Below are positions 1 to 64,000 of a stretch of DNA of 64,000 nt, in pieces; positions within the stretch are counted from its first letter, which is position 1, and every line of letters starts with the position of its first letter. The position numbers and the translations under genes are program-made. The stretch lies in NCBI GenBank assembly GCA_023205875.1, contig CP060773.1:248001-312000 (forward strand), read 5' to 3'. Under the pieces are notes generated by a model, which made no database searches, was not told the origin of the DNA, and saw nothing but the letters and a program-made list of their open reading frames with translations. The stretch is from Chloropicon primus (Eukaryota).

Positions 1-55
1 AAGTGAGAGGATCCAGGAGGAGCATTAGCATCACCATCACATCCGTGGAGCAACG

Positions 56-2206
56 ATGAGGACGGCAAAGCACGCTTGGGTCTGGAACAAGAAATTCGGA
101 GTCCAAAGGACCGAACTGGTGCGTCAGCAGCAAACACCAGCCACTTGTCAACTTGGGATGAGTCAGCGGTTGGGTCCTCTGTCAAGGAGTTCTGGGTCAT
201 GTGGCAGGAGGAAGAGGAGGACGGGGTTCGTCAGTGCGGTTTACAAGGCAGAAGCTCCCGTGGAGGAAGCGGGAGGAACTGGTTTTGTCGAGAATCTCGA
301 CGTCGAGTTGATCGCGGACCTCGGTGTCAAGGACGACTCGGACACGGGAGCGTTGCTGAAGAGGCTGATCGAGCTGGGCAGCTCCTCGCCCGAGTTCGTC
401 CTCCCCCAGCACGAGCTCACCGAGGAGAAGAGGGTGCCTGGCTGCGCTTCGAGGGTTTGGATCGACTGCGAGGTCCGCGAGGAGGATTCGCTCGTGCACT
501 TTCGAGGGTACAGCGACAGCGCCATCTCCAAGGGCATGTGCAACTTGCTGTGCAGAAACTTTTCTGGAAAGTTGACGCCGGAGTCCTTCCTCTCGATCGA
601 CGAGTCCTTCTTGAAGGAGGTGACGAGGGGCTTGGGCCCCGTGCTGAGCAGCAGCCACCGCAGGCATGGCCTCTTCTCCATATTCGATTCCATGAGGAAG
701 AGGGTTCACCAGCTGGTTTCCGGTGGAATCGACGAGCCCTTTCCGTCGCTGGTGATCACGAAGGAGGACCTGATCCCGCAGGGAAAGTACGCCGAGTCGC
801 AGGCGACTTACCTCAAGCCCGACCAGTCCAAGGTGGACGACCTCGTCCGCTCGCTGAAGGAGACCAAGTGCGGAGTCGTTGCTCACTTTTACATGGACCC
901 CGAAGTTCAGGGCGTCTTGGCGGCAGCCCAAAAGGATTGGCCGCACATTCATATCAGTGACTCCCTCGTGATGGCAGACAGAGCCGTGGACATGGCGGCC
1001 GAGGGAGGCTGTGAGAACATTTGCGTTCTTGGAGTGGACTTCATGTCCGAGAACGTCAGAGCAACGCTGGACCACCAAGGGTACAACGACGTCAACGTCT
1101 ACAGAATGGACGTGGACCTCATCGGCTGCACTCTTGCGGAAGCAGCCGAGTCCGAGAGGTACGAGAGGTACCTGGAGGAAGCTGCCCGCGCCACGGAGAA
1201 CGCCTTGCATGTCGTCTACATCAACACGAGCCTGAAGACCAAAGCGGTGGCGCAGTCAAAAGTTCCGACGATCACTTGCACGTCCTCCAACGTCGTTCAA
1301 ACGATCTTGCAGTCTTCGAGCCAGCTCGACGGGGACCTGAGCGTCTTCTATGGGCCCGATGCTTACATGGGCGCGAACATCAAGGAGATGCTGGAGCAGT
1401 TGTGCGGAACGAGTGACGAGGAGGTGAGAAAAATTCACAAGGACCACGACATCTCGTCCATCAAGAACCTCCTGAGCAGGTTCAGGTACTACCAGGACGG
1501 CATCTGCCTCGTCCACGACATGTTTGGATCGGAGGTGGCGCAGACCATAAGAGAGAGCTACGCGGACGCGTTCTGCACCGCTCACTTTGAGGTCCCGGGC
1601 GAGATGTTCAAGCTCGCCTTGCACGCGAGCCACAACGGCGACAGGGGCGTGATCGGTTCCACCAAGAACATTCTTGATTTCATTCTGGGCAAGGTGGCCG
1701 AGGCGAACGAGCACAACCTCGAGAGCGAGAGGCTGCAATTCATCCTCGGAACGGAATCTGGCATGATCACCAGTGTCGTGAACGCGGTGCAGGAGTCTCT
1801 GAGAGAGGCAGGCAGCAACGTCGAGGTAGAAATCGTTTTCCCGGTGAACTCCAGTGCGATCACTTCCGCGTCCCAGGCGAATGCGCCGGCCATGCCCTTT
1901 GGTTTGGACATTGTCCCTGGCCCTGCGGGGGGCGAAGGGTGCAGCATGGAAGGCGGCTGCGCCAGCTGCCCTTACATGAAGATCAACTCCCTGGACGCCC
2001 TCATGTTCGTGCTCAGCAAGCTCGAGGAGGACGACTCCGACCCGATTCTGCAAGATTACGCGCCCAGGAACTACGAGGAGAGCATCGATGGCAAATCCTT
2101 TGCCCAAGTCGGCACCGTCCCGATCCTTCACATGAGGCACTTCACGCAACACAAGTGCATGTCGGACGACCTCGTCGCCGACATCAAAGCAAGAGGTCTG
2201 CAGTAA
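56..2206 (+). CDS. nadA: Quinolinate synthase with N-terminal SufE domain (plant/algal QS, SufE3 type), probably plastid-targeted; alternative start at ATG 158
   Basis: SufE motif RVPGCASRVW...GYSDSAISKG, followed by NadA motifs VVAHFYMDPEVQG, GVDFMSEN, GCTLA, VYINTS, CTSSN, GICLVH, AHFEVP, GTESGM and CASCPYMK. Confidence 0.97.
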   Translation: MRTAKHAWVWNKKFGVQRTELVRQQQTPATCQLGMSQRLGPLSRSSGSCGRRKRRTGFVSAVYKAEAPVEEAGGTGFVENLDVELIADLGVKDDSDTGALLKRLIELGSSSPEFVLPQHELTEEKRVPGCASRVWIDCEVREEDSLVHFRGYSDSAISKGMCNLLCRNFSGKLTPESFLSIDESFLKEVTRGLGPVLSSSHRRHGLFSIFDSMRKRVHQLVSGGIDEPFPSLVITKEDLIPQGKYAESQATYLKPDQSKVDDLVRSLKETKCGVVAHFYMDPEVQGVLAAAQKDWPHIHISDSLVMADRAVDMAAEGGCENICVLGVDFMSENVRATLDHQGYNDVNVYRMDVDLIGCTLAEAAESERYERYLEEAARATENALHVVYINTSLKTKAVAQSKVPTITCTSSNVVQTILQSSSQLDGDLSVFYGPDAYMGANIKEMLEQLCGTSDEEVRKIHKDHDISSIKNLLSRFRYYQDGICLVHDMFGSEVAQTIRESYADAFCTAHFEVPGEMFKLALHASHNGDRGVIGSTKNILDFILGKVAEANEHNLESERLQFILGTESGMITSVVNAVQESLREAGSNVEVEIVFPVNSSAITSASQANAPAMPFGLDIVPGPAGGEGCSMEGGCASCPYMKINSLDALMFVLSKLEEDDSDPILQDYAPRNYEESIDGKSFAQVGTVPILHMRHFTQHKCMSDDLVADIKARGLQ

Positions 2207-2533
2207 GCCAAGAAGCAGGCCCGTGTGCATGTGCAAGTACGTACGTTTCTAAAACGCATGCCACTGTGCCACCAATACGACCGCGGCAGGGTGAAGAGAG
2301 AAAAACCAACTTGGTTTTACTTTAATCGACACTTAAAGGTGAAAACCCTCCTCATTTTCGTCAAGTGAGGGCTCTGTGGAAACATCACGAGAGGTGACAT
2401 CCACCCATCCCCCTCTTTCCCTCCTCCCCTTGCCTCCGTCATCACCATCGCCATCGCCATCACCATCGCCATGATCACGATCGCCGTCGCTCCTCTCGAG
2501 CAGTTACGAATTGCTCACCCCAAAACCTAAAGG

Positions 2534-2567
<34 letters not shown>

Positions 2568-2809
2568 AAGAGCGGAGGATTGCGGCGGGAAGCGAAGCGA
2601 GGAGAGGCGAGGAGACAACGCAACCGTGTAACGCGACTCGAGACCTTTCCATCGGTACCAACCTTTGCTAGGTTCGAACCTTCCGAGGGCGACGATTTGA
2701 CGATTGCAGCAGCAGCAGCAGCAGCAGCAGGACTTGGAGAGAGGGAAGCCAACGAAGCTTCGCTTTGTGGTTTTGGGTTTCGTGAGACGAGTGGAAGGGT
2801 TTTACCGTC

Positions 2810-3576
2810 ATGGACTTGAAGGGTCAGAAGTTGTGCGACGCTTTGTCGGTCTACCTTCTCTGCGCGGTTGCGCTTGGCTCTTTCCTTTACGGGATCTACA
2901 CCCAGAGTGTCAAGTAAGTGAAACGAAGAAGAGTCTGTCATCCTGTTTGTCGAAGAGGGAACCGAGCGTTACTTGGCTGCTTCCCTTTCGATTGTGCGTC
3001 CCAATCCATCGTGGACTGCTCCACTCAGCTGGGCCAACACCGGGCGGTGGCGCTTGAGTCAAGCCAAGGTTGTTGTTTCCTCTGACCCTCTGACCCACCT
3101 GAAAGGTTTCGGGCAACTCTTCACTCGGGCGGTGGGTTTTTCTCTTCTTCTCGCTGTTGCTCAACTCGTACTGACGGTGCGTGTGTGTGCGTGCGTGTGT
3201 GCTCCTTGCTTTTCCCTCTCTCGCAACTGCTTCCTGTCTGGTCACAGGAACTTGTTCTGCGCGTACGCTGCGGGAGTGGGTGTTACTGTTCTGGTAAGCG
3301 CATAACGTGCGAGTCGATGCAAAATCACCTTAAAGGGCTCCCGCTGTATTGCTTTGAGCGTGATATCATTCCTGGGTTTGCTCTGGCGTGCTTCCCCCTG
3401 CGTGGTTCTTCGACTCGACCTCTTTGCCGTGTGGCTGACACGGCGTTTCCCCCTTCTTCCTCTTGCGCTCACCGGGTGAATTCCTTGCTGGAAAACCAAA
3501 AAAGGTTGGCGTGCCAGACTGGCCCTTTTATAACAGGAAGCCACTCAAGTGGCTCGATCCTCAGAAGAACGATTGA
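2810..3576 (+). CDS. SPCS1: Signal peptidase complex subunit 1 (SPC12); exons 2810-2913, 3248-3293, 3505-3576
   Basis: Spliced by hand across GTAAG..AG introns with matching phases: MDLKGQKLCDALSVYLLCAVALGSFLYGIYTQSVKNLFCAYAAGVGVTVLVGVPDWPFYNRKPLKWLDPQKND*. It has the MDxxGQ start, two TM helices and the VPxWPxxNRxPLKW motif. Confidence 0.93.
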
Positions 3577-4215
3577 AACGGTTCTCTCCCCTTCTCTGTA
3601 CAACACCACCAGAATGCGTTGCTCCCTCCCCCCCGGGAACGAAACGAACGAAGAGTGAGTTGCTCTCTTGGCCTTCTCTTTCTGTATAACATATAATAAA
3701 GAATGGAAATCACTCTTGTGATTTAACCTACACCACCGGAATCACTGTCGAGCAGGGAACGACAAGCACTTGCCTTTTCATCACCACCACCACCACCTGA
3801 AACTGCACAGATCATCTCCAATGGATGAGACTGGGAGACACAGAGAGAGAAAGAGAAAGCGGAGGACAATGCCTCTCTCTTCCTCACCATCGTCCGTCAC
3901 CATCATCCGTCATCACCCTCACCATCCATCGCCATCGCCATCATCTTCTCCCTGTCAAAGATTTTGTGAACCCCAAAAAATCTTGGAAAGCAGAGGATGG
4001 TGTGGCACTGGTGAGGGTTGTGCCAGTACTGGACGAAAGCAGAGACGTGTGAAGAGGAAGACGGCGATACGGAGCGATTCTACAACTCACGATCTTTCCA
4101 CTGGTATCTCACTTGACCCAATTAACTTTGTGGTTCTTGTGCCACAAGCAAAAGTTTGGGTTGGACAAGGCAAAGTGTGTTGGTGGTGGTACCCCGGTGA
4201 CACAAGCGGAGCACC

Positions 4216-6079
4216 ATGGCGACGGCGATGGCGGGGAAGGGGGAGAAAGATGAATCTTTGGCCAAGTTCGAAGCTTTTCTTCAAGTGGCAACGGATGAGA
4301 TGCCGATGCAAGAGCTGAAAGATCAGGTCAAGCAGGGACTGACCCGAAGATATGAGAAGCCACCAGTGGAAGTGATTGAACAAGTTCTGAGGAAGAGGAT
4401 GGATGAGGATGCGGCCAGAAGGGTCTTGTTCTATCCCGATGATGAAGATGCAAGCTTGTACCCCTTGCTTCTGCAGAATCCACCGCCAGGGGCACCGGTG
4501 GACCACCACTGCATCAAGTCCCAGATCATATTCTTGGGACCGCTCTACCTGGCTCACCGAAGGCAGTGGAGCTTCAATCGGTGTTTCATCCTTGCTGGAG
4601 GCCTGAAAGCATTGGTCAACATGTTCCTTCACGACAACTTGCATCTCAGGGGCCAGGCCATTGAGGTTTTCAGAGATTACACCAGCGAGGAGACCTTCCC
4701 ATGGCACGATTATCACAAGCTTCAAGCTCAACAAGGTAATGCATTACCTGCGGCAGACAATCCAATCCAATGGGGCACAACACAAGCGACCAGCGAGACT
4801 CACTACAAGCACATCGCACCACGGTGCTCTCTCTCTCTCTCTCTCTGTGTGTGTGTCTGTGTCTGTGTCTTGCATTATCATCATCGCAGGCGGTGCGAAG
4901 ACGGAGCAGGCCAACGTCGTCCGGAGGATGTTCGAGCTGAGTGAAGCTGGGATCATCCAAAAGCTTGTTGCCAATTACGACAATGCTTTTCCTGGAGCTT
5001 CTCACCTTTGTCTCGGAGTTCTAGCGTTCTACAGCTCCTTCCTTCGAGTGAACTTCTGCAAGGACAACATCCTGCAGTTCTCTCAGAACTTGCTGGACAA
5101 GTTGCGAGCGTGGAGCACGAGGACCGATGCGTCTCAAGAGGAGCGTGATCTTGCCAAGAGGCTGCACGAGGACTTTGGTCGCTTCGATGCTGCGAAACTC
5201 CCAGAGCAAGCCAAGGCATCGTCCAGGCCTGGCCAAGAGGAGGAGGACTTCATGCTGTATGAAGTGAAGGAAGGCTTCGACAGGACGAGCGTGAATCATG
5301 TGGGCGAGGCCGGGGGCCAGCAAGAGCAATGGAAGGCCAAGGGGAATGCCGCCTACAAGGCCAAGGATTACAACCTAGCGGTGGACTGTTACAGCAAAGC
5401 TTTGGATGTTCCCGTCACCGAAGAGCAGTTACTGACGGAGGGGCCGAGGAGAGCCGTTTTGCACAGCAATAGGGCAGCCGCGTACCTGGCCAGGTCCAAG
5501 GTGGAGACCGGGGCGACGACCACGGCGGTGGACGACGATGCCGGGCAACTGGCTGGATGTGACTTGGTCGGCTTGAGCATCGAGGAGAGGAAGAAGATGA
5601 ACTGCAAGGCGGCTCTGTTGGACTGCGACCAGGCCTTGGACCTTCAGAGCGGCAACGTGAAGGCGAGGTACAGGAAGGCTCAGGCCTTGAAAGGCTTGGG
5701 AAGGATGCGGGAGGCCCTCGATGCGGCGAGGTCTGCTCTGAACGTGGCGCCCAAGGCTCTGGAGAGGGAGATCAGGGCCTTCCTCGAGTCGGTGTCTGGA
5801 ACCAAGTCCGCGAGCGAGGCGGCGAGCGAGGTGGCGAGCGAGGTGGCGAGCAAGGCGTCTCTCTCTGAGACGAAGACGGAAGCCGCTTCATGGGAGCAAG
5901 GTGGCCTCCTGGACTCCATCGTGATGGGGGGAAGCGAGGGAGCGACCCCAAGGTGGCCCTCAAACATCGATGATGCGGCCGTCGGTGACCAGTCCAAGGC
6001 CAAGAAGCCTCTGATCCAAGTCATCAGCGAAGTCAACTACGACGACGACAGCAGCAGCAACAACAACAACAACAGCTGA
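4216..6079 (+). CDS. TPR-repeat protein (co-chaperone-like); exons 4216-4735, 4890-6079
   Basis: Two overlapping ORFs are joined in phase by a GTAAT..CGCAG intron. TPR motifs: WKAKGNAAYKAKDYNLAVDCYSKAL, LHSNRAAAYL, KARYRKAQAL. Confidence 0.85.
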
Positions 6080-6330
6080 AGAACGAACGAACGAACGAAC
6101 GAACGAACGAATGAATGAAGAAGACAAAGTCGTACTGTAACTTGTAACTTATCCCAAGCCGTTGTCCTCTTGTCATGACCAGATCCACCTCCCCAACCAA
6201 AGCAAAGCATCAAGGCAAGCATGACGGAGGACAAAGATTGTGCCATAGGTAAAGGAAAGACGATCAAACGTCAAACCCTCCTTCCTAAAGTCACAACACT
6301 CAAGCCACCACCACCATCATCATCCCATCC

Positions 6331-6495
6331 TCCTCTCTCTAGGGAACGAAACCGGGCAAGTGACAGCTCATTGGAAAGAGCAAGAGACAATTTACCCATA
6401 TATCCATTCATCCATTCATCCATTCATCCTCCCTTCCCTCCGTGACTCCTCATCCTCCCTCCCCCTGGCCTCTCTCACCCATCATCATCATCATC
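6331..6495 (+). repeat. Dispersed ~165-bp repeat, copy A
   Basis: Core ctctctagggaacgaaaccgg(g/a)caagtgacagctcattggaaagagcaagagacaat...ccctccgtgactcctcatcc matches two inverted copies at about 10831-11120. Confidence 0.9.
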
Positions 6496-7091
6496 TCTTG
6501 GCCCCTCGCATCTCCGAAAAGCTCTCTAACGTCCGCAGAAACAAAAACGAATTGTGTGGCTGCGAAGCAAGGTGAGTTATCGGACGAAACAGGGCGTCGA
6601 GAAAGGACGAAGTGGCGACGGAGGTGGTGGTGGTGATCTTCGTCTCGTCTTGCTCTTTCGTTTGAGTGGTCGCTCGAAAGAAATGGAAAAGGGGCGAGGA
6701 TTTTAGAACAAGGAGAAGGAAAGAGATGCCCTCGGGGATGCATGGGGACGGGTGTTTCCAGTGGAGATAGACGACGGGAGGAGAGAGGGAGGGGATGGAG
6801 GGAGGAGATCGAAACCGTTATGTCCTCCTCTTTTGAAAGAGCCCCCGCACGAAGCGGTTGACGCGGTACGGAGAGACTGAGATGAGATTGATTTCCTTTT
6901 TTTTTTTTTTGCTCGGTAGCCCAGGAGGTGGCAGACAGCACCGAAGAAGGGTGGAGGGCCTCAGAAGCGTAACGGCCGGTGGAGTAACCGCCTGCAAGCG
7001 ACCGAGAGGGGCACCGAACAGAGGAAGGCCCGCAGATACACACACGGAAAGAGGGGGGGCTTGAGTAAAGAAGAAGAAGAAGAAGAAGAAG

Positions 7092-7154
7092 ATGTTGTCC
7101 AAGGCGACGTGGACGTGGAACAAGAAGTACGGCGTGCAGGCCAAAAGCGCGTAG
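7092..7154 (+). promoter_or_regulatory. Peptide-coding uORF in the nadB leader (MLSKATWTWNKKYGVQAKSA*)
   Basis: ATG at 7092 to TAG at 7152-7154. It ends about 110 nt before the nadB ATG and is out of frame with it. The peptide matches the nadA N-terminus at 8 of 10 positions over WxWNKK[FY]GVQ. Confidence 0.75.
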
Positions 7155-7263
7155 ATACTTTGGGGAGAGACGGGAGAGTTTGTCAATTTTTGACTCTTCG
7201 GACACGGCATTCATTGGGAAACGAACTTGAAAGGGGCAAGGCAAGACAGTGAGGCGTCGAGGT

Positions 7264-9237
7264 ATGACGTGTTGCCGCCTATCGACGCGGTGGGTGAGAA
7301 GGTCCGCGGTGCGCGCCAAGGCCGCCGCGGAGACGAACTCCAGCGCGAATGGGAGGTTCAAGACCCCCGCCGGCAATGAAAAGGCCCAAGCCCTCAGAGG
7401 ACCGAAGAGGAGGTCGCTCAGTGCATCGTACAGAATGAGCAGCGAGGGGGGGAACCACCAAATGGCCAGCAAAGCCAACGACGAGGGAACTCTCATGGTG
7501 AAGCCAAAGGCGTGCTCCCTCCTGATCCTTGGCTCGGGCGTCGCAGGCTTGACGGCAGCCCTGGAGGCGGCTGACCTCGACTGCAGTGTCGTCGTCGTGA
7601 CGAAGAGCGATGTGTACGAGGGGTCCACCAAGTACGCCCAAGGAGGGGTGGCCGCGGTGATGGACACCAAGAAGACGAAGAGCGGCGTCATCGCCGAGAT
7701 CCAGAAGCTGGAGAGGGACAAGGAGGGGGACTCGGTCAGCCACCACGTGGAGGACACGATGAACGCTGGGTGCTACTTGAACGACAGGGAAGCCGTCGAA
7801 ATCATGTGCAGGGAAGGGCCGTCTCAGGTCAAGATGCTTTGCAAGATCGGCGTCCCCTTCACGACCAAGGGGTCCAGGACCCAGGTGTCGTCAAGCAGGC
7901 CCAAAGACTTGCACCTCGGCAAGGAGGGCGGCCACTCCCACTCGAGGGTGGTCCACGCTGCAGACACGACTGGGGCCGCCATGATGAAGGCCCTGGTGGT
8001 GAGGGTGAGAGAGCATCCAAACATAACGGTCCACGAGAACATGTTTGCGCTGGATTTGATCACCGTGCCCTCGGAGGATGGCGCGATCTGCTGTGGGTGC
8101 GACACCATCGATTTGAGAACGGGCGCCTACAGGAGGTTTGTCAGCAAGTGCACGGTTGTCGCCACTGGTGGCTGTGGCCAAATTTATCCCGAGACCACGA
8201 ATCCGTCCGTGGCAACCGGAGACGGCATTGCGATGGCCGCGAGGGCAGGGGCGGAGGTGAACAACATGGAGTTCATACAGTTCCACCCCACATCCCTCTA
8301 CGTCGGAAATCAGGAGCAGGGCGAGGAGGCCCTGAACAGCGTTTTCTTGATCAGCGAGGCTGTGAGGGGCGCGGGAGCAATCCTGAGGAACGCCAAGGGC
8401 GAAAGCTTCATGTCGAAGTACGACGTCAGGGCAGATCTCGCTCCAAGGGACATCGTCGCTCGAGGCATTTATGACCAGATGAGGCTGCACGACACCAGCC
8501 ACGTGTACCTTGACGCGACTTGCCTCTCGAGGGAAGAAGCGAGGAAGGAGTTTCCGAACATCTCAAACCACGTCGAGTCGACTTTGGGCATCGACATGAG
8601 CGAGGATTGGATTCCAGTCGTGCCAGCGCAGCACTACGCTTGCGGGGGCATCTTGACAAGCATCGATGGCGAGACCAACGTGAAGGGCCTCTACGCGATT
8701 GGGGAAGCCGCCTGCACGGGAGTCCATGGGGCGAACCGACTGGCCAGCAACTCCTTGCTCGAGGGCCTCGTTTTCGGCAAGAGGTCCGTTATGAAATCGA
8801 TGGAGTACATGCAGTCCGTCCCCCAGGTGGCTCTCTCGGACGCAGAGCATGCTAAGCTGAGCTCCCTTCGATTCTTTCACGACGCGGACATCTCAAAGGA
8901 AGGCCCGCTGTGTTATCTCGACGACGATGCCACCTTTTCTCTGATGTCCGCCATCCAAGAGATCATGTGGGAGCACGCCGGCATCCTAAGGAACGACAAC
9001 GACTTGAGCCGAGGCTTGGAGAAGGTCAAAGTGTTCAAGAGCTGCCTGGAGGGCTTCAAGGGTTGCAGCAGCATGCAGCACGCTCAGCTGATCAATATGG
9101 CGACCGTGGCACAGCTGGTCCTCGAGGGGGCCGTGCGAAGGAAGAGGTCGGCTGGGTTGCACCACAACGTCGACAGACCGGAGAAGGCTTTGGCCGAGGC
9201 CAGGTCGCAGCTGGACGTCCCATCTCTCGAAGAGTGA
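7264..9237 (+). CDS. nadB: L-aspartate oxidase with N-terminal transit-peptide-like extension
   Basis: FAD motif GSGVAGL, plus STKYAQGG, EGGHSHSRVVHAADTTG, ATGDG, MEFIQFHPT, LISEAVRG, LAPRDIVAR, PAQHYACGG and GVHGANRLASNSLLE. The first ATG is at 7264; the ORF track starts at GTG 7249. Confidence 0.97.
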   Translation: MTCCRLSTRWVRRSAVRAKAAAETNSSANGRFKTPAGNEKAQALRGPKRRSLSASYRMSSEGGNHQMASKANDEGTLMVKPKACSLLILGSGVAGLTAALEAADLDCSVVVVTKSDVYEGSTKYAQGGVAAVMDTKKTKSGVIAEIQKLERDKEGDSVSHHVEDTMNAGCYLNDREAVEIMCREGPSQVKMLCKIGVPFTTKGSRTQVSSSRPKDLHLGKEGGHSHSRVVHAADTTGAAMMKALVVRVREHPNITVHENMFALDLITVPSEDGAICCGCDTIDLRTGAYRRFVSKCTVVATGGCGQIYPETTNPSVATGDGIAMAARAGAEVNNMEFIQFHPTSLYVGNQEQGEEALNSVFLISEAVRGAGAILRNAKGESFMSKYDVRADLAPRDIVARGIYDQMRLHDTSHVYLDATCLSREEARKEFPNISNHVESTLGIDMSEDWIPVVPAQHYACGGILTSIDGETNVKGLYAIGEAACTGVHGANRLASNSLLEGLVFGKRSVMKSMEYMQSVPQVALSDAEHAKLSSLRFFHDADISKEGPLCYLDDDATFSLMSAIQEIMWEHAGILRNDNDLSRGLEKVKVFKSCLEGFKGCSSMQHAQLINMATVAQLVLEGAVRRKRSAGLHHNVDRPEKALAEARSQLDVPSLEE

Positions 9238-9412
9238 GCGAGCGAGAGAGGGGGAGCAAGAAGAAGAAGAAGAAGAAGAAATAATCCATTTTGTTTTGTT
9301 TTCAGTTTGAATGGATAGAGTTTGCTTTTCGGAAAGCGCAACCTTTGCGTTCTTGATATTCGTGAAGCTTCAATTTTTGCATGAAAGAAAGTTTGTAGAG
9401 CGTCCAACTTTT

Positions 9413-10361
9413 TTAATCGTCCTTGATATCGTCGACACCGAGGGCCTTTCTCGCGGCCTTTCTCTTCCTCGCCTCGTTCAACTTCTTGGTCTTGGAAAAC
9501 GCAGACTTGCCCACGACGATCGTGCCAATGACGACAGCAAAGGCGGCGAACCTCACCCAGTCGCCCAATGTCTTGCAGAAGCCGAAGCTGGCATACTTTC
9601 CAAAGGCCAACAAGTTCTTGGTGTTCGCCTGAGTGGAGGTCATCACGTTGAAACCGTCCACCGAACCGATCACGGACGTCTTCTTGCCTCCAGATTTGTC
9701 CTCGGTGTAAGTCACGACGCTCGAAGGCAGAAGCAGTGGTCCTGCAGCCAGGGGGACGATCACCTGCTTGAACGTGACGTAGTCGCCCGCCTCGATCTTG
9801 TCGAAGTGGTTCTTGAAGCTTCCCTCCTTCAACTTGAAAGACTTGCCGTCCTCCTTCTCGATCGCATCATCAAAGAAGTCCACGTTGTACGCATCCCTTC
9901 GTCATTCATTCAAGAGCACACAAAACAATTCGTCAGCAGCCGCAAACGAAAGGGACAGTACCCCAACCAACCGAGCCGAGCCGGACATCAACACCACACC
10001 GTTCTCCCTTTGGAGGACACCAAGCCGAGAGATGATGATTGGATTCATGATTGATGATGATGATGATGAACCAAGGCACCTTCCAGCCCAAACGATTGAG
10101 GAGAGATGGATCAAGCAAAAGGGAAAGGGTAAAAAGGAAAAAGTTTTCGAGGACTTACCCATCACCCATGTTGTGGATTTCCACGGTGAATTCCATGTCC
10201 TTTCCCACCGTCCCTTCGAAGACGTCAAAGTCCTTGTGAACGTGGACGAAAGCTCCCTTGACTTTCTCTTGGGCATCCGCGGTGACGCATCCCGCCAAGC
10301 ACACCGCCGCCACCACCGCAACCAAAACAACCTTCTGCTCATTCGCCATTCCATTCGCCAT
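9413..10361 (-). CDS. SSR2: Translocon-associated protein beta (TRAP-beta); exons 10361-10159, 9896-9413
   Basis: Signal peptide, then AFVHVHK...FTVEIHNMGDG|DAYNVDFFD across an in-phase GTAAGT..AG intron, a beta-rich lumenal domain, and a C-terminal TM helix with a basic tail. Confidence 0.85.
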
Positions 10362-10830
10362 GGTTTGGTCATCAACAAAACGAGGAGGAGAGAGAAAGAG
10401 GAATTCAAACAAAAAAAAAGAAGAAGGAGATGCCTGTCAGTTCACTCCTCCTCCTCGGCGTCGTCCTCACCGTCGAGCCATTCGACACCTCGCTCTCTCG
10501 CCATGGCACGGCACGGCATGGCATGGTATGATCCCTGGGTCGAACGATCGAGGAGAGGAAAATGTTTTCCCGTGACTGTTTTCTCCAGATGTCGGGGTCT
10601 TTCGAAAGGTCAAAGAATGACAGATCGTTTCGTGCTGCTTCTCTCTTTCCAGGAGTCGTCGCTGGGATGCCTTACCTCTTGTACTCTCTTCATCGTATTG
10701 CGCCGTCTCCACGATACGCCGTCGGCCTCCTCTGATTTGAAAATCCATCAATCCATCAATCGCTGTCGAAAATCTTTTCTTTCCAGGAGGGAAGATGAAG
10801 GTGAAGGGAGGCCAGGGGAGGGAGGGTGAC

Positions 10831-10945
10831 GAGGGTGGATGAGGAGTCACGGAGGGAAGGGAGGATGGATGAATGGATGGATGGGTACATTGTCTCTTGC
10901 TCTTTCCAATGAGCTGTCACTTGTCCGGTTTCGTTCCCTAGAGAG

Positions 10946-10978
<33 letters not shown>

Positions 10979-11120
10979 GTGGGAGAGAGAGACCAGGGGG
11001 AGGGTGGATGAGGAGTCACGGAGGGAAGGGAGGATGAATGGATGGATGGATGGGTACATTGTCTCTTGCTCTTTCCAATGAGCTGTCACTTGTCCGGTTT
11101 CGTTCCCTAGAGAGAGGATG
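10831..11120 (-). repeat. Two tandem copies (B ~10831-10950, C ~11001-11120) of the dispersed repeat, inverted relative to copy A
   Basis: Near-identical units about 170 bp apart, separated by a (GAT)n tract. Confidence 0.9.
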
Positions 11121-11251
11121 ACGATGATATGGACCGTCTGCATTGTTGAAGGAAAAGCACACACACGCACACGCAGAGGGAGACTTGGTGGTGGTGACAA
11201 AAAAAATACTAACGATGGTGATGCTTTGTTTATGGCGTCCCCATTATCCTC

Positions 11252-13054
11252 TCAGAATTGACTCGCGTTCTTCTTGAGCGCGTAATTGAGGTCGTGCACT
11301 TTGATCCCGACCCCCTTGAGCTTGTTGTAAGGGGTGCTGAACTGGTTTGGCCGGCCGTGCAGTCCTTGCCTGTAGTACATGTCCAAGCAATTCGGGCACT
11401 GCTTGGGGTCGTACGGCCCGTACGTGCCCTTGTGGTACCTCGTGTTCCTCCTCTCTATCGTCTGCCTCTTCTTGTACAGGCCTCTGTTCCTCCGGGTTCC
11501 GCTGCTGGCCCAGTCCCCCACGTGGTAATCCATCTCGCTCTTGAAGACGCCCACGTGGTACCCCAAGTGCCAGGTCCGCAGCGCAAACTCGTAGTCAAAG
11601 CCGATGCCTGGCTCCCCCCTGCAAGAGAAGTTCCCATTGAACATGCCGCTCTCCAAGAAGTACGACCGCCTGATGAAGAAGGGTCCCATGTTCACCAAGG
11701 TCGCGAACATGAATGGCTGGCGGAACCCAGACTTGAACTTGATGGGGGCGCGGCCCACGCCGTACTTGTTGGTCAGAGGGCCTCCCTGAATCGTCCCGGT
11801 GAACCCGCCGACCAAACCGAGCTTGTCGTTCATCTTGAACAGGTGGTGAGCGTGCCTGAGCCACCTTCCCGCGTTCGAGGGGTAGTCATCATCCTGCATC
11901 AGCACGAGCAGCTTGCCTTGTGCAAGCTTCGCGAGCCTGTTGTACCCCCTGATCTCGTGGATGTTCGGACTGACCACGACGGTGTACCTTATGGGCGTCC
12001 CCTTCTCCAGCTCCCTGATCCAAACGCCAACCTCCGTGCCGCTGTCGTCGTTCACAAGGATCTCGTTCCTTCCCTTTTGGGCCTTGAGCCTCTTGACGAT
12101 CTGCACGATGTTCCTCGGCCTCTTGTAGTACTGGATGACGAAGCTGTTGTCATACGAGTGGTGCTTCTTGCACTTCTGGCTCGTGTCCCTGCCATGGGCC
12201 TCGATCTTTGACTTCATCATCCCCAAGCCCTTGAAGGAATCCTCCTCGCTGCTGACGCTGACTTTGAGTCCATTGGAAAACCGGATGAGGCCATCCCTCA
12301 GCTCCTCTTCGTTCCTTCCCTTCTCCGTGAATATCAAGAAAGAGTTCCTCTGGTACCCGTCCCTGTCCACCTTGTTCGCCACCAGGCCCTGCATCACTCG
12401 GTTGTACGCCGGGTACCGCAAGCCGTTACTGTGAACTATCGTCTCCACGGTGTTGGAACCAGGTCCAGGCTTCTCACTGTGCACCGAGTAAACCTTTTGG
12501 AGGGCCGTAATGAGTTTGGACTGGTCCCCTTCTCCCGTGACCTGAAGCATGACGTACGACTGGCGTGGATAATCAATGTCGTCGCAGTGAGAAGCGTAAC
12601 ACTTGCACCTGTGGTCGGCCTCGGTCGTCACCTTGACGTACGGCTCCTCCGCGTACGTCAACCCGCACACCGTCATGTTCGCCCTCGGTTCTATCGCTTT
12701 GAAGTACGAAAAGGGTCCCATCTTCACGTTTGGTTTCTTGAACGCCTTGAAAGAGACCACCTCAGCCGTCGGCGGAGCCTGCCGAGGCAATACCACCTCC
12801 TCTGCACCCAAGTCGCCGCCTCTCCCCTCGGAGAGAGGTGGAAGAGGGACCGTCCCATCACCATCACCTCCCTGGGACGCATCTCGATTCTTCAGCCACG
12901 GCGATGGCTTCCTTCCTGCCCCTTTGGACATGTTCTCTTTCACCTGGTTGATGTCGACGAGTCCCCAGTACAGGATGACCAGCATCGAGAGGGCCAGGGC
13001 TATGCCCATCCCCCGTCCAGTGCCACCCTCACTCACCTTGCCTTTGCTTCCCAT
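11252..13054 (-). CDS. Type II membrane glycosyltransferase, GT-A fold (GT2-like)
   Basis: Short N-tail and TM helix, then EILVNDDSG, RGYNRLAKLAQG, LMQDDD (DxD-like), GPFFIRR..F...GMF and GFDYEFALR. Confidence 0.8.
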   Translation of the reverse strand: MGSKGKVSEGGTGRGMGIALALSMLVILYWGLVDINQVKENMSKGAGRKPSPWLKNRDASQGGDGDGTVPLPPLSEGRGGDLGAEEVVLPRQAPPTAEVVSFKAFKKPNVKMGPFSYFKAIEPRANMTVCGLTYAEEPYVKVTTEADHRCKCYASHCDDIDYPRQSYVMLQVTGEGDQSKLITALQKVYSVHSEKPGPGSNTVETIVHSNGLRYPAYNRVMQGLVANKVDRDGYQRNSFLIFTEKGRNEEELRDGLIRFSNGLKVSVSSEEDSFKGLGMMKSKIEAHGRDTSQKCKKHHSYDNSFVIQYYKRPRNIVQIVKRLKAQKGRNEILVNDDSGTEVGVWIRELEKGTPIRYTVVVSPNIHEIRGYNRLAKLAQGKLLVLMQDDDYPSNAGRWLRHAHHLFKMNDKLGLVGGFTGTIQGGPLTNKYGVGRAPIKFKSGFRQPFMFATLVNMGPFFIRRSYFLESGMFNGNFSCRGEPGIGFDYEFALRTWHLGYHVGVFKSEMDYHVGDWASSGTRRNRGLYKKRQTIERRNTRYHKGTYGPYDPKQCPNCLDMYYRQGLHGRPNQFSTPYNKLKGVGIKVHDLNYALKKNASQF

Positions 13055-13817
13055 TCTCAAGCGATGAATGGCACAACAACTCAGCTTGCTCCTTGCTTTC
13101 GACTAAAGATCTCCAAGTCTTCCTCCTGTCCAGCTTGTGGCCATCGCAGAGAGGCACCTTCTCCAAGCTGCTGGTAACCAAGTTGTGTTCCAAAGATGAT
13201 GTGTTCACTCCTCGTGAAAGATGCCTTTGGCCATCCTTCCTCGTCCACAACAATCCAGAAGTCAACCTGTGCGTGAAGCCTCGTGATGAAACTACCCTTT
13301 GCTCAATCCCTCGGCAACCGTTACACACGTTGCGATGCACCTTTCACTGCCACTGCTTCCACTGCCTGCCACCAAACGAACTGAGGGAAAACACGACGTT
13401 TCAGTCTCTCACGTTCTCAATACGGCGTCATTTCGTTCACACGAGAGGTCTTTGGAAAGACAAAGACGCAATGCGTTGGGATCCATTCCCTCCTTCTCTT
13501 TCTTATCCTCTTCACTGTCTCCTAACTCACCTCAAAGTCTCAAGGTTCCTCCTGATGGGATGCCTCGATCTTGTCCTTGGGTTCACCTCCCCTCAAAGAG
13601 AGAAGAGATCTGCTGTGCTCCTCTCGAAGAGCACGAAGGAGCGACTGGAGCGAGGAATTGTAGGCGAAAGAAGACGTAAAACGAGAAGAGCGACGTGCAG
13701 GACGAAAGAACACCTCTTGATCTTTCCATAGACCATTCACTCGACCAAATCGGCTCACATTATCATCGATTGATTGGATTTAGAAAGGTTGAAGGTAAGG
13801 TGGAGACTAGTTGTACC

Positions 13818-15006
13818 ATGGCGGCCATACGTTATGCGGCGAGGAATTCGAACGTACCGAGATGCATCGACCTCGTTCAGTCCATATCATGGGCATCGAG
13901 ATCGAGCACCTCGTTCACGAGGTCGATCTTCTCTTCCGAAGTTCAAGAAATGCAGACGAGACTGGTCCAGCACCAGGGTGAGGCCAAGTATCAGGTGAGT
14001 CTAGATGGGCGGACGTGATGGAGGTGAGGCGTCCCCCGTGGGAGTGAACCAAATCATCGAACGTATCGTCTCCTTGTCTTTCGTTTGAGCCGGCTTGTGA
14101 CGAAATTGCTGCTCTGGTGAGGAAGGGGGAAGACTAAACGACGCGTGCTGTGCTTGCTCTCTCGTCCGTGACCGCGCGCCACCGCAGGGAGTGGGAGGCC
14201 ACAGAGGAAGGTGGTCGGCGTCGGGGAGGCGCGAGTACACGACCTCGTCTGCTGTCGTTCCGAAAATAGTTTTCCTTGGGCCGCCAGGCGTTGGGAAGGG
14301 GACCTACGCGAAGAGGATAGCGAAGCTCTTGGGAGTGCCTCACATCGCCGTCGGCGACTTGCTCAGGAACGAAGTGAAGGAAGGCACGGAACTCGGAAAG
14401 GAGGTCGAAGCGATCGTGTCCCAAGGCGCCCTCGTTCCAGACGAGACTGTCCTGAGCCTGCTCAAGAACTTCCTGCAGTCGGGAAGCGCGGACGACACGA
14501 CGACCGGCGGTGGAGAGAAACGAGAGACTCAGGTCCTTTACGATAGGACAGTCAAGTCGAAAGGCGGCTACGTCCTTGATGGGTTCCCGAGGACCGTGAA
14601 CCAGGCCAAGCTCCTGTCCGAGTTCGAGCAAGTCAACCTGGTCCTCAACTTGTATCTCCGGGAAGACGTTCTGATCGAAAAGTGCCTGGGGAGGAGAATC
14701 TGCACGAAGTGCAACGGCAACTACAACGTTGCCGACATTTACAGGCCAGCGGACGAGGTGACTGGCATGCCGGAGATCATCATGCCGCCGCTTTCCGTTC
14801 CCGAGGGCTGCGAGGAGCACATCGTCACTCGCAAAGACGATACGGAAGAAGTTATCCTGAAGAGGTTGCAAATCTACAAGGAAGAGAGCGACCCTTTGGA
14901 GAACTTTTATAGGGAGAGTGGCCTCTTGTTGGATTACGAGATCACGGGAGGCATCGACCACACCCTGCCAACCCTTTCCCCTGCCGTCCTTCACAACCTA
15001 AAGTAA
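13818..15006 (+). CDS. adk: Adenylate kinase, organellar; exons 13818-13994, 14188-15006
   Basis: P-loop GPPGVGKGT, GDLLR, GYVLDGFPRT and LID region GRRICTKC. A phase-0 GTGAGT..CAG intron links a targeting-like first exon. Confidence 0.93.
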
Positions 15007-15302
15007 TCAACAAAAGGGAAGCGAGCGCTCGTCAGTTCACGGGCGCAAGGGCACAACTTGCTATTTAATTGATCTTTTATCGAGGCAAGGAGGAGAACAA
15101 AAGAGAAAGAGAAAGAGAAGAGAATGAGAATGAGAATGGAAACGAAGAGAGGACCCTTCCATCCCGTGCACTCCAACTCCATCCATCTTGCTGCACTCCC
15201 ATCCACCTTGCCTATGATTCTGATTCTGATTCTCCATCCTGAAGCTGGAGAACCCAAAATAAAAGGGTTCGCTCTGGCTCGCTCAGCTCGGCTCGGCACA
15301 CA

Positions 15303-16252
15303 ATGGAGGACTTGTTCGAGGATGCCAAGGGAAGCTTCGAGCAGGCGGCGACCACATTAGTCGACGAGGTGCGTAAGGCCTTCGTAGACGAACGGACGGG
15401 GAAAAACGCTTTCGAACTTGCCGTCGAACAAGCGAAACAGTTCTATAATGCGGTGGACTGGTCAGGTAGGTTTCGAGTGATATTGTCGTCGATGAGGGCA
15501 ATTGAGGCGCACGAGCGGGTGTTAGATGAAATTCTCATTCCGTTATCTTTCGATTGAACCCTTGGTTGAAGGAAATGGCTCCCTGGTGAAGAAGCATTGG
15601 ACTAAAACGCACTCGATTCTTCTTCTTCTGCCTGTGTTTGGTTTCTGTTTCAGAGCAATGGATCCAGGCACTCCTTGCGAGTGAGCTGGTGCTGCTGCTG
15701 ATTGTGGTGTTCACAAGGAATCGTACGACCTTCCAAGGAATCCTTTTCCTTGTGCTAGGTAAGCATGAGCCACACAAGCCCTTCTCTACCCAATGCTTCT
15801 CGTGCCCGACGACTCGACTGCCGGGCTTGCAGGTTGTGCGCATACTGACGGCTTGTGCAACGTCAAAACGGCAGGAGCGGTGATTTACTGCGCAAAGTAC
15901 TTGAATGTTTACCTGGAAAACAATTGGGAAGCTTTCTCCAGGCAGCCTTACTTCGACAAGAGCGGATTATTCATATCGATCATGCTCTCCGGACCTCTCC
16001 TAGTGATCAACATGGTTATCGTGGTAAGTCGTCGGCATCATCCTGTTGGGCGGGGGCCACGCCACAGCGTAGTGCTTTCGTTCCCTTCGATGTCCCACAC
16101 ACCCTCCACCACGGATGGACCGACTCACACACACTCTCTCTCTCCAGGTGAACCACTTGATCGTGCTGAGCGGTCTGATTGTGCGGGTGAAGACGGCAGA
16201 GCTCAAGGCAAAGGCGCGAGAGAGGGCAAAGGAATCGAAAAAGGTAAAGTAG
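15303..16252 (+). CDS. TMEM18: Transmembrane protein 18; exons 15303-15465, 15654-15758, 15875-16023, 16148-16252
   Basis: The spliced product has AVDWSEQWI, YCAKYLN..LENNWEAFSRQPYFDKSGLFISIMLSGPLL and a basic C-tail. Intron phases are consistent. Confidence 0.88.
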
Positions 16253-16371
16253 GGGCAAGTCAGGGCGTCCGTCACGTCGTCATGTGGCGGGCCTCGGCCG
16301 CACCGGGCTAAAACCTTTGTAAATTTATATTAAAGTTGCTATCAATATCAATATCTATATCTATTCTATTC

Positions 16372-18111
<1,740 letters not shown>

Positions 18112-18222
18112 CTAGACCTTTGGAGAGCCCGTGAGAGAGGAACACGGCAGAGGGAAGTGGAGCGAGGAGGTCGTACTGGCGATACTTGAGTGAGCGTCGC
18201 ATCCGTTGCGTTGTGAGAGAGG

Positions 18223-19269
18223 ATGGCAAGAGTGAGGACGAGATTTACCGAAGCCATCAGCGGTGTGACTGCCCCTCTCTTTGGTGCCCCGATGGCTGGG
18301 GCGAGCGGCGGCCTGCTGGCAGCCTCGACTGCGCGAGCCGGGGGGTTGGGTTCGATCGCCATGCCTATGCTGAGAAAGGACACGGGTGAAGCGAAGGATC
18401 CTTGTGGCTCGCTTGCCAAGCTAAGGGAGGAGGTGAGAATCTTCCGTGCCGGAGCTCCGGCGGCGCCCTTGTGCATAGGTTTTGTTGAGGACCACTGCCT
18501 GCAGCGCCGCGGTGATTTTTCCCTCATCTTGGACGCGGTAGCCGAGCACGAGCCAGAGTTTGTCCAAGTTTTTGCCCCTGCCTCCACCTCCTTGGTTCAA
18601 TCAATCAGGGGAGCACACTCTGGAGTCAGGATAATGGCACAAGTGGGGTCGAGCAGCGAAGCGAAGCGGGTGATTGGTGAAGCCAAGGTCGATGTCGTGA
18701 TCGCGCAGGGAAAGGAAGCCGGCGGCCACGGCCTTCGCCCTGAGATGTCGAGTGGGACTTTGCCGTTCGCCAGGCGTGTTGTCCAACTTGCAGAGGGGAC
18801 GGGGACGCTGGTCCTTGCGGCTGGAGGCATCGTGGACGGTGCGGGTGCAGCGGCTGCGCTTGTCCTTGGCTGCGACGGGGCGGTCCTTGGCACGAGGCTC
18901 TGGGCCACTGAACAGGCCTTGGGAGACCAAGAGAAGAAGAATCGCTTGCCAGCGGCGGACTGCGACGATGTCGTTCGGACTCGCCTTTATGACAAGTTGA
19001 ACAACAAGTGCCAGAAAGAGGAAACCAACGGCCTGTTGTGGAGGCACCCGTACGACACTTGTGGTGTCATTCGCCCGGAAACCTGGGCAGAAGACGCCAC
19101 CAAGTCGTGGACGACCGAGGAGGCTCGGGCCTACCTCAAATCAAACTTTGCGTTGGCAGGCGATGGCGTGGGAAGCATCAACGGCATAGAGGACGCCGAA
19201 GAAATCGTCAAGAACATAGCGGGGGACATGTCGAGCGCCCTTGTCAGAGCAAGCAGCCTCGTGTCGTGA
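18223..19269 (+). CDS. Nitronate monooxygenase / 2-nitropropane dioxygenase family flavoenzyme
   Basis: APMAGASG, AGGLG, AQGKEAGGH, LAAGGIVDG and GCDGAVLGTR. Confidence 0.9.
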   Translation: MARVRTRFTEAISGVTAPLFGAPMAGASGGLLAASTARAGGLGSIAMPMLRKDTGEAKDPCGSLAKLREEVRIFRAGAPAAPLCIGFVEDHCLQRRGDFSLILDAVAEHEPEFVQVFAPASTSLVQSIRGAHSGVRIMAQVGSSSEAKRVIGEAKVDVVIAQGKEAGGHGLRPEMSSGTLPFARRVVQLAEGTGTLVLAAGGIVDGAGAAAALVLGCDGAVLGTRLWATEQALGDQEKKNRLPAADCDDVVRTRLYDKLNNKCQKEETNGLLWRHPYDTCGVIRPETWAEDATKSWTTEEARAYLKSNFALAGDGVGSINGIEDAEEIVKNIAGDMSSALVRASSLVS

Positions 19270-19348
19270 ATGTGTGTATGTGTTAATATGTGTATTATGT
19301 TAAAAATGCTCCTATAAAGTTACAACTTTTGTATGTTGGGGTTTTTCT

Positions 19349-21265
19349 TCAAAACTTGAGCTTGTTCTGCATGATTTTCCTGGTCATCTTGGATTTGATC
19401 GTCGCCATCGACGCGACGATGGAAGACCTCTTCAAGTTGGCCTTTCCTCCTGATTTTTCGTTCGAGTACGACTTGATCTTGCTCCGGACGCTTGTGATGA
19501 TGTTCATCAGCTTGGCCTTGTCACTGGCGGGCATTTGGATGTTCATATACGACACCTGCTCCAGCTTGTTCAGCGTGACCTTGACGTCGACGAGGTTGGA
19601 AATCCTCTCCGAGTCGCTCCTTTCCTCCGAGCTCGTGCTCGTTTCCTCCACCTTCTCCCAGGATTTCATGGCCCGGTTCGCCAGCTCAAGCATCTCTTGG
19701 GTCGAGTCCTTGTCGTCCATCTTGTCGATCGCCATGGAGATGAGGTGAACCACTGACTTGAGCTCCTTTTTCATCTCGTCCGTCGAAACGCTGGCGGCCT
19801 TGGTCGCTCCAGCATTCAGCTGGGCGAAGAGTGGATTGGAGAGACCCAAGCTCACCATCCCGTTCCCCTGCAAATTGCTCTCGATATCCCCCCCGCTGCT
19901 CGCGGCACCCTCCTTGCCCGCATCCATCATCATTGTCCCGATCAGCTTGTCGCCGGTGCCGAAGAAGGAATCCAGGGTCTCTCCCGACCCCATCATCATT
20001 GGGTTTCCCATCATGCCCATGCCCATGCCCATGGGACTCTCTTGCACTTGCTTCCTGACCACAGGCATGCCTTCAGCATGCTTCACTGGGTGGTACGGAG
20101 CAGTGGGTGCCTGCGGTTGGAACGGGGGCGGTCCACCCCCACCGTAACCGTTGAAGGGATTGTTGAACCTCGGCATGTAACCTCCGGCGGCAGGTATCAT
20201 GCCTCTCTTTCTCATCGAAAAGTAGCCCAAGCCCATGAGAATGAATGCTCCACCGAGAACCAGGACGATCATGACAGGGTCTTCCGTGAAGCTTTTGCTT
20301 GATCCGCCGGTATCCTCTTCTATGCCGAACGGGTTCACCGGTGGCGGGCTAGGAGGTGGTGGTGGTGGAGGTGGCGGTGGAGGTGGCGGTGGACTCGGTG
20401 GTGGTGGGGGGCTTGGAGGCGGTGGGGGTGATGGGGGTGGACTCGGCGGCGGGGGTGGACTCGGTGGTGGAGGGGGGTTCGGTGGTGGAGGTGGATTCGG
20501 TGGTGGCGGGGGTGACGGCGGAGGTGGCGGGGGTGATGGTGGCGGGGGTGAAGGTGGCGGGGGTGGGCTTGGTGGCGGTGGGGGTGAAGGTGGTGGTGGT
20601 GGGCTCGGTGGTGGTGGGGGAGGGGGCGAATTCTGAACGCAGCCATCCGTTGTTGTCTCCACTTCGGTGTAGGCGGGGCACAAGTTCTCGGGAAGCGTTC
20701 TGACTCCCGTGGTCTCCTCAAAGATCCTGAACTTTGTGAAGAGGCCAGTGGAGGGACTCTGAATGCAGTTGCTGTAGCCAGACCACTCACCTCCGCAGAG
20801 GTACTCCATGGACGGCGGAGGCGGGGGTGAAGGTGGCGGTGGCGGTGGGCTCGGCGGCGGTGGCGGTGGTGGTGAAGGTGGCGGTGGCGGCGAAGGTGGA
20901 GGAGGCGGCGGTGGCGGTGGTGGTGGCGGTTCATACTGGGTGCACCCCTCTGTCGTGATTTGGAACTCGCCGTTCTCCGGACACTGCAGCAGTCTCCTCC
21001 CCAGCAGTCTCCTTCCTGGTGGCGGTGGCGCGTACGTTTTGAAGAACCTGTACCGCTTGAACAGTCCCAGGTTGGGATCCAGGACGCAATCCTCCCAGGG
21101 ACCCCACGCTCCGTTGCATCCTTCAACGTCCTGGGCCTCGGCACTCGTCAGCAACAAAGCCGAGACCAAGGCCAACGTCAGCATTATCCGCTTCCCGTCA
21201 ACAACCCTCCTCGAGTGCCGCCGTGATGACTCCGCGTAACACCCCTCGCTTCCTGCCATCCTCAT
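19349..21265 (-). CDS. Single-pass proline-rich (Ser-Pro3-5, extensin-like) surface protein with two small TSP1-like Cys/Trp modules
   Basis: Signal-like segment, modules CNGAWGPWEDC..R and CGGEWSGYSNC..R each followed by SPPPP tracts, TM VMIVLVLGGAFILMGLGYF, and a helical cytosolic tail. Confidence 0.8.
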   Translation of the reverse strand: MRMAGSEGCYAESSRRHSRRVVDGKRIMLTLALVSALLLTSAEAQDVEGCNGAWGPWEDCVLDPNLGLFKRYRFFKTYAPPPPGRRLLGRRLLQCPENGEFQITTEGCTQYEPPPPPPPPPPPPSPPPPPSPPPPPPPSPPPPPPSPPPPPSMEYLCGGEWSGYSNCIQSPSTGLFTKFRIFEETTGVRTLPENLCPAYTEVETTTDGCVQNSPPPPPPPSPPPPPSPPPPPSPPPPPSPPPPSPPPPPPSPPPPPNPPPPPNPPPPPSPPPPPSPPPSPPPPPSPPPPPSPPPPPPPPPPPPPPSPPPVNPFGIEEDTGGSSKSFTEDPVMIVLVLGGAFILMGLGYFSMRKRGMIPAAGGYMPRFNNPFNGYGGGGPPPFQPQAPTAPYHPVKHAEGMPVVRKQVQESPMGMGMGMMGNPMMMGSGETLDSFFGTGDKLIGTMMMDAGKEGAASSGGDIESNLQGNGMVSLGLSNPLFAQLNAGATKAASVSTDEMKKELKSVVHLISMAIDKMDDKDSTQEMLELANRAMKSWEKVEETSTSSEERSDSERISNLVDVKVTLNKLEQVSYMNIQMPASDKAKLMNIITSVRSKIKSYSNEKSGGKANLKRSSIVASMATIKSKMTRKIMQNKLKF

Positions 21266-22650
21266 CACCACCGTCGTCGTCGTCGTCGTCGTCGTTGAAG
21301 CTGAAGCGGCAGGAGACTCGTCGTTGGCGTCGTCGTCGTTCTCAACAACGCCTCGTGTTCTTCAATACCAAAGGGCTCCCCCTTCAACACAAGTGTTCAA
21401 TGAGAGGGGACCAGGACTCAAAACGGACCCAAGGGAGACGATGATGCCCTCGCTCAACTAGTGGAGCCTGGCCATCCTTTGCTCACACTTGGCCAAGCTC
21501 TGAGTGCCCTTCTCTTCCAAGACCGACGACGACCGACCCGACCGACCCGACCAGCAGAAAGAAGACGGAAGAAGAAGAAGGGAGGGGAGGTACAGAAAGA
21601 AAGAAACAAAGGGTGTCAGTGCCCGTGAACACAGCAAAGGGGTTCGTCCAACGAGTCAAGTACACGAGTCGTTCACATAATAACAGTGTGAAAGTCACAC
21701 ACGCACACACACGCAGTAGTATGACCAAAGACAACAAGAGAGACAGAGAGAGAATGAAGGAAGATGCCTCGCGCTTCACCGTGTCAACGCCTGGTAAACG
21801 CCCTCGTCCCAAAGGTCTCACCTTTGACTCCTCTCCTCTCGTGTGACACCTCAGCACTCTCCTTCCTCAAGACCTTGGTGAACCGAACCAAAGGAAGCTT
21901 TTCTCGGTGACAAAACAAGTCGAGAATCGTTTCAAACCAAAGGTGTCGAGACAAGCTTTCGTGTTCTCCCTCGCTTGCTCCACGTTTCCACCGTCTTCTC
22001 TCACTGCTGGCCGAGAAAAACGAGTCCTCCAACTAAAGTTAGTGCTCCCTTTGACTTTATCTTGTCCAACAAAGCTAACGACCACTTCGGGCGTCAAATC
22101 CGTCGACCAGACCATCCACGGAAAGCCTGTGACCTAAAGTTTCCAAAGATGTCGCCTTTCGTACCTCTCTCCCTCGTCCTCCGTCCTCAACTCGGTCCAG
22201 AAGACCGCAAGCTTTGGGCTTCGTCTCGTCTCACTCGTTTGACTCTTGATGAATTCCAGTAGAATTTCAAATAGAAAACATCAGAGGGGGAAGCGGAAGC
22301 GAAGCGAGGGAAACGCTTGGAGGAGGAGACGAGATTTGAGCAGGAAGGCGATGACGAAAGAGGGTGGACGAAACCATGACGAGATACGTCTCGAGATCTT
22401 TCCATCGGTACCTTGGTTGCCTCGTTTGGCGTCCGGAGTGATGTTTTGAAACGTTCGGAAGGGTCATCATCAACGTCATCCTCATCAGAGTGGTCCGTGA
22501 ACGATGAGGATTTGAAGGGGGTTAGCGTGGAAGAGGAGGTTGATAGGCTTCGTCAGCACGAATATCTCTCTCACGATCTTTCCATCGACCCCTCGCTGGA
22601 CCCTTTCGGCCTCGTGAGTGGTCGGGAAGTGGCTTGCAGGCCACATCGTG

Positions 22651-23563
22651 ATGGCTCCCTCGAGCGAGGACAAGGATGATGGTGGAGGACCCGAATGCTT
22701 TTACAAGGTAAGGAGAGGGTCAACGAGCCGCGAGAGACGCCATAGATGACCGCACTGGCTGTTCCTCGCGAAGCTCTCTCATTCGACCCCTCACACGCAG
22801 CGAGAGACGCCGTGACGTGGTGGTGGAGAGACTGAACACTCGAGTCTGTTGTGGTGGTGTTTCCTTGTGCAAGGTGCTCGGAGTCGATGAGAATGCAACG
22901 GAGAGCGACATCAAGAGTGCTTACAGGTAAGGCATATGTCGCCCATCCACTCACCCCTCCCCCCGCGATTGTTGGACTGCCTCTGACCGTATCGAACGCA
23001 CGCCGAACGCCCGTCCCTCATTTGCTCTTGGTAGGAAGCTGGCGTTGAAGCACCACCCCGACGTGAAGAAAGGAAAGGACGACGGCAGCAGCGGCGGCGC
23101 AGACTTTCTGAGGATATCGCAAGCTTACGAGACGCTGAGTGATTCGAACAAGAGGTCCTTCTACGACTTCAGCAGGCGGCAAGTTCGGACCCCGCCGGGT
23201 GGCGCCGGCCCCAGCGGCGGGGGAGGGAGCTCGTTTTACGACAGGTACGGAGAGGAGTTCGCGCGGCAGCAAAGGCGGAGGAGCCCGTTTGATGAGTGGA
23301 AGGCGAAGCAAGACAGCTGGCAATCCGAGTACGAGAGAAAGCAGAGGGCCAAAGCAGCTTGGGAGGCGGAGAAAAAGGAGGCCAAGCTGAACAAGGTCAG
23401 GGCGATGAAGAGGAGAGCGAGAACGGAGGAAGCCCACAAGATGAGGGTGGGGAGAACCCTGAAGCAGTTTTGGCAGACGAGTCCGCGAGTCACCAAGTAC
23501 GACTTTGCATTCTTTTCTGTGATGACCGGGTGCTTCCTGGTGTCCATGAACGCCTGGACGTAA
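22651..23563 (+). CDS. DnaJ-domain protein with C-terminal hydrophobic tail; exons 22651-22707, 22874-22926, 23035-23563
   Basis: The spliced J-domain reads CFYK|VLGVDENATESDIKSAYR|KLALKHHPD...FLRISQAYETLSD, with an intact HPD motif. Confidence 0.9.
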
Positions 23564-23661
23564 GGAACTGAGTTGTGTATAATATAAAATAGTCGAATAA
23601 TAAAATACTTTTGCGTTGTTTGTAATACTAAAGATTACCCCAACGACGACATGCGCCCGAG

Positions 23662-26600
23662 CTAAACTCCAGTACCGGACGACCCCTCGTTCGCAAACTT
23701 GATGAACACTTGTTCCAAGCTCGTCTGGGAGACCGAGAAGGCTTCGAACCCGGCCTGGGCCTTGGCCTGCTTGATCGTCTTGAAGAGCGTAGGAAGGTGC
23801 GCTTCCTCCTGGGCGATCTGGTAGAGGCAGTACAAGTCCGTCGACTCGACCTCCTTTGCTTGGGGGTACGTGGCACTCATGAAGGACGTGAGCTTCACCA
23901 GCTGCTCCTTGTCCGTGAACCTGAACTCTACGTGGTAGCCCCCGCCAAAGTTGTTCTTGATCTCCTGGATCTGGCCCTCGCATCGGAACTTTCCTGCCAC
24001 CATGATCCCGATCCGGGAGCAGAGCGCCTCGCACTCCGCCATCGAGTGGCTGGTCAAAACCACACTCTTCTCTTCGTTATTGTACATGTCCGATATCACG
24101 TTCCACAAGAACCTCTTTGCAACTGGATCCATGCCAGTGGAGGGCTCGTCGAGCAGGATGACCTTGGGGTCCCCAACGACAGCAGCGGCCACCGCAAGCT
24201 TTCTCTTGTTTCCCCCGCTATACGTGCCGCTGAGCTTGTCAGCGTACCGAGGGAGGTCGAGCTTGTAGATGATTCGTTCGACCTCCTCCCTCCTGCAGTG
24301 GGCTGGGATGCCGCGGACCATGGCATACATCATCAGCATCTCCCTCCCCGTCATGTTCCCGATCACGGCCTCGAACTGGGGGCAGTACCCCATGAAGAGT
24401 CGCGCCTTCCTCGCATTTGTCACGATGTCGTGACCCGCGATGAGGGCGTGGCCCGACGTGGGCATGATCTCCCCCGTGAGCATCTTGAAGGTGGTGGTCT
24501 TGCCAGCGCCGTTCACCCCAAGAAGCCCAAAGCACTCGTTCTTGCCGAGCTGGAAGCTCAAGCTATCCACAGAGGCGGGCAAGAAAGGAGCATACTTCTT
24601 GTAAAGATCCTTTGCGATGACGAGGTCCTCTGAGTTGTTCATTCGCTCGAAATCGACGCAGTCGTTCCAGTACTGGAACCCGAAGCCCTTGACCTTCTCC
24701 CAAACGTTGTACTCGATAGCGAGGACAAGGATGGCGTACATGAACATCTGGATGAACATGAAGATGATGGACCAGCCCGCAACTTCCAGGTTGAACGGAC
24801 TCTTTGAGACCGCAAAGGGGTCCAGCGGGTCGTTCTCATTCAGCTGGAGCTGGTACATGCCGTTTGCCATGTTGAACTGCGGGCTGATGATGGGGAACAC
24901 CCACGATTCTATGTTGTGGATGTACCTGCACGTTCGGTCCATCGGAGCGATGAAGCCGAAGATCCAGTCGACCAGGAAGAAGATGTAGCCAGACAAGAAG
25001 CAGACCGTCCACAGCCTCAAAAAGGCCTTGAAGGGCTCCTCGAAAAACCAGTGCAGCACGTAGACGCAAGGAAGGCTGGCGCAGCCGTAGGCAATGAAGA
25101 GCACGAGGACAGCGAACGTGTTCTTTCCCGTGAACTCCGACTCGTGGTAGATCTGGAAACAGATGATCATTCCTGTCGCCGGGATCGTGTATACCACCAG
25201 ATCCCACAGAAAGTGCGAGAGCCAGAAGACCCCTTTGTGAACTCCGCTGACCATCTGCACCTGCTTGGATTTGTTGACGCGCTCCTGCACGAGGAACATG
25301 GCGAAAGAAGCAGACAGAGAGGCCGCCGCCATCGTCATGCAGCAGACAAAAATGAATTTGAACACAAACTGGTACGCCTCGACGATCTCCTCCGAGGCCA
25401 ACACGGGCAAGGGGTGGTTCACCACCTCGATTTTCCTTCCGATCCAACTCTTTGCCAAGCCCGAAGTGAAGGCATTCACTGCCGTAGGCAGCGCGTGAAG
25501 CGAGGTGAAGTTGGCTGACACGGTTCCATTCGCAGAGTTGCTGTCATAAGAATCGAGGAGGAGCATGTCGAACCTGTACGATCCGTCGAACCAGGTCTTC
25601 AGCGCAAAGTCGTCAAGACCCTTGTCACCATAAGCGCCGACGTCCAAGACCTTCGTGCTGCCATAAGAAGACTTGAAGTAGTCGAGAGCACTGCCAGAGG
25701 AGTACCTCATGTCCTTGGAGGCCCCAAAGATGACCTGGTGGCCCTTGAAAATGTTTTCCCTGTTCAAAGGCAGAGCAGGGAAGTTTGGGAAGGTTCCGCC
25801 AAACTCAGCAGATGTGAGCGCAGCGATAATGAGCAAGATGGGAACAAGAATTTGCACCACGAAAATGAGCCTCTCCCTGGTGGTGCACAAAAACTTCTTC
25901 CAGATCATGGCCTTCAACTGCTCGAGCAAGAGCTTCCTGCCGCTGTGCTTTGGGATTCCCCTGTTGCTGAACGCTATCCCTCCACGCGTCGATCCGATCT
26001 CGACGTCTTCAGGCTGCCCCGTGAAAACGCTTCCCAAGAACCCCGACAGGGAGGACTTGGCGGCCATGTCCCCTGGCTCGTCCATGCTTTCCTCCTCGCT
26101 CTTCTTCTCGCAAGTCGCCACGACCTTGAGGAAAACGTCCTCGAGGGTAGTGAAGGAGAGGCCGTAAGACCTTATGACTCCGTCCTGCTGCAGCTTCTCG
26201 CACTCCTCCGTTAGCTCAGGGAAGATGTCGGTGTGTTTCTTGTCTATCCTTACGGACAACTCCGAGCCAGCGCCGGACCCGCTCTTGGCATCAGGGATGA
26301 TCTTATTCACCGCGTCCATCACAGTCTTCGTCAGGGACGACGTGGTGTCGGCCCCGGTGTCCTTCAAAATCATGGTCAAGACGTATCCCGCACCAAACTC
26401 TTCCTTCAGCTCCAGGGAGCTGCCGCAAGTGGCAAGGCTTCCTCGGTGCATGATGCCAATTCTATCGCACAAGATGTCTGCTTCTTCCATGAAATGGGTG
26501 CTCAGGATGATGACTTTGTTGCGCCTGTTCTTCCTGATGATATCCCAAGTGTCTCTCCTGCTCCTGGGATCCATCCCTGACGTGGGCTCGTCCAGCACCA

Positions 26601-28997
26601 CAAGCTTTGGGTTCCCCATGAAAGCGATTCCCACGGAAAGCTTTCTCATCTGGCCGCCCGACAACTCGCAGCTGGGGCAGTTGAGCTTCGCGCTCAGGCC
26701 AACCTCCTGCGCCATGCCGAACACGCAGGTCCTGATTTGATGCCTTGGAACTCCTTTGATCTCAGCATAGAAGGTCAAGTGGTCCTTCACCGTGAGAGTG
26801 GGCCACAAGATATCGAACTGGGGGCAGAGGCCAAGAGACTTTCTGATGATGTCCATCTCATTCAGGACCGAGCGGTTGTCCACGTAAACGTTGCCAGAGG
26901 TAGGGTAAAGCATCCCCGTGATTATGCTCATCGTCGTTGTCTTTCCCGCACCATTGTGCCCGAGCAGACCGAAGACCTCAGAGTTGAAGGCCTCGACACA
27001 CAAGTCGTTCACTGCCCTCACCTTGGTCCCCCCTATGGACGTAAACTCCTTGGTGAGGTTCACGATCTTGAGGTCGGGGGAAAGGGTCTTGTTCAAGTTC
27101 GCATTTGACCTGGCGATCTTCAGCCTCTGCCCGCGCTCCGTCCAGAAACTTTTCGTGAAGGGAAAGTAAAAGGGCTGCCTCCTTCCCGCCTCATCGGGGA
27201 GAACCTTGTCCAGGTACACAAAGGCGGTCAGGTAAATCAGAGCGTTTCTCGCCAGCTTGAGAACCAGGGAGTATGCTGACAGACTTCCATCCAGAATCAC
27301 TGGCTTTGAGAACGTTTCCCAAGTCAGACCAATGCCGGAATACTCCAGCCTCCTCAGAACCGTGCCCGACAACGCCACGCAGCTGGGAGAAAGGAACGAG
27401 GCCAGGTCAAAAAAGTAACCCCCGTAAGGTTGCAAGACTGGTGCAAGCATGCCCGGTATCATGAGGATGACAAAGAGGAGGACGACGCTTGGCCCGGCCG
27501 TCGCAGTCCTCTGGAAGAAGCAGCTCACGACGTACGCCAAAGGAATCAGTGAGAGGCTCAGGAAAAAGTACATCGTGAACGTGCACCTCCAGTCACTCTC
27601 CGGGAACGTGAGCATTGCCGTGAGGGACATGAACAGGGAGCTGCAGACCATCTCCATGCCGTGGGTGATCAGCCAGGAAAGCCAGTAAGAGAAATCCGTG
27701 ACCCCCAGAAGCCTCATTCCTTCCCTGAGCCTCAGCTCTTTCTCGCAGACCACAGAAGCCACGTTGCTCCTCATTGGCATCAAAAACGCGACCACGAGAC
27801 AGATGTCCATGAAGCTTCCTGCGATGACCGCGTCCGGATTCAACGAGTAGGTTGGCGCCGGGAACTGGTGGATGTTGAGGTCAATATCCGCAGGCTTCTT
27901 ATCGTTATTGTCTTCCCTGACTTCCCCAATCAAAGCTTTATCGATCGACAGCTGGAAGTTAGAGAAGAAAAAGTACTTCCTAAAGTAGCTCGTCTTGGTC
28001 TGGGGGTTCAACGAGAACACGTCGTCCTTCATCACGGTCGGCGGGGTCATGGTGTGGTTCATCCTCAGCGTGTACTTGATGCTCTTGTGCTTGTCGACCA
28101 AATCCTCAAAGTTCACGATGGCTCTGGTGTGCGCGGTGTTGTTGTACGCCGCAAAATGAAGGGCTGCTTCAGGGGTACCAAACCCCTTGAAGAATCTGTC
28201 GATCAGAGGCTGCCAGCACTCCGAGTCGTTCAGGCACATGTCGTGAGACTGCGCGCAAGTCATTGGCGGTGAGATCCCTTCGTCGATCAGCTCCTTCCAG
28301 AACAGGCCAAAGTAAACCAGCTGGTCCTTGTTCGTTACATCTTTCGGGCAAGAAATGTCCTTCGCGACCATCTGCATCACGCTCGTTTCCACATCTCCAT
28401 CCGGCGTGTAAAGCACCATTCCATTGTCCCACCGTTTCTCCCACAGCGGGTTGAAGCACTCGATAGGGAGCGAGACGTTCGGGCAGCCTCCCGTCACCCA
28501 GTCTATGGACTCGATGACTTGGTTCCCTTGGACCTCGTTCAATGGAAAGTCAATCGGCGGCAAAAATATCTTTGGGATGCTCAAGAGCAGGATCAAGATA
28601 GAAGGGAGGAGCAGCTCGAAGAGCAGGCCGAATATTCCACCAACCGTGCACCCGCAGAAGCACACGTTTCTCCTGCTTTTCAGTTTGAGTGTCAAGTTCT
28701 TCTTCAATATCGCCCACAGCTGCTTTCCCGTGGACTTCCTCCCCGTCCTCTGCGACACGGACGCCACGTGCTCCTGGCGACCAACAAGAACGAAGCAAGG
28801 CGAGACGCCGAGACGAAAGGTGCGTTAGCGGTGCGCGCGAAGAGTCTCGAGAAGAACAAAGAAGAAGAAGAAGGAGGAGGAGGAGGAGGAGGGAGGAGGT
28901 GGGGACCAAGACTTACTTCTTCGCCCTCGCCGAGCACGGAATAGCCTGCCTCCTCGCGGCCACGGCGGCCGCGGATGGGCGACAAGATGTTATCCAT
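23662..28997 (-). CDS. ABCA: Full-length ABCA subfamily transporter; exons 28997-28917, 28773-23662
   Basis: Two TMD-NBD halves with GLLGHNGAGKTT/LSGGQMRK and GLLGVNGAGKTT/YSGGNKRK, LDEP motifs, EKELRLREGM and ERVNKSKQVQ. A phase-0 GTAAGT..CAG intron supplies an ATG exon. Confidence 0.95.
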
Positions 28998-29305
28998 CGC
29001 AATGCTGAAGGACTGCATGTACCAGCAAGCGCACTGCTCTGCTACAATAAATAGGTCGCCACTCGCCCACTACACCCACACCTTTCTTTCTCTTTCTCTG
29101 GGCGTTTGGGCGGTCCTGGGTGAGAGAGAGAAGGGGAAAAAAGAAGAGAGGGCGTCACGTCGCCCGACCAACGCTACCGAAACCAAACCAAACCAAGCAA
29201 CGATCACGTCACCGTCGCCATCACCGTCTACCCTTCCGTCTACACAAGCAGCAAATCAACCCAACCGACTGACTGCGGAGTGCCACGTGGTGGTGAAGTG
29301 ATGGT

Positions 29306-29343
<38 letters not shown>

Positions 29344-30283
29344 CCAAAACGTTACACGAAAGCGTCAGCAAACACGCGCGCGAGAGAGAGAGAAGGCGTT
29401 ACGAGCGCAGCGACGCGCTCCGAACGTAACACTCGCCCTTCCGTGGTTTCCAAGGGTTCCTCTCTCTTTCTTGGCCATGCCCTTTGGAAAAAAAAAGTGG
29501 AGACCAAAGAGAGGAGGTCTCCGTGTAGAACATGAAGAAGAAGAAGAAGAAAAAAAGAGAGAAAAGAGAAGAAAGTCGTCGCCTTGGGGAAGTTCATCTT
29601 GTTCCTCTCGGGAGGGCTAAGCTCTGTCCGCCGCCGGCCGACGTTGTCTTACCTCCCCTTGCCTCTTCTTGGCTGCCTTGATCGATCGCGCGATCGATCG
29701 AATGATCGACTGATCGACTGATCGGATCGATCGCGGCTTTTCCGCCGCAGTGTGAAATCGGTACACTCAATGTACGACACCTATCGAAATCTTCCAAATT
29801 TTCAAATGGGGGACATGAAGAGACAGAAGTCCTGAGGGCCTTCAAGGGGGACAACAGAAGGTGAGTGGAGGGGCATGGAGGGGACAAGGGAGGGAGGAGT
29901 TCGTTCTTGGGAACCACAAATATTGAATCTTGGGGTCGTCAGCTTTCGATAGAGCCTTCGCTTGCTGAAAATGACCGAATTTTGAGGAACTTGTGAAACT
30001 AAAACCAACGTGTTTTCCCCCTTGATATGGACCCCGCGCACTCTGTGTCTTGTCTTGTATTGCTCTGAAGGCGAAGCACGCTGTGGTGCATGCCTGGGAG
30101 TTGATCCCGACTCCTCGCGAGAGTTATCTTTGACCCTTCTCGAACGCCCTGGCTGGCCCAAGGCCGAGGAGAGGACGAACGCACACCAGCACACCAGCAC
30201 ACCAGCACACCAGGTGGCCAAGGCAGCAAGGTAGACGAACTGGAAAAGGCGTTTGACTAGGGCAATAGGCTCGTGGCCTCCTG

Positions 30284-30325
<42 letters not shown>

Positions 30326-30328
30326 GCG

Positions 30329-33300
30329 ATGGTGCTTCCCTACAAGACTTGGGAATGGCTGGCCCCCACCGTGCTCCTGACGGCGTGGTTCATCGTCCCC
30401 GTGGTGACCGTGGAACTCTTCTTGAGCGGGATCCACAACGAGGTGAAGGACAACCTGCTGAAGAGCAAGACGACCATGAAGAGGCTGAAAAGCAACGTGA
30501 GGCTGGCCAGGGAGCTCAACGAGAGCGACGACGAGGACCTCGACTTTGACATCCAGGAGGAGGAGAGGGACGATGAGCTCGAGTACGGGCTGCAGACAAC
30601 GAGCGGAGAGGGGGAGACGATCGAGGTGGACGTGGAGACCCCGCTGGAAGGCAGGCGAAAGGCCAACGGGGCGAGCAGGTCGAAGAAGGGCGGTTCAACG
30701 AAAATCGTCATGGTGGAGAAGGAGAAGGTTCACTTCCCGATGGACCCCAGGCTGAACCCCCAAGAGCATCTGTTCATGAGGGGGCTGACAGACTTGATCA
30801 TTTCCAGGAGGGTCGCGGGTCAGAACAAGCTGAGGCAGAACGCGCCGCCGATGCCCGCGAGGCCGGGCTCCTCCAAAGAAGGCCGGGGTGCTGGCCACCA
30901 CCCTGAAAACAGCGCGAAAGGCACCCTGTTCGTCACGTACATGAGGACGAAGAAAATCCTCGAAGGACTGATATTCCTTTACGAGGCCTTCAACCTCTGG
31001 TCTTGCCTCTTCGTGAGCAGCGTGGAGTGGCCAAAGCTCGCGCCGACGGAAGCTTTCGCTTACGGCAGCTTCAAGTCGTTGCACCTGTACAAAGGGATGT
31101 ACAACGGCGGGGCCAGCGGAGAGAGGATTGTATTTTATTTGATTCTTGTCCTCTTCTTCATAGCGGCTTGCTGCATGCTGGTCAAGGACGCCACGGTGGG
31201 TCCCAAGTTGATGCAGAAGCACAACATCGCCCTGAGGAACCGGCTGGTGACCTCGGCAAACTGGAACGAGTTCTTCTTCGGGAGAGCGCCGATCAAGAGT
31301 CCTAGCTCGAACCCGAAGAGCAACAGAATTACGGTGGTCCACGGGGCCAAGCTGCAAACCAAGGGAATGGACATGCTCGAATTCAGGGAGATTAGGTTTC
31401 ACTTGGCCATCTTCATGCAGTACCTCTTCTTCGAGTTCCTGTTCATGCCCGGCCTCAGCGTGGCCTTGGTAGTCCTGAACTGCCAGCCCGCGAGGGAGGA
31501 CGCCCTGGATCCAGACAGCCGCAGGGTCTACTTGTTCACCCCGAGCTCGCTGTCCCCGAGGTCTCAGGGCAACCAGGAGTATTATTATTGCTGGGAGGGC
31601 GGGCATGGCGTGGACAGCGTCGTGGGAGTCTTTATGGCGGTCTTGATCTATACCTGCGCGATCTACCACAAGAGGCAGAAGATGAGGAAGGCGTCCACTG
31701 TGGTCTACAACCTCATCTTTGAAATCTTCTACGCGATGGTGAAGGCCCTGCTCACGGTCGTGGCGGTCTGCTACTCTAACGCCCAGAACGGAAGCATACT
31801 GCTGTGGGGAGCCCTCGCCTGCTTCGTCGTCCTTGAGGTCGTGAACCACCTGATGCAGCCGTGCAAGGGCTACGGAACGATGGTGAACTCTTGCAGGGCG
31901 AGCACGTTCGCGATCGGGACCGTTACAAGCGTTTTGGCCATCCTCGTCACAAAATATTTCGAGTCCGATGCGACGAAGAACATCTCCGCTGCGATTTGGA
32001 TTGCCATGCTCTTCCCCGTGAGCGGCTTCGCGTACGAGTACAACATGCTGTCCGCCTCGCTGGCCAAGGGGGACGTGCCAGAGGACAAAACGATCGCGGA
32101 CCTGCTGCAGTTTCAGGAGAGGGGGGGGAGGAAGAGCGCCATCGTGGGCGGTTTGAACGTGCAGAGAATTGCGGGGTCTTGCGTGGCGAGGCTCTTTCAC
32201 ATCGATCCGAGGGCAAGGGACGTCGCCGTGCTCTCTCAGATCATGCTTCACCAAAGCACCAAGTCCAGGATGAGCCTGGGAAACTTGAATCACGGGCTCT
32301 CCGGTGTCTTTGGCTTCTTCTCTCCCAGCGAGGTGGGCAAGAACGTTGCGTTGACCGCGTCCACGATCGCCAGAGAGGACGGGGACTACCTCCTGTCCCA
32401 GGAATTGGATTCTCGAAGCGGCGTGAGGAGGGTGATCACGAGAGAGCAAGGAAGAATCTTGGCGGGCCACGTGCTGCAGAACAACAACATCGAGGAAGTG
32501 GCGGTGAACGCGTCTCGACTCCTGTACCCAATCCCGTTGATGGCGTTGAAGGAGGGGAAGATCGCGCATTTCGATTGGTTTGACGCATCTGCCGGGGAGA
32601 GCGAGATCCTCAAGGCGATCATCGAGTACGTTTACAGCACGTTCTCGGCCAAGGCGCTTCCGAAGACCATCTCTTTTGGAAAGTCGACGAGCAGGATTGC
32701 AAGGCTAATGAAAGACTTCGACCTCGAGGGCAAGGTGGGCTTGTTCGAGCAAGGGCCTGCTGGGCTGGTTCAAATCGATCCCGACTGCGTGACCGTGGAT
32801 GTTGCTTCCCTCATCGACCCGTTGGACTTTGACACGAGCGGAAGAGAGTTCACCAACGCCTTTGCCCTGGACCTGTCCCAGCACTTCCTGACCACGGCGG
32901 ACATGATCGTCCTGGTCCACCTGATGAAGCCGAACAACTGTCTCCAGTCCCTTGACTTGTCAGACAATTGCTTGGACGCCCAGTCCCTCCCTCTCCTGTC
33001 CAGCCTCTTCGAGGCCCAGAAGGAGAGCTCGCGACTGAAGGAGCTCCACCTCTTCGGTAACCCGCTGTCGAGGGAGCACAAGCTGGACTGGACGACTGGC
33101 AGAGAGACCATCGAGGAGAACTGGGACGAGATCTTCAAGCTTGGGCAGACTCTTGCGCAGTCCAAGTCCTTGACCTCGATCAAGATGGAAAGGTCTGAGC
33201 CCATTGACCTCTCGGAGGCTGCCAAGATGACCAGGCTGAAGCTCGGAGGGAGCGAATTCGACTTTGATTCGCGGATTGGCGACATGACTGTGGTGATGCT

Positions 33301-34315
33301 CTCCTCCCTCTTGCCCAGATTCGGCAACCTGTACGAGCTTGACCTGTCGAAGAACGACATAACGGACAAGGGAGTGCACTACCTGACAACGAGGGCCCTG
33401 AATCCTGACTTTGCTTACTCGAAGGTTTACGACCACGGCTGGGTTTGCAGGGTGACGAACCTGAACTTGGCCGAGAACAAAATAGGGGACGAGGGCCTCG
33501 TCAGCCTCTCGACCGTGCTGAAGAGGAACGAGTTCGTGACAAGACTTGATCTCAGCAGAAACAAGTTCTCTGCTCTTGGTCTGCAATTCTTGTCCAAGGG
33601 GCTGATAAGGACGAAGTACAGCAACCTCCAGGAGCTTCACTTGGAGGACAATGGCCACCTCGGTCCTGGCGCGCTTGATTCCGTGCTTGAGGTGCTCAGC
33701 AGGAAGGACCCTAACGGCTCCGATTCCTGCATGCTCAAGTCCCTCTCCCTGTCGGGCATCAAGCTCTACTGCACCGGGTGCGCCAAAGTCGGCGAGATGC
33801 TTTCCGTGAATCAGACTCTGGAAGTTCTCAGCCTTTCTGGATGCGACCTGGACCGGGAGCCACCAACGCCTCCCACTGCGGACCCCAAGCTCGCCAGATC
33901 GAATCGAAGCCGAAAGCCAAGTGGAGACTTGACGACCTCGACGAGCAAGAAAACCGGCGTCAGGGTGGACACCGGCCTCCGCGAGCTTTGCAAGTCCCTG
34001 CGAGTGAACAGCTCTCTGAGGGTTCTGGACGTGAGCAGCAACCACCTCGTGACGCAGGAGTTTGTGGCCATGGTGATCTACCTCAGCTCGAATCCAAACA
34101 CCGTTTTGGAGCATCTCAAGGTCAACGACAACAACATTGGCATCTCCATGGCGCAGTTCCGGCCACTGATTATCGAAGAAGTCCTCACAAACAAAGCTTT
34201 GCAGAGGATCGACTTGCACTCGAACCCAACCGAGAGGGGGGTCAACAAAGAGCTCTGCGTTCTGATGAGCAGGAAGAAGGACAGGTCAAGCCAAATGCTT
34301 CAGTTCGGGAACTAG
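30329..34315 (+). CDS. Multi-pass membrane protein with C-terminal RNI-like leucine-rich repeats
   Basis: 1328-aa ORF with many hydrophobic helices in the N-half, then LxxLdLsxNxI repeats (LQSLDLSDNCL, LYELDLSKNDITDKG, VTNLNLAENKIGDEG). Confidence 0.82.
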   Translation: MVLPYKTWEWLAPTVLLTAWFIVPVVTVELFLSGIHNEVKDNLLKSKTTMKRLKSNVRLARELNESDDEDLDFDIQEEERDDELEYGLQTTSGEGETIEVDVETPLEGRRKANGASRSKKGGSTKIVMVEKEKVHFPMDPRLNPQEHLFMRGLTDLIISRRVAGQNKLRQNAPPMPARPGSSKEGRGAGHHPENSAKGTLFVTYMRTKKILEGLIFLYEAFNLWSCLFVSSVEWPKLAPTEAFAYGSFKSLHLYKGMYNGGASGERIVFYLILVLFFIAACCMLVKDATVGPKLMQKHNIALRNRLVTSANWNEFFFGRAPIKSPSSNPKSNRITVVHGAKLQTKGMDMLEFREIRFHLAIFMQYLFFEFLFMPGLSVALVVLNCQPAREDALDPDSRRVYLFTPSSLSPRSQGNQEYYYCWEGGHGVDSVVGVFMAVLIYTCAIYHKRQKMRKASTVVYNLIFEIFYAMVKALLTVVAVCYSNAQNGSILLWGALACFVVLEVVNHLMQPCKGYGTMVNSCRASTFAIGTVTSVLAILVTKYFESDATKNISAAIWIAMLFPVSGFAYEYNMLSASLAKGDVPEDKTIADLLQFQERGGRKSAIVGGLNVQRIAGSCVARLFHIDPRARDVAVLSQIMLHQSTKSRMSLGNLNHGLSGVFGFFSPSEVGKNVALTASTIAREDGDYLLSQELDSRSGVRRVITREQGRILAGHVLQNNNIEEVAVNASRLLYPIPLMALKEGKIAHFDWFDASAGESEILKAIIEYVYSTFSAKALPKTISFGKSTSRIARLMKDFDLEGKVGLFEQGPAGLVQIDPDCVTVDVASLIDPLDFDTSGREFTNAFALDLSQHFLTTADMIVLVHLMKPNNCLQSLDLSDNCLDAQSLPLLSSLFEAQKESSRLKELHLFGNPLSREHKLDWTTGRETIEENWDEIFKLGQTLAQSKSLTSIKMERSEPIDLSEAAKMTRLKLGGSEFDFDSRIGDMTVVMLSSLLPRFGNLYELDLSKNDITDKGVHYLTTRALNPDFAYSKVYDHGWVCRVTNLNLAENKIGDEGLVSLSTVLKRNEFVTRLDLSRNKFSALGLQFLSKGLIRTKYSNLQELHLEDNGHLGPGALDSVLEVLSRKDPNGSDSCMLKSLSLSGIKLYCTGCAKVGEMLSVNQTLEVLSLSGCDLDREPPTPPTADPKLARSNRSRKPSGDLTTSTSKKTGVRVDTGLRELCKSLRVNSSLRVLDVSSNHLVTQEFVAMVIYLSSNPNTVLEHLKVNDNNIGISMAQFRPLIIEEVLTNKALQRIDLHSNPTERGVNKELCVLMSRKKDRSSQMLQFGN

Positions 34316-34544
34316 ACAAAAGTTGGCACCGAGGCCTGTTCTTGGATCTTGAAATTCAAACCCCTGCTACAACTTTTGTAAAACCGTTATCACTATGGTG
34401 TTCAGACATCAGATCAAAAACAGCACACAGAAAAGTCACGAAAGGACGGTAAGATAATCACAGTCAATACTGGAAGCACAAAGGCAAGCTCTCCTTTCCA
34501 CTGAAAGAGAGAAACACGGAGAGCCGGGACCGGCCACTACTTAC

Positions 34545-34702
34545 CTGTTAGTTTTCTGCAAAGGTCGTTTCACCGAGTTTGTAAGTTTCTCGGCAGGGTA
34601 ATTCGGCCCTACCACGACCATTCCACCGTACATGAACGAATACTTCCGCCCACTTAGCGCACGGCAGCCCGTACTAACAAACGTATGTGCAACCCTGAGG
34701 AG
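34545..34702 (-). ncRNA. Candidate omegaRNA scaffold / right end of the Fanzor element
   Basis: Directly 3' of the Fanzor stop. Nested stems 34563-68/34614-19, 34573-77/34589-93 and 34595-98/34607-10 form a three-way junction. Boundaries are inferred. Confidence 0.55.
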
Positions 34703-36867
34703 TTACACACTTTTTGGTTGACGCAAGTGCTTCAGGAGGACGTTGCGTGCCCCGTTCACATCCCGACCGCACTTGAAGCCACACTTCTGGCACTTGTACA
34801 CCTCTGCTCCACCCAGGTTGTCCTTGATGTGTCCGCACTTGCCACAGGTCTTGGAGGTGTACTCCTCCGTCACGATCGCCAGCTCACTGCCGTGCAAGAG
34901 CACCTTGGAAGCCAAGAACGTTCTGAACGCATAGTGCCTCAACGTCAAGAGCGTGCGAGCCGTCTTCTTCCTGATCACTCGGCGTCTCCCGTTGTTGTTC
35001 TTCTTCACCATGTCTTGGGACTTGAACTCCGGGAGGAGGATTGTGTCGAACCTCCTGCATAGATCGTTGGCTACCTTTTTGTGAAGCTCGTTCGTCAGAC
35101 CTCGAAGTTTCTCCATGCAGGCGTATTGCTGTCTCTTCAAGTCGCGGCGGTCGAGGTAAGGGAGCTTCACCTTTGGGTCTTTGCGCTCGGAAATGATCTC
35201 ATCAATCCTCCAGCAGAGGTTGAACAGCCTCGCGAAGCCTCGCTCGCCCGTGGCATACTCCCCGACGCCTTCTTGCGGCGAGTACGACGTCTGAAAGGTC
35301 CTGACTCCCGGATCCAGGGCGACAACCTTCCGCTTGTTCTCAGGCTTCAGGGGTGGCAGGCGATCCCATGGCGTCGCGATGGGAATGTGCATGTGGAACT
35401 GCCCAAGGCGATTTCTTGTGATCTTCACGGCACCCTCGATCTTGCCCCCGGGGATCTCCTCCGTCAAGTACAGGGGCCCGCCGGCCATCTTCTTCTTGAA
35501 CACCTCCAGCTTGGTCCACTTGCGTCGTTTCTTGTGCTTCGTATCATCCTTGTGCCTCGTGTTTGGCCTTTCGATCGTCTCCACGTTCTTTAACTCTCTT
35601 GCATCAATTTCAATAGTCCAAGAACTCGGTTGCTGACGTTGACGATACTTGAGAACGAAGCGGTGCCCCTTCTCCTCGCCGCGCTCCTTCATCGCTTCCT
35701 GCTTCGCGGTGTTCGAATCCCATGCCTTGATGAGACTTCGCACGGCAGCTTGTCTGATGGCACAGGGGGTATCCTTCAGCCAAGGATGCTTCTGATTTAC
35801 AAAGGCCCCGCTAACGTAGTCCCGGTCCTTGGCCACTTCGGCGCGAAATCGTCTGCCTCCAATTTGGCTCTCGAGTCTCTTCTCTCTGGCCGCGAAAAGC
35901 TCTGCCTCCTGTTTTGTCCATGGCCGTGGAGAGCATTGGATTTCTTTCAGCTCTTTCTCCAGCCCCTCAAAGACCTCAGGGCGTCGCGGTTTGGCCGTCA
36001 CAAATCTGTCCAGCAGGACGGTCCAAACCAGCGGAAAACCCTCCTTCTTGACCGCCTCCAAACACTTGTTGTATGTGAAACGCGCAGCTCCCATCCAGTT
36101 GCAAAGGCACTTCGCCTGCTCAGGGTTCAAGCGCATCCTAAGCTTCCTCGTCCGTATCACCGTTCGCTCCGGCAATAGCTTGGAGGTCTTCAGTTTCTGC
36201 CCCCTCTTCCTTTTGGCGGGCGACTGCAATGTCTCGACGGATACCACAGAATCTTCTGGAAGGTTCAAGCACGACCTCCATCCCGTCTTCGGACACTTTA
36301 CCTCTTCAAGTTCTCTCTTGATCGATGAGAACCAGGTCTTCTTCACGCTGTCGTCCGCCAAGCCACCCGGCTGCTTCCCTGCTTTCTTCCCCCTCTTGTT
36401 CTTCTTCTTCTTACCCTTCTTCTTGTTCTTCTTCTTGCCCTTCTTGCGAGGCTTCTTGCGAGGCTTGCCTGACGAGCTCGAACTCTCACCCGCAGAGGCG
36501 TCCGCCTCCGGCGGACGCCCCTTCCGCTTCCCCCCCCGCTTCTTGCGAGGCGTGCTCGAACCCTCCTCGAAAGCAGAGGCGGGGTCGTCCAGCGGCTTCC
36601 CTTCCGCTTCCCCCGCTTCTTGCGAGGCGTGCTCGAACCCTCACCCGCAGAGGCGGGGTCGTCCGCGATAGGAAGCAGGCACAACGCGTAGAGCCAGGCT
36701 AAACCCTGATTCCAGAACCGACGTAACGGCTCCGTCGTCGGAGACTCCTGCCCCGACTTCGAAGCGCCCTGAGCATGACTCTCGCCAGAGTGCGACCTCC
36801 TTGTGGAACTCGTCGAGCCACTCCCCTGCTTCTCCTTTTTCTTACGGCGCTTCCCTGATCGCGCCAT
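34703..36867 (-). CDS. Fanzor2 / IS607-type TnpB-like RNA-guided endonuclease; reading frame broken near 36600 (1-nt indel or intron 36644-36469)
   Basis: TnpB N-terminal segment RTRKLRMRLNPEQ...WMGAARFTYN, HPWLKDTP, RuvC-I VVALDPGVRTF, ILLPEF with VTEEYTSKTC, zinc ribbon CGKC..CQKC and RuvC-III RDVNGARN. The upstream ATG ORF (36867) is in another frame. Confidence 0.92.
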
Positions 36868-37080
36868 GACTGTTAGCTGCTACTGCAAGGGTTTCACTCG
36901 CTGCCCTCCTCGTAACTCCTCGTAACTATAGATTTGCCTTGTCCAGCAAGTGAGAACACGAGAAAAACGCTTAGGGGGTTGTCCTTTGGGTGTGACCAAA
37001 CTGGTATACACTGGAATCCCACCAACAGGGGAAAACCTCCAAGGGGAACCAACCGACCGCAAATATCAGGAGAAAGGACG

Positions 37081-38924
37081 ATGCGAGGAGTTGGGAAGCA
37101 GAGAGGTCGGAGGAAGGACGGAAGCGATGACTCGAGCATGGGAGGGTCTCAGTCACCGGAAGACTACCCTTCGACATCGCTCTCTCCTTCCGAATCCAAC
37201 GGTGTGCGCCACGATGAGGGAGAGGAACGAGAGGAAGAAGAGGCAGGGAGTGCATCGACATCTCCTTTGCCACATCTAAATCCAGCAACGGCTTTCGCTT
37301 CGGGCTTCCACTCCATGAGGAACGCTGGCTTGGGCATCGTATCGAAGCATGTTGCCATGAGGACGGGATCCTTGTCCCTCTTGACTCGGTTGGAGAAGTA
37401 CAAGACCCTGGAAGGTCACGGTGAGTCACAACACATGATGAAATACTTTCTTTTGTCTTCCAGCACCTCCAGCCAACACTCTTGCGCTCCCTGTGGAAGG
37501 AAAGCGTCCTGACGATTGGGTTCGATTCCGCCTCGCCACTTCTTCGGCTTCGTGTGCTCGCAGAGGGCTGCGTCAACACTGTAAAGTTCACGAGGGACGG
37601 AAACTCCCTCATCTCTGGCAGCGATGACCATCGTATCAACTTGTACAACTGGAGGACGGGTGACTGTCGAGTGACTTTGGAGACTTTGCACAGAGGGAAC
37701 ATCTTCCAAGCGGAGCAGCTTCTGCATTGTGACAACAGCATCGTGTCTTGTGGTGCAGATGGGGAGGTGCAGATGCACTCGTTGCGCGACGGCGGGAAGT
37801 GTGCGGGCGATCAGACGACGGTGCTCGGGTACCACTCTGGAAGGGTTCACAAGCTCTCGCTGAATCCCGTGGATCCTAACTCGTTCTTGAGCTGTGGGGA
37901 AGACGGGGTTGTCAACACCTACGACGTGAGAACGAACGACTCGAGGATTGCGGTCAAGTTCCTCAACAACAACCGAAGGAAGGTTCCGATTAACTCTGTG
38001 AATCACGATCCGCTGTCCCTGGGAAGAAGGTTTGCCTTGGCCGGGAGCGACAAGTACGTCAGGGTCTACGACTACAGGTACTTGAAGGAGTCGGAGCCCG
38101 TGCAGATGGTGAGTTCACTCCTTCTTTCTTCTTCTTCTCTCTTCCTTTCTTCTGCTCTGACTGACTGACGACGACCGTTGTGGGACACACAGTACACCGC
38201 CAATGACGTGCAGACAGGGTGCTACATCACGTGTTTGGATTACTCGTGCCACGGAGAGCTATTGGCGACGTTCAGCGAAGACTTCATTTACTTGTTCCCG
38301 AAATTCGGTTCCGACAATAAGACGGTGCACTCGGCCAACCAAGAAGAGGCGGAAACGGCGCCCGCGGAGGTTTGCAGCGACATGCAGGTGTACAAGGGGC
38401 ATTTGAATTGCGATACTGTCAAGGGGGTCACCTTCTTTGGACCGAACGACGAGTTCGTGGCCAGCGGCTCGGATTGTGGCCACTGCTTCATTTGGGACAA
38501 GCACAACGCTGACGTTCTCCAGGCCTTCAAGGCAGACAAGGACATATTGAATTGCATCCAACCGCACCCGCACGAGTCCATGACTCTGGCCACCTCCGGG
38601 CTCGACCACAACTGCAAGATTTGGCAGCCAACAGCCTCTCACTCCACTGTCCCAGAGGACTTGGACGAGATCGTCGAGAAGAACATGAGAAGCCTTGAAG
38701 CGGGCGGCGGTTGGCAGCAGCAGGCGAACAGGATCTTGTACGCCCTGCTCAATGATGTGGACGTGATGATAGAAGATGACGAGGGGGGGAGGGTGTCCAT
38801 GTTTGATTACTACTCGAACAACGCTCGCTTCGCTCAAGGGAGTGGACCTGAAAGCAGCGACGGAGATACGGACGGAGACGTGAACAACGGCCCGGAAGCC
38901 ATGATGATGGAGGGGGCCGACTGA
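37081..38924 (+). CDS. WD40 protein, DCAF8-like; exons 37081-37420, 37564-38108, 38193-38924
   Basis: Spliced LEGHEGCVNTVKF..LISGSDD, HRGNIFQA, FLSCGEDG, YKGHLNCDTVKGVTFFGP, SGSDCGH and NCIQPHP. Confidence 0.9.
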
Positions 38925-39008
38925 GGGAAAGTAACCAACAACAACAACAAAAAGAAGAAGAAGAGAAAAAGTGAGAGTTCCTTAGATTCTGCAGTCGACG
39001 AACAAGTT

Positions 39009-39955
39009 CTATTCCTCTGCGCCACCTTTCTCCTCTTTGAGTTTCTGCTGCTTCCTCTCTTCGTTCCACCTTGCTATTTTGGCCCTCCTCTCCGCGTCGC
39101 TCTCCTCCCGGTAGTACTCGTCAGAGTCCCTCCTCCGGCGCCTGTCGTCGCCATCATCCCTCCTGTAGCCAGCTTTCCTCCCCCGCGGGCTTCGACTCCT
39201 TTCCCGAGATCTATCCCTTGGTCGACCCCCGCCCCTTTCCCTCCGGCCCTGGTCCTCCCTCGACCTACCGAACAGCTGCTTGTGCAACTTCCTGCCCACG
39301 GCCTTCATGTGCATGAAGTTGCACTGGCCTCCTCTGGTGCAGCACCTGTCCTCGTGCTGCCTGCAGGTCGCTTCCCTGAAGTTGTGGACAGGAGAAAACT
39401 CCGCCACAATCGTTCTCCCCGCATAGTAACGCCCGTTCAAAGCCTCCAGAGCAGCAGCCGCTGCCCCTTCGTCCCTGGCGAACCTGGCGTACACGTTCCC
39501 GCTGAGGTGGTCAGCCGCATTCTCGCAGACGACAAGTTCCGATACCTTTCCAAACTTACTCAATTCCTCGAACACGTCCTCATAAAAGTCCTCAAAGTGA
39601 TCCTCCACCTCATCCAAGCTCGGTGCCCGCTGCCCTGGTCCCACCATCGACGCCGGACTCACATACATATTCTATCCTCCCAGCACAACACAACCATGAG
39701 ACAACCATGAGACAACACAGAGAGGAAGCAAGGAACCAGGCCAAGTCAGAGACAAAGACATTGATGATGATGATGATGATGGTGATGCTGGTGAAGCTGG
39801 TGACTTACCTTGAAGAGGATGGTTTCAGAACGTTGTGGCTTATTGTGTGCTCGGCTGCAAGCATCTCCGTGCCTGCACGCACCCATCTTGTAATAAAAGG
39901 GACAGTTGTGCCGATCCTTCTCGGTACCAAACATCCTGCCCAACCTGTCCGCCAT
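39009..39955 (-). CDS. U2AF1: Splicing factor U2AF small subunit (U2AF35); exons 39955-39809, 39671-39009
   Basis: [27 protein letters not shown] zinc finger, UHM domain, [19 protein letters not shown] and an RS-like tail. Confidence 0.96.
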
Positions 39956-40247
39956 GTTGTGTTACGCTCCGTTCAGTCCCTCCTCAATGGAATGGATTGG
40001 ATTGGAATGGAATGACTCGGGAAGAAGAGAAGAAGAAGATCTTCTTCTTCTTCTTCTTTTCTCTCTGCTTTGGTTGGTGGATGGAGTTATGGAGCCAAGG
40101 GAAGAAGAGTAAGGTGTGAATCAAGCGTTATGGACAGTGAGAATCGTCCTCGTTTCTTGCCCCCTGCGCTGGTCTCTCTCTTGCTTGGGTCTTCTTCTTC
40201 TTCTTCTCTGTTGTGTTTGGGTTCGCTCCGCCTTGGCCTGGCTTCTG

Positions 40248-40538
40248 GAGAGAGAGAGAGAGGACGATGGGGAGGAGGGATGCAATGGATGGGATGGATG
40301 GAGCAGAGGAGAGAGAGAGGACGATGGGGAGGAGGGATGCAATGGATGGGATGGATGGAGCAGAGGAGAGAGAGAGGACGATGGGGAGGAGGGATGCAAT
40401 GGATGGGATGGAGCAGAGGAGAGAGAGAGGACGATGGGGAGGAGGGATGCAATGGATGGAGCAGAGGAGAGAGAGAGGACGATGGGGAGGAGGGATGCAA
40501 TGGATGGAGCAGAGGAGAGAGAGAGAGGACGATGGGGA
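40248..40538. repeat. Purine-rich minisatellite, five units of 57, 57, 53, 48 and 50 bp plus a partial unit
   Basis: Unit aggacgatggggaggagggatgcaatggat(gggatggat)ggagcagaggagagagag starts at 40261, 40318, 40375, 40428, 40476 and 40526. Confidence 0.95.
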
Positions 40539-40778
40539 GTGAGGAAGGGACAACTGGTGATGGACTGGACAAAGAGAGAGAGGAGGCAGGGAGTGAATGA
40601 CAAGTGAGGGGCGGCATGGACTGGAAGCAGAGAGAAGGGATGGCAAACGGACTTTTGAAGAGACCAAATACGATAAAATTACAAGAGGAGACGGGGGGGG
40701 AGAGGAAGCGCAATCCGAGGTGTCCCTGAAACCCCCTCTCCTCGTCTCGTGCGCGCGTCAGGAAAGACGAGAGGAGAC

Positions 40779-41456
40779 TCAATTCGATTTGGTCTTGGCC
40801 TGCAAGGTGGAAAGCAAGTTGGCGGCGCCAAGGGCGGCGGAACCTCCCAGGACGCACACGAGAGCGACGACGGCCTGCAGAGCGATTTGCGCCGTGGTGT
40901 CCTCAGGGACAAAGTACACGACCGCGGGCCCTGCGGCGAACAGGGCCAAGGCGGCCGTGGTGACAAGGCCCGGAGTGTTCCTGTTCACGGCCGCGGAGAT
41001 GAGGCCGAGGTCCTCGGCTTTCGTGAGAAGGCCGAGCTCCTCGATGGTGGACAACGTGATTCCGGCTTTCTCCACCGCAGAGAGGAGGCCCGCCTCCTCG
41101 AGCTTGGAAAGCAAACGAAGCTCTTGGACCCTGGAGAGCAGAACAACAAAGCGGGAAAGGGTGAGAGAGAGAGAGCGGCCAGTTTCAGTTTCGTGTGCCC
41201 CTCCCCGCAGAGCCAACAACCTGCGGCTGGGCACGTAACCTTACCTCGTGAGGAGCTTCGGCGACTCCCTCGAGTCCTCCGTCTTCTGCCTCGCCACTCC
41301 CTTCTCGAGGGGGTTGTTGATCGCTATGGAAACGCCCCTGCTCTGCCTGCTCCCTTGCGTCTTGCCCAACCGAGCTGTGGTCGTGCGGACCTTCTGCACG
41401 GTCGTCGAGCACCTCGTCGGCATCCTCGTCGCCCTCATCCCCTGCTTCCTCATCAT
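40779..41456 (-). CDS. DUF1118-like plastid membrane protein; exons 41456-41245, 41130-40779
   Basis: Transit-like N-terminus, then [50 protein letters not shown] and two TM helices. Confidence 0.85.
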
Positions 41457-42376
41457 TGCGCTTCCACTTCTCATCGTCAACACTCACTCACTCAGTCACC
41501 GCCCTAGAGAGGAGAGCAGCAAAACAAAATCAAAGTCAGTGCTCAAAATTCACCAGGACGTCACTCGCCTCCGGAGAGAGCTCGTTCAAAAGAGTGTCAG
41601 ACGAAGCGTCTTCCTCAACCCTCCTCCTCCTTCGCCCTCGCCGTCCTCGCCGTCCGCACCCAAACGCGTCACTGGCATGCATGGACACACGACCCAGGGG
41701 GCTCCAAGCTCCTCCAACCCTTAACCCTTTCTAAAATCCTCATCAGGACGTCATCTTCTTCGAGTGACCACTCAAACGAAAGATCGAGAGACACTCTTTC
41801 CATCGATACCTCCCTCGTTCGCTCCCTCTCTTGTTGTCGTCCTCGTTGTCGCGTTGAAGTTCCTCGATCACTTACCTTCTCAGCCTCCTGAAGATCTAAT
41901 CCTCTTCTCTGGCGAATCAGTGGCTGTTATTTCACAGCCATTCCAGTTCCATTTAAAGTGTAAAAAGTCGCATTTGAGTGCGAAGTTCAAATTTGAAGTT
42001 CAAGTGTTTCCCTGTGAAAAAGCGCACAGCGAGGTGAGGTCGCGGCGGCGGAAAGACGTGAACGCAAGGGACGACGTGTTTGATTCAAGGAGAGAAGGAT
42101 CATACCATTCGATAGTTCTTGTCGATATCTTTCCAACGACACCTTTCTCGAACATTTTGGTGGTCGGAGTGATCCACGAGGTTGGGATTCGTGTTGGGTG
42201 CTGCAGGGTTGGATCGCATCGGGTGACTTTATCGAGGAAGGAGGCGGCGAGGGCGAGGGTTGTAGGGCTTGAGACCCTGACAAGGAGAAGACTCGTCTCG
42301 TTATCATTCGATTGACCACCCGCTTGACCCCACGGAGCTCCAAAACACCCAGACAGAGAGGTAGAGAGACAGATAG

Positions 42377-44452
42377 ATGCGACGAGTGATGGCCAGCAGG
42401 AGGATTGGCATACCTCAGAGAACGACGACGGGAAGGCCTTCGGTGGTTCATAACGGTTCGGAGTTGCCTCAGAAGAAATGTAACGGCAGTGGCCTTTTGG
42501 TGCGTTACCCGTACCGGGTGCAGCACCGTGGCAGGGTGTGCGGCTTGCAGCACAACGGGTCCGGGTACCCGACGACGGCGAGCTTGGGACTCCTGAGTGG
42601 TGGTGGTGGTGCCAGTGGGAGGACCTGCTTCCACCACCACCGCTTTGCTCCCCTGGGCTTGCCAAAATCCTGCTCGGATGGCCACCTGCTGTACACGACG
42701 AAGGCGGGCGCGGCGCGGAGAGGGGGAAGGGCTCCCTGCAGGAGCTCCGCCGTGGACAGGGACTCCTCCTCCTCTTCATCGTCGTCGCCGTCCTCGTCCT
42801 CGTCCGGTCACGTCATTCGTCAGGCTGGCGGCAGGAGGAACAGGAACGACCACGGTGGGGGCAAAGTCAGGGCCCAGGACAAGGCCGCCTTCGAGGCGCA
42901 CATGAAGGGCATCAAGGGGTACGACAAGGAGCACTTGTACAGCGCGAGAAACTTGACGGGACTGCAGCTGACCTTCCTCGGCACGAGCGGCGGTGCCCCG
43001 ACCCTGAACAGGAACGTGACCTCCCTGGCCCTGGAAATCTCCGTGCACCGGTCCGTGAACGAGACTTGGCTCTTCGACTGCGGCGAGGCCACGCAGACCA
43101 GGCTCATGCAGAGCAACTTGAAGATCACGAACTTGACGAAGATCTTCATCACTCACATGCACGGTGACCACATCTTTGGGCTCCCGGGCCTCCTTTGCAT
43201 GATAAGCAACGCGAGGAACAAGGTCATCAAGGAGCAGCACGAGCTCGCGAACCAGTCGTCGCTGGGGGGCAGGCAGGCGAGGGGCGGCAAGGGCGGCGGC
43301 GGCAACGACACTCACTGGGCGAGCCAGCCCATCCACATTTACGGCCCCCCCGGCCTCGCCCAGTACATCACGATGAGCTTGGGCCTGAGCGAGACCGGGC
43401 TGAGCGTGCCCCTGGTGATTCACGAGTTCAGCGACCGGCCAGACTCGGGGGGGGAGGAAACCGCGGAGCAGAAGGAGAAGGACCAGGTGAACAACGCGAA
43501 CATCTTCGCGACCGCGAACCACAGACTGAAGAACAAGATCAGGGTGGAGGCCCTGCCCGCGGACTCCCAGAGCCTGGCGATACGTAGCAAAATCATTCAG
43601 ACGGTCAATAGGGACCCTGAGAACGCCAAAAAGTACAGCTGGAGAAAGCAGCAGTTCGGGAAAAACGGGAACGTCAGGGGAAATCAGGGTGCCCTCGACA
43701 GGTGGGAGTGCATGAGGTGGCACTTGGACTTGTACGAGGCCAACGAGGCCATCGAGGTGGTTGCTTGCCCGCTCAAGCACCGCGTGGATTGCTGGGGCTA
43801 CGTCATCAAGGAGAAGGACCAGCCGGGGAAGATGGACACGGAGAAGGTGAAGATGCTGGGATTGAGGAAGGGCCCGATCTTGAAGGACTTGAAGAACGGG
43901 GAAACGGTGCAGTGCCCGAACACCGGCAAGTGGATCAAGCCAGAGGATGTCTTGGGGCCAAGCAAGCCGGGGAGGAAGGTCGTGATTCTCGGCGACACCA
44001 GCGACAACAGGTGGGTCGCTCAGAACGCCAAGGACGCCGACGTCGTTGTGCAAGAGGCCACCTTCAGCAACGAGATGAGGATGAGGGCTTTTGCCTCTGG
44101 GCACAGCACGGCCGGGATGGCCGGGAGCTTTGCAAAGTACGTGGATGCCGGGTCTCTGATCCTGACGCATTTCAGCGCCAGGTTCGAGGACATGGGAGGC
44201 AGCTACCACTCCCTCGAGGAGTTGAGGCGATCGAGCAAGAATCCAGGGAAGCTGAAGGACCTCTTGGCGGCGGAGAGGGACCAGGAGTACAGCTCAATAG
44301 CGCTGCTGAAGAAACAAGCCATCGAGAAGTTTGGGAAGAAGTCTGTATTTGCGGCGGAAGATCTCATGGTATTTTGTGTGGAGAAGAAAGACCCGCACAA
44401 CAGGGAAGCCCCCTCCCTCGTGTTCCCAAGGAGGCTCACCTCGGGCCTGTGA
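42377..44452 (+). CDS. rnz: Ribonuclease Z (bacterial/short type, metallo-beta-lactamase fold) with long N-terminal extension
   Basis: FLGTSGGAPT..RNVT, LFDCGEATQ, THMHGDHIFGLPG, exosite GLRKGP..LKNG, ILGDT, GHSTA and LTHFSAR. Confidence 0.93.
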   Translation: MRRVMASRRIGIPQRTTTGRPSVVHNGSELPQKKCNGSGLLVRYPYRVQHRGRVCGLQHNGSGYPTTASLGLLSGGGGASGRTCFHHHRFAPLGLPKSCSDGHLLYTTKAGAARRGGRAPCRSSAVDRDSSSSSSSSPSSSSSGHVIRQAGGRRNRNDHGGGKVRAQDKAAFEAHMKGIKGYDKEHLYSARNLTGLQLTFLGTSGGAPTLNRNVTSLALEISVHRSVNETWLFDCGEATQTRLMQSNLKITNLTKIFITHMHGDHIFGLPGLLCMISNARNKVIKEQHELANQSSLGGRQARGGKGGGGNDTHWASQPIHIYGPPGLAQYITMSLGLSETGLSVPLVIHEFSDRPDSGGEETAEQKEKDQVNNANIFATANHRLKNKIRVEALPADSQSLAIRSKIIQTVNRDPENAKKYSWRKQQFGKNGNVRGNQGALDRWECMRWHLDLYEANEAIEVVACPLKHRVDCWGYVIKEKDQPGKMDTEKVKMLGLRKGPILKDLKNGETVQCPNTGKWIKPEDVLGPSKPGRKVVILGDTSDNRWVAQNAKDADVVVQEATFSNEMRMRAFASGHSTAGMAGSFAKYVDAGSLILTHFSARFEDMGGSYHSLEELRRSSKNPGKLKDLLAAERDQEYSSIALLKKQAIEKFGKKSVFAAEDLMVFCVEKKDPHNREAPSLVFPRRLTSGL

Positions 44453-44676
44453 AGCTTGTCGTTATTTAAGCCCTTTCTTTGAATGGATGACCCATATCTC
44501 GTCTCTCTCACCTCTCTCTCTCTCTCTAATGATGATGCATCGACGACCCTCACCCTCACCCCTCTCCTCTTCTGTTGGACAGCAGCCGACGGATGCGGAT
44601 CCCATCGCAGGGCGGCAGGCGAGAAAGAATGGCATGTATATATACAAGTGAAAGGCGGGTTATATGAAAAACGGCA

Positions 44677-47203
44677 TCACAGCCTTGGGACCCACTCGTC
44701 CATCCAGTGGAGCCTCCTCAGCACCCAGTCCTGAAGCCCTCGAACATTCTGGTCCCACGTGGGTCCCCAGTACTTTATGGGAATGTACTTGTGGTTGGTG
44801 CTGACCTGACTGATGGGCCACACCCCAAAGTTCCTGCCCTGGGAGTTGCTCAAGAGCGCTCTGTAGCTTCGGATCGAAGCCACGACGTCAGAATCCTTCC
44901 ACACCGTCCTTCGGAGGTCCTCGTACCTTTGCGAGAGCCTGCGCACGAAGGCGGGATCCTGGAGGAGCCTGTAATACCAGTGAACCATCTGAGAGTACGA
45001 TTTCTGGTTGGGACCAATGTAAGTGAAGTCCCAGGGCTCCACGTAGTACCCGTTCCAGTAGGTAGCCTGCCCGAAGGCCAAGTTGTAGTCCCAGGCAGGG
45101 CCCGCAACCAGCTTGGAGTCCTTGTCCTTGTGCAGGTACACGGAGGAAATGTAACCGTCAAGGTTTTTGCTCACTTCAGTGTGCAAAAAATAGTCGATCC
45201 AAGAATCGACGTCAATGTACTTGGAGTACCCCTCCGGGCCGGCAAAGCCTGGGCCCCACAAGGCTTGTTGGAAGTCCGACAAGTAGTTGGAAATGAAGCG
45301 ATGCTGGGGTCCAGTGGGGATCTTGGGATAAACGTAAGACACCCTGGCTGGACCTTCGTCCAGAACCTTTTGCTTCTGGGGCTCACCGGTGTTGAGCATG
45401 CTGTCGTGAGAATTGCTGGAAAGCACCAGGAGGTAGCCGCCAGAGACGTCGGTCCGGTTCAAAGGATCCATCTTGCTAACGGCCACCCTGTTTGAGCCCC
45501 TTTTGATCTTTTCCTTCAGAAGATAGATTCCCTTGTAATGGTCGCCGTAGTCCACGTGGCTCTTGCCGTCCCCCTCCATCACGAACAATTCGATGAACTG
45601 CATTGCGGGGGCCCACCTCCCCAGGCCGCGAAACATGTCGAACGCCAACGCGTCTCTCATGAGAGACCTGTCCACGTACGGGGCACCGAGAACCCAGTCC
45701 TCCTCGGGGGGGAGCCCCAAGGGGGCAAGCTCGATGCCTTTTGCCAAGCAAGGAGAGGCAATACACACAAACACGCCAAACAAATCAAGAGAGTCAGGGG
45801 AAATGGTTCGCTTGGCACGCGCGGCTTTCCTGCGCGCAAAAGGCCACGGATTGGGGCTACTCACCGTTATGGTTCTGGTCCCAGAACTCAAAGCTGTACT
45901 GCTTCTTCGGATACCTCTGGCTGGACCGGCCTCGAAGCTCAATGCCGGCCTTGCCACTGTAGGCCGCTTCATCCCTCAGGGAGCAAATCAGGTTGTCCCT
46001 GTTTTTGACCGCGCTGGACACGACGTGATCGTCTGAAGAATCCCCAAACTCCGAGCACCCGCTGAGCCAAAGGTGGCTCGGCATCTTAGGGTCGTTCGGA
46101 ATTCCCCTCGCGGTCTTCACGATCGCCAGGGGGAGGTTGCTCTTGAAAGAGAACTCGCGGGTGCCCGGGGCGTCGCTCAGGAAAGGATTCCCGCCCTCCT
46201 CATGCCAGTGGGGTCCAAGGGGGCCGCGCGTGAGCCGTCCCTCGTTCGCGCCGCCGGGGGTCCCTTCTCTGAGGTAACTCAGCATCTGGACACCACCGCT
46301 CGCTCTGCTGCTGACTTCGAGCTTGGCCCCATCCAGAGGCCTTCCCAGGGTGAATCCCAACTCGTCCTCGTGCGGCGTCTCCCACCCGACCTTGTCCAGT
46401 CCAGCAGCAGCAGTCGCCCCGCCCTCCGGAGCTCCCTTCACGCGAAGCCTCATCTGCCCAGCGCGGTGCAAGTTGTGGAGAAGCTTGCACCCCGACAGCT
46501 CGCGGTCTGCGTTGGTCCCTGCCTCCTTCACGTAGTGCCTGAGCGTTGGCGTGCACCGGCCGCACGTCTTGGAGCAGTAGCCTCCCTCGACCATCCAACT
46601 CTCCTGACACTTGTTCCACTCCTTCTGCTTGCTGCAACTGATTGCACTGCTGCCCTTTGGGCGAACGTCCCTGCAAGCTCCTTGGCTCGCCTCGGGCCCC
46701 CGCGCACTGTCGTCGTTGAGGCGGTAGACGCGGTTGCGAAGCGACAGGAAGAGCTCGGGCTTCTTCGTCTCCCCGGCGACCACCAAGTACTGCTTGGGTT
46801 TCAGAACCCCGAGACTCTCGCAGCCTTCTTCGCCCTCGCCGATCAAGACCCTCCAGACCGCCCCGGCATCCGAGTCGTCCCTCAGCTCCACCACGAGGCC
46901 GCTCAAGTCAACTGCGCCGTCCCCGCGGTTCACCAGCTCGACCCAGTCCGGTCCGCCCGCTCGGTCGCTGTGCTGCACCTCGTTGATTTCCACGCCCCCG
47001 AACTGTCGCGGGTCCTCCGGGCTTGGAGGGGCAGACGACGTTGACTCTGGTTTCGTAACGTTCGTCAAGAAGGCGAGCAAATTCACGGATATGGCGTCCA
47101 CCGCGGCGTCCTCCGCACTCACCAGAGCTCCAAGCAGGAGCAGAAGGACCAAGAAGCACAGGCCGGGGACCGCCACGACGCGAAGACCTCGCGGTGTCGC
47201 CAT
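44677..47203 (-). CDS. Secreted CotH-family kinase with lamin-tail-like and small Cys-rich modules; exons 47203-45865, 45737-44677
   Basis: Signal peptide, INEV..DWVELVN, CSKQKEWNKC..W...GYCSKTCGRC, GIELRGRSSQRYPKKQY, DRSLMRD, YKGIYLLKEKI, NLDGY and GPAWDYNLAFG. Confidence 0.88.
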
Positions 47204-48144
47204 GCTGACACTCACGTCCAGGCAAGTCAACCGCCAAGAAGTAAAGCAAGCACGCAAACGACGACCGAGAAAGCAAGCGAACGTGATCAAGCGTCCGAAA
47301 AGCGGGAAGAAACCTCGAAGATGAGGAAACCGAACGATCAAAGACTCATTAAGTCCACATTGTCGACCCCGTCCGTCCTTAATGTCGCCCGCAAAGTCGC
47401 GATCTGCTTCGCCCTTCGCCTTCGCTCGTCTCGCATTTCGAGCGTTTCGCTCCTCCTCCTCTTCGTTCGCAAAAATAAAAATGTATCGCTAAATTTGCGT
47501 TTACTTGGAGCAGCGTCTCGTCATCCCATGGACAGGATTTTTGGAACTCCAGGGGGTGGCCCAAGATGGTGACAGAAGGCTTGGTGAGGTCGCCCCCCAG
47601 GGAGGAAGCGAGGTTGATGTCATCACAATAGTCATCTGCATCGACTTGTTTGTTCATCAAGACCTTTCCAGAGATACCTTCGACTCCAGGAACGCTTGAG
47701 ATTCAAGGTCATCGGGTCTCCGACGAGCAGATTGACTCTTCTATTCGAGCTCACAGAAGGCTTGGTGAGGGAGGAGGGGGTAGGTTGGCTGTCATCGCAG
47801 GGGTCTTTCGCATCCGGAAGCGTTCTGCGGACCTTGTTCCGAGTATACGTCCCGCTCACCGTCGAAAGCGACGCGAGGGTTGGGAGGAAGGGACGACCAA
47901 CTGGGTACTTGCTCCTGGTGGTGGAGGTGACAGCAACCGAGGAGCCTGCAAGCTGTGCCGACGGGAACCGCAGCCTCCTAGCACGTCGAGGGCGATTTCA
48001 GTGTGAGTCTCCCTTCCCTTCGATTGGCGCAGAGCCCACAGAATTCCTCGCCTTTCTGCTCAGAGCAGCTCCCTTGCTTGGACCAAGGTCACTGGGCTTG
48101 TGGGGCAGAAAGCCCGGCCACCCATTGTTTAGGCTTGGGTTGCT

Positions 48145-51100
48145 ATGGCGTCGCCCTCCGTCTCGAGGCAAGGGAGGACCACATTCACATCAAGAAAAGT
48201 TGTCGTGAACCCTTTGTGCGCTACCTTTGGCGTCGGCGCAGTGAATGAAGAGCGCGTCGGAGGGGGCTGCGAAGGTGAAGGGCAGCACCGTCTGCTGGTC
48301 GTGGAAGCGAGCGGAAGGGAGAGGGAAAGGAAAGCAGGGAGAAGGAAGGGCGGCCATTCCACCCGTTCGAGAAAGCAAACGACGAACCCGCTTGCACCCC
48401 CGGGATCGGAGAGGGAGAGGGGTGAGGGGCAGACGAAGGGAAGAAATGCAAGACTGCGAATGGTGCTCTCCATTGCTGCAGTGTTTTGTCTTTTCACAAC
48501 GAGCCTGGATGTCTTGGCTAAGGTTGGGGAGCTTTTTCTGCCCAGGCCGACGAATCAGCGTGGCGTCAATCATCTGGAACAAATCGTCTCGTTGGTGAGA
48601 ATGGAAAGCGCTGCGTATTCTGACTGCGTGGATCGACAGTTCTACGGCCCCGGCGGGTGTATCAGGAATCTGAATCGAACGGTAGCTGAAGATATCAAGC
48701 AATTCGAAAACGACATTGCTGGTTCGAGAGACGCCCTCTTCGAAGTGCAGAGGGTGCTGGATGACGAGGAGAGTGCCGTGGAAGACTTCAAGGCCCTCGT
48801 GATTTCCGTAGGATCGGAAGATTCAAAGGCAAAGGAGCGATTAGCCAACTGCTTCGACTACCCTGGCTTGAAGGGCAAAGAGGAGCAAGAAGTCGGTGGG
48901 GGCAAGGCTGGGATCCGAAGCGATGGCAAAGAAGAAGAAGTATTGCCTCCTTTTGCTGCAAAGGCTCTGCACGATTTGGAGGATGCCATGGCGGAAATAA
49001 GCAGAGAAATTTCTTTGAGAAACCAGTACGACCTCGCTTACATGAGAAACAAATCACAACACCTGCATACCATGGACCCTGGCGTGAGCTTGGGCAGCGG
49101 CGTATCCTTGCAAAGAGAATTTGAGGCCCTTGGTCTTGAGGTAGCGGAGATGATTACTTTCGATGCCTTGGAAATGGAAGAACATCTGGAGGATATCTGG
49201 ATGTTCATCCAGAACGCATCATTGCAGTACGACCAACTTCACGGGGAACTGAGTTACTACAAAGGGTTTAGTGAGAGTTTCTTCGTGAGGGTGGGGGACC
49301 TACTCGAAGATGTTAGCGGCTTCATCGGCACGATTAAGAAAGTCGTCAAGCCATTTAAAGGGATGATGCCGCAACTTGAATTTCCAGACGTGTCAATGGA
49401 TGTACCCACTGCGCACCCAATTCAAAGTCCTGCAAGCCTTTCACAATTGATCGACCTGCCAATGGCTGTAAATACATCTTTGCCCAAGAGAGTCTTGGCG
49501 TCAATAAGCGCCACGAAAATGAGCGCCTTGGGTATACTGCACGAGGCTCTCCATCTAATCAATGCCACTGTCGAAGTAAGTCTCGCTGCACTTGTGGAAG
49601 ACTATGACCCACCTGACATATCACTGGAAGCCCATAAGGACAAGCTTTTTGATGCAATGAAGGCGGCCTTCAGGGGCGCAGCTGACCTGAAGATAGAAAG
49701 TGAGGGTCTGACAAGCTTTACAGAGGGGCATTTTGATGAGATTGTAAACTCTCTGTCCTCTGATCATGTAGAGGACTTCTTCTCCTTCGACGCAAATTTT
49801 TCAGATGTTGAAAAAGGAGTGCATTTTCTTGTCAAGGTGTTGGTCACCATCGATCTCATCTACAGGGGTTTTGCAGCGCTCTGCATGCTTTGCAAATATT
49901 GGAGCAACTCGAGTATGGAACAGCCCCGGCTTGTGCTCAAGGTACGTTTTTTTAAGCAAAAATAGTTTTGCTGCTTGGAGAACTAACATTTCGTTGTGCA
50001 CGTTTGGGCCCAAGAAGAATACACATTCAAGCCGTTTACAAAAAGTATCTGATATTTTGATACGGCTTTCGACGCACGCCACCTTTTTTGCCTTTTGCCT
50101 TGCTTTTCTTGCAGTCGGATTCTGTTTGATCTACCTTCCTATGCTGAAGACTTATCACAATGGCTGTGTTTTGTCTTGCCGAGGGACATTGCTTTCTAGA
50201 AACATATTTTCGATGTCGATGAACCTAGCTGTAAGTGACGGTAAACGAGAGTCTCTTTCGGCGAGCAATGATTACAGAAGAAAGGTACGTCATGATAAAC
50301 TCTAAACCGACGGGCACAACCACAGAAAGTTGCGATAAACTAATCGAAAAATTGCTTTGCAGTTTGAGGAAGTCTGTCTTGCTCAAGTGACAGAGTTTAC
50401 AAAAGAACTGGAAAATTTAGCAATATACCACGAGACTTTGGAAAGCTTAGTTGATGAGGAAAAAACATTGAGTGGGACGCTGGAAGGGTGTCTCCGAGAC
50501 GCGATAGACTCTTTGGGCAACGATCATTTGAGGGGAAGGATATCCGCAAGTTACAATCAGTTCATTGAAAACCGTTTTGAAATGCAGGAGCTTGCTGATG
50601 ACATTTTGAGCGAATCAAAGCCTGTCAGAAAGCCCAGCCTCAACTGCTTAGATCTTAACAGCTGCAACATGACATGTGAAGGACCAAATCTAGAGGCAAT
50701 GCATTATAGAAGTCATCGGGCTTCTTGTGGAATGGAGTCCACTTTGCACGATATTATTGGAAAGGGTGTTGTAGTGATTTGTCTGTATTTCATCCTCAAT
50801 GCTGCACGATTGGTTTTCTTCAGTGGTCTAAGGAGTATATTTTGCGCTAAGCTTTCTGATGGCAATTACGAGGTAAGAGAGGTTTCCAGGAGTACAATAC
50901 TTTCATGTTTCTAACCAAGGACTTTTATGTGTTCATCAGTGCGTCCTCAATCTCAGCTCGAAAGCATTGCAAGGGGCTGAGCTTGGAATTTGGGGACGAA
51001 AAGATGAAGCTCTTGACAAATTGCGGAAAACGGGACACATAAAGTTGCGGGTAGCAATGGCAATTCACTTAGTTTGGATCGGTACTATCACTGCATCTTT

Positions 51101-51155
51101 CTTTCTAACAAGCTCGAACACAATCGACAATCATCAATTAAACAGTTCATTGTAA
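48145..51155 (+). CDS. Uncharacterised multi-pass membrane protein; about four exons (donors 49942, 50285, 50873); start uncertain (48145 or 48460)
   Basis: Four consecutive + strand ORFs are separated by GT..AG introns. TM helices flank large helical, Cys- and N-glycosylation-site-containing loops. Confidence 0.65.
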
Positions 51156-51170
51156 AAGTATCCAAGGATA

Positions 51171-54100
51171 TTAAAGTATAAGCTCAGTAAGCAAACTTCT
51201 TCTTCTAGAACAAGATGGGGCAGAGAGGGCAGCAATCTCTCCTGTTGTAGAGATCGTGATGCAAACATAGGAAGTGCCACTTGTGCATGTACACTCAAGT
51301 AGCATATTGCTTGCAACAGTGCTTGCGCACGAAGCACCAGATGTCCCTTGTATGCTTATAGATGCAGGCGCAGAGGTCTGTATCTTGTATCCACTTGAAC
51401 CAAAAAGCTTAATAGTATGCCCAATGCTACAAGATGATGAAGAGCTCTCACTAGAGGGCAACGTCACTAAATGGTTTGAATCCGATGACGTCACAGAAGC
51501 AAAAGTAACGCCATAACCAATACTCCCAGAACCAGAGCCTGTAAAAGTTGATGTAACTGATGCAGAGCTAACGGAAATGCCTCCACCAAAAGAAGCTACT
51601 CCAGAAACACTCAATCCACCATTCAACGACGCCAGCCCAATTAAACCCAAGGTACCAGCGATGGCAGTATTACCAGAGTCATCAGCCACGGTAAACTTGT
51701 CCGAGTCCATCGTCAAACCACCATTCAACACAGTGGCACCAGTAACAGTAGTGTCACCAGTAACACCCAAGGTACCAGCGATGGCAGTATTACCAGTGTT
51801 ATCAGCCACGGTAAACTTGTCCGAGTCCATCGTCAAACCACCATTCAACACAGTGGCACCAGTCGTTGTCAACGTACCAGCGATGGCAGTATTACCAGAG
51901 TCATCAGCCACGGTAAACTTGTCCGAGTCCATCGTCAAACCACCATTCAACACAGTGGCACCAGTAACAGTAGTGTCACCAGTAACACCCAAGGTACCAG
52001 CGATGGCAGTATTACCAGAGTCATCAGCCACGGTAAACTTGTCCGAGTCCATTGTCAAACCACCATTCAACACAGTGGCGCCAGTAACAGTAGTGTCACC
52101 AGTAACACCCAAGGTACCAGCGATGGCAGTATTACCAGTGTTATCAGCCACGGTAAACTTGTCCGAGTCCATCGTCAAACCACCATTCAACACAGTGGCG
52201 CCAGTAACAGTAGTGTCACCAGTAACACCCAAGGTACCAGCGATGGCAGTATTACCAGAGTCATCAGCCACGGTAAACTTGTCCGAGTCCATCGTCAAAC
52301 CACCATTCAACACAGTGGCGCCAGTAACAGTAGTGTCACCAGTAACACCCAAGGTACCAGCGATGGCAGTATTACCAGTGTTATCAGCCACGGTAAACTT
52401 GTCCGAGTCCATCGTCAAACCACCATTCAACACAGTGGCACCAGTAACAGTAGTGTCACCAGTAACACCCAAGGTACCAGCGATGGCAGTATTACCAGTG
52501 TTATCAGCCACGGTAAACTTGTCCGAGTCCATCGTCAAACCACCATTCAACACAGTGGCACCAGTAACAGTGATAGCACCAGTAACACCCAAGGTACCAG
52601 CGATGGCAGTATTACCAGAGCCATCAGCCACGGTAAACTTGTCCGAGTCCATCGTCAAACCACCATTCAACACAGTGGCGCCAGTAACAGTGGTGTCACC
52701 AGTAACACCCAAGGTACCAGCGATGGCAGTATTACCAGAGCCATCAGCCACGGTAAACTTGTCCGAGTCCATCGTCAAACCACCATTCAACACAGTGGCA
52801 CCAGTAACAGTAGTGTCACCAGTAACACCCAAGGTACCAGCGATGGCAGTATTACCAGTGTTATCAGCCACGGTAAACTTGTCCGAGTCCATCGTCAAAC
52901 CACCATTCAACACAGTGGCGCCAGTAACAGTAGTGTCACCAGTAACACCCAAGGTACCAGCGATGGCAGTATTACCAGTGTTATCAGCCACGGTAAACTT
53001 GTCCGAGTCCATCGTCAAACCACCATTCAACACAGTGGCACCAGTCGTTGTCAACGTACCAGCGATGGCAGTATTACCAGTGTTATCAGCCACGGTAAAC
53101 TTGTCCGAGTCCATCGTCAAACCACCATTCAACACAGTGGCACCAGTAACAGTAGTGTCACCAGTAACACCCAAGGTACCAGCGATGGCAGTATTACCAG
53201 AGCCATCAGCCACGGTAAACTTGTCCGAGTCCATCGTCAAACCACCATTCAACACAGTGGCACCAGTCATTGTCAACGTACCAGCGATGGCAGTATTACC
53301 AGTCTTATCAGCCACGGTAAACTTGTCCGAGTCCATCGTCAAACCACCATTCAACACAGTGGCACCAGTCGTTGTCAACGTACCAGCGATTGCAGTATTA
53401 CCAGAGCCATCAGCCACGGTAAACTTGTCCGAGTCCATTGTCAAACCACCATTCAACACAGTGGCGCCAGTAACAGTAGTGTCACCAGTAACACCCAAGG
53501 TACCAGCGATGGCAGTATTACCAGTGTTATCAGCCACGGTAAACTTGTCCGAGTCCATCGTCAAACCACCATTCAACACAGTGGCACCAGTAACAGTAGT
53601 GTCACCAGTAACACCCAAGGTACCAGCGATGGCAGTATTACCAGTGTTATCAGCCACGGTAAACTTGTCCGAGTCCATCGTCAAACCACCATTCAACACA
53701 GTGGCACCAGTAACAGTGATAGCACCAGTAACACCCAAGGTACCAGCGATGGCAGTATTACCAGAGCCATCAGCCACGGTAAACTTGTCCGAGTCCATTG
53801 TCAAACCACCATTCAACACAGTGGCGCCAGTAACAGTGGTGTCACCAGTAACACCCAAGGTACCAGCGATGGCAGTATTACCAGAGCCATCAGCCACGGT
53901 AAACTTGTCCGAGTCCATCGTCAAACCACCATTCAACACAGTGGCACCAGTAACAGTAGTGTCACCAGTAACACCCAAGGTACCAGCGATGGCAGTATTG
54001 CCAGTGTTATCAGCCACGGTAAACTTGTCCGAGTCCATCGTCAAACCACCATTCAACACAGTGGCACCAGTCGTTGTCAACGTACCAGCGATGGCAGTAT

Positions 54101-57100
54101 TACCAGAGCCATCAGCCACGGTAAACTTGTCCGAGTCCATCGTCAAACCACCATTCAACACAGTGGCGCCAGTAACAGTAGTGTCACCAGTAACACCCAA
54201 GGTACCAGCGATGGCAGTATTACCAGAGCCATCAGCCACGGTAAACTTGTCCGAGTCCATCGTCAAACCACCATTCAACACAGTGGCGCCCGTAACAGTA
54301 GTGTCACCAGTAACACCCAAGGTACCAGCGATGGCAGTATTACCAGAGTCATCAGCCACGGTAAACTTGTCCGAGTCCATCGTCAAACCACCATTCAACA
54401 CAGTGGCGCCAGTAACAGTAGTGTCACCAGTAACACCCAAGGTACCAGCGATGGCAGTATTACCAGTGTTATCAGCCACGGTAAACTTGTCCGAGTCCAT
54501 CGTCAAACCACCATTCAACACAGTGGCACCAGTAACAGTAGTGTCACCAGTAACACCCAAGGTACCAGCGATGGCAGTATTACCAGTGTTATCAGCCACG
54601 GTAAACTTGTCCGAGTCCATCGTCAAACCACCATTCAACACAGTGGCACCAGTAACAGTGATAGCACCAGTAACACCCAAGGTACCAGCGATGGCAGTAT
54701 TACCAGAGCCATCAGCCACGGTAAACTTGTCCGAGTCCATTGTCAAACCACCATTCAACACAGTGGCGCCAGTAACAGTGGTGTCACCAGTAACACCCAA
54801 GGTACCAGCGATGGCAGTATTACCAGAGCCATCAGCCACGGTAAACTTGTCCGAGTCCATCGTCAAACCACCATTCAACACAGTGGCACCAGTAACAGTA
54901 GTGTCACCAGTAACACCCAAGGTACCAGCGATGGCAGTATTGCCAGTGTTATCAGCCACGGTAAACTTGTCCGAGTCCATCGTCAAACCACCATTCAACA
55001 CAGTGGCACCAGTCGTTGTCAACGTACCAGCGATGGCAGTATTACCAGAGCCATCAGCCACGGTAAACTTGTCCGAGTCCATCGTCAAACCACCATTCAA
55101 CACAGTGGCGCCAGTAACAGTAGTGTCACCAGTAACACCCAAGGTACCAGCGATGGCAGTATTACCAGAGCCATCAGCCACGGTAAACTTGTCCGAGTCC
55201 ATCGTCAAACCACCATTCAACACAGTGGCGCCAGTAACAGTAGTGTCACCAGTAACACCCAAGGTACCAGCGATGGCAGTATTACCAGAGTCATCAGCCA
55301 CGGTAAACTTGTCCGAGTCCATTGTCAAACCACCATTCAACACAGTGGCGCCAGTAACAGTAGTGTCACCAGTAACACCCAAGGTACCAGCGATGGCAGT
55401 ATTACCAGTGTTATCAGCCACGGTAAACTTGTCCGAGTCCATCGTCAAACCACCATTCAACACAGTGGCACCAGTCGTTGTCAACGTACCAGCGATGGCA
55501 GTATTACCAGAGCCATCAGCCACGGTAAACTTGTCCGAGTCCATCGTCAAACCACCATTCAACACAGTGGCACCAGTAACAGTAGTGTCACCAGTAACAC
55601 CCAAGGTACCAGCGATTGCAGTATTACCAGAGTCATCAGCCACGGTAAACTTGTCCGAGTCCATCGTCAAACCACCATTCAACACAGTGGCACCAGTCAT
55701 TGTCAACGTACCAGCGATGGCAGTATTACCAGTGTTATCAGCCACGGTAAACTTGTCCGAGTCCATCGTCAAACCACCATTCAACACAGTGGCACCAGTC
55801 GTTGTCAACGTACCAGCGATGGCAGTATTACCAGAGCCATCAGCCACGGTAAACTTGTCCGAGTCCATCGTCAAACCACCATTCAACACAGTGGCACCAG
55901 TAACAGTAGTGTCACCAGTAACACCCAAGGTACCAGCGATGGCAGTATTACCAGTGTTATCAGCCACGGTAAACTTGTCCGAGTCCATTGTCAAACCACC
56001 ATTCAACACAGTGGCACCAGTCGTTGTCAACGTACCAGCGATGGCAGTATTACCAGAGCCATCAGCCACGGTAAACTTGTCCGAGTCCATCGTCAAACCA
56101 CCATTCAACACAGTGGCACCAGTAACAGTAGTGTCACCAGTAACACCCAAGGTACCAGCGATGGCAGTATTACCAGAGCCATCAGCCACGGTAAACTTGT
56201 CCGAGTCCATCGTCAAACCACCATTCAACACAGTGGCACCAGTCATTGTCAACGTACCAGCGATGGCAGTATTACCAGAGCCATCAGCCACGGTAAACTT
56301 GTCCGAGTCCATCGTCAAACCACCATTCAACACAGTGGCGCCAGTAACAGTAGTGTCACCAGTAACACCCAAGGTACCAGCGATGGCAGTATTACCAGTG
56401 TTATCAGCCACGGTAAACTTGTCCGAGTCCATCGTCAAACCACCATTCAACACAGTGGCACCAGTCGTTGTCAACGTACCAGCGATGGCAGTATTACCAG
56501 AGCCATCAGCCACGGTAAACTTGTCCGAGTCCATCGTCAAACCACCATTCAACACAGTGGCGCCAGTAACAGTAGTGTCACCAGTAACACCCAAGGTACC
56601 AGCGATGGCAGTATTACCAGAGTCATCAGCCACGGTAAACTTGTCCGAGTCCATTGTCAAACCACCATTCAACACAGTGGCGCCAGTAACAGTAGTGTCA
56701 CCAGTAACACCCAAGGTACCAGCGATGGCAGTATTACCAGTGTTATCAGCCACGGTAAACTTGTCCGAGTCCATCGTCAAACCACCATTCAACACAGTGG
56801 CACCAGTAACAGTAGTGTCACCAGTAACACCCAAGGTACCAGCGATGGCAGTATTACCAGAGTCATCAGCCACGGTAAACTTGTCCGAGTCCATTGTCAA
56901 ACCACCATTCAACACAGTGGCGCCAGTAACAGTAGTGTCACCAGTAACACCCAAGGTACCAGCGATGGCAGTATTACCAGTGTTATCAGCCACGGTAAAC
57001 TTGTCCGAGTCCATCGTCAAACCACCATTCAACACAGTGGCACCAGTCGTTGTCAACGTACCAGCGATGGCAGTATTACCAGAGCCATCAGCCACGGTAA

Positions 57101-60100
57101 ACTTGTCCGAGTCCATCGTCAAACCACCATTCAACACAGTGGCGCCAGTAACAGTAGTGTCACCAGTAACACCCAAGGTACCAGCGATGGCAGTATTACC
57201 AGTGTTATCAGCCACGGTAAACTTGTCCGAGTCCATCGTCAAACCACCATTCAACACAGTGGCACCAGTCGTTGTCAACGTACCAGCGATGGCAGTATTA
57301 CCAGAGCCATCAGCCACGGTAAACTTGTCCGAGTCCATCGTCAAACCACCATTCAACACAGTGGCGCCAGTAACAGTAGTGTCACCAGTAACACCCAAGG
57401 TACCAGCGATGGCAGTATTACCAGAGCCATCAGCCACGGTAAACTTGTCCGAGTCCATCGTCAAACCACCATTCAACACAGTGGCGCCAGTAACAGTAGT
57501 GTCACCAGTAACACCCAAGGTACCAGCGATGGCAGTATTACCAGTGTTATCAGCCACGGTAAACTTGTCCGAGTCCATCGTCAAACCACCATTCAACACA
57601 GTGGCACCAGTAACAGTGATAGCACCAGTAACACCCAAGGTACCAGCGATGGCAGTATTACCAGAGTCGTCAGCCACGGTAAACTTGTCCGAGTCCATTG
57701 TCAAACCACCATTCAACACAGTGGCGCCAGTAACAGTAGTGTCACCAGTAACACCCAAGGTACCAGCGATGGCAGTATTACCAGAGTCGTCAGCCACGGT
57801 AAACTTGTCCGAGTCCATCGTCAAACCACCATTCAACACAGTGGCGCCAGTAACAGTAGTGTCACCAGTAACACCCAAGGTACCAGCGATGGCAGTATTA
57901 CCAGAGTCATCAGCCACGGTAAACTTGTCCGAGTCCATTGTCAAACCACCATTCAACACAGTGGCGCCAGTAACAGTGGTGTCACCAGTAACACCCAAGG
58001 TACCAGCGATGGCAGTATTACCAGAGTCGTCAGCCACGGTAAACTTGTCCGAGTCCATCGTCAAACCACCATTCAACACAGTGGCGCCAGTAACAGTAGT
58101 GTCACCAGTAACACCCAAGGTACCAGCGATGGCAGTATTACCAGTGTTATCAGCCACGGTAAACTTGTCCGAGTCCATCGTCAAACCACCATTCAACACA
58201 GTGGCACCAGTAACAGTAGTGTCACCAGTAACACCCAAGGTACCAGCGATGGCAGTATTACCAGAGTCATCAGCCACGGTAAACTTGTCCGAGTCCATCG
58301 TCAAACCACCATTCAACACAGTGGCGCCAGTAACAGTAGTGTCACCAGTAACACCCAAGGTACCAGCGATGGCAGTATTGCCAGTGTTATCAGCCACGGT
58401 AAACTTGTCCGAGTCCATCGTCAAACCACCATTCAACACAGTGGCACCAGTCGTTGTCAACGTACCAGCGATGGCAGTATTACCAGTGTTATCAGCCACG
58501 GTAAACTTGTCCGAGTCCATCGTCAAACCACCATTCAACACAGTGGCACCAGTAACAGTAGTGTCACCAGTAACACCCAAGGTACCAGCGATGGCAGTAT
58601 TACCAGAGCCATCAGCCACGGTAAACTTGTCCGAGTCCATCGTCAAACCACCATTCAACACAGTGGCACCAGTCATTGTCAACGTACCAGCGATGGCAGT
58701 ATTACCAGTCTTATCAGCCACGGTAAACTTGTCCGAGTCCATCGTCAAACCACCATTCAACACAGTGGCACCAGTCGTTGTCAACGTACCAGCGATTGCA
58801 GTATTACCAGAGCCATCAGCCACGGTAAACTTGTCCGAGTCCATTGTCAAACCACCATTCAACACAGTGGCGCCAGTAACAGTAGTGTCACCAGTAACAC
58901 CCAAGGTACCAGCGATGGCAGTATTACCAGTGTTATCAGCCACGGTAAACTTGTCCGAGTCCATCGTCAAACCACCATTCAACACAGTGGCACCAGTAAC
59001 AGTAGTGTCACCAGTAACACCCAAGGTACCAGCGATGGCAGTATTACCAGTGTTATCAGCCACGGTAAACTTGTCCGAGTCCATCGTCAAACCACCATTC
59101 AACACAGTGGCACCAGTAACAGTGATAGCACCAGTAACACCCAAGGTACCAGCGATGGCAGTATTACCAGAGCCATCAGCCACGGTAAACTTGTCCGAGT
59201 CCATCGTCAAACCGCTATTCAACACAGTGGCGCCAGTAACAGTGGTGTCACCAGTAACACCCAAGGTACCAGCGATGGCAGTATTACCAGAGCCATCAGC
59301 CACGGTAAACTTGTCCGAGTCCATCGTCAAACCACCATTCAACACAGTGGCACCAGTAACAGTAGTGTCACCAGTAACACCCAAGGTACCAGCGATGGCA
59401 GTATTACCAGAGCCATCAGCCACGGTAAACTTGTCCGAGTCCATCGTCAAACCACCATTCAACACAGTGGCACCAGTCGTTGTCAACGTACCAGCGATGG
59501 CAGTATTACCAGAGCCATCAGCCACGGTAAACTTGTCCGAGTCCATCGTCAAACCACCATTCAACACAGTGGCGCCAGTAACAGTAGTGTCACCAGTAAC
59601 ACCCAAGGTACCAGCGATGGCAGTATTACCAGAGTCATCAGCCACGGTAAACTTGTCCGAGTCCATCGTCAAACCACCATTCAACACAGTGGCGCCAGTA
59701 ACAGTAGTGTCACCAGTAACACCCAAGGTACCAGCGATGGCAGTATTACCAGAGTCATCAGCCACGGTAAACTTGTCCGAGTCCATCGTCAAACCACCAT
59801 TCAACACAGTGGCGCCAGTAACAGTAGTGTCACCAGTAACACCCAAGGTACCAGCGATGGCAGTATTACCAGTGTTATCAGCCACGGTAAACTTGTCCGA
59901 GTCCATCGTCAAACCACCATTCAACACAGTGGCACCAGTCGTTGTCAACGTACCAGCGATGGCAGTATTACCAGAGCCATCAGCCACGGTAAACTTGTCC
60001 GAGTCCATCGTCAAACCACCATTCAACACAGTGGCACCAGTAACAGTAGTGTCACCAGTAACACCCAAGGTACCAGCGATGGCAGTATTACCAGAGTCAT

Positions 60101-63100
60101 CAGCCACGGTAAACTTGTCCGAGTCCATCGTCAAACCACCATTCAACACAGTGGCACCAGTCATTGTCAACGTACCAGCGATGGCAGTATTACCAGTGTT
60201 ATCAGCCACGGTAAACTTGTCCGAGTCCATCGTCAAACCACCATTCAACACAGTGGCACCAGTCGTTGTCAACGTACCAGCGATGGCAGTATTACCAGAG
60301 CCATCAGCCACGGTAAACTTGTCCGAGTCCATCGTCAAACCACCATTCAACACAGTGGCGCCAGTAACAGTAGTGTCACCAGTAACACCCAAGGTACCAG
60401 CGATGGCAGTATTACCAGTGTTATCAGCCACGGTAAACTTGTCCGAGTCCATCGTCAAACCACCATTCAACACAGTGGCACCAGTCGTTGTCAACGTACC
60501 AGCGATGGCAGTATTACCAGAGCCATCAGCCACGGTAAACTTGTCCGAGTCCATCGTCAAACCACCATTCAACACAGTGGCACCAGTAACAGTAGTGTCA
60601 CCAGTAACACCCAAGGTACCAGCGATGGCAGTATTACCAGAGCCATCAGCCACGGTAAACTTGTCCGAGTCCATCGTCAAACCACCATTCAACACAGTGG
60701 CGCCAGTAACAGTAGTGTCACCAGTAACACCCAAGGTACCAGCGATGGCAGTATTACCAGAGCCATCAGCCACGGTAAACTTGTCCGAGTCCATCGTCAA
60801 ACCACCATTCAACACAGTGGCACCAGTAACAGTAGTGTCACCACACCCAAGGTACCAGCGATGGCAGTATTACCAGTGTTATCAGCCACGGTAAACTTGT
60901 CCGAGTCCATCGTCAAACCACCATTCAACACAGTGGCACCAGTCGTTGTCAACGTACCAGCGATGGCAGTATTACCAGAGCCATCAGCCACGGTAAACTT
61001 GTCCGAGTCCATCGTCAAACCACCATTCAACACAGTGGCGCCAGTAACAGTAGTGTCACCAGTAACACCCAAGGTACCAGCGATGGCAGTATTACCAGAG
61101 CCATCAGCCACGGTAAACTTGTCCGAGTCCATCGTCAAACCACCATTCAACACAGTGGCGCCAGTAACAGTAGTGTCACCAGTAACACCCAAGGTACCAG
61201 CGATGGCAGTATTACCAGAGTCATCAGCCACGGTAAACTTGTCCGAGTCCATCGTCAAACCACCATTCAACACAGTGGCGCCAGTAACAGTAGTGTCACC
61301 AGTAACACCCAAGGTACCAGCGATGGCAGTATTACCAGAGTCATCAGCCACGGTAAACTTGTCCGAGTCCATCGTCAAACCACCATTCAACACAGTGGCA
61401 CCAGTAACAGTAGTGTCACCAGTAACACCCAAGGTACCAGCGATGGCAGTATTACCAGAGTTATCAGCCACGGTAAACTTGTCCGAGTCCATCGTCAAAC
61501 CACCATTCAACACAGTGGCACCAGTCGTTGTCAACGTACCAGCGATGGCAGTATTACCAGAGCCATCAGCCACGGTAAACTTGTCCGAGTCCATCGTCAA
61601 ACCACCATTCAACACAGTGGCACCAGTAACAGTAGTGTCACCAGTAACACCCAAGGTACCAGCGATGGCAGTATTACCAGAGCCATCAGCCACGGTAAAC
61701 TTGTCCGAGTCCATCGTCAAACCACCATTCAACACAGTGGCACCAGTAACAGTAGTGTCACCACGTACCAGCGATGGCAGTATTACCAGTGTTATCAGCC
61801 ACGGTAAACTTGTCCGAGTCCATCGTCAAACCACCATTCAACACAGTGGCACCAGTCGTTGTCAACGTACCAGCGATGGCAGTATTACCAGAGCCATCAG
61901 CCACGGTAAACTTGTCCGAGTCCATCGTCAAACCACCATTCAACACAGTGGCGCCAGTAACAGTAGTGTCACCAGTAACACCCAAGGTACCAGCGATGGC
62001 AGTATTACCAGAGCCATCAGCCACGGTAAACTTGTCCGAGTCCATCGTCAAACCACCATTCAACACAGTGGCACCAGTAACAGTAGTGTCACCAGTAACA
62101 CCCAAGGTACCAGCGATGGCAGTATTACCAGAGTCATCAGCCACGGTAAACTTGTCCGAGTCCATCGTCAAACCACCATTCAACACAGTGGCGCCAGTAA
62201 CAGTAGTGTCACCAGTAACACCCAAGGTACCAGCGATGGCAGTATTACCAGTGTTATCAGCCACGGTAAACTTGTCCGAGTCCATCGTCAAACCACCATT
62301 CAACACAGTGGCACCAGTCGTTGTCAACGTACCAGCGATGGCAGTATTACCAGAGCCATCAGCCACGGTAAACTTGTCCGAGTCCATCGTCAAACCACCA
62401 TTCAACACAGTGGCGCCAGTAACAGTAGTGTCACCAGTAACACCCAAGGTACCAGCGATGGCAGTATTACCAGAGTCATCAGCCACGGTAAACTTGTCCG
62501 AGTCCATCGTCAAACCACCATTCAACACAGTGGCACCAGTCGTTGTCAACGTACCAGCGATGGCAGTATTACCAGAGTCATCAGCCACGGTAAACTTGTC
62601 CGAGTCCATCGTCAAACCACCATTCAACACAGTGGCGCCAGTAACAGTAGTGTCACCAGTAACACCCAAGGTACCAGCGATGGCAGTATTACCAGAGTCA
62701 TCAGCCACGGTAAACTTGTCCGAGTCCATCGTCAAACCACCATTCAACACAGTGGCGCCAGTAACAGTAGTGTCACCAGTAACACCCAAGGTACCAGCGA
62801 TGGCAGTATTACCAGAGTTATCAGCCACGGTAAACTTGTCCGAGTCCATCGTCAAACCACCATTCAACACAGTGGCACCAGTAACAGTAGTGTCACCAGT
62901 AACACCCAAGGTACCAGCGATGGCAGTATTACCAGAGTCATCAGCCACGGTAAACTTGTCCGAGTCCATCGTCAAACCACCATTCAACACAGTGGCGCCA
63001 GTAACAGTAGTGTCACCAGTAACACCCAAGGTACCAGCGATGGCAGTATTACCAGAGTTATCAGCCACGGTAAACTTGTCCGAGTCCATCGTCAAACCAC

Positions 63101-64000
63101 CATTCAACACAGTGGCACCAGTCGTTGTCAACGTACCAGCGATGGCAGTATTACCAGAGCCATCAGCCACGGTAAACTTGTCCGAGTCCATCGTCAAACC
63201 ACCATTCAACACAGTGGCGCCAGTAACAGTAGTGTCACCAGTAACACCCAAGGTACCAGCGATGGCAGTATTACCAGAGTCATCAGCCACGGTAAACTTG
63301 TCCGAGTCCATCGTCAAACCACCATTCAACACAGTGGCACCAGTCAGTTGTCAACGTACCAGCGATGGCAGTATTACCAGAGTCATCAGCCACGGTAAAC
63401 TTGTCCGAGTCCATCGTCAAACCACCATTCAACACAGTGGCACCAGTAACGTTGTCAACGTACCAGCGATGGCAGTATTACCAGAGCCATCAGCCACGGT
63501 AAACTTGTCCGAGTCCATCGTCAAACCACCATTCAACACAGTGGCGCCAGTAACAGTAGTGTCACCAGTAACACCCAAGGTACCAGCGATGGCAGTATTA
63601 CCAGAGTCATCAGCCACGGTAAACTTGTCCGAGTCCATCGTCAAACCACCATTCAACACAGTGGCGCCAGTAACAGTAGTGTCACCAGTAACACCCAAGG
63701 TACCAGCGATGGCAGTATTACCAGAGTCATCAGCCACGGTAAACTTGTCCGAGTCCATCGTCAAACCACCATTCAACACAGTGGCGCCAGTAACAGTAGT
63801 GTCACCAGTAACACCCAAGGTACCAGCGATGGCAGTATTACCAGAGTCATCAGCCACGGTAAACTTGTCCGAGTCCATCGTCAAACCACCATTCAACACA
63901 GTGGCACCAGTCAGTTGTCAACGTACCAGCGATGGCAGTATTACCAGAGTCATCAGCCACGGTAAACTTGTCCGAGTCCATCGTCAAACCACCATTCAAC
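51171..64000 (-). CDS. Giant tandem-repeat protein (>4000 aa; 5' end lies beyond the window), with frame breaks near 60843, 61763, 63346, 63450 and 63913
   Basis: 3214-aa open frame plus upstream ORFs with the same repeat, TGATVLNGGLTMDSDKFTVAD(D/G/N)(S/T)GNTAIAGTL(GVTGDTTV|TT), and a unique ~160-aa Ser/Cys-rich C-terminus. Confidence 0.85.
51650..64000. repeat. Coding tandem array of mixed 120-bp and 102-bp units (roughly 105-110 units in the window)
   Basis: Near-invariant core gtaccagcgatggcagtattacca...tcagccacggtaaacttgtccgagtccatcgtcaaaccaccattcaacacagtggc, with two linker lengths. Confidence 0.98.

Follow-up and report, generated by a model that had tools for sequence, protein, structure and literature searches.

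The window, by which we mean the whole 64,000-nucleotide stretch of the Chloropicon primus genome analysed here, carries one copy of a multi-copy, recently mobile, transposase-less element that belongs to a Fanzor2 family whose D-E-D catalytic triad is intact. The element is transcribed, this copy is frameshifted in the assembly, and RNA contigs branch at position 34545; of all this we are highly confident. Our preferred reading, to which we give a probability of roughly 45%, is that the copy is a frameshifted, end-eroded Fanzor2* element whose omegaRNA scaffold ends internally, at a splice donor that is likely used, and that intact siblings obtain their guide by splicing and not by read-through.

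All sequencing runs used here (X1 and following) consist of assembled contigs. X1 is DNA; X4 to X7 were taken as RNA by guess, the WD40 intron being spliced in X5, X6 and X7 but not in X4, and X3 behaves as RNA. Splicing was read from the contigs. The features of the locus are as follows.

30329..34315, plus strand: flanking host gene for a membrane/LRR protein, outside the element
34394..37042, minus strand: non-autonomous transposon copy of about 2.65 kb, delimited by unique contig ends and depth
34394..34544, minus strand: right arm, which reaches from scaffold end to element end, is a fixed part of the mobile unit and begins the putative intron
34539..34547, minus strand: consensus 5' splice site CAG/GTAAGT, on the scaffold/guide boundary
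34545..34702, minus strand: predicted omegaRNA scaffold; the 8-nt loop (34680-34673) of a hairpin at 34683-34670 forms a pseudoknot with 34552-34545
34703..36640, minus strand: Fanzor2 nuclease frame, open over 645 aa; the earliest in-frame ATG, at 36136, leaves 477 aa
36384..36466, minus strand: Lys/Arg-rich low-complexity insert, likely a nuclear localisation signal, 45% K+R over 67 residues, absent from relatives
36597..36603, minus strand: 1-bp frameshift, in a short G run within a 77/78-bp tandem repeat (36476-36664)
36597..36867, minus strand: 5' portion of the Fanzor gene, with MARSG...FWNQ..., frameshifted against the remainder in the assembly
36868..37042, minus strand: left arm or 5' region, without the terminal TG present in two other copies, as judged from a loose end at 37042 in X7 and from the Chr17 insertion row
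37081..38924, plus strand: flanking host WD40 gene with introns, outside the element

The preliminary description had placed the nuclease in an algal nuclear chromosome. This eukaryotic, algal nuclear location was confirmed, because the element is flanked by LRR and WD40 genes, the WD40 gene has a spliced GT-AG intron, and unique DNA contigs span both element junctions. In X4 to X7 no RNA contigs covered the LRR gene, which proves nothing.

We then compared the window protein with its homologues. The best four of 33 are C. primus 'putative IS605 transposases' with 90-98% identity, and the identity with P0003 is 97% across 99% of the query. In the cluster of 46 members that P0003 heads, the protein is intact, at 722-723 aa, in at least ten, among the 15 members listed. 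The C. primus Fanzor2* proteins of Yoon et al. 2023 (PMC10711439; bioRxiv 10.1101/2023.08.09.552727), whose Table S3 includes UPR03652.1, UPR02811.1, QDZ25014.1 and UPR04245.1, are 96-98% identical to the window protein, which is a Fanzor2 of this published family. According to the preprint text, Fanzor2* is a multi-copy, non-autonomous, TnpA-less TIR transposon with degenerate TIRs, a variable 5-nt TSD and no partner found; the window copy differs in being frameshifted and in lacking its terminal bases and TSD. In a FastTree phylogeny of 201 rows (drawn from 249 ORF-match loci and 33 proteins after removal of duplicates and of rows without both motifs, with Fanzor1 not included), the window protein fell into an 18-row clade with SH support of 100 that holds no named prokaryote. 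The clade sits inside the Fanzor2/pro-Fanzor assemblage, with IS607 pro-Fanzors and apart from 20 canonical TnpBs (SH 100), and the best prokaryotic relatives, at no more than 44% identity on the best segment, lie outside it.

The nuclease itself is marked by the following features.

35789..35995, minus strand: helical insertion of about 60 aa in the REC lobe, from alignment and a model of sibling P0003
35312..35314, minus strand: RuvC-I Asp, in ALDPG (DPG)
34865..34867, minus strand: shifted RuvC-II Glu, the first E of VTEEYTS, six residues ahead of the first Cys of the zinc ribbon
34760..34762, minus strand: RuvC-III Asp, in RDVNGARN

Together with the Pro of LLPEF and two CxxC pairs (CGKC/CQKC) forming the zinc ribbon, these are all of the motifs reported before, and each was found again. 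P0001 matches the regular expression by which Yoon et al. 2023 (PMC10711439) define the shifted Glu, namely DPG in RuvC-I and a Glu six before the zinc finger (DPG 443-445, E592 and C599, 146 residues between). Of 24 proteins examined, C. primus-named or from the window, 22 retain the triad, among them 22/22 nuclease-length members, the two exceptions being an N-terminal fragment and an unrelated SET-domain protein. The Fanzor2 gene of the element encodes a predicted RNA-guided DNA nuclease.

In profile searches of the window, the Pfam families Cas12f1-like_TNB and HTH_OrfB_IS605 scored above cut-off and NCBIfam guided_TnpB scored 89.9, below its cut-off of 100. The top PDB match was the mimivirus Fanzor2 9B0L, both by sequence (E 9.7e-20) and by fold (E 2.6e-13), so that with the family match and the tree the Fanzor2 identity put forward at the outset was borne out. 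ApmFz2 (PDB 9B0L; PMC11832414) and the loci L003-L005 have in common with the window the DPG, the shifted Glu, the zinc ribbon, an NG-ending pseudoknotted scaffold and an N-terminal extension from a frame overlapping TnpA. Compared with these, the window protein has an extra REC insertion and a K-rich repeat, and its structural-alignment identity to 9B0L is 18%. An insertion of about 65 aa between DRFVT and HPWL had been noted; it is real and measures about 60 aa against the compact relatives P0017/P0018 (69 residues in the window versus about 7 in the alignment). It is common to P0007/P0008 at similar length and to P0009-P0016 at shorter length, and it corresponds to helices 299-313 and 321-351 in the AF2 model of P0003. 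Structure prediction had been suggested as a further check; with a pLDDT of 62.5 overall and below 50 at 522-543 (RuvC-I), the P0003 model did not confirm the active-site geometry.

The preliminary description had given the nuclease the span 34703..36867, which is not a single ORF: it is broken by the 1-bp frameshift near 36598, and an intact full-length ORF is absent from the window locus in the assembly. From the ATG at 36867 a frame of 174 aa runs to a stop at 36343. Over its first 90 residues it corresponds to the N-terminal part of intact siblings; the translation of 36597..36867 is identical to intact P0003 at 84 of 89 aligned residues. This frame and the nuclease frame differ by one base near 36598, where an extra base relative to the window was seen in contigs of X1, X3, X4, X7 and X9, and the X6 contig skips one 77-nt repeat unit, in frame; such contigs pool many copies, so that real mutation and assembly error are inseparable in them. 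We rejected an intron as the cause of the frameshift: donors lie at 36644 and 36489, but there is no branch point, and the contigs show a single extra base and no joint.

As its start codon is out of the nuclease frame and its termini are eroded, the window copy is probably dead as assembled. It would yield only a 174-aa frameshifted product or one of 477 aa, and could still supply RNA. Missing from the 477-aa product are the stretch resembling an NLS, the N-terminal extension and the first WED strand. By a correspondence that we infer, they match parts of ApmFz2 that complete RuvC and hold the DNA (structure report of Schargel et al., PMC11832414). The NLS role of the Lys/Arg-rich insert is likely by analogy with the main text of Jiang 2023. 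The earlier description of the nuclease as possibly active holds for the family, which has intact, transcribed siblings, but not to the window copy as assembled.

Copy number and mobility were examined in X1. Unique flank contigs end at 34423 and start at 37013, and with a 30-nt overlap into the repeat this gives a repeat of 34394-37042. Depth was 4078-4904 on long element contigs versus 127-161 in the flanks, a ratio of about 25-39 fold, so that the element is present in about 30 copies (about 25-39 by DNA depth). In the unique flanks (37052; 33900-34423), X1 and the window differ by indels of 4 nt and about 5 nt, which are strain, allele or assembly differences. The copies are 95-99% alike, several siblings have deletions or fusions, and the gene tables of Lemieux et al. 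2019 give RNA-seq depth for 25 genes of the element. Furthermore, three heterozygous full-length insertions in the indel table of that study (2707, 2664 and 2664 bp) are this element, indicating that it has been mobile recently and that empty alleles exist.

TGTT...AACA was read at five ends of other copies. In the window copy we found no TIR and TSD pair (the 5-nt TSD being taken from the text of Yoon et al.), and terminal bases are missing at both ends; the window copy is therefore likely immobile. A long TIR is likewise absent from the window element. The TGT termini and, in TDD-4/5, the 5-bp TSD of the Ginger2/Tdd transposons described by Bao et al. 2010 (PMC2836005) resemble the ends of the other copies and are a lead only; Ginger2 in that account has TIRs of 50-180 bp and an integrase-like transposase, whereas the C. 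primus element has a TIR of a few bases and no partner was found for it. A CACTA/Transib terminus at 34391 was also considered and rejected, since the unique contig ends at 34423, which makes the CAC flank, and other copies read TTGTT there.

No transposase gene was found in the window, in agreement with the earlier remark that none is adjacent, and mobilisation in trans, one of the two fates proposed for the nuclease, is supported by the non-autonomous element without its own transposase in Yoon et al. 2023. The other fate, domestication at a single locus, and the possibility of a bacterial TnpB on contaminant sequence might both seem to fit the lack of a nearby transposase and the intergenic position. 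Both are excluded. Domestication is contradicted by the 25-39 copies, the intact siblings, the heterozygous insertions and the frameshift, and contamination is ruled out by the contiguity with intron-bearing algal genes and by the position in the tree.

Next, we looked for the omegaRNA. The same long-range stem ranked first after the stop codon in all five sequences compared (the window and L001-L004). The motif consists of a hairpin of 3-4 bp with an 8-nt loop, six bases of which pair with a downstream hexamer that is followed by NG. It occurs once per sequence, and the four different hexamer pairs represent compensatory changes. In a shuffle control, 31-115 of 1000 shuffles per sequence gave any match, figures that are not independent because the motif was defined after these related sequences had been seen. 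Folding of the window scaffold gave a z of only -1.78, an Rfam search of it gave no match beyond one chance match, and a sequence-only model built from L001-L004 missed it; the window scaffold is longer, at 158 nt versus 82-115 in relatives, and MAFFT misaligned it. An omegaRNA in the right arm (34544-34391) was rejected, as its z of -0.69 was no better than shuffles and no relative supports it.

In TnpB and Fanzor2 scaffolds the pseudoknot closes directly before the guide, and IS607 scaffolds end at its 3' strand (text and supplement of Yoon, PMC10711439; structures of Schargel, PMC11832414; Zedaveinyte, PMC10690162). Closure of the pseudoknot at the position equivalent to 34545 is followed by unrelated flank in L001-L004, but by 150 bp of element in the window, where the repeat runs on to 34394; the element does not end at the scaffold end as an IS607EU element does. 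The text of Yoon et al. (PMC10711439) presents TIR and TSD as apparent parts of the Fanzor2* scaffold, whereas in the window they do not form its 3' end and the pseudoknot closes about 150 bp inside, at the donor. Judging from covariation, it is very likely that the scaffold ends at 34545 and that this is the old IS607 right end, stranded when a TIR transposon captured an IS607-type cassette that had lost TnpA. In the closest loci with DNA, TnpA is intact and overlaps the Fanzor N-terminus in L003-L005, is broken by a stop in L001 and is truncated in L002, and the window element scores no more than 0.8 bits against a profile of 146 TnpA ORFs; this decay series, ending in the vestige of the window, shows the apparent path of ancestry. 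In contrast to IS607-type Fanzor2, the window element thus has no serine recombinase, and its IS607 right end is no longer the element end. For tests of C. primus Fanzor2*, a scaffold run to the transposon end would have the wrong boundary, the covariation placing it at 34545.

This arrangement bears on the guide. With the scaffold ending about 150 bp short of the element's edge, the insertion flank cannot supply the guide in the usual way, and read-through yields one internal sequence for every copy. The splice donor sits exactly on this boundary, and its 9-mer, CAGGTAAGT, has its only occurrence on both strands of the first 51 kb there. RNA contigs stop at 34545 (X5, X6, X7) or 34544 (X4), that is in 4/4 runs, and RNA contig depths beyond versus before the boundary were 105 versus 1888, 34 versus 282, 170 versus 1280, and 0 versus 28. 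Among the loose ends listed, three different continuations past the boundary were found, in X4, in X7 and, at 34542, in X3. None of the three lies in the window or matches the four right flanks read, and no acceptor was seen. DNA contigs of X8 and X9 run through 34545. These data make spliceosomal splicing to acceptors beyond the element the probable explanation of the branch.

Contigs would also end here if some genomic copies were IS607-type insertions that stop at 34545 and dominate the transcripts, with the donor-like motif a chance leftover. The position is, after all, the ancestral right end at which L001-L004 pass into flank, and a minority of such copies would be hidden in low-depth metagenome contigs, and the ends of X1 were read among those listed. 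However, TnpA is absent from the element and no 'resolvase' row appears in the species-specific gene lists, X1 covers the right arm (3198 at 34489) at a depth close to the body's (about 4100-4900), and the right arm with its donor is present in 2/2 heterozygous insertions read from the right end in the indel table. In addition, the continuations have no common first base, and one of them has T in first place, at odds with a fixed IS607 crossover base. We consider this explanation rather unlikely.

We do not claim that the right arm is an exact intron. No contig joins 34545 to 34392, and branch points are poor, with no CTGAC or CTAAC near the right end. In 4/4 copies read there is an AG no more than 3 nt from the right end, and unspliced read-through beyond the right end exists (X3, X5). 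The gene models P0050, P0004 and P0061 have a Fanzor C-terminus fused at LLKHL to downstream host sequence (a SET domain or another host segment) and may be prediction artefacts or reflect a second donor.

According to the reading that we prefer, an IS607-type cassette would have lost TnpA and been captured by a TIR transposon, leaving the old right end inside. Splicing from the donor at 34545 would then swap the fixed internal sequence for host sequence as guide, and an intact Fanzor would cut near vacated insertion sites, where repair from the sister or homologue would restore the element, as TnpB does; the unspliced form would carry the fixed internal sequence. A cut-and-paste element gains only if the guide points at vacated sites, as is known for TnpB (review PMC13565253), and guides set by splicing are favoured because a fixed internal guide cannot mark such sites while a flank-spliced guide could. 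Even if splicing is granted, our confidence in this role of the joined exon is low, since filled and empty alleles would share any acceptor that lies in the host flank. In one characterised IS607 TnpB, the scaffold's final two bases equal the final two of the TAM (text of Zedaveinyte, PMC10690162); the window scaffold ends in AG, the acceptor dinucleotide, and those of its nearest relatives end in GG. That the spliceosome programs Fanzor2 in full, by splicing out the right arm and joining the scaffold to host exons, with at least one guide per copy and targets that would all follow an AG acceptor, which might also act as the TAM, seems to us unlikely.

A different use of the boundary would leave the guide fixed: the unspliced RNA would be the functional omegaRNA, with the constant 20 nt after 34545 aimed at siblings or outside the window, and splicing would only build the mRNA 3' end and remove the guide, a spliceosomal counterpart of the IStron conflict. 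Unspliced RNA contigs do exist, and every copy seen, a deletion derivative among them, retains the first 8-12 nt that follow the donor, although this stretch also simply matches the donor consensus and bases 34519-34536 vary among copies. There is no second target within the window, and such a guide would fail at vacated sites. IStrons, as described by Zedaveinyte et al. (PMC10690162), are IS607-derived elements that likewise have a splice site on the omegaRNA scaffold/guide boundary; their 3' site, part of a group I intron that splices itself, severs the scaffold from the guide, which lends precedent to a fixed guide, whereas the spliceosomal 5' site found here would keep the scaffold as an exon and attach new sequence to it. 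Splicing as guide programming or as an off switch would be the spliceosomal mirror image of IStrons. We think a fixed guide somewhat unlikely.

Finally, the Fanzor cassette may be a mere passenger, cargo of a young TIR element whose guide system died once the scaffold left the flank, with splicing an ordinary 3'-UTR process. With copies so alike, intact motifs may only reflect youth, and several siblings are deleted or fused and the window copy is frameshifted. But the pseudoknot and hairpin were kept with compensatory changes while the scaffold nearly doubled in length, and every nuclease-length member examined has kept its triad, which makes this explanation decidedly unlikely.

Capture of an IS607 Fanzor2 by a TIR transposon is a proposed step towards Fanzor1, and it raises the problem of keeping guide and insertion flank linked afterwards; splicing from a donor on the stranded right end offers a testable answer. 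The Fanzor2* family is already published, and the internal scaffold end with its splice donor is apparently undescribed: it was not found in literature listings and abstracts, in the preprint text of Yoon et al. (figures apart), which contains neither 'intron' nor 'splic', or in the main text of Jiang 2023, which contains no 'Chloropicon'.

Several derivatives of the element were seen. One X7 contig joins 34457 to 36928 inside another transcript and represents a MITE-like form with only the two arms; we rejected it as an empty site, since both arms are kept, and regard it as an internal-deletion derivative. A second internal-deletion derivative, with 36271 joined to about 34552 (X5, X6, X7; X3, X1) and marker substitutions at 36313, 36315 and 36338, has about one copy in DNA (149 at 36338 in X1), yet in X5 to X7 its contigs are deeper than those of the main form. 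It would encode only the K-rich N-terminus, and in X5 to X7 it retains GG/GTAAGT unspliced, which counts against the splicing reading. A subfamily about 10% divergent at 34663-34834 (17 differences in 172 nt) has a different inner omegaRNA segment and rejoins at 34572. Searches of viral contigs gave no match to the element ends and two chance matches to the scaffold end. The insertion calls Chr3:123680 and Chr6:369520 in Supplementary Data 8 of Lemieux 2019 have about 24 copy-specific bases before the right end, more than a 5-nt TSD would give, which may reflect alignment slippage or a longer duplication.

Elsewhere in the window, a giant ORF runs on the minus strand from 51171 to beyond 64000. 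It is built from about 100 copies of a 40-aa Thr/Gly-rich unit (120-bp period, GC about 50%) and has a Ser/Cys-rich C-terminus and frame breaks near 60.8 and 61.8 kb; its Pfam matches look spurious. Adjacent ORFs with CotH-kinase and lamin-tail domains lie at 44677-47488 (minus strand), bacterial-looking domains on an algal chromosome.

Follow-up and report, generated by a model that had tools for sequence, protein, structure and literature searches.

A giant shaft-and-knob repeat protein of probable phage origin in the picoalga Chloropicon primus

Introduction

Giant triple-beta fibrils with a phage-related end are already known from protists, and a phage tailspike domain from the eukaryotic protein MYRF. 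The closest described system is the TLP-12 glycofibril (bioRxiv 10.1101/2025.09.30.679562), a giant protist repeat protein with a phage-related C-terminal folding domain, an arrangement that we also predict here. In the accessible text of that preprint, three chains twist together to a triangular beta-fibre with two short strands per 12 residues, a rise of 9.6 Å and a glycine at the corner; the repeat is a Gly-Ser-x-x-Ser dodecapeptide (Gly1, Ser2, Ser5), the end is of the ICA/S74 type and the candidates are alveolate. Glycosylation is demonstrated there, whereas for the protein described below it is only presumed. In MYRF, a phage tailspike-related module, the ICA domain, serves trimerisation (available part of PMC3742443).

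On the phage side, the capsid spike gp52 of Pseudomonas phage Pa223 (PDB 9NY6; bioRxiv 10.1101/2025.06.11.659172, as far as its text was available) is a trimer composed of an attachment domain, a triple beta-helix and a knob. The XD1 fold is described from gp9 and gp10 of T4 and from TSP4 of CBA120 (residues 79-187), and also from CpaA and StcE; in the part of that source available (PMC8825819), these XD1 domains are internal and described as not docking trimeric partners.

Here we analysed a window of 64,000 nucleotides of Chloropicon primus (GCA_023205875.1, CP060773.1:248001-312000), the right end of which carries a giant repeat gene, represented by the protein P0001. It differs from TLP-12 by a unit of 40/34 aa with direct phage sequence homology, an XD1-type knob and a likely green-algal host, and from MYRF, a transcription factor of which the ICA domain is only a single, small, self-cleaving part, by comprising a whole fibre module expanded 100-fold. 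Pa223 gp52 is viral, not nuclear, has about 295 aa and 10% identity to the window protein, and bears long loops on a globular helix. Unlike the XD1 domains cited above, the window knob is terminal and bears added cysteines. Literature searches returned nothing that describes this gene family; the word "phage" is absent from the main text of two Chloropicon genome papers, the supplements of which may list the gene.

Results

Organisation of the repeat array

The array lies on the minus strand, where 108 anchors marked off 107 complete units (51672 to 63942) plus an incomplete one at the edge of the window; by unit count and alignment the shaft covers 51672..64000 and is open at the right edge of the window. 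Seventy-four units measured 120 nt (40 aa), 28 measured 102 nt (34 aa) and five had odd lengths (103, 104, 103, 109 and 116 nt). Intact units were mutually 98.5-98.8% alike, with amino-acid variation mostly confined to one four-residue turn, which bears out the more than 100 near-identical 40/34-aa units described by the first-pass annotation. Six residues of the long unit are missing from the short one, and the long unit parses into five six-residue segments (glycine first, a hydrophobic residue at position 5) and one ten-residue segment. Only 12 amino acids build the repeat part, threonine accounting for 712 of its 3,047 residues. Cysteine and proline are absent from it, as had been noted, while the non-repetitive last 167 aa hold six cysteines and three prolines.

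Every difference among intact units was in frame. The longest unbroken frame (51171..60815, minus strand; 3,214 aa) contains units 29-107 (57 long and 22 short), that is 79 units in a row without a stop, followed by the neck, the knob, the tail and the stop codon. The gene is real, is encoded on the minus strand and has its 5' end beyond the window. The earlier description as a giant repeat protein was thus right about the array, but the frame is broken five times within 60756..63942 (minus strand; units at 60756-60871, 61676-61784, 63273-63375, 63376-63479 and 63840-63942). All five frameshifts fall at the linker that distinguishes long from short units, and the affected units look like hybrids of both, which suggests that they are likely assembly consensus errors; they could also be real slips, and the protein would then be truncated. 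The window letters disagree with all four runs compared at 50656 and 50659, again likely through consensus errors of the assembly. A plus-strand ORF (51577-60894) was rejected as a gene, being the antisense shadow of the repeat.

RNA-like and DNA coverage

Coverage was examined in the contigs of four runs (X4, X5, X6 and X8) whose RNA nature is guessed, none being recorded as RNA. All four skip a canonical 127-nt intron in a neighbouring gene and leave intergenic DNA uncovered. The unique knob was covered without mismatch by X4 (51142-51674), X5 (51182-51448) and X8 (51301-51674), which come from two studies, supporting transcription of the 3' part of the gene; X6 covered the repeat unit only. 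In all four runs the repeat was present as a collapsed 150-nt contig, and contig coverage cannot reveal transcript length. A contig of X4 reaching 51142 and one of X3 reaching 50997 mark a likely 3' untranslated region (50997..51170, minus strand). An A>G difference at 51738 in RNA contigs was rejected as editing, since it is a collapsed repeat variant also found in DNA runs.

Summed depth on the repeat unit reached 1.06 million in DNA run X1 and 304,000 in DNA run X2, against 132 and 125 on unique sequence. Summed depth does not equal copy number, and with 31, the maximum overlap possible, as divisor there is only a rough floor of 80-260 unit copies, compatible with an array extending past the window or with paralogs. 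At a loose end at 51700, a contig of X1 runs on into a divergent version of the repeat, which hints that this genome carries a paralogous array at another site.

The C-terminal end and its predicted structure

The shaft is followed by a neck (51564..51671, minus strand), one degenerate unit that runs into the knob and has low model confidence, and by a knob of about 105 aa (51246..51563, minus strand; model residues 158-263), which differs from its phage homologs by a Ser-rich insert and extra cysteines. The motif RRRSLL, a candidate subtilase site, lies in a tail found only in eukaryote-type proteins (51189..51206, minus strand); the first-pass annotation had placed it at the very end of the protein, but five more residues precede the stop. 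Its claim that this end lacks a membrane anchor stood: the best 19-residue hydropathy in the scan was 1.47, in the last shaft strands, and the C-terminal end is not hydrophobic. A Pfam scan of the protein found neither a YadA anchor nor any credible family, and no S74/ICA match at E 0.01.

A monomer model of repeat units and C-terminus was built from a 138-row alignment that loses its register immediately ahead of the knob, where confidence drops; a model from a shallow 5-row alignment had a pLDDT of 36 and was discarded. The retained model had a pLDDT of 83 and a pTM of 0.58, with 89-98 for the knob and mostly 79-90 for the shaft. Searched against 48,161 chains, the knob gave five matches at Z of at least 8 (Z 8.6-9.7, rmsd 2.1-2.8 over 87-95 residues), all from trimeric phage appendages, including a tailspike domain (Z 9.7, rmsd 2.1, 87 aligned), the XD1 domain of TSP4 (79-187; Z 9.2, rmsd 2.7, 95 aligned) and the T4-like KP1 baseplate protein (Z 8.6, rmsd 2.6, 94 aligned). 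The Pa223 spike knob followed with Z 7.8 (rmsd 3.0, 94 aligned) and 6O38 with Z 6.9. In the PDB searched with Foldseek, the Pa223 capsid spike was the only match below E 0.001 (E 2e-4), and T4_gp9_10_N occurred in 11% of the members of the first knob match in the Atlas. The modelled knob is accordingly described as a beta-sandwich of the T4 gp9/TSP4 XD1 type.

The modelled shaft had no intra-chain strands, which fits a triple beta-helix, a fold whose hydrogen bonds are only inter-chain (available part of PMC5537660). Its similarity to solved triple beta-helix spikes was weak (Z about 3). The S74 domain, YadA anchors and collagen are trimeric modules, and they occur in the same chains as the repeat. 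On these indirect grounds the shaft is predicted, with high probability, to form a homotrimeric inter-chain triple beta-helix.

Phage and bacterial relatives of the shaft

The window protein matched PHROG 697, "structural protein", at E 1e-38. A pattern search of viral sequences confirmed 385 of 610 stretches, and 79 loci were kept; the viral locus L056 shares 82-87% identity with the window repeat over about two units. Context was scanned for 10 of 106 shaft loci, nine of which had terminase, portal, head, sheath or baseplate genes, and L056 none that could be named. S74 was found in the same polypeptide as the repeat in 12 of the 120 homologs listed, and the 42 scanned repeat homologs contained Phage_depo_C (3), the T7 fibre N-terminus (2), cement (1) and a gp53-like C-terminus (1). 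With the low-complexity filter on, tblastn against cultured phage records returned no match for a window fragment or for P0042, which with L171 represents the phage knob nearest to the algal one, and sequence searches of the PDB gave nothing below E 0.08. On these matches we consider the shaft repeat homologous to structural proteins of tailed phages.

In cellular genomes the repeat is rare, with 47 loci in 185,579 prokaryotic genomes. Twenty-two bacterial repeat proteins were scanned: three end in a YadA anchor, one has a YadA head, and collagen, S74 and bactofilin matches were found in two each. Trimeric autotransporter adhesins are thus another related system; the window protein has no YadA anchor or head, and the bacterial repeat autotransporters have no knob. 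Three loci from bacterial MAGs (L257:5389-8664, L270:1268-4066 and L296:2712-4205) are trimeric autotransporters that use the phage-type shaft repeat. Four other proteins (P0013, P0015, P0017 and P0134) carry the shaft repeat with a Cys-pair insert; three were scanned and end in an S74 domain, and the four could be eukaryotic paralogs nearer to the TLP-12 design.

The knob family

A profile built from five algal-type and four phage-type ends recovered 174 proteins, with the knob at the C-terminus in 115 of 116 non-algal rows. A search with a single knob sequence gave 250 representatives among 1.84 billion sequences; among the best 150 of these 250, the alignment runs through the tail in only four, each of them Cys-rich in type. 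Non-algal knobs mostly have 1-3 cysteines, and an RR-x-LL tail occurred in 0 of 116 non-algal rows. One protein, P0136, has five knob copies in tandem. A search with a phage-side alignment recovered 64 viral knob loci, and PHROGs had no family for the knob (0 of 9 rows).

Genomic context was read from 23 viral loci, namely 26 with long flanks minus two without an ORF and one duplicate. A major head gene lies at most three genes upstream of the knob gene in 17 of them, which suggests that the family consists mostly of capsid decoration proteins or head fibres. Among the other six, the knob gene follows a head-and-packaging gene in L107 and ejection proteins in L135, and four had no match. Shaft and knob occur together in five phage-type proteins, one of which, L171, follows a head-and-packaging gene; none of the 47 prokaryotic-genome shaft loci has the knob. 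The proposal of a phage-fibre-like shaft with a tip therefore held for the sequence homology of both parts and for the fold of the tip, but the context of the tip favours capsid (head) fibres over tail fibres.

Eukaryote-type relatives

In five metagenome loci (L172, L187, L188, L197 and L207), orthologs lie tail to tail with CPSF100, in one case also beside a ubiquitin E2 gene; all five run off the contig at the 5' end. Among three orthologs beside CPSF100, dN/dS was 0.07-0.10, indicating purifying selection at the sequence level; between the window and the orthologs, synonymous sites are near saturation. The six cysteines are kept in 4 of 4 and 5 of 5 rows of two eukaryote-type alignments, and the tail is conserved as RR-S-[LM]-L. 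In three loci (L172:3-1766, L188:1-1377 and L197:3-1394) the last shaft units give way to some ten Ser-rich repeats of 12 residues, placed directly ahead of the knob; this stretch differs from the TLP-12 dodecapeptide, as does the 40/34-aa unit of the window.

Eight eukaryote-type knobs, four of which are labelled by their cysteines and tail alone and not by gene context, formed one clade with SH-aLRT support of 99 (174 rows) and 98 (a quick mixture-model tree of 72 of the 174 rows). The clade sits inside a supported set with three (174 rows) or all (72 rows) of the five shaft-and-knob phage proteins, in unrooted trees of 120 columns with a compositional bias in which the algal rows are odd. 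We hold a phage origin of the gene to be highly probable, and one old capture followed by vertical descent in several species fits these trees best.

Composition and gene neighbourhood

The window has a GC content of about 55%, which, like the IS605-like gene described below, agrees with published accounts of Chloropicon genomes. At fourfold sites the repeat carries 62% T and 2% A. Its GC3 is 0.48 and that of the C-terminus 0.33, whereas 12 ORFs on the left side range from 0.65 to 0.84. The T/A-ending codons reported earlier are thus T-ending with a low GC3, but A is scarce, and two adjoining ORFs (48145-50914, plus strand), without a Pfam family, are shifted as well, GC3 dropping from 0.57 to 0.42 toward the fibre gene. 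No RNA contig lies over these ORFs, which carries no evidential weight. Codon bias was consequently rejected as a sign of recent transfer; because the neighbours are AT-shifted likewise, it adds little on origin. The horizontal acquisition first proposed from codon use is instead supported by the nesting of the eukaryote clade in phage sequences, as an old capture.

The gene is not set among virion genes. Its neighbours in the window are eukaryotic, one of them spliced, and include by Pfam scan NadA-SufE, an ABCA transporter, tRNase Z, WD40 and RRM proteins; the same scan of 20 window ORFs found no other viral gene. Several neighbours deserve mention. The lamin-tail-domain and CotH kinase ORFs (44631-47418, minus strand) are one spliced gene, the 127-nt intron of which (45737-45863) is the one skipped by the RNA-like runs. 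NadA-SufE (56-2206, plus strand) lies 5 kb from a fumarate-reductase-type flavoprotein, likely L-aspartate oxidase (NadB; 7249-9237, plus strand), a possible clustering of two steps of NAD synthesis. An intact IS605/TnpB-like gene with HTH_OrfB_IS605 and Cas12f1-like TNB domains (34703-36361, minus strand), which we take to be Fanzor-like, is present in this eukaryotic genome. A Pro-rich extensin-like protein (19349-21271, minus strand) starts with a signal-like stretch and contains two RRLL motifs as well as a probable membrane segment.

Discussion

We propose, with a probability of about 0.55, that this nuclear gene stems from a single capture of a phage capsid fibre and encodes a predicted homotrimeric thread, a triple beta-helix, which the cell would likely export to its surface or wall. 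Three chains would first meet at the C-terminal knob, which would nucleate folding as the C-terminal domains of phage fibres do. The chains would then wind together, each Gly-cornered six-residue strand forming one rung, and the short unit would be the long one minus one rung. Taking 4.8 Å (0.48 nm) per strand from TLP-12 and six or five rungs per unit, the 57 long and 22 short units would give a thread of about 0.22 micrometres, and all 107 units one of about 0.29, values that are minima (0.2-0.3 micrometres or more). The host would have added six cysteines, likely forming disulfides, and the basic RR-S-L-L tail, a likely Golgi subtilase site; outward Thr and Ser may carry O-glycans, and the knob at the free end would likely bind a glycan or the cell surface. 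We found nothing in support of the suggested repeat-array binding protein. More speculatively, and with little confidence, the thread might be a sub-micron pilus whose knob keeps the phage affinity for bacterial glycan, the threads catching or holding bacteria or decoying viruses, with a length tuned by repeat number.

The added cysteines and basic tail point to the secretory pathway, and the fibre is, on these sequence features, probably extracellular. In plant wall enzymes, dibasic motifs of the RRLL type are a sign of processing by subtilases (available part of PMC11494411), and RRLL occurs twice in the Pro-rich window protein with a signal-like start (19349-21271); cleavage at the motif of the fibre tail would remove little, only five residues being left to the stop. 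Against secretion stands the description of a smooth wall in Chloropicon, although Chloroparvula can have a fibrous one (PMC5656628, in the text available). An unlikely alternative is that the phage-derived trimeric fibre stays within the cell and serves there as a scaffold or tether, begun by a host cytosolic domain. It would agree with the total lack of N-glycosylation sequons in the 3,214 aa and with four proteins (P0002, P0004, P0005 and P0008, on 17 contigs) in which a basic N-terminus without signal peptide, the only one attached to a eukaryote-type member, is joined to 1-3 repeats and the knob. The SPRY likeness of that N-terminus is weak (score 0.78, a lead only), and the join may reflect a collapsed assembly or a missed intron, as the gene calls may ignore introns; moreover, the six conserved cysteines, compared with mostly 1-3 in non-algal knobs, and the basic motif shared with a secreted-type window protein argue for secretion.

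The route of acquisition and the nature of the fold leave room for other readings. That an extracellular fibre reached the alga by way of a giant virus or bacterial adhesin, and not directly from a tailed phage, seems rather improbable to us. The repeat does occur at the 47 bacterial and archaeal genome loci, several of them coding for proteins that have a signal-like start or a YadA anchor; proteins of Marseillevirus, Mimiviridae and Pithovirus are among the matches of the viral fold search; and prasinoviruses carry phage-tail-like and S74 genes (PMC12906663, available part). But the knob is missing from all 47 loci, shaft and knob were found joined only in phage-type proteins, and wherever the context of a knob locus could be identified, it was a head module of a tailed phage. 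There may have been a short-lived intermediate between phage and alga. A single-chain beta-solenoid of bactofilin or adhesin type would fit the hexapeptide periodicity too, and the Bactofilin profile matches 2 of 22 bacterial repeat proteins and 1 of the 120 homologs listed; the confident monomer model without self-paired shaft strands, the trimeric appendages behind the top five knob matches and the trimer-only modules found with the repeat make it highly unlikely. We give hardly any credence to a decaying viral relic or to satellite DNA with a chance frame, despite the five frameshifts, the low-GC surroundings and the near-identical units, given the 79 consecutive units without a stop, the in-frame changes of intact units, the RNA-like cover of the 3' end, the purifying selection on orthologs beside CPSF100 and ubiquitin E2, and the lack of another viral gene among the 20 window ORFs in Pfam.

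Compared with TLP-12 and MYRF, what appears new at the sequence level is a whole phage shaft-and-knob module still recognisable in a nuclear gene. Transfers of structural genes from phages to eukaryotes are rarely traceable, and here both halves of the fibre still match uncultured phages, while the changes on the host side (cysteines, basic tail and 100-fold expansion) are visible in a gene that is conserved and transcribed. For phages, the knob analysis of viral contigs (L107-L170) defines an unannotated head-appendage family of small genes next to major capsid genes, and the unit itself offers a sequence-regular building block for protein nanofibres. For the alga, a secreted trimeric thread of phage descent would mean that giant triple beta-helix fibrils arose in protists by a second route, independent of that of the ICA-ended TLP-12 type, and it provides a candidate identity for the surface or wall fibrils of marine picoalgae.
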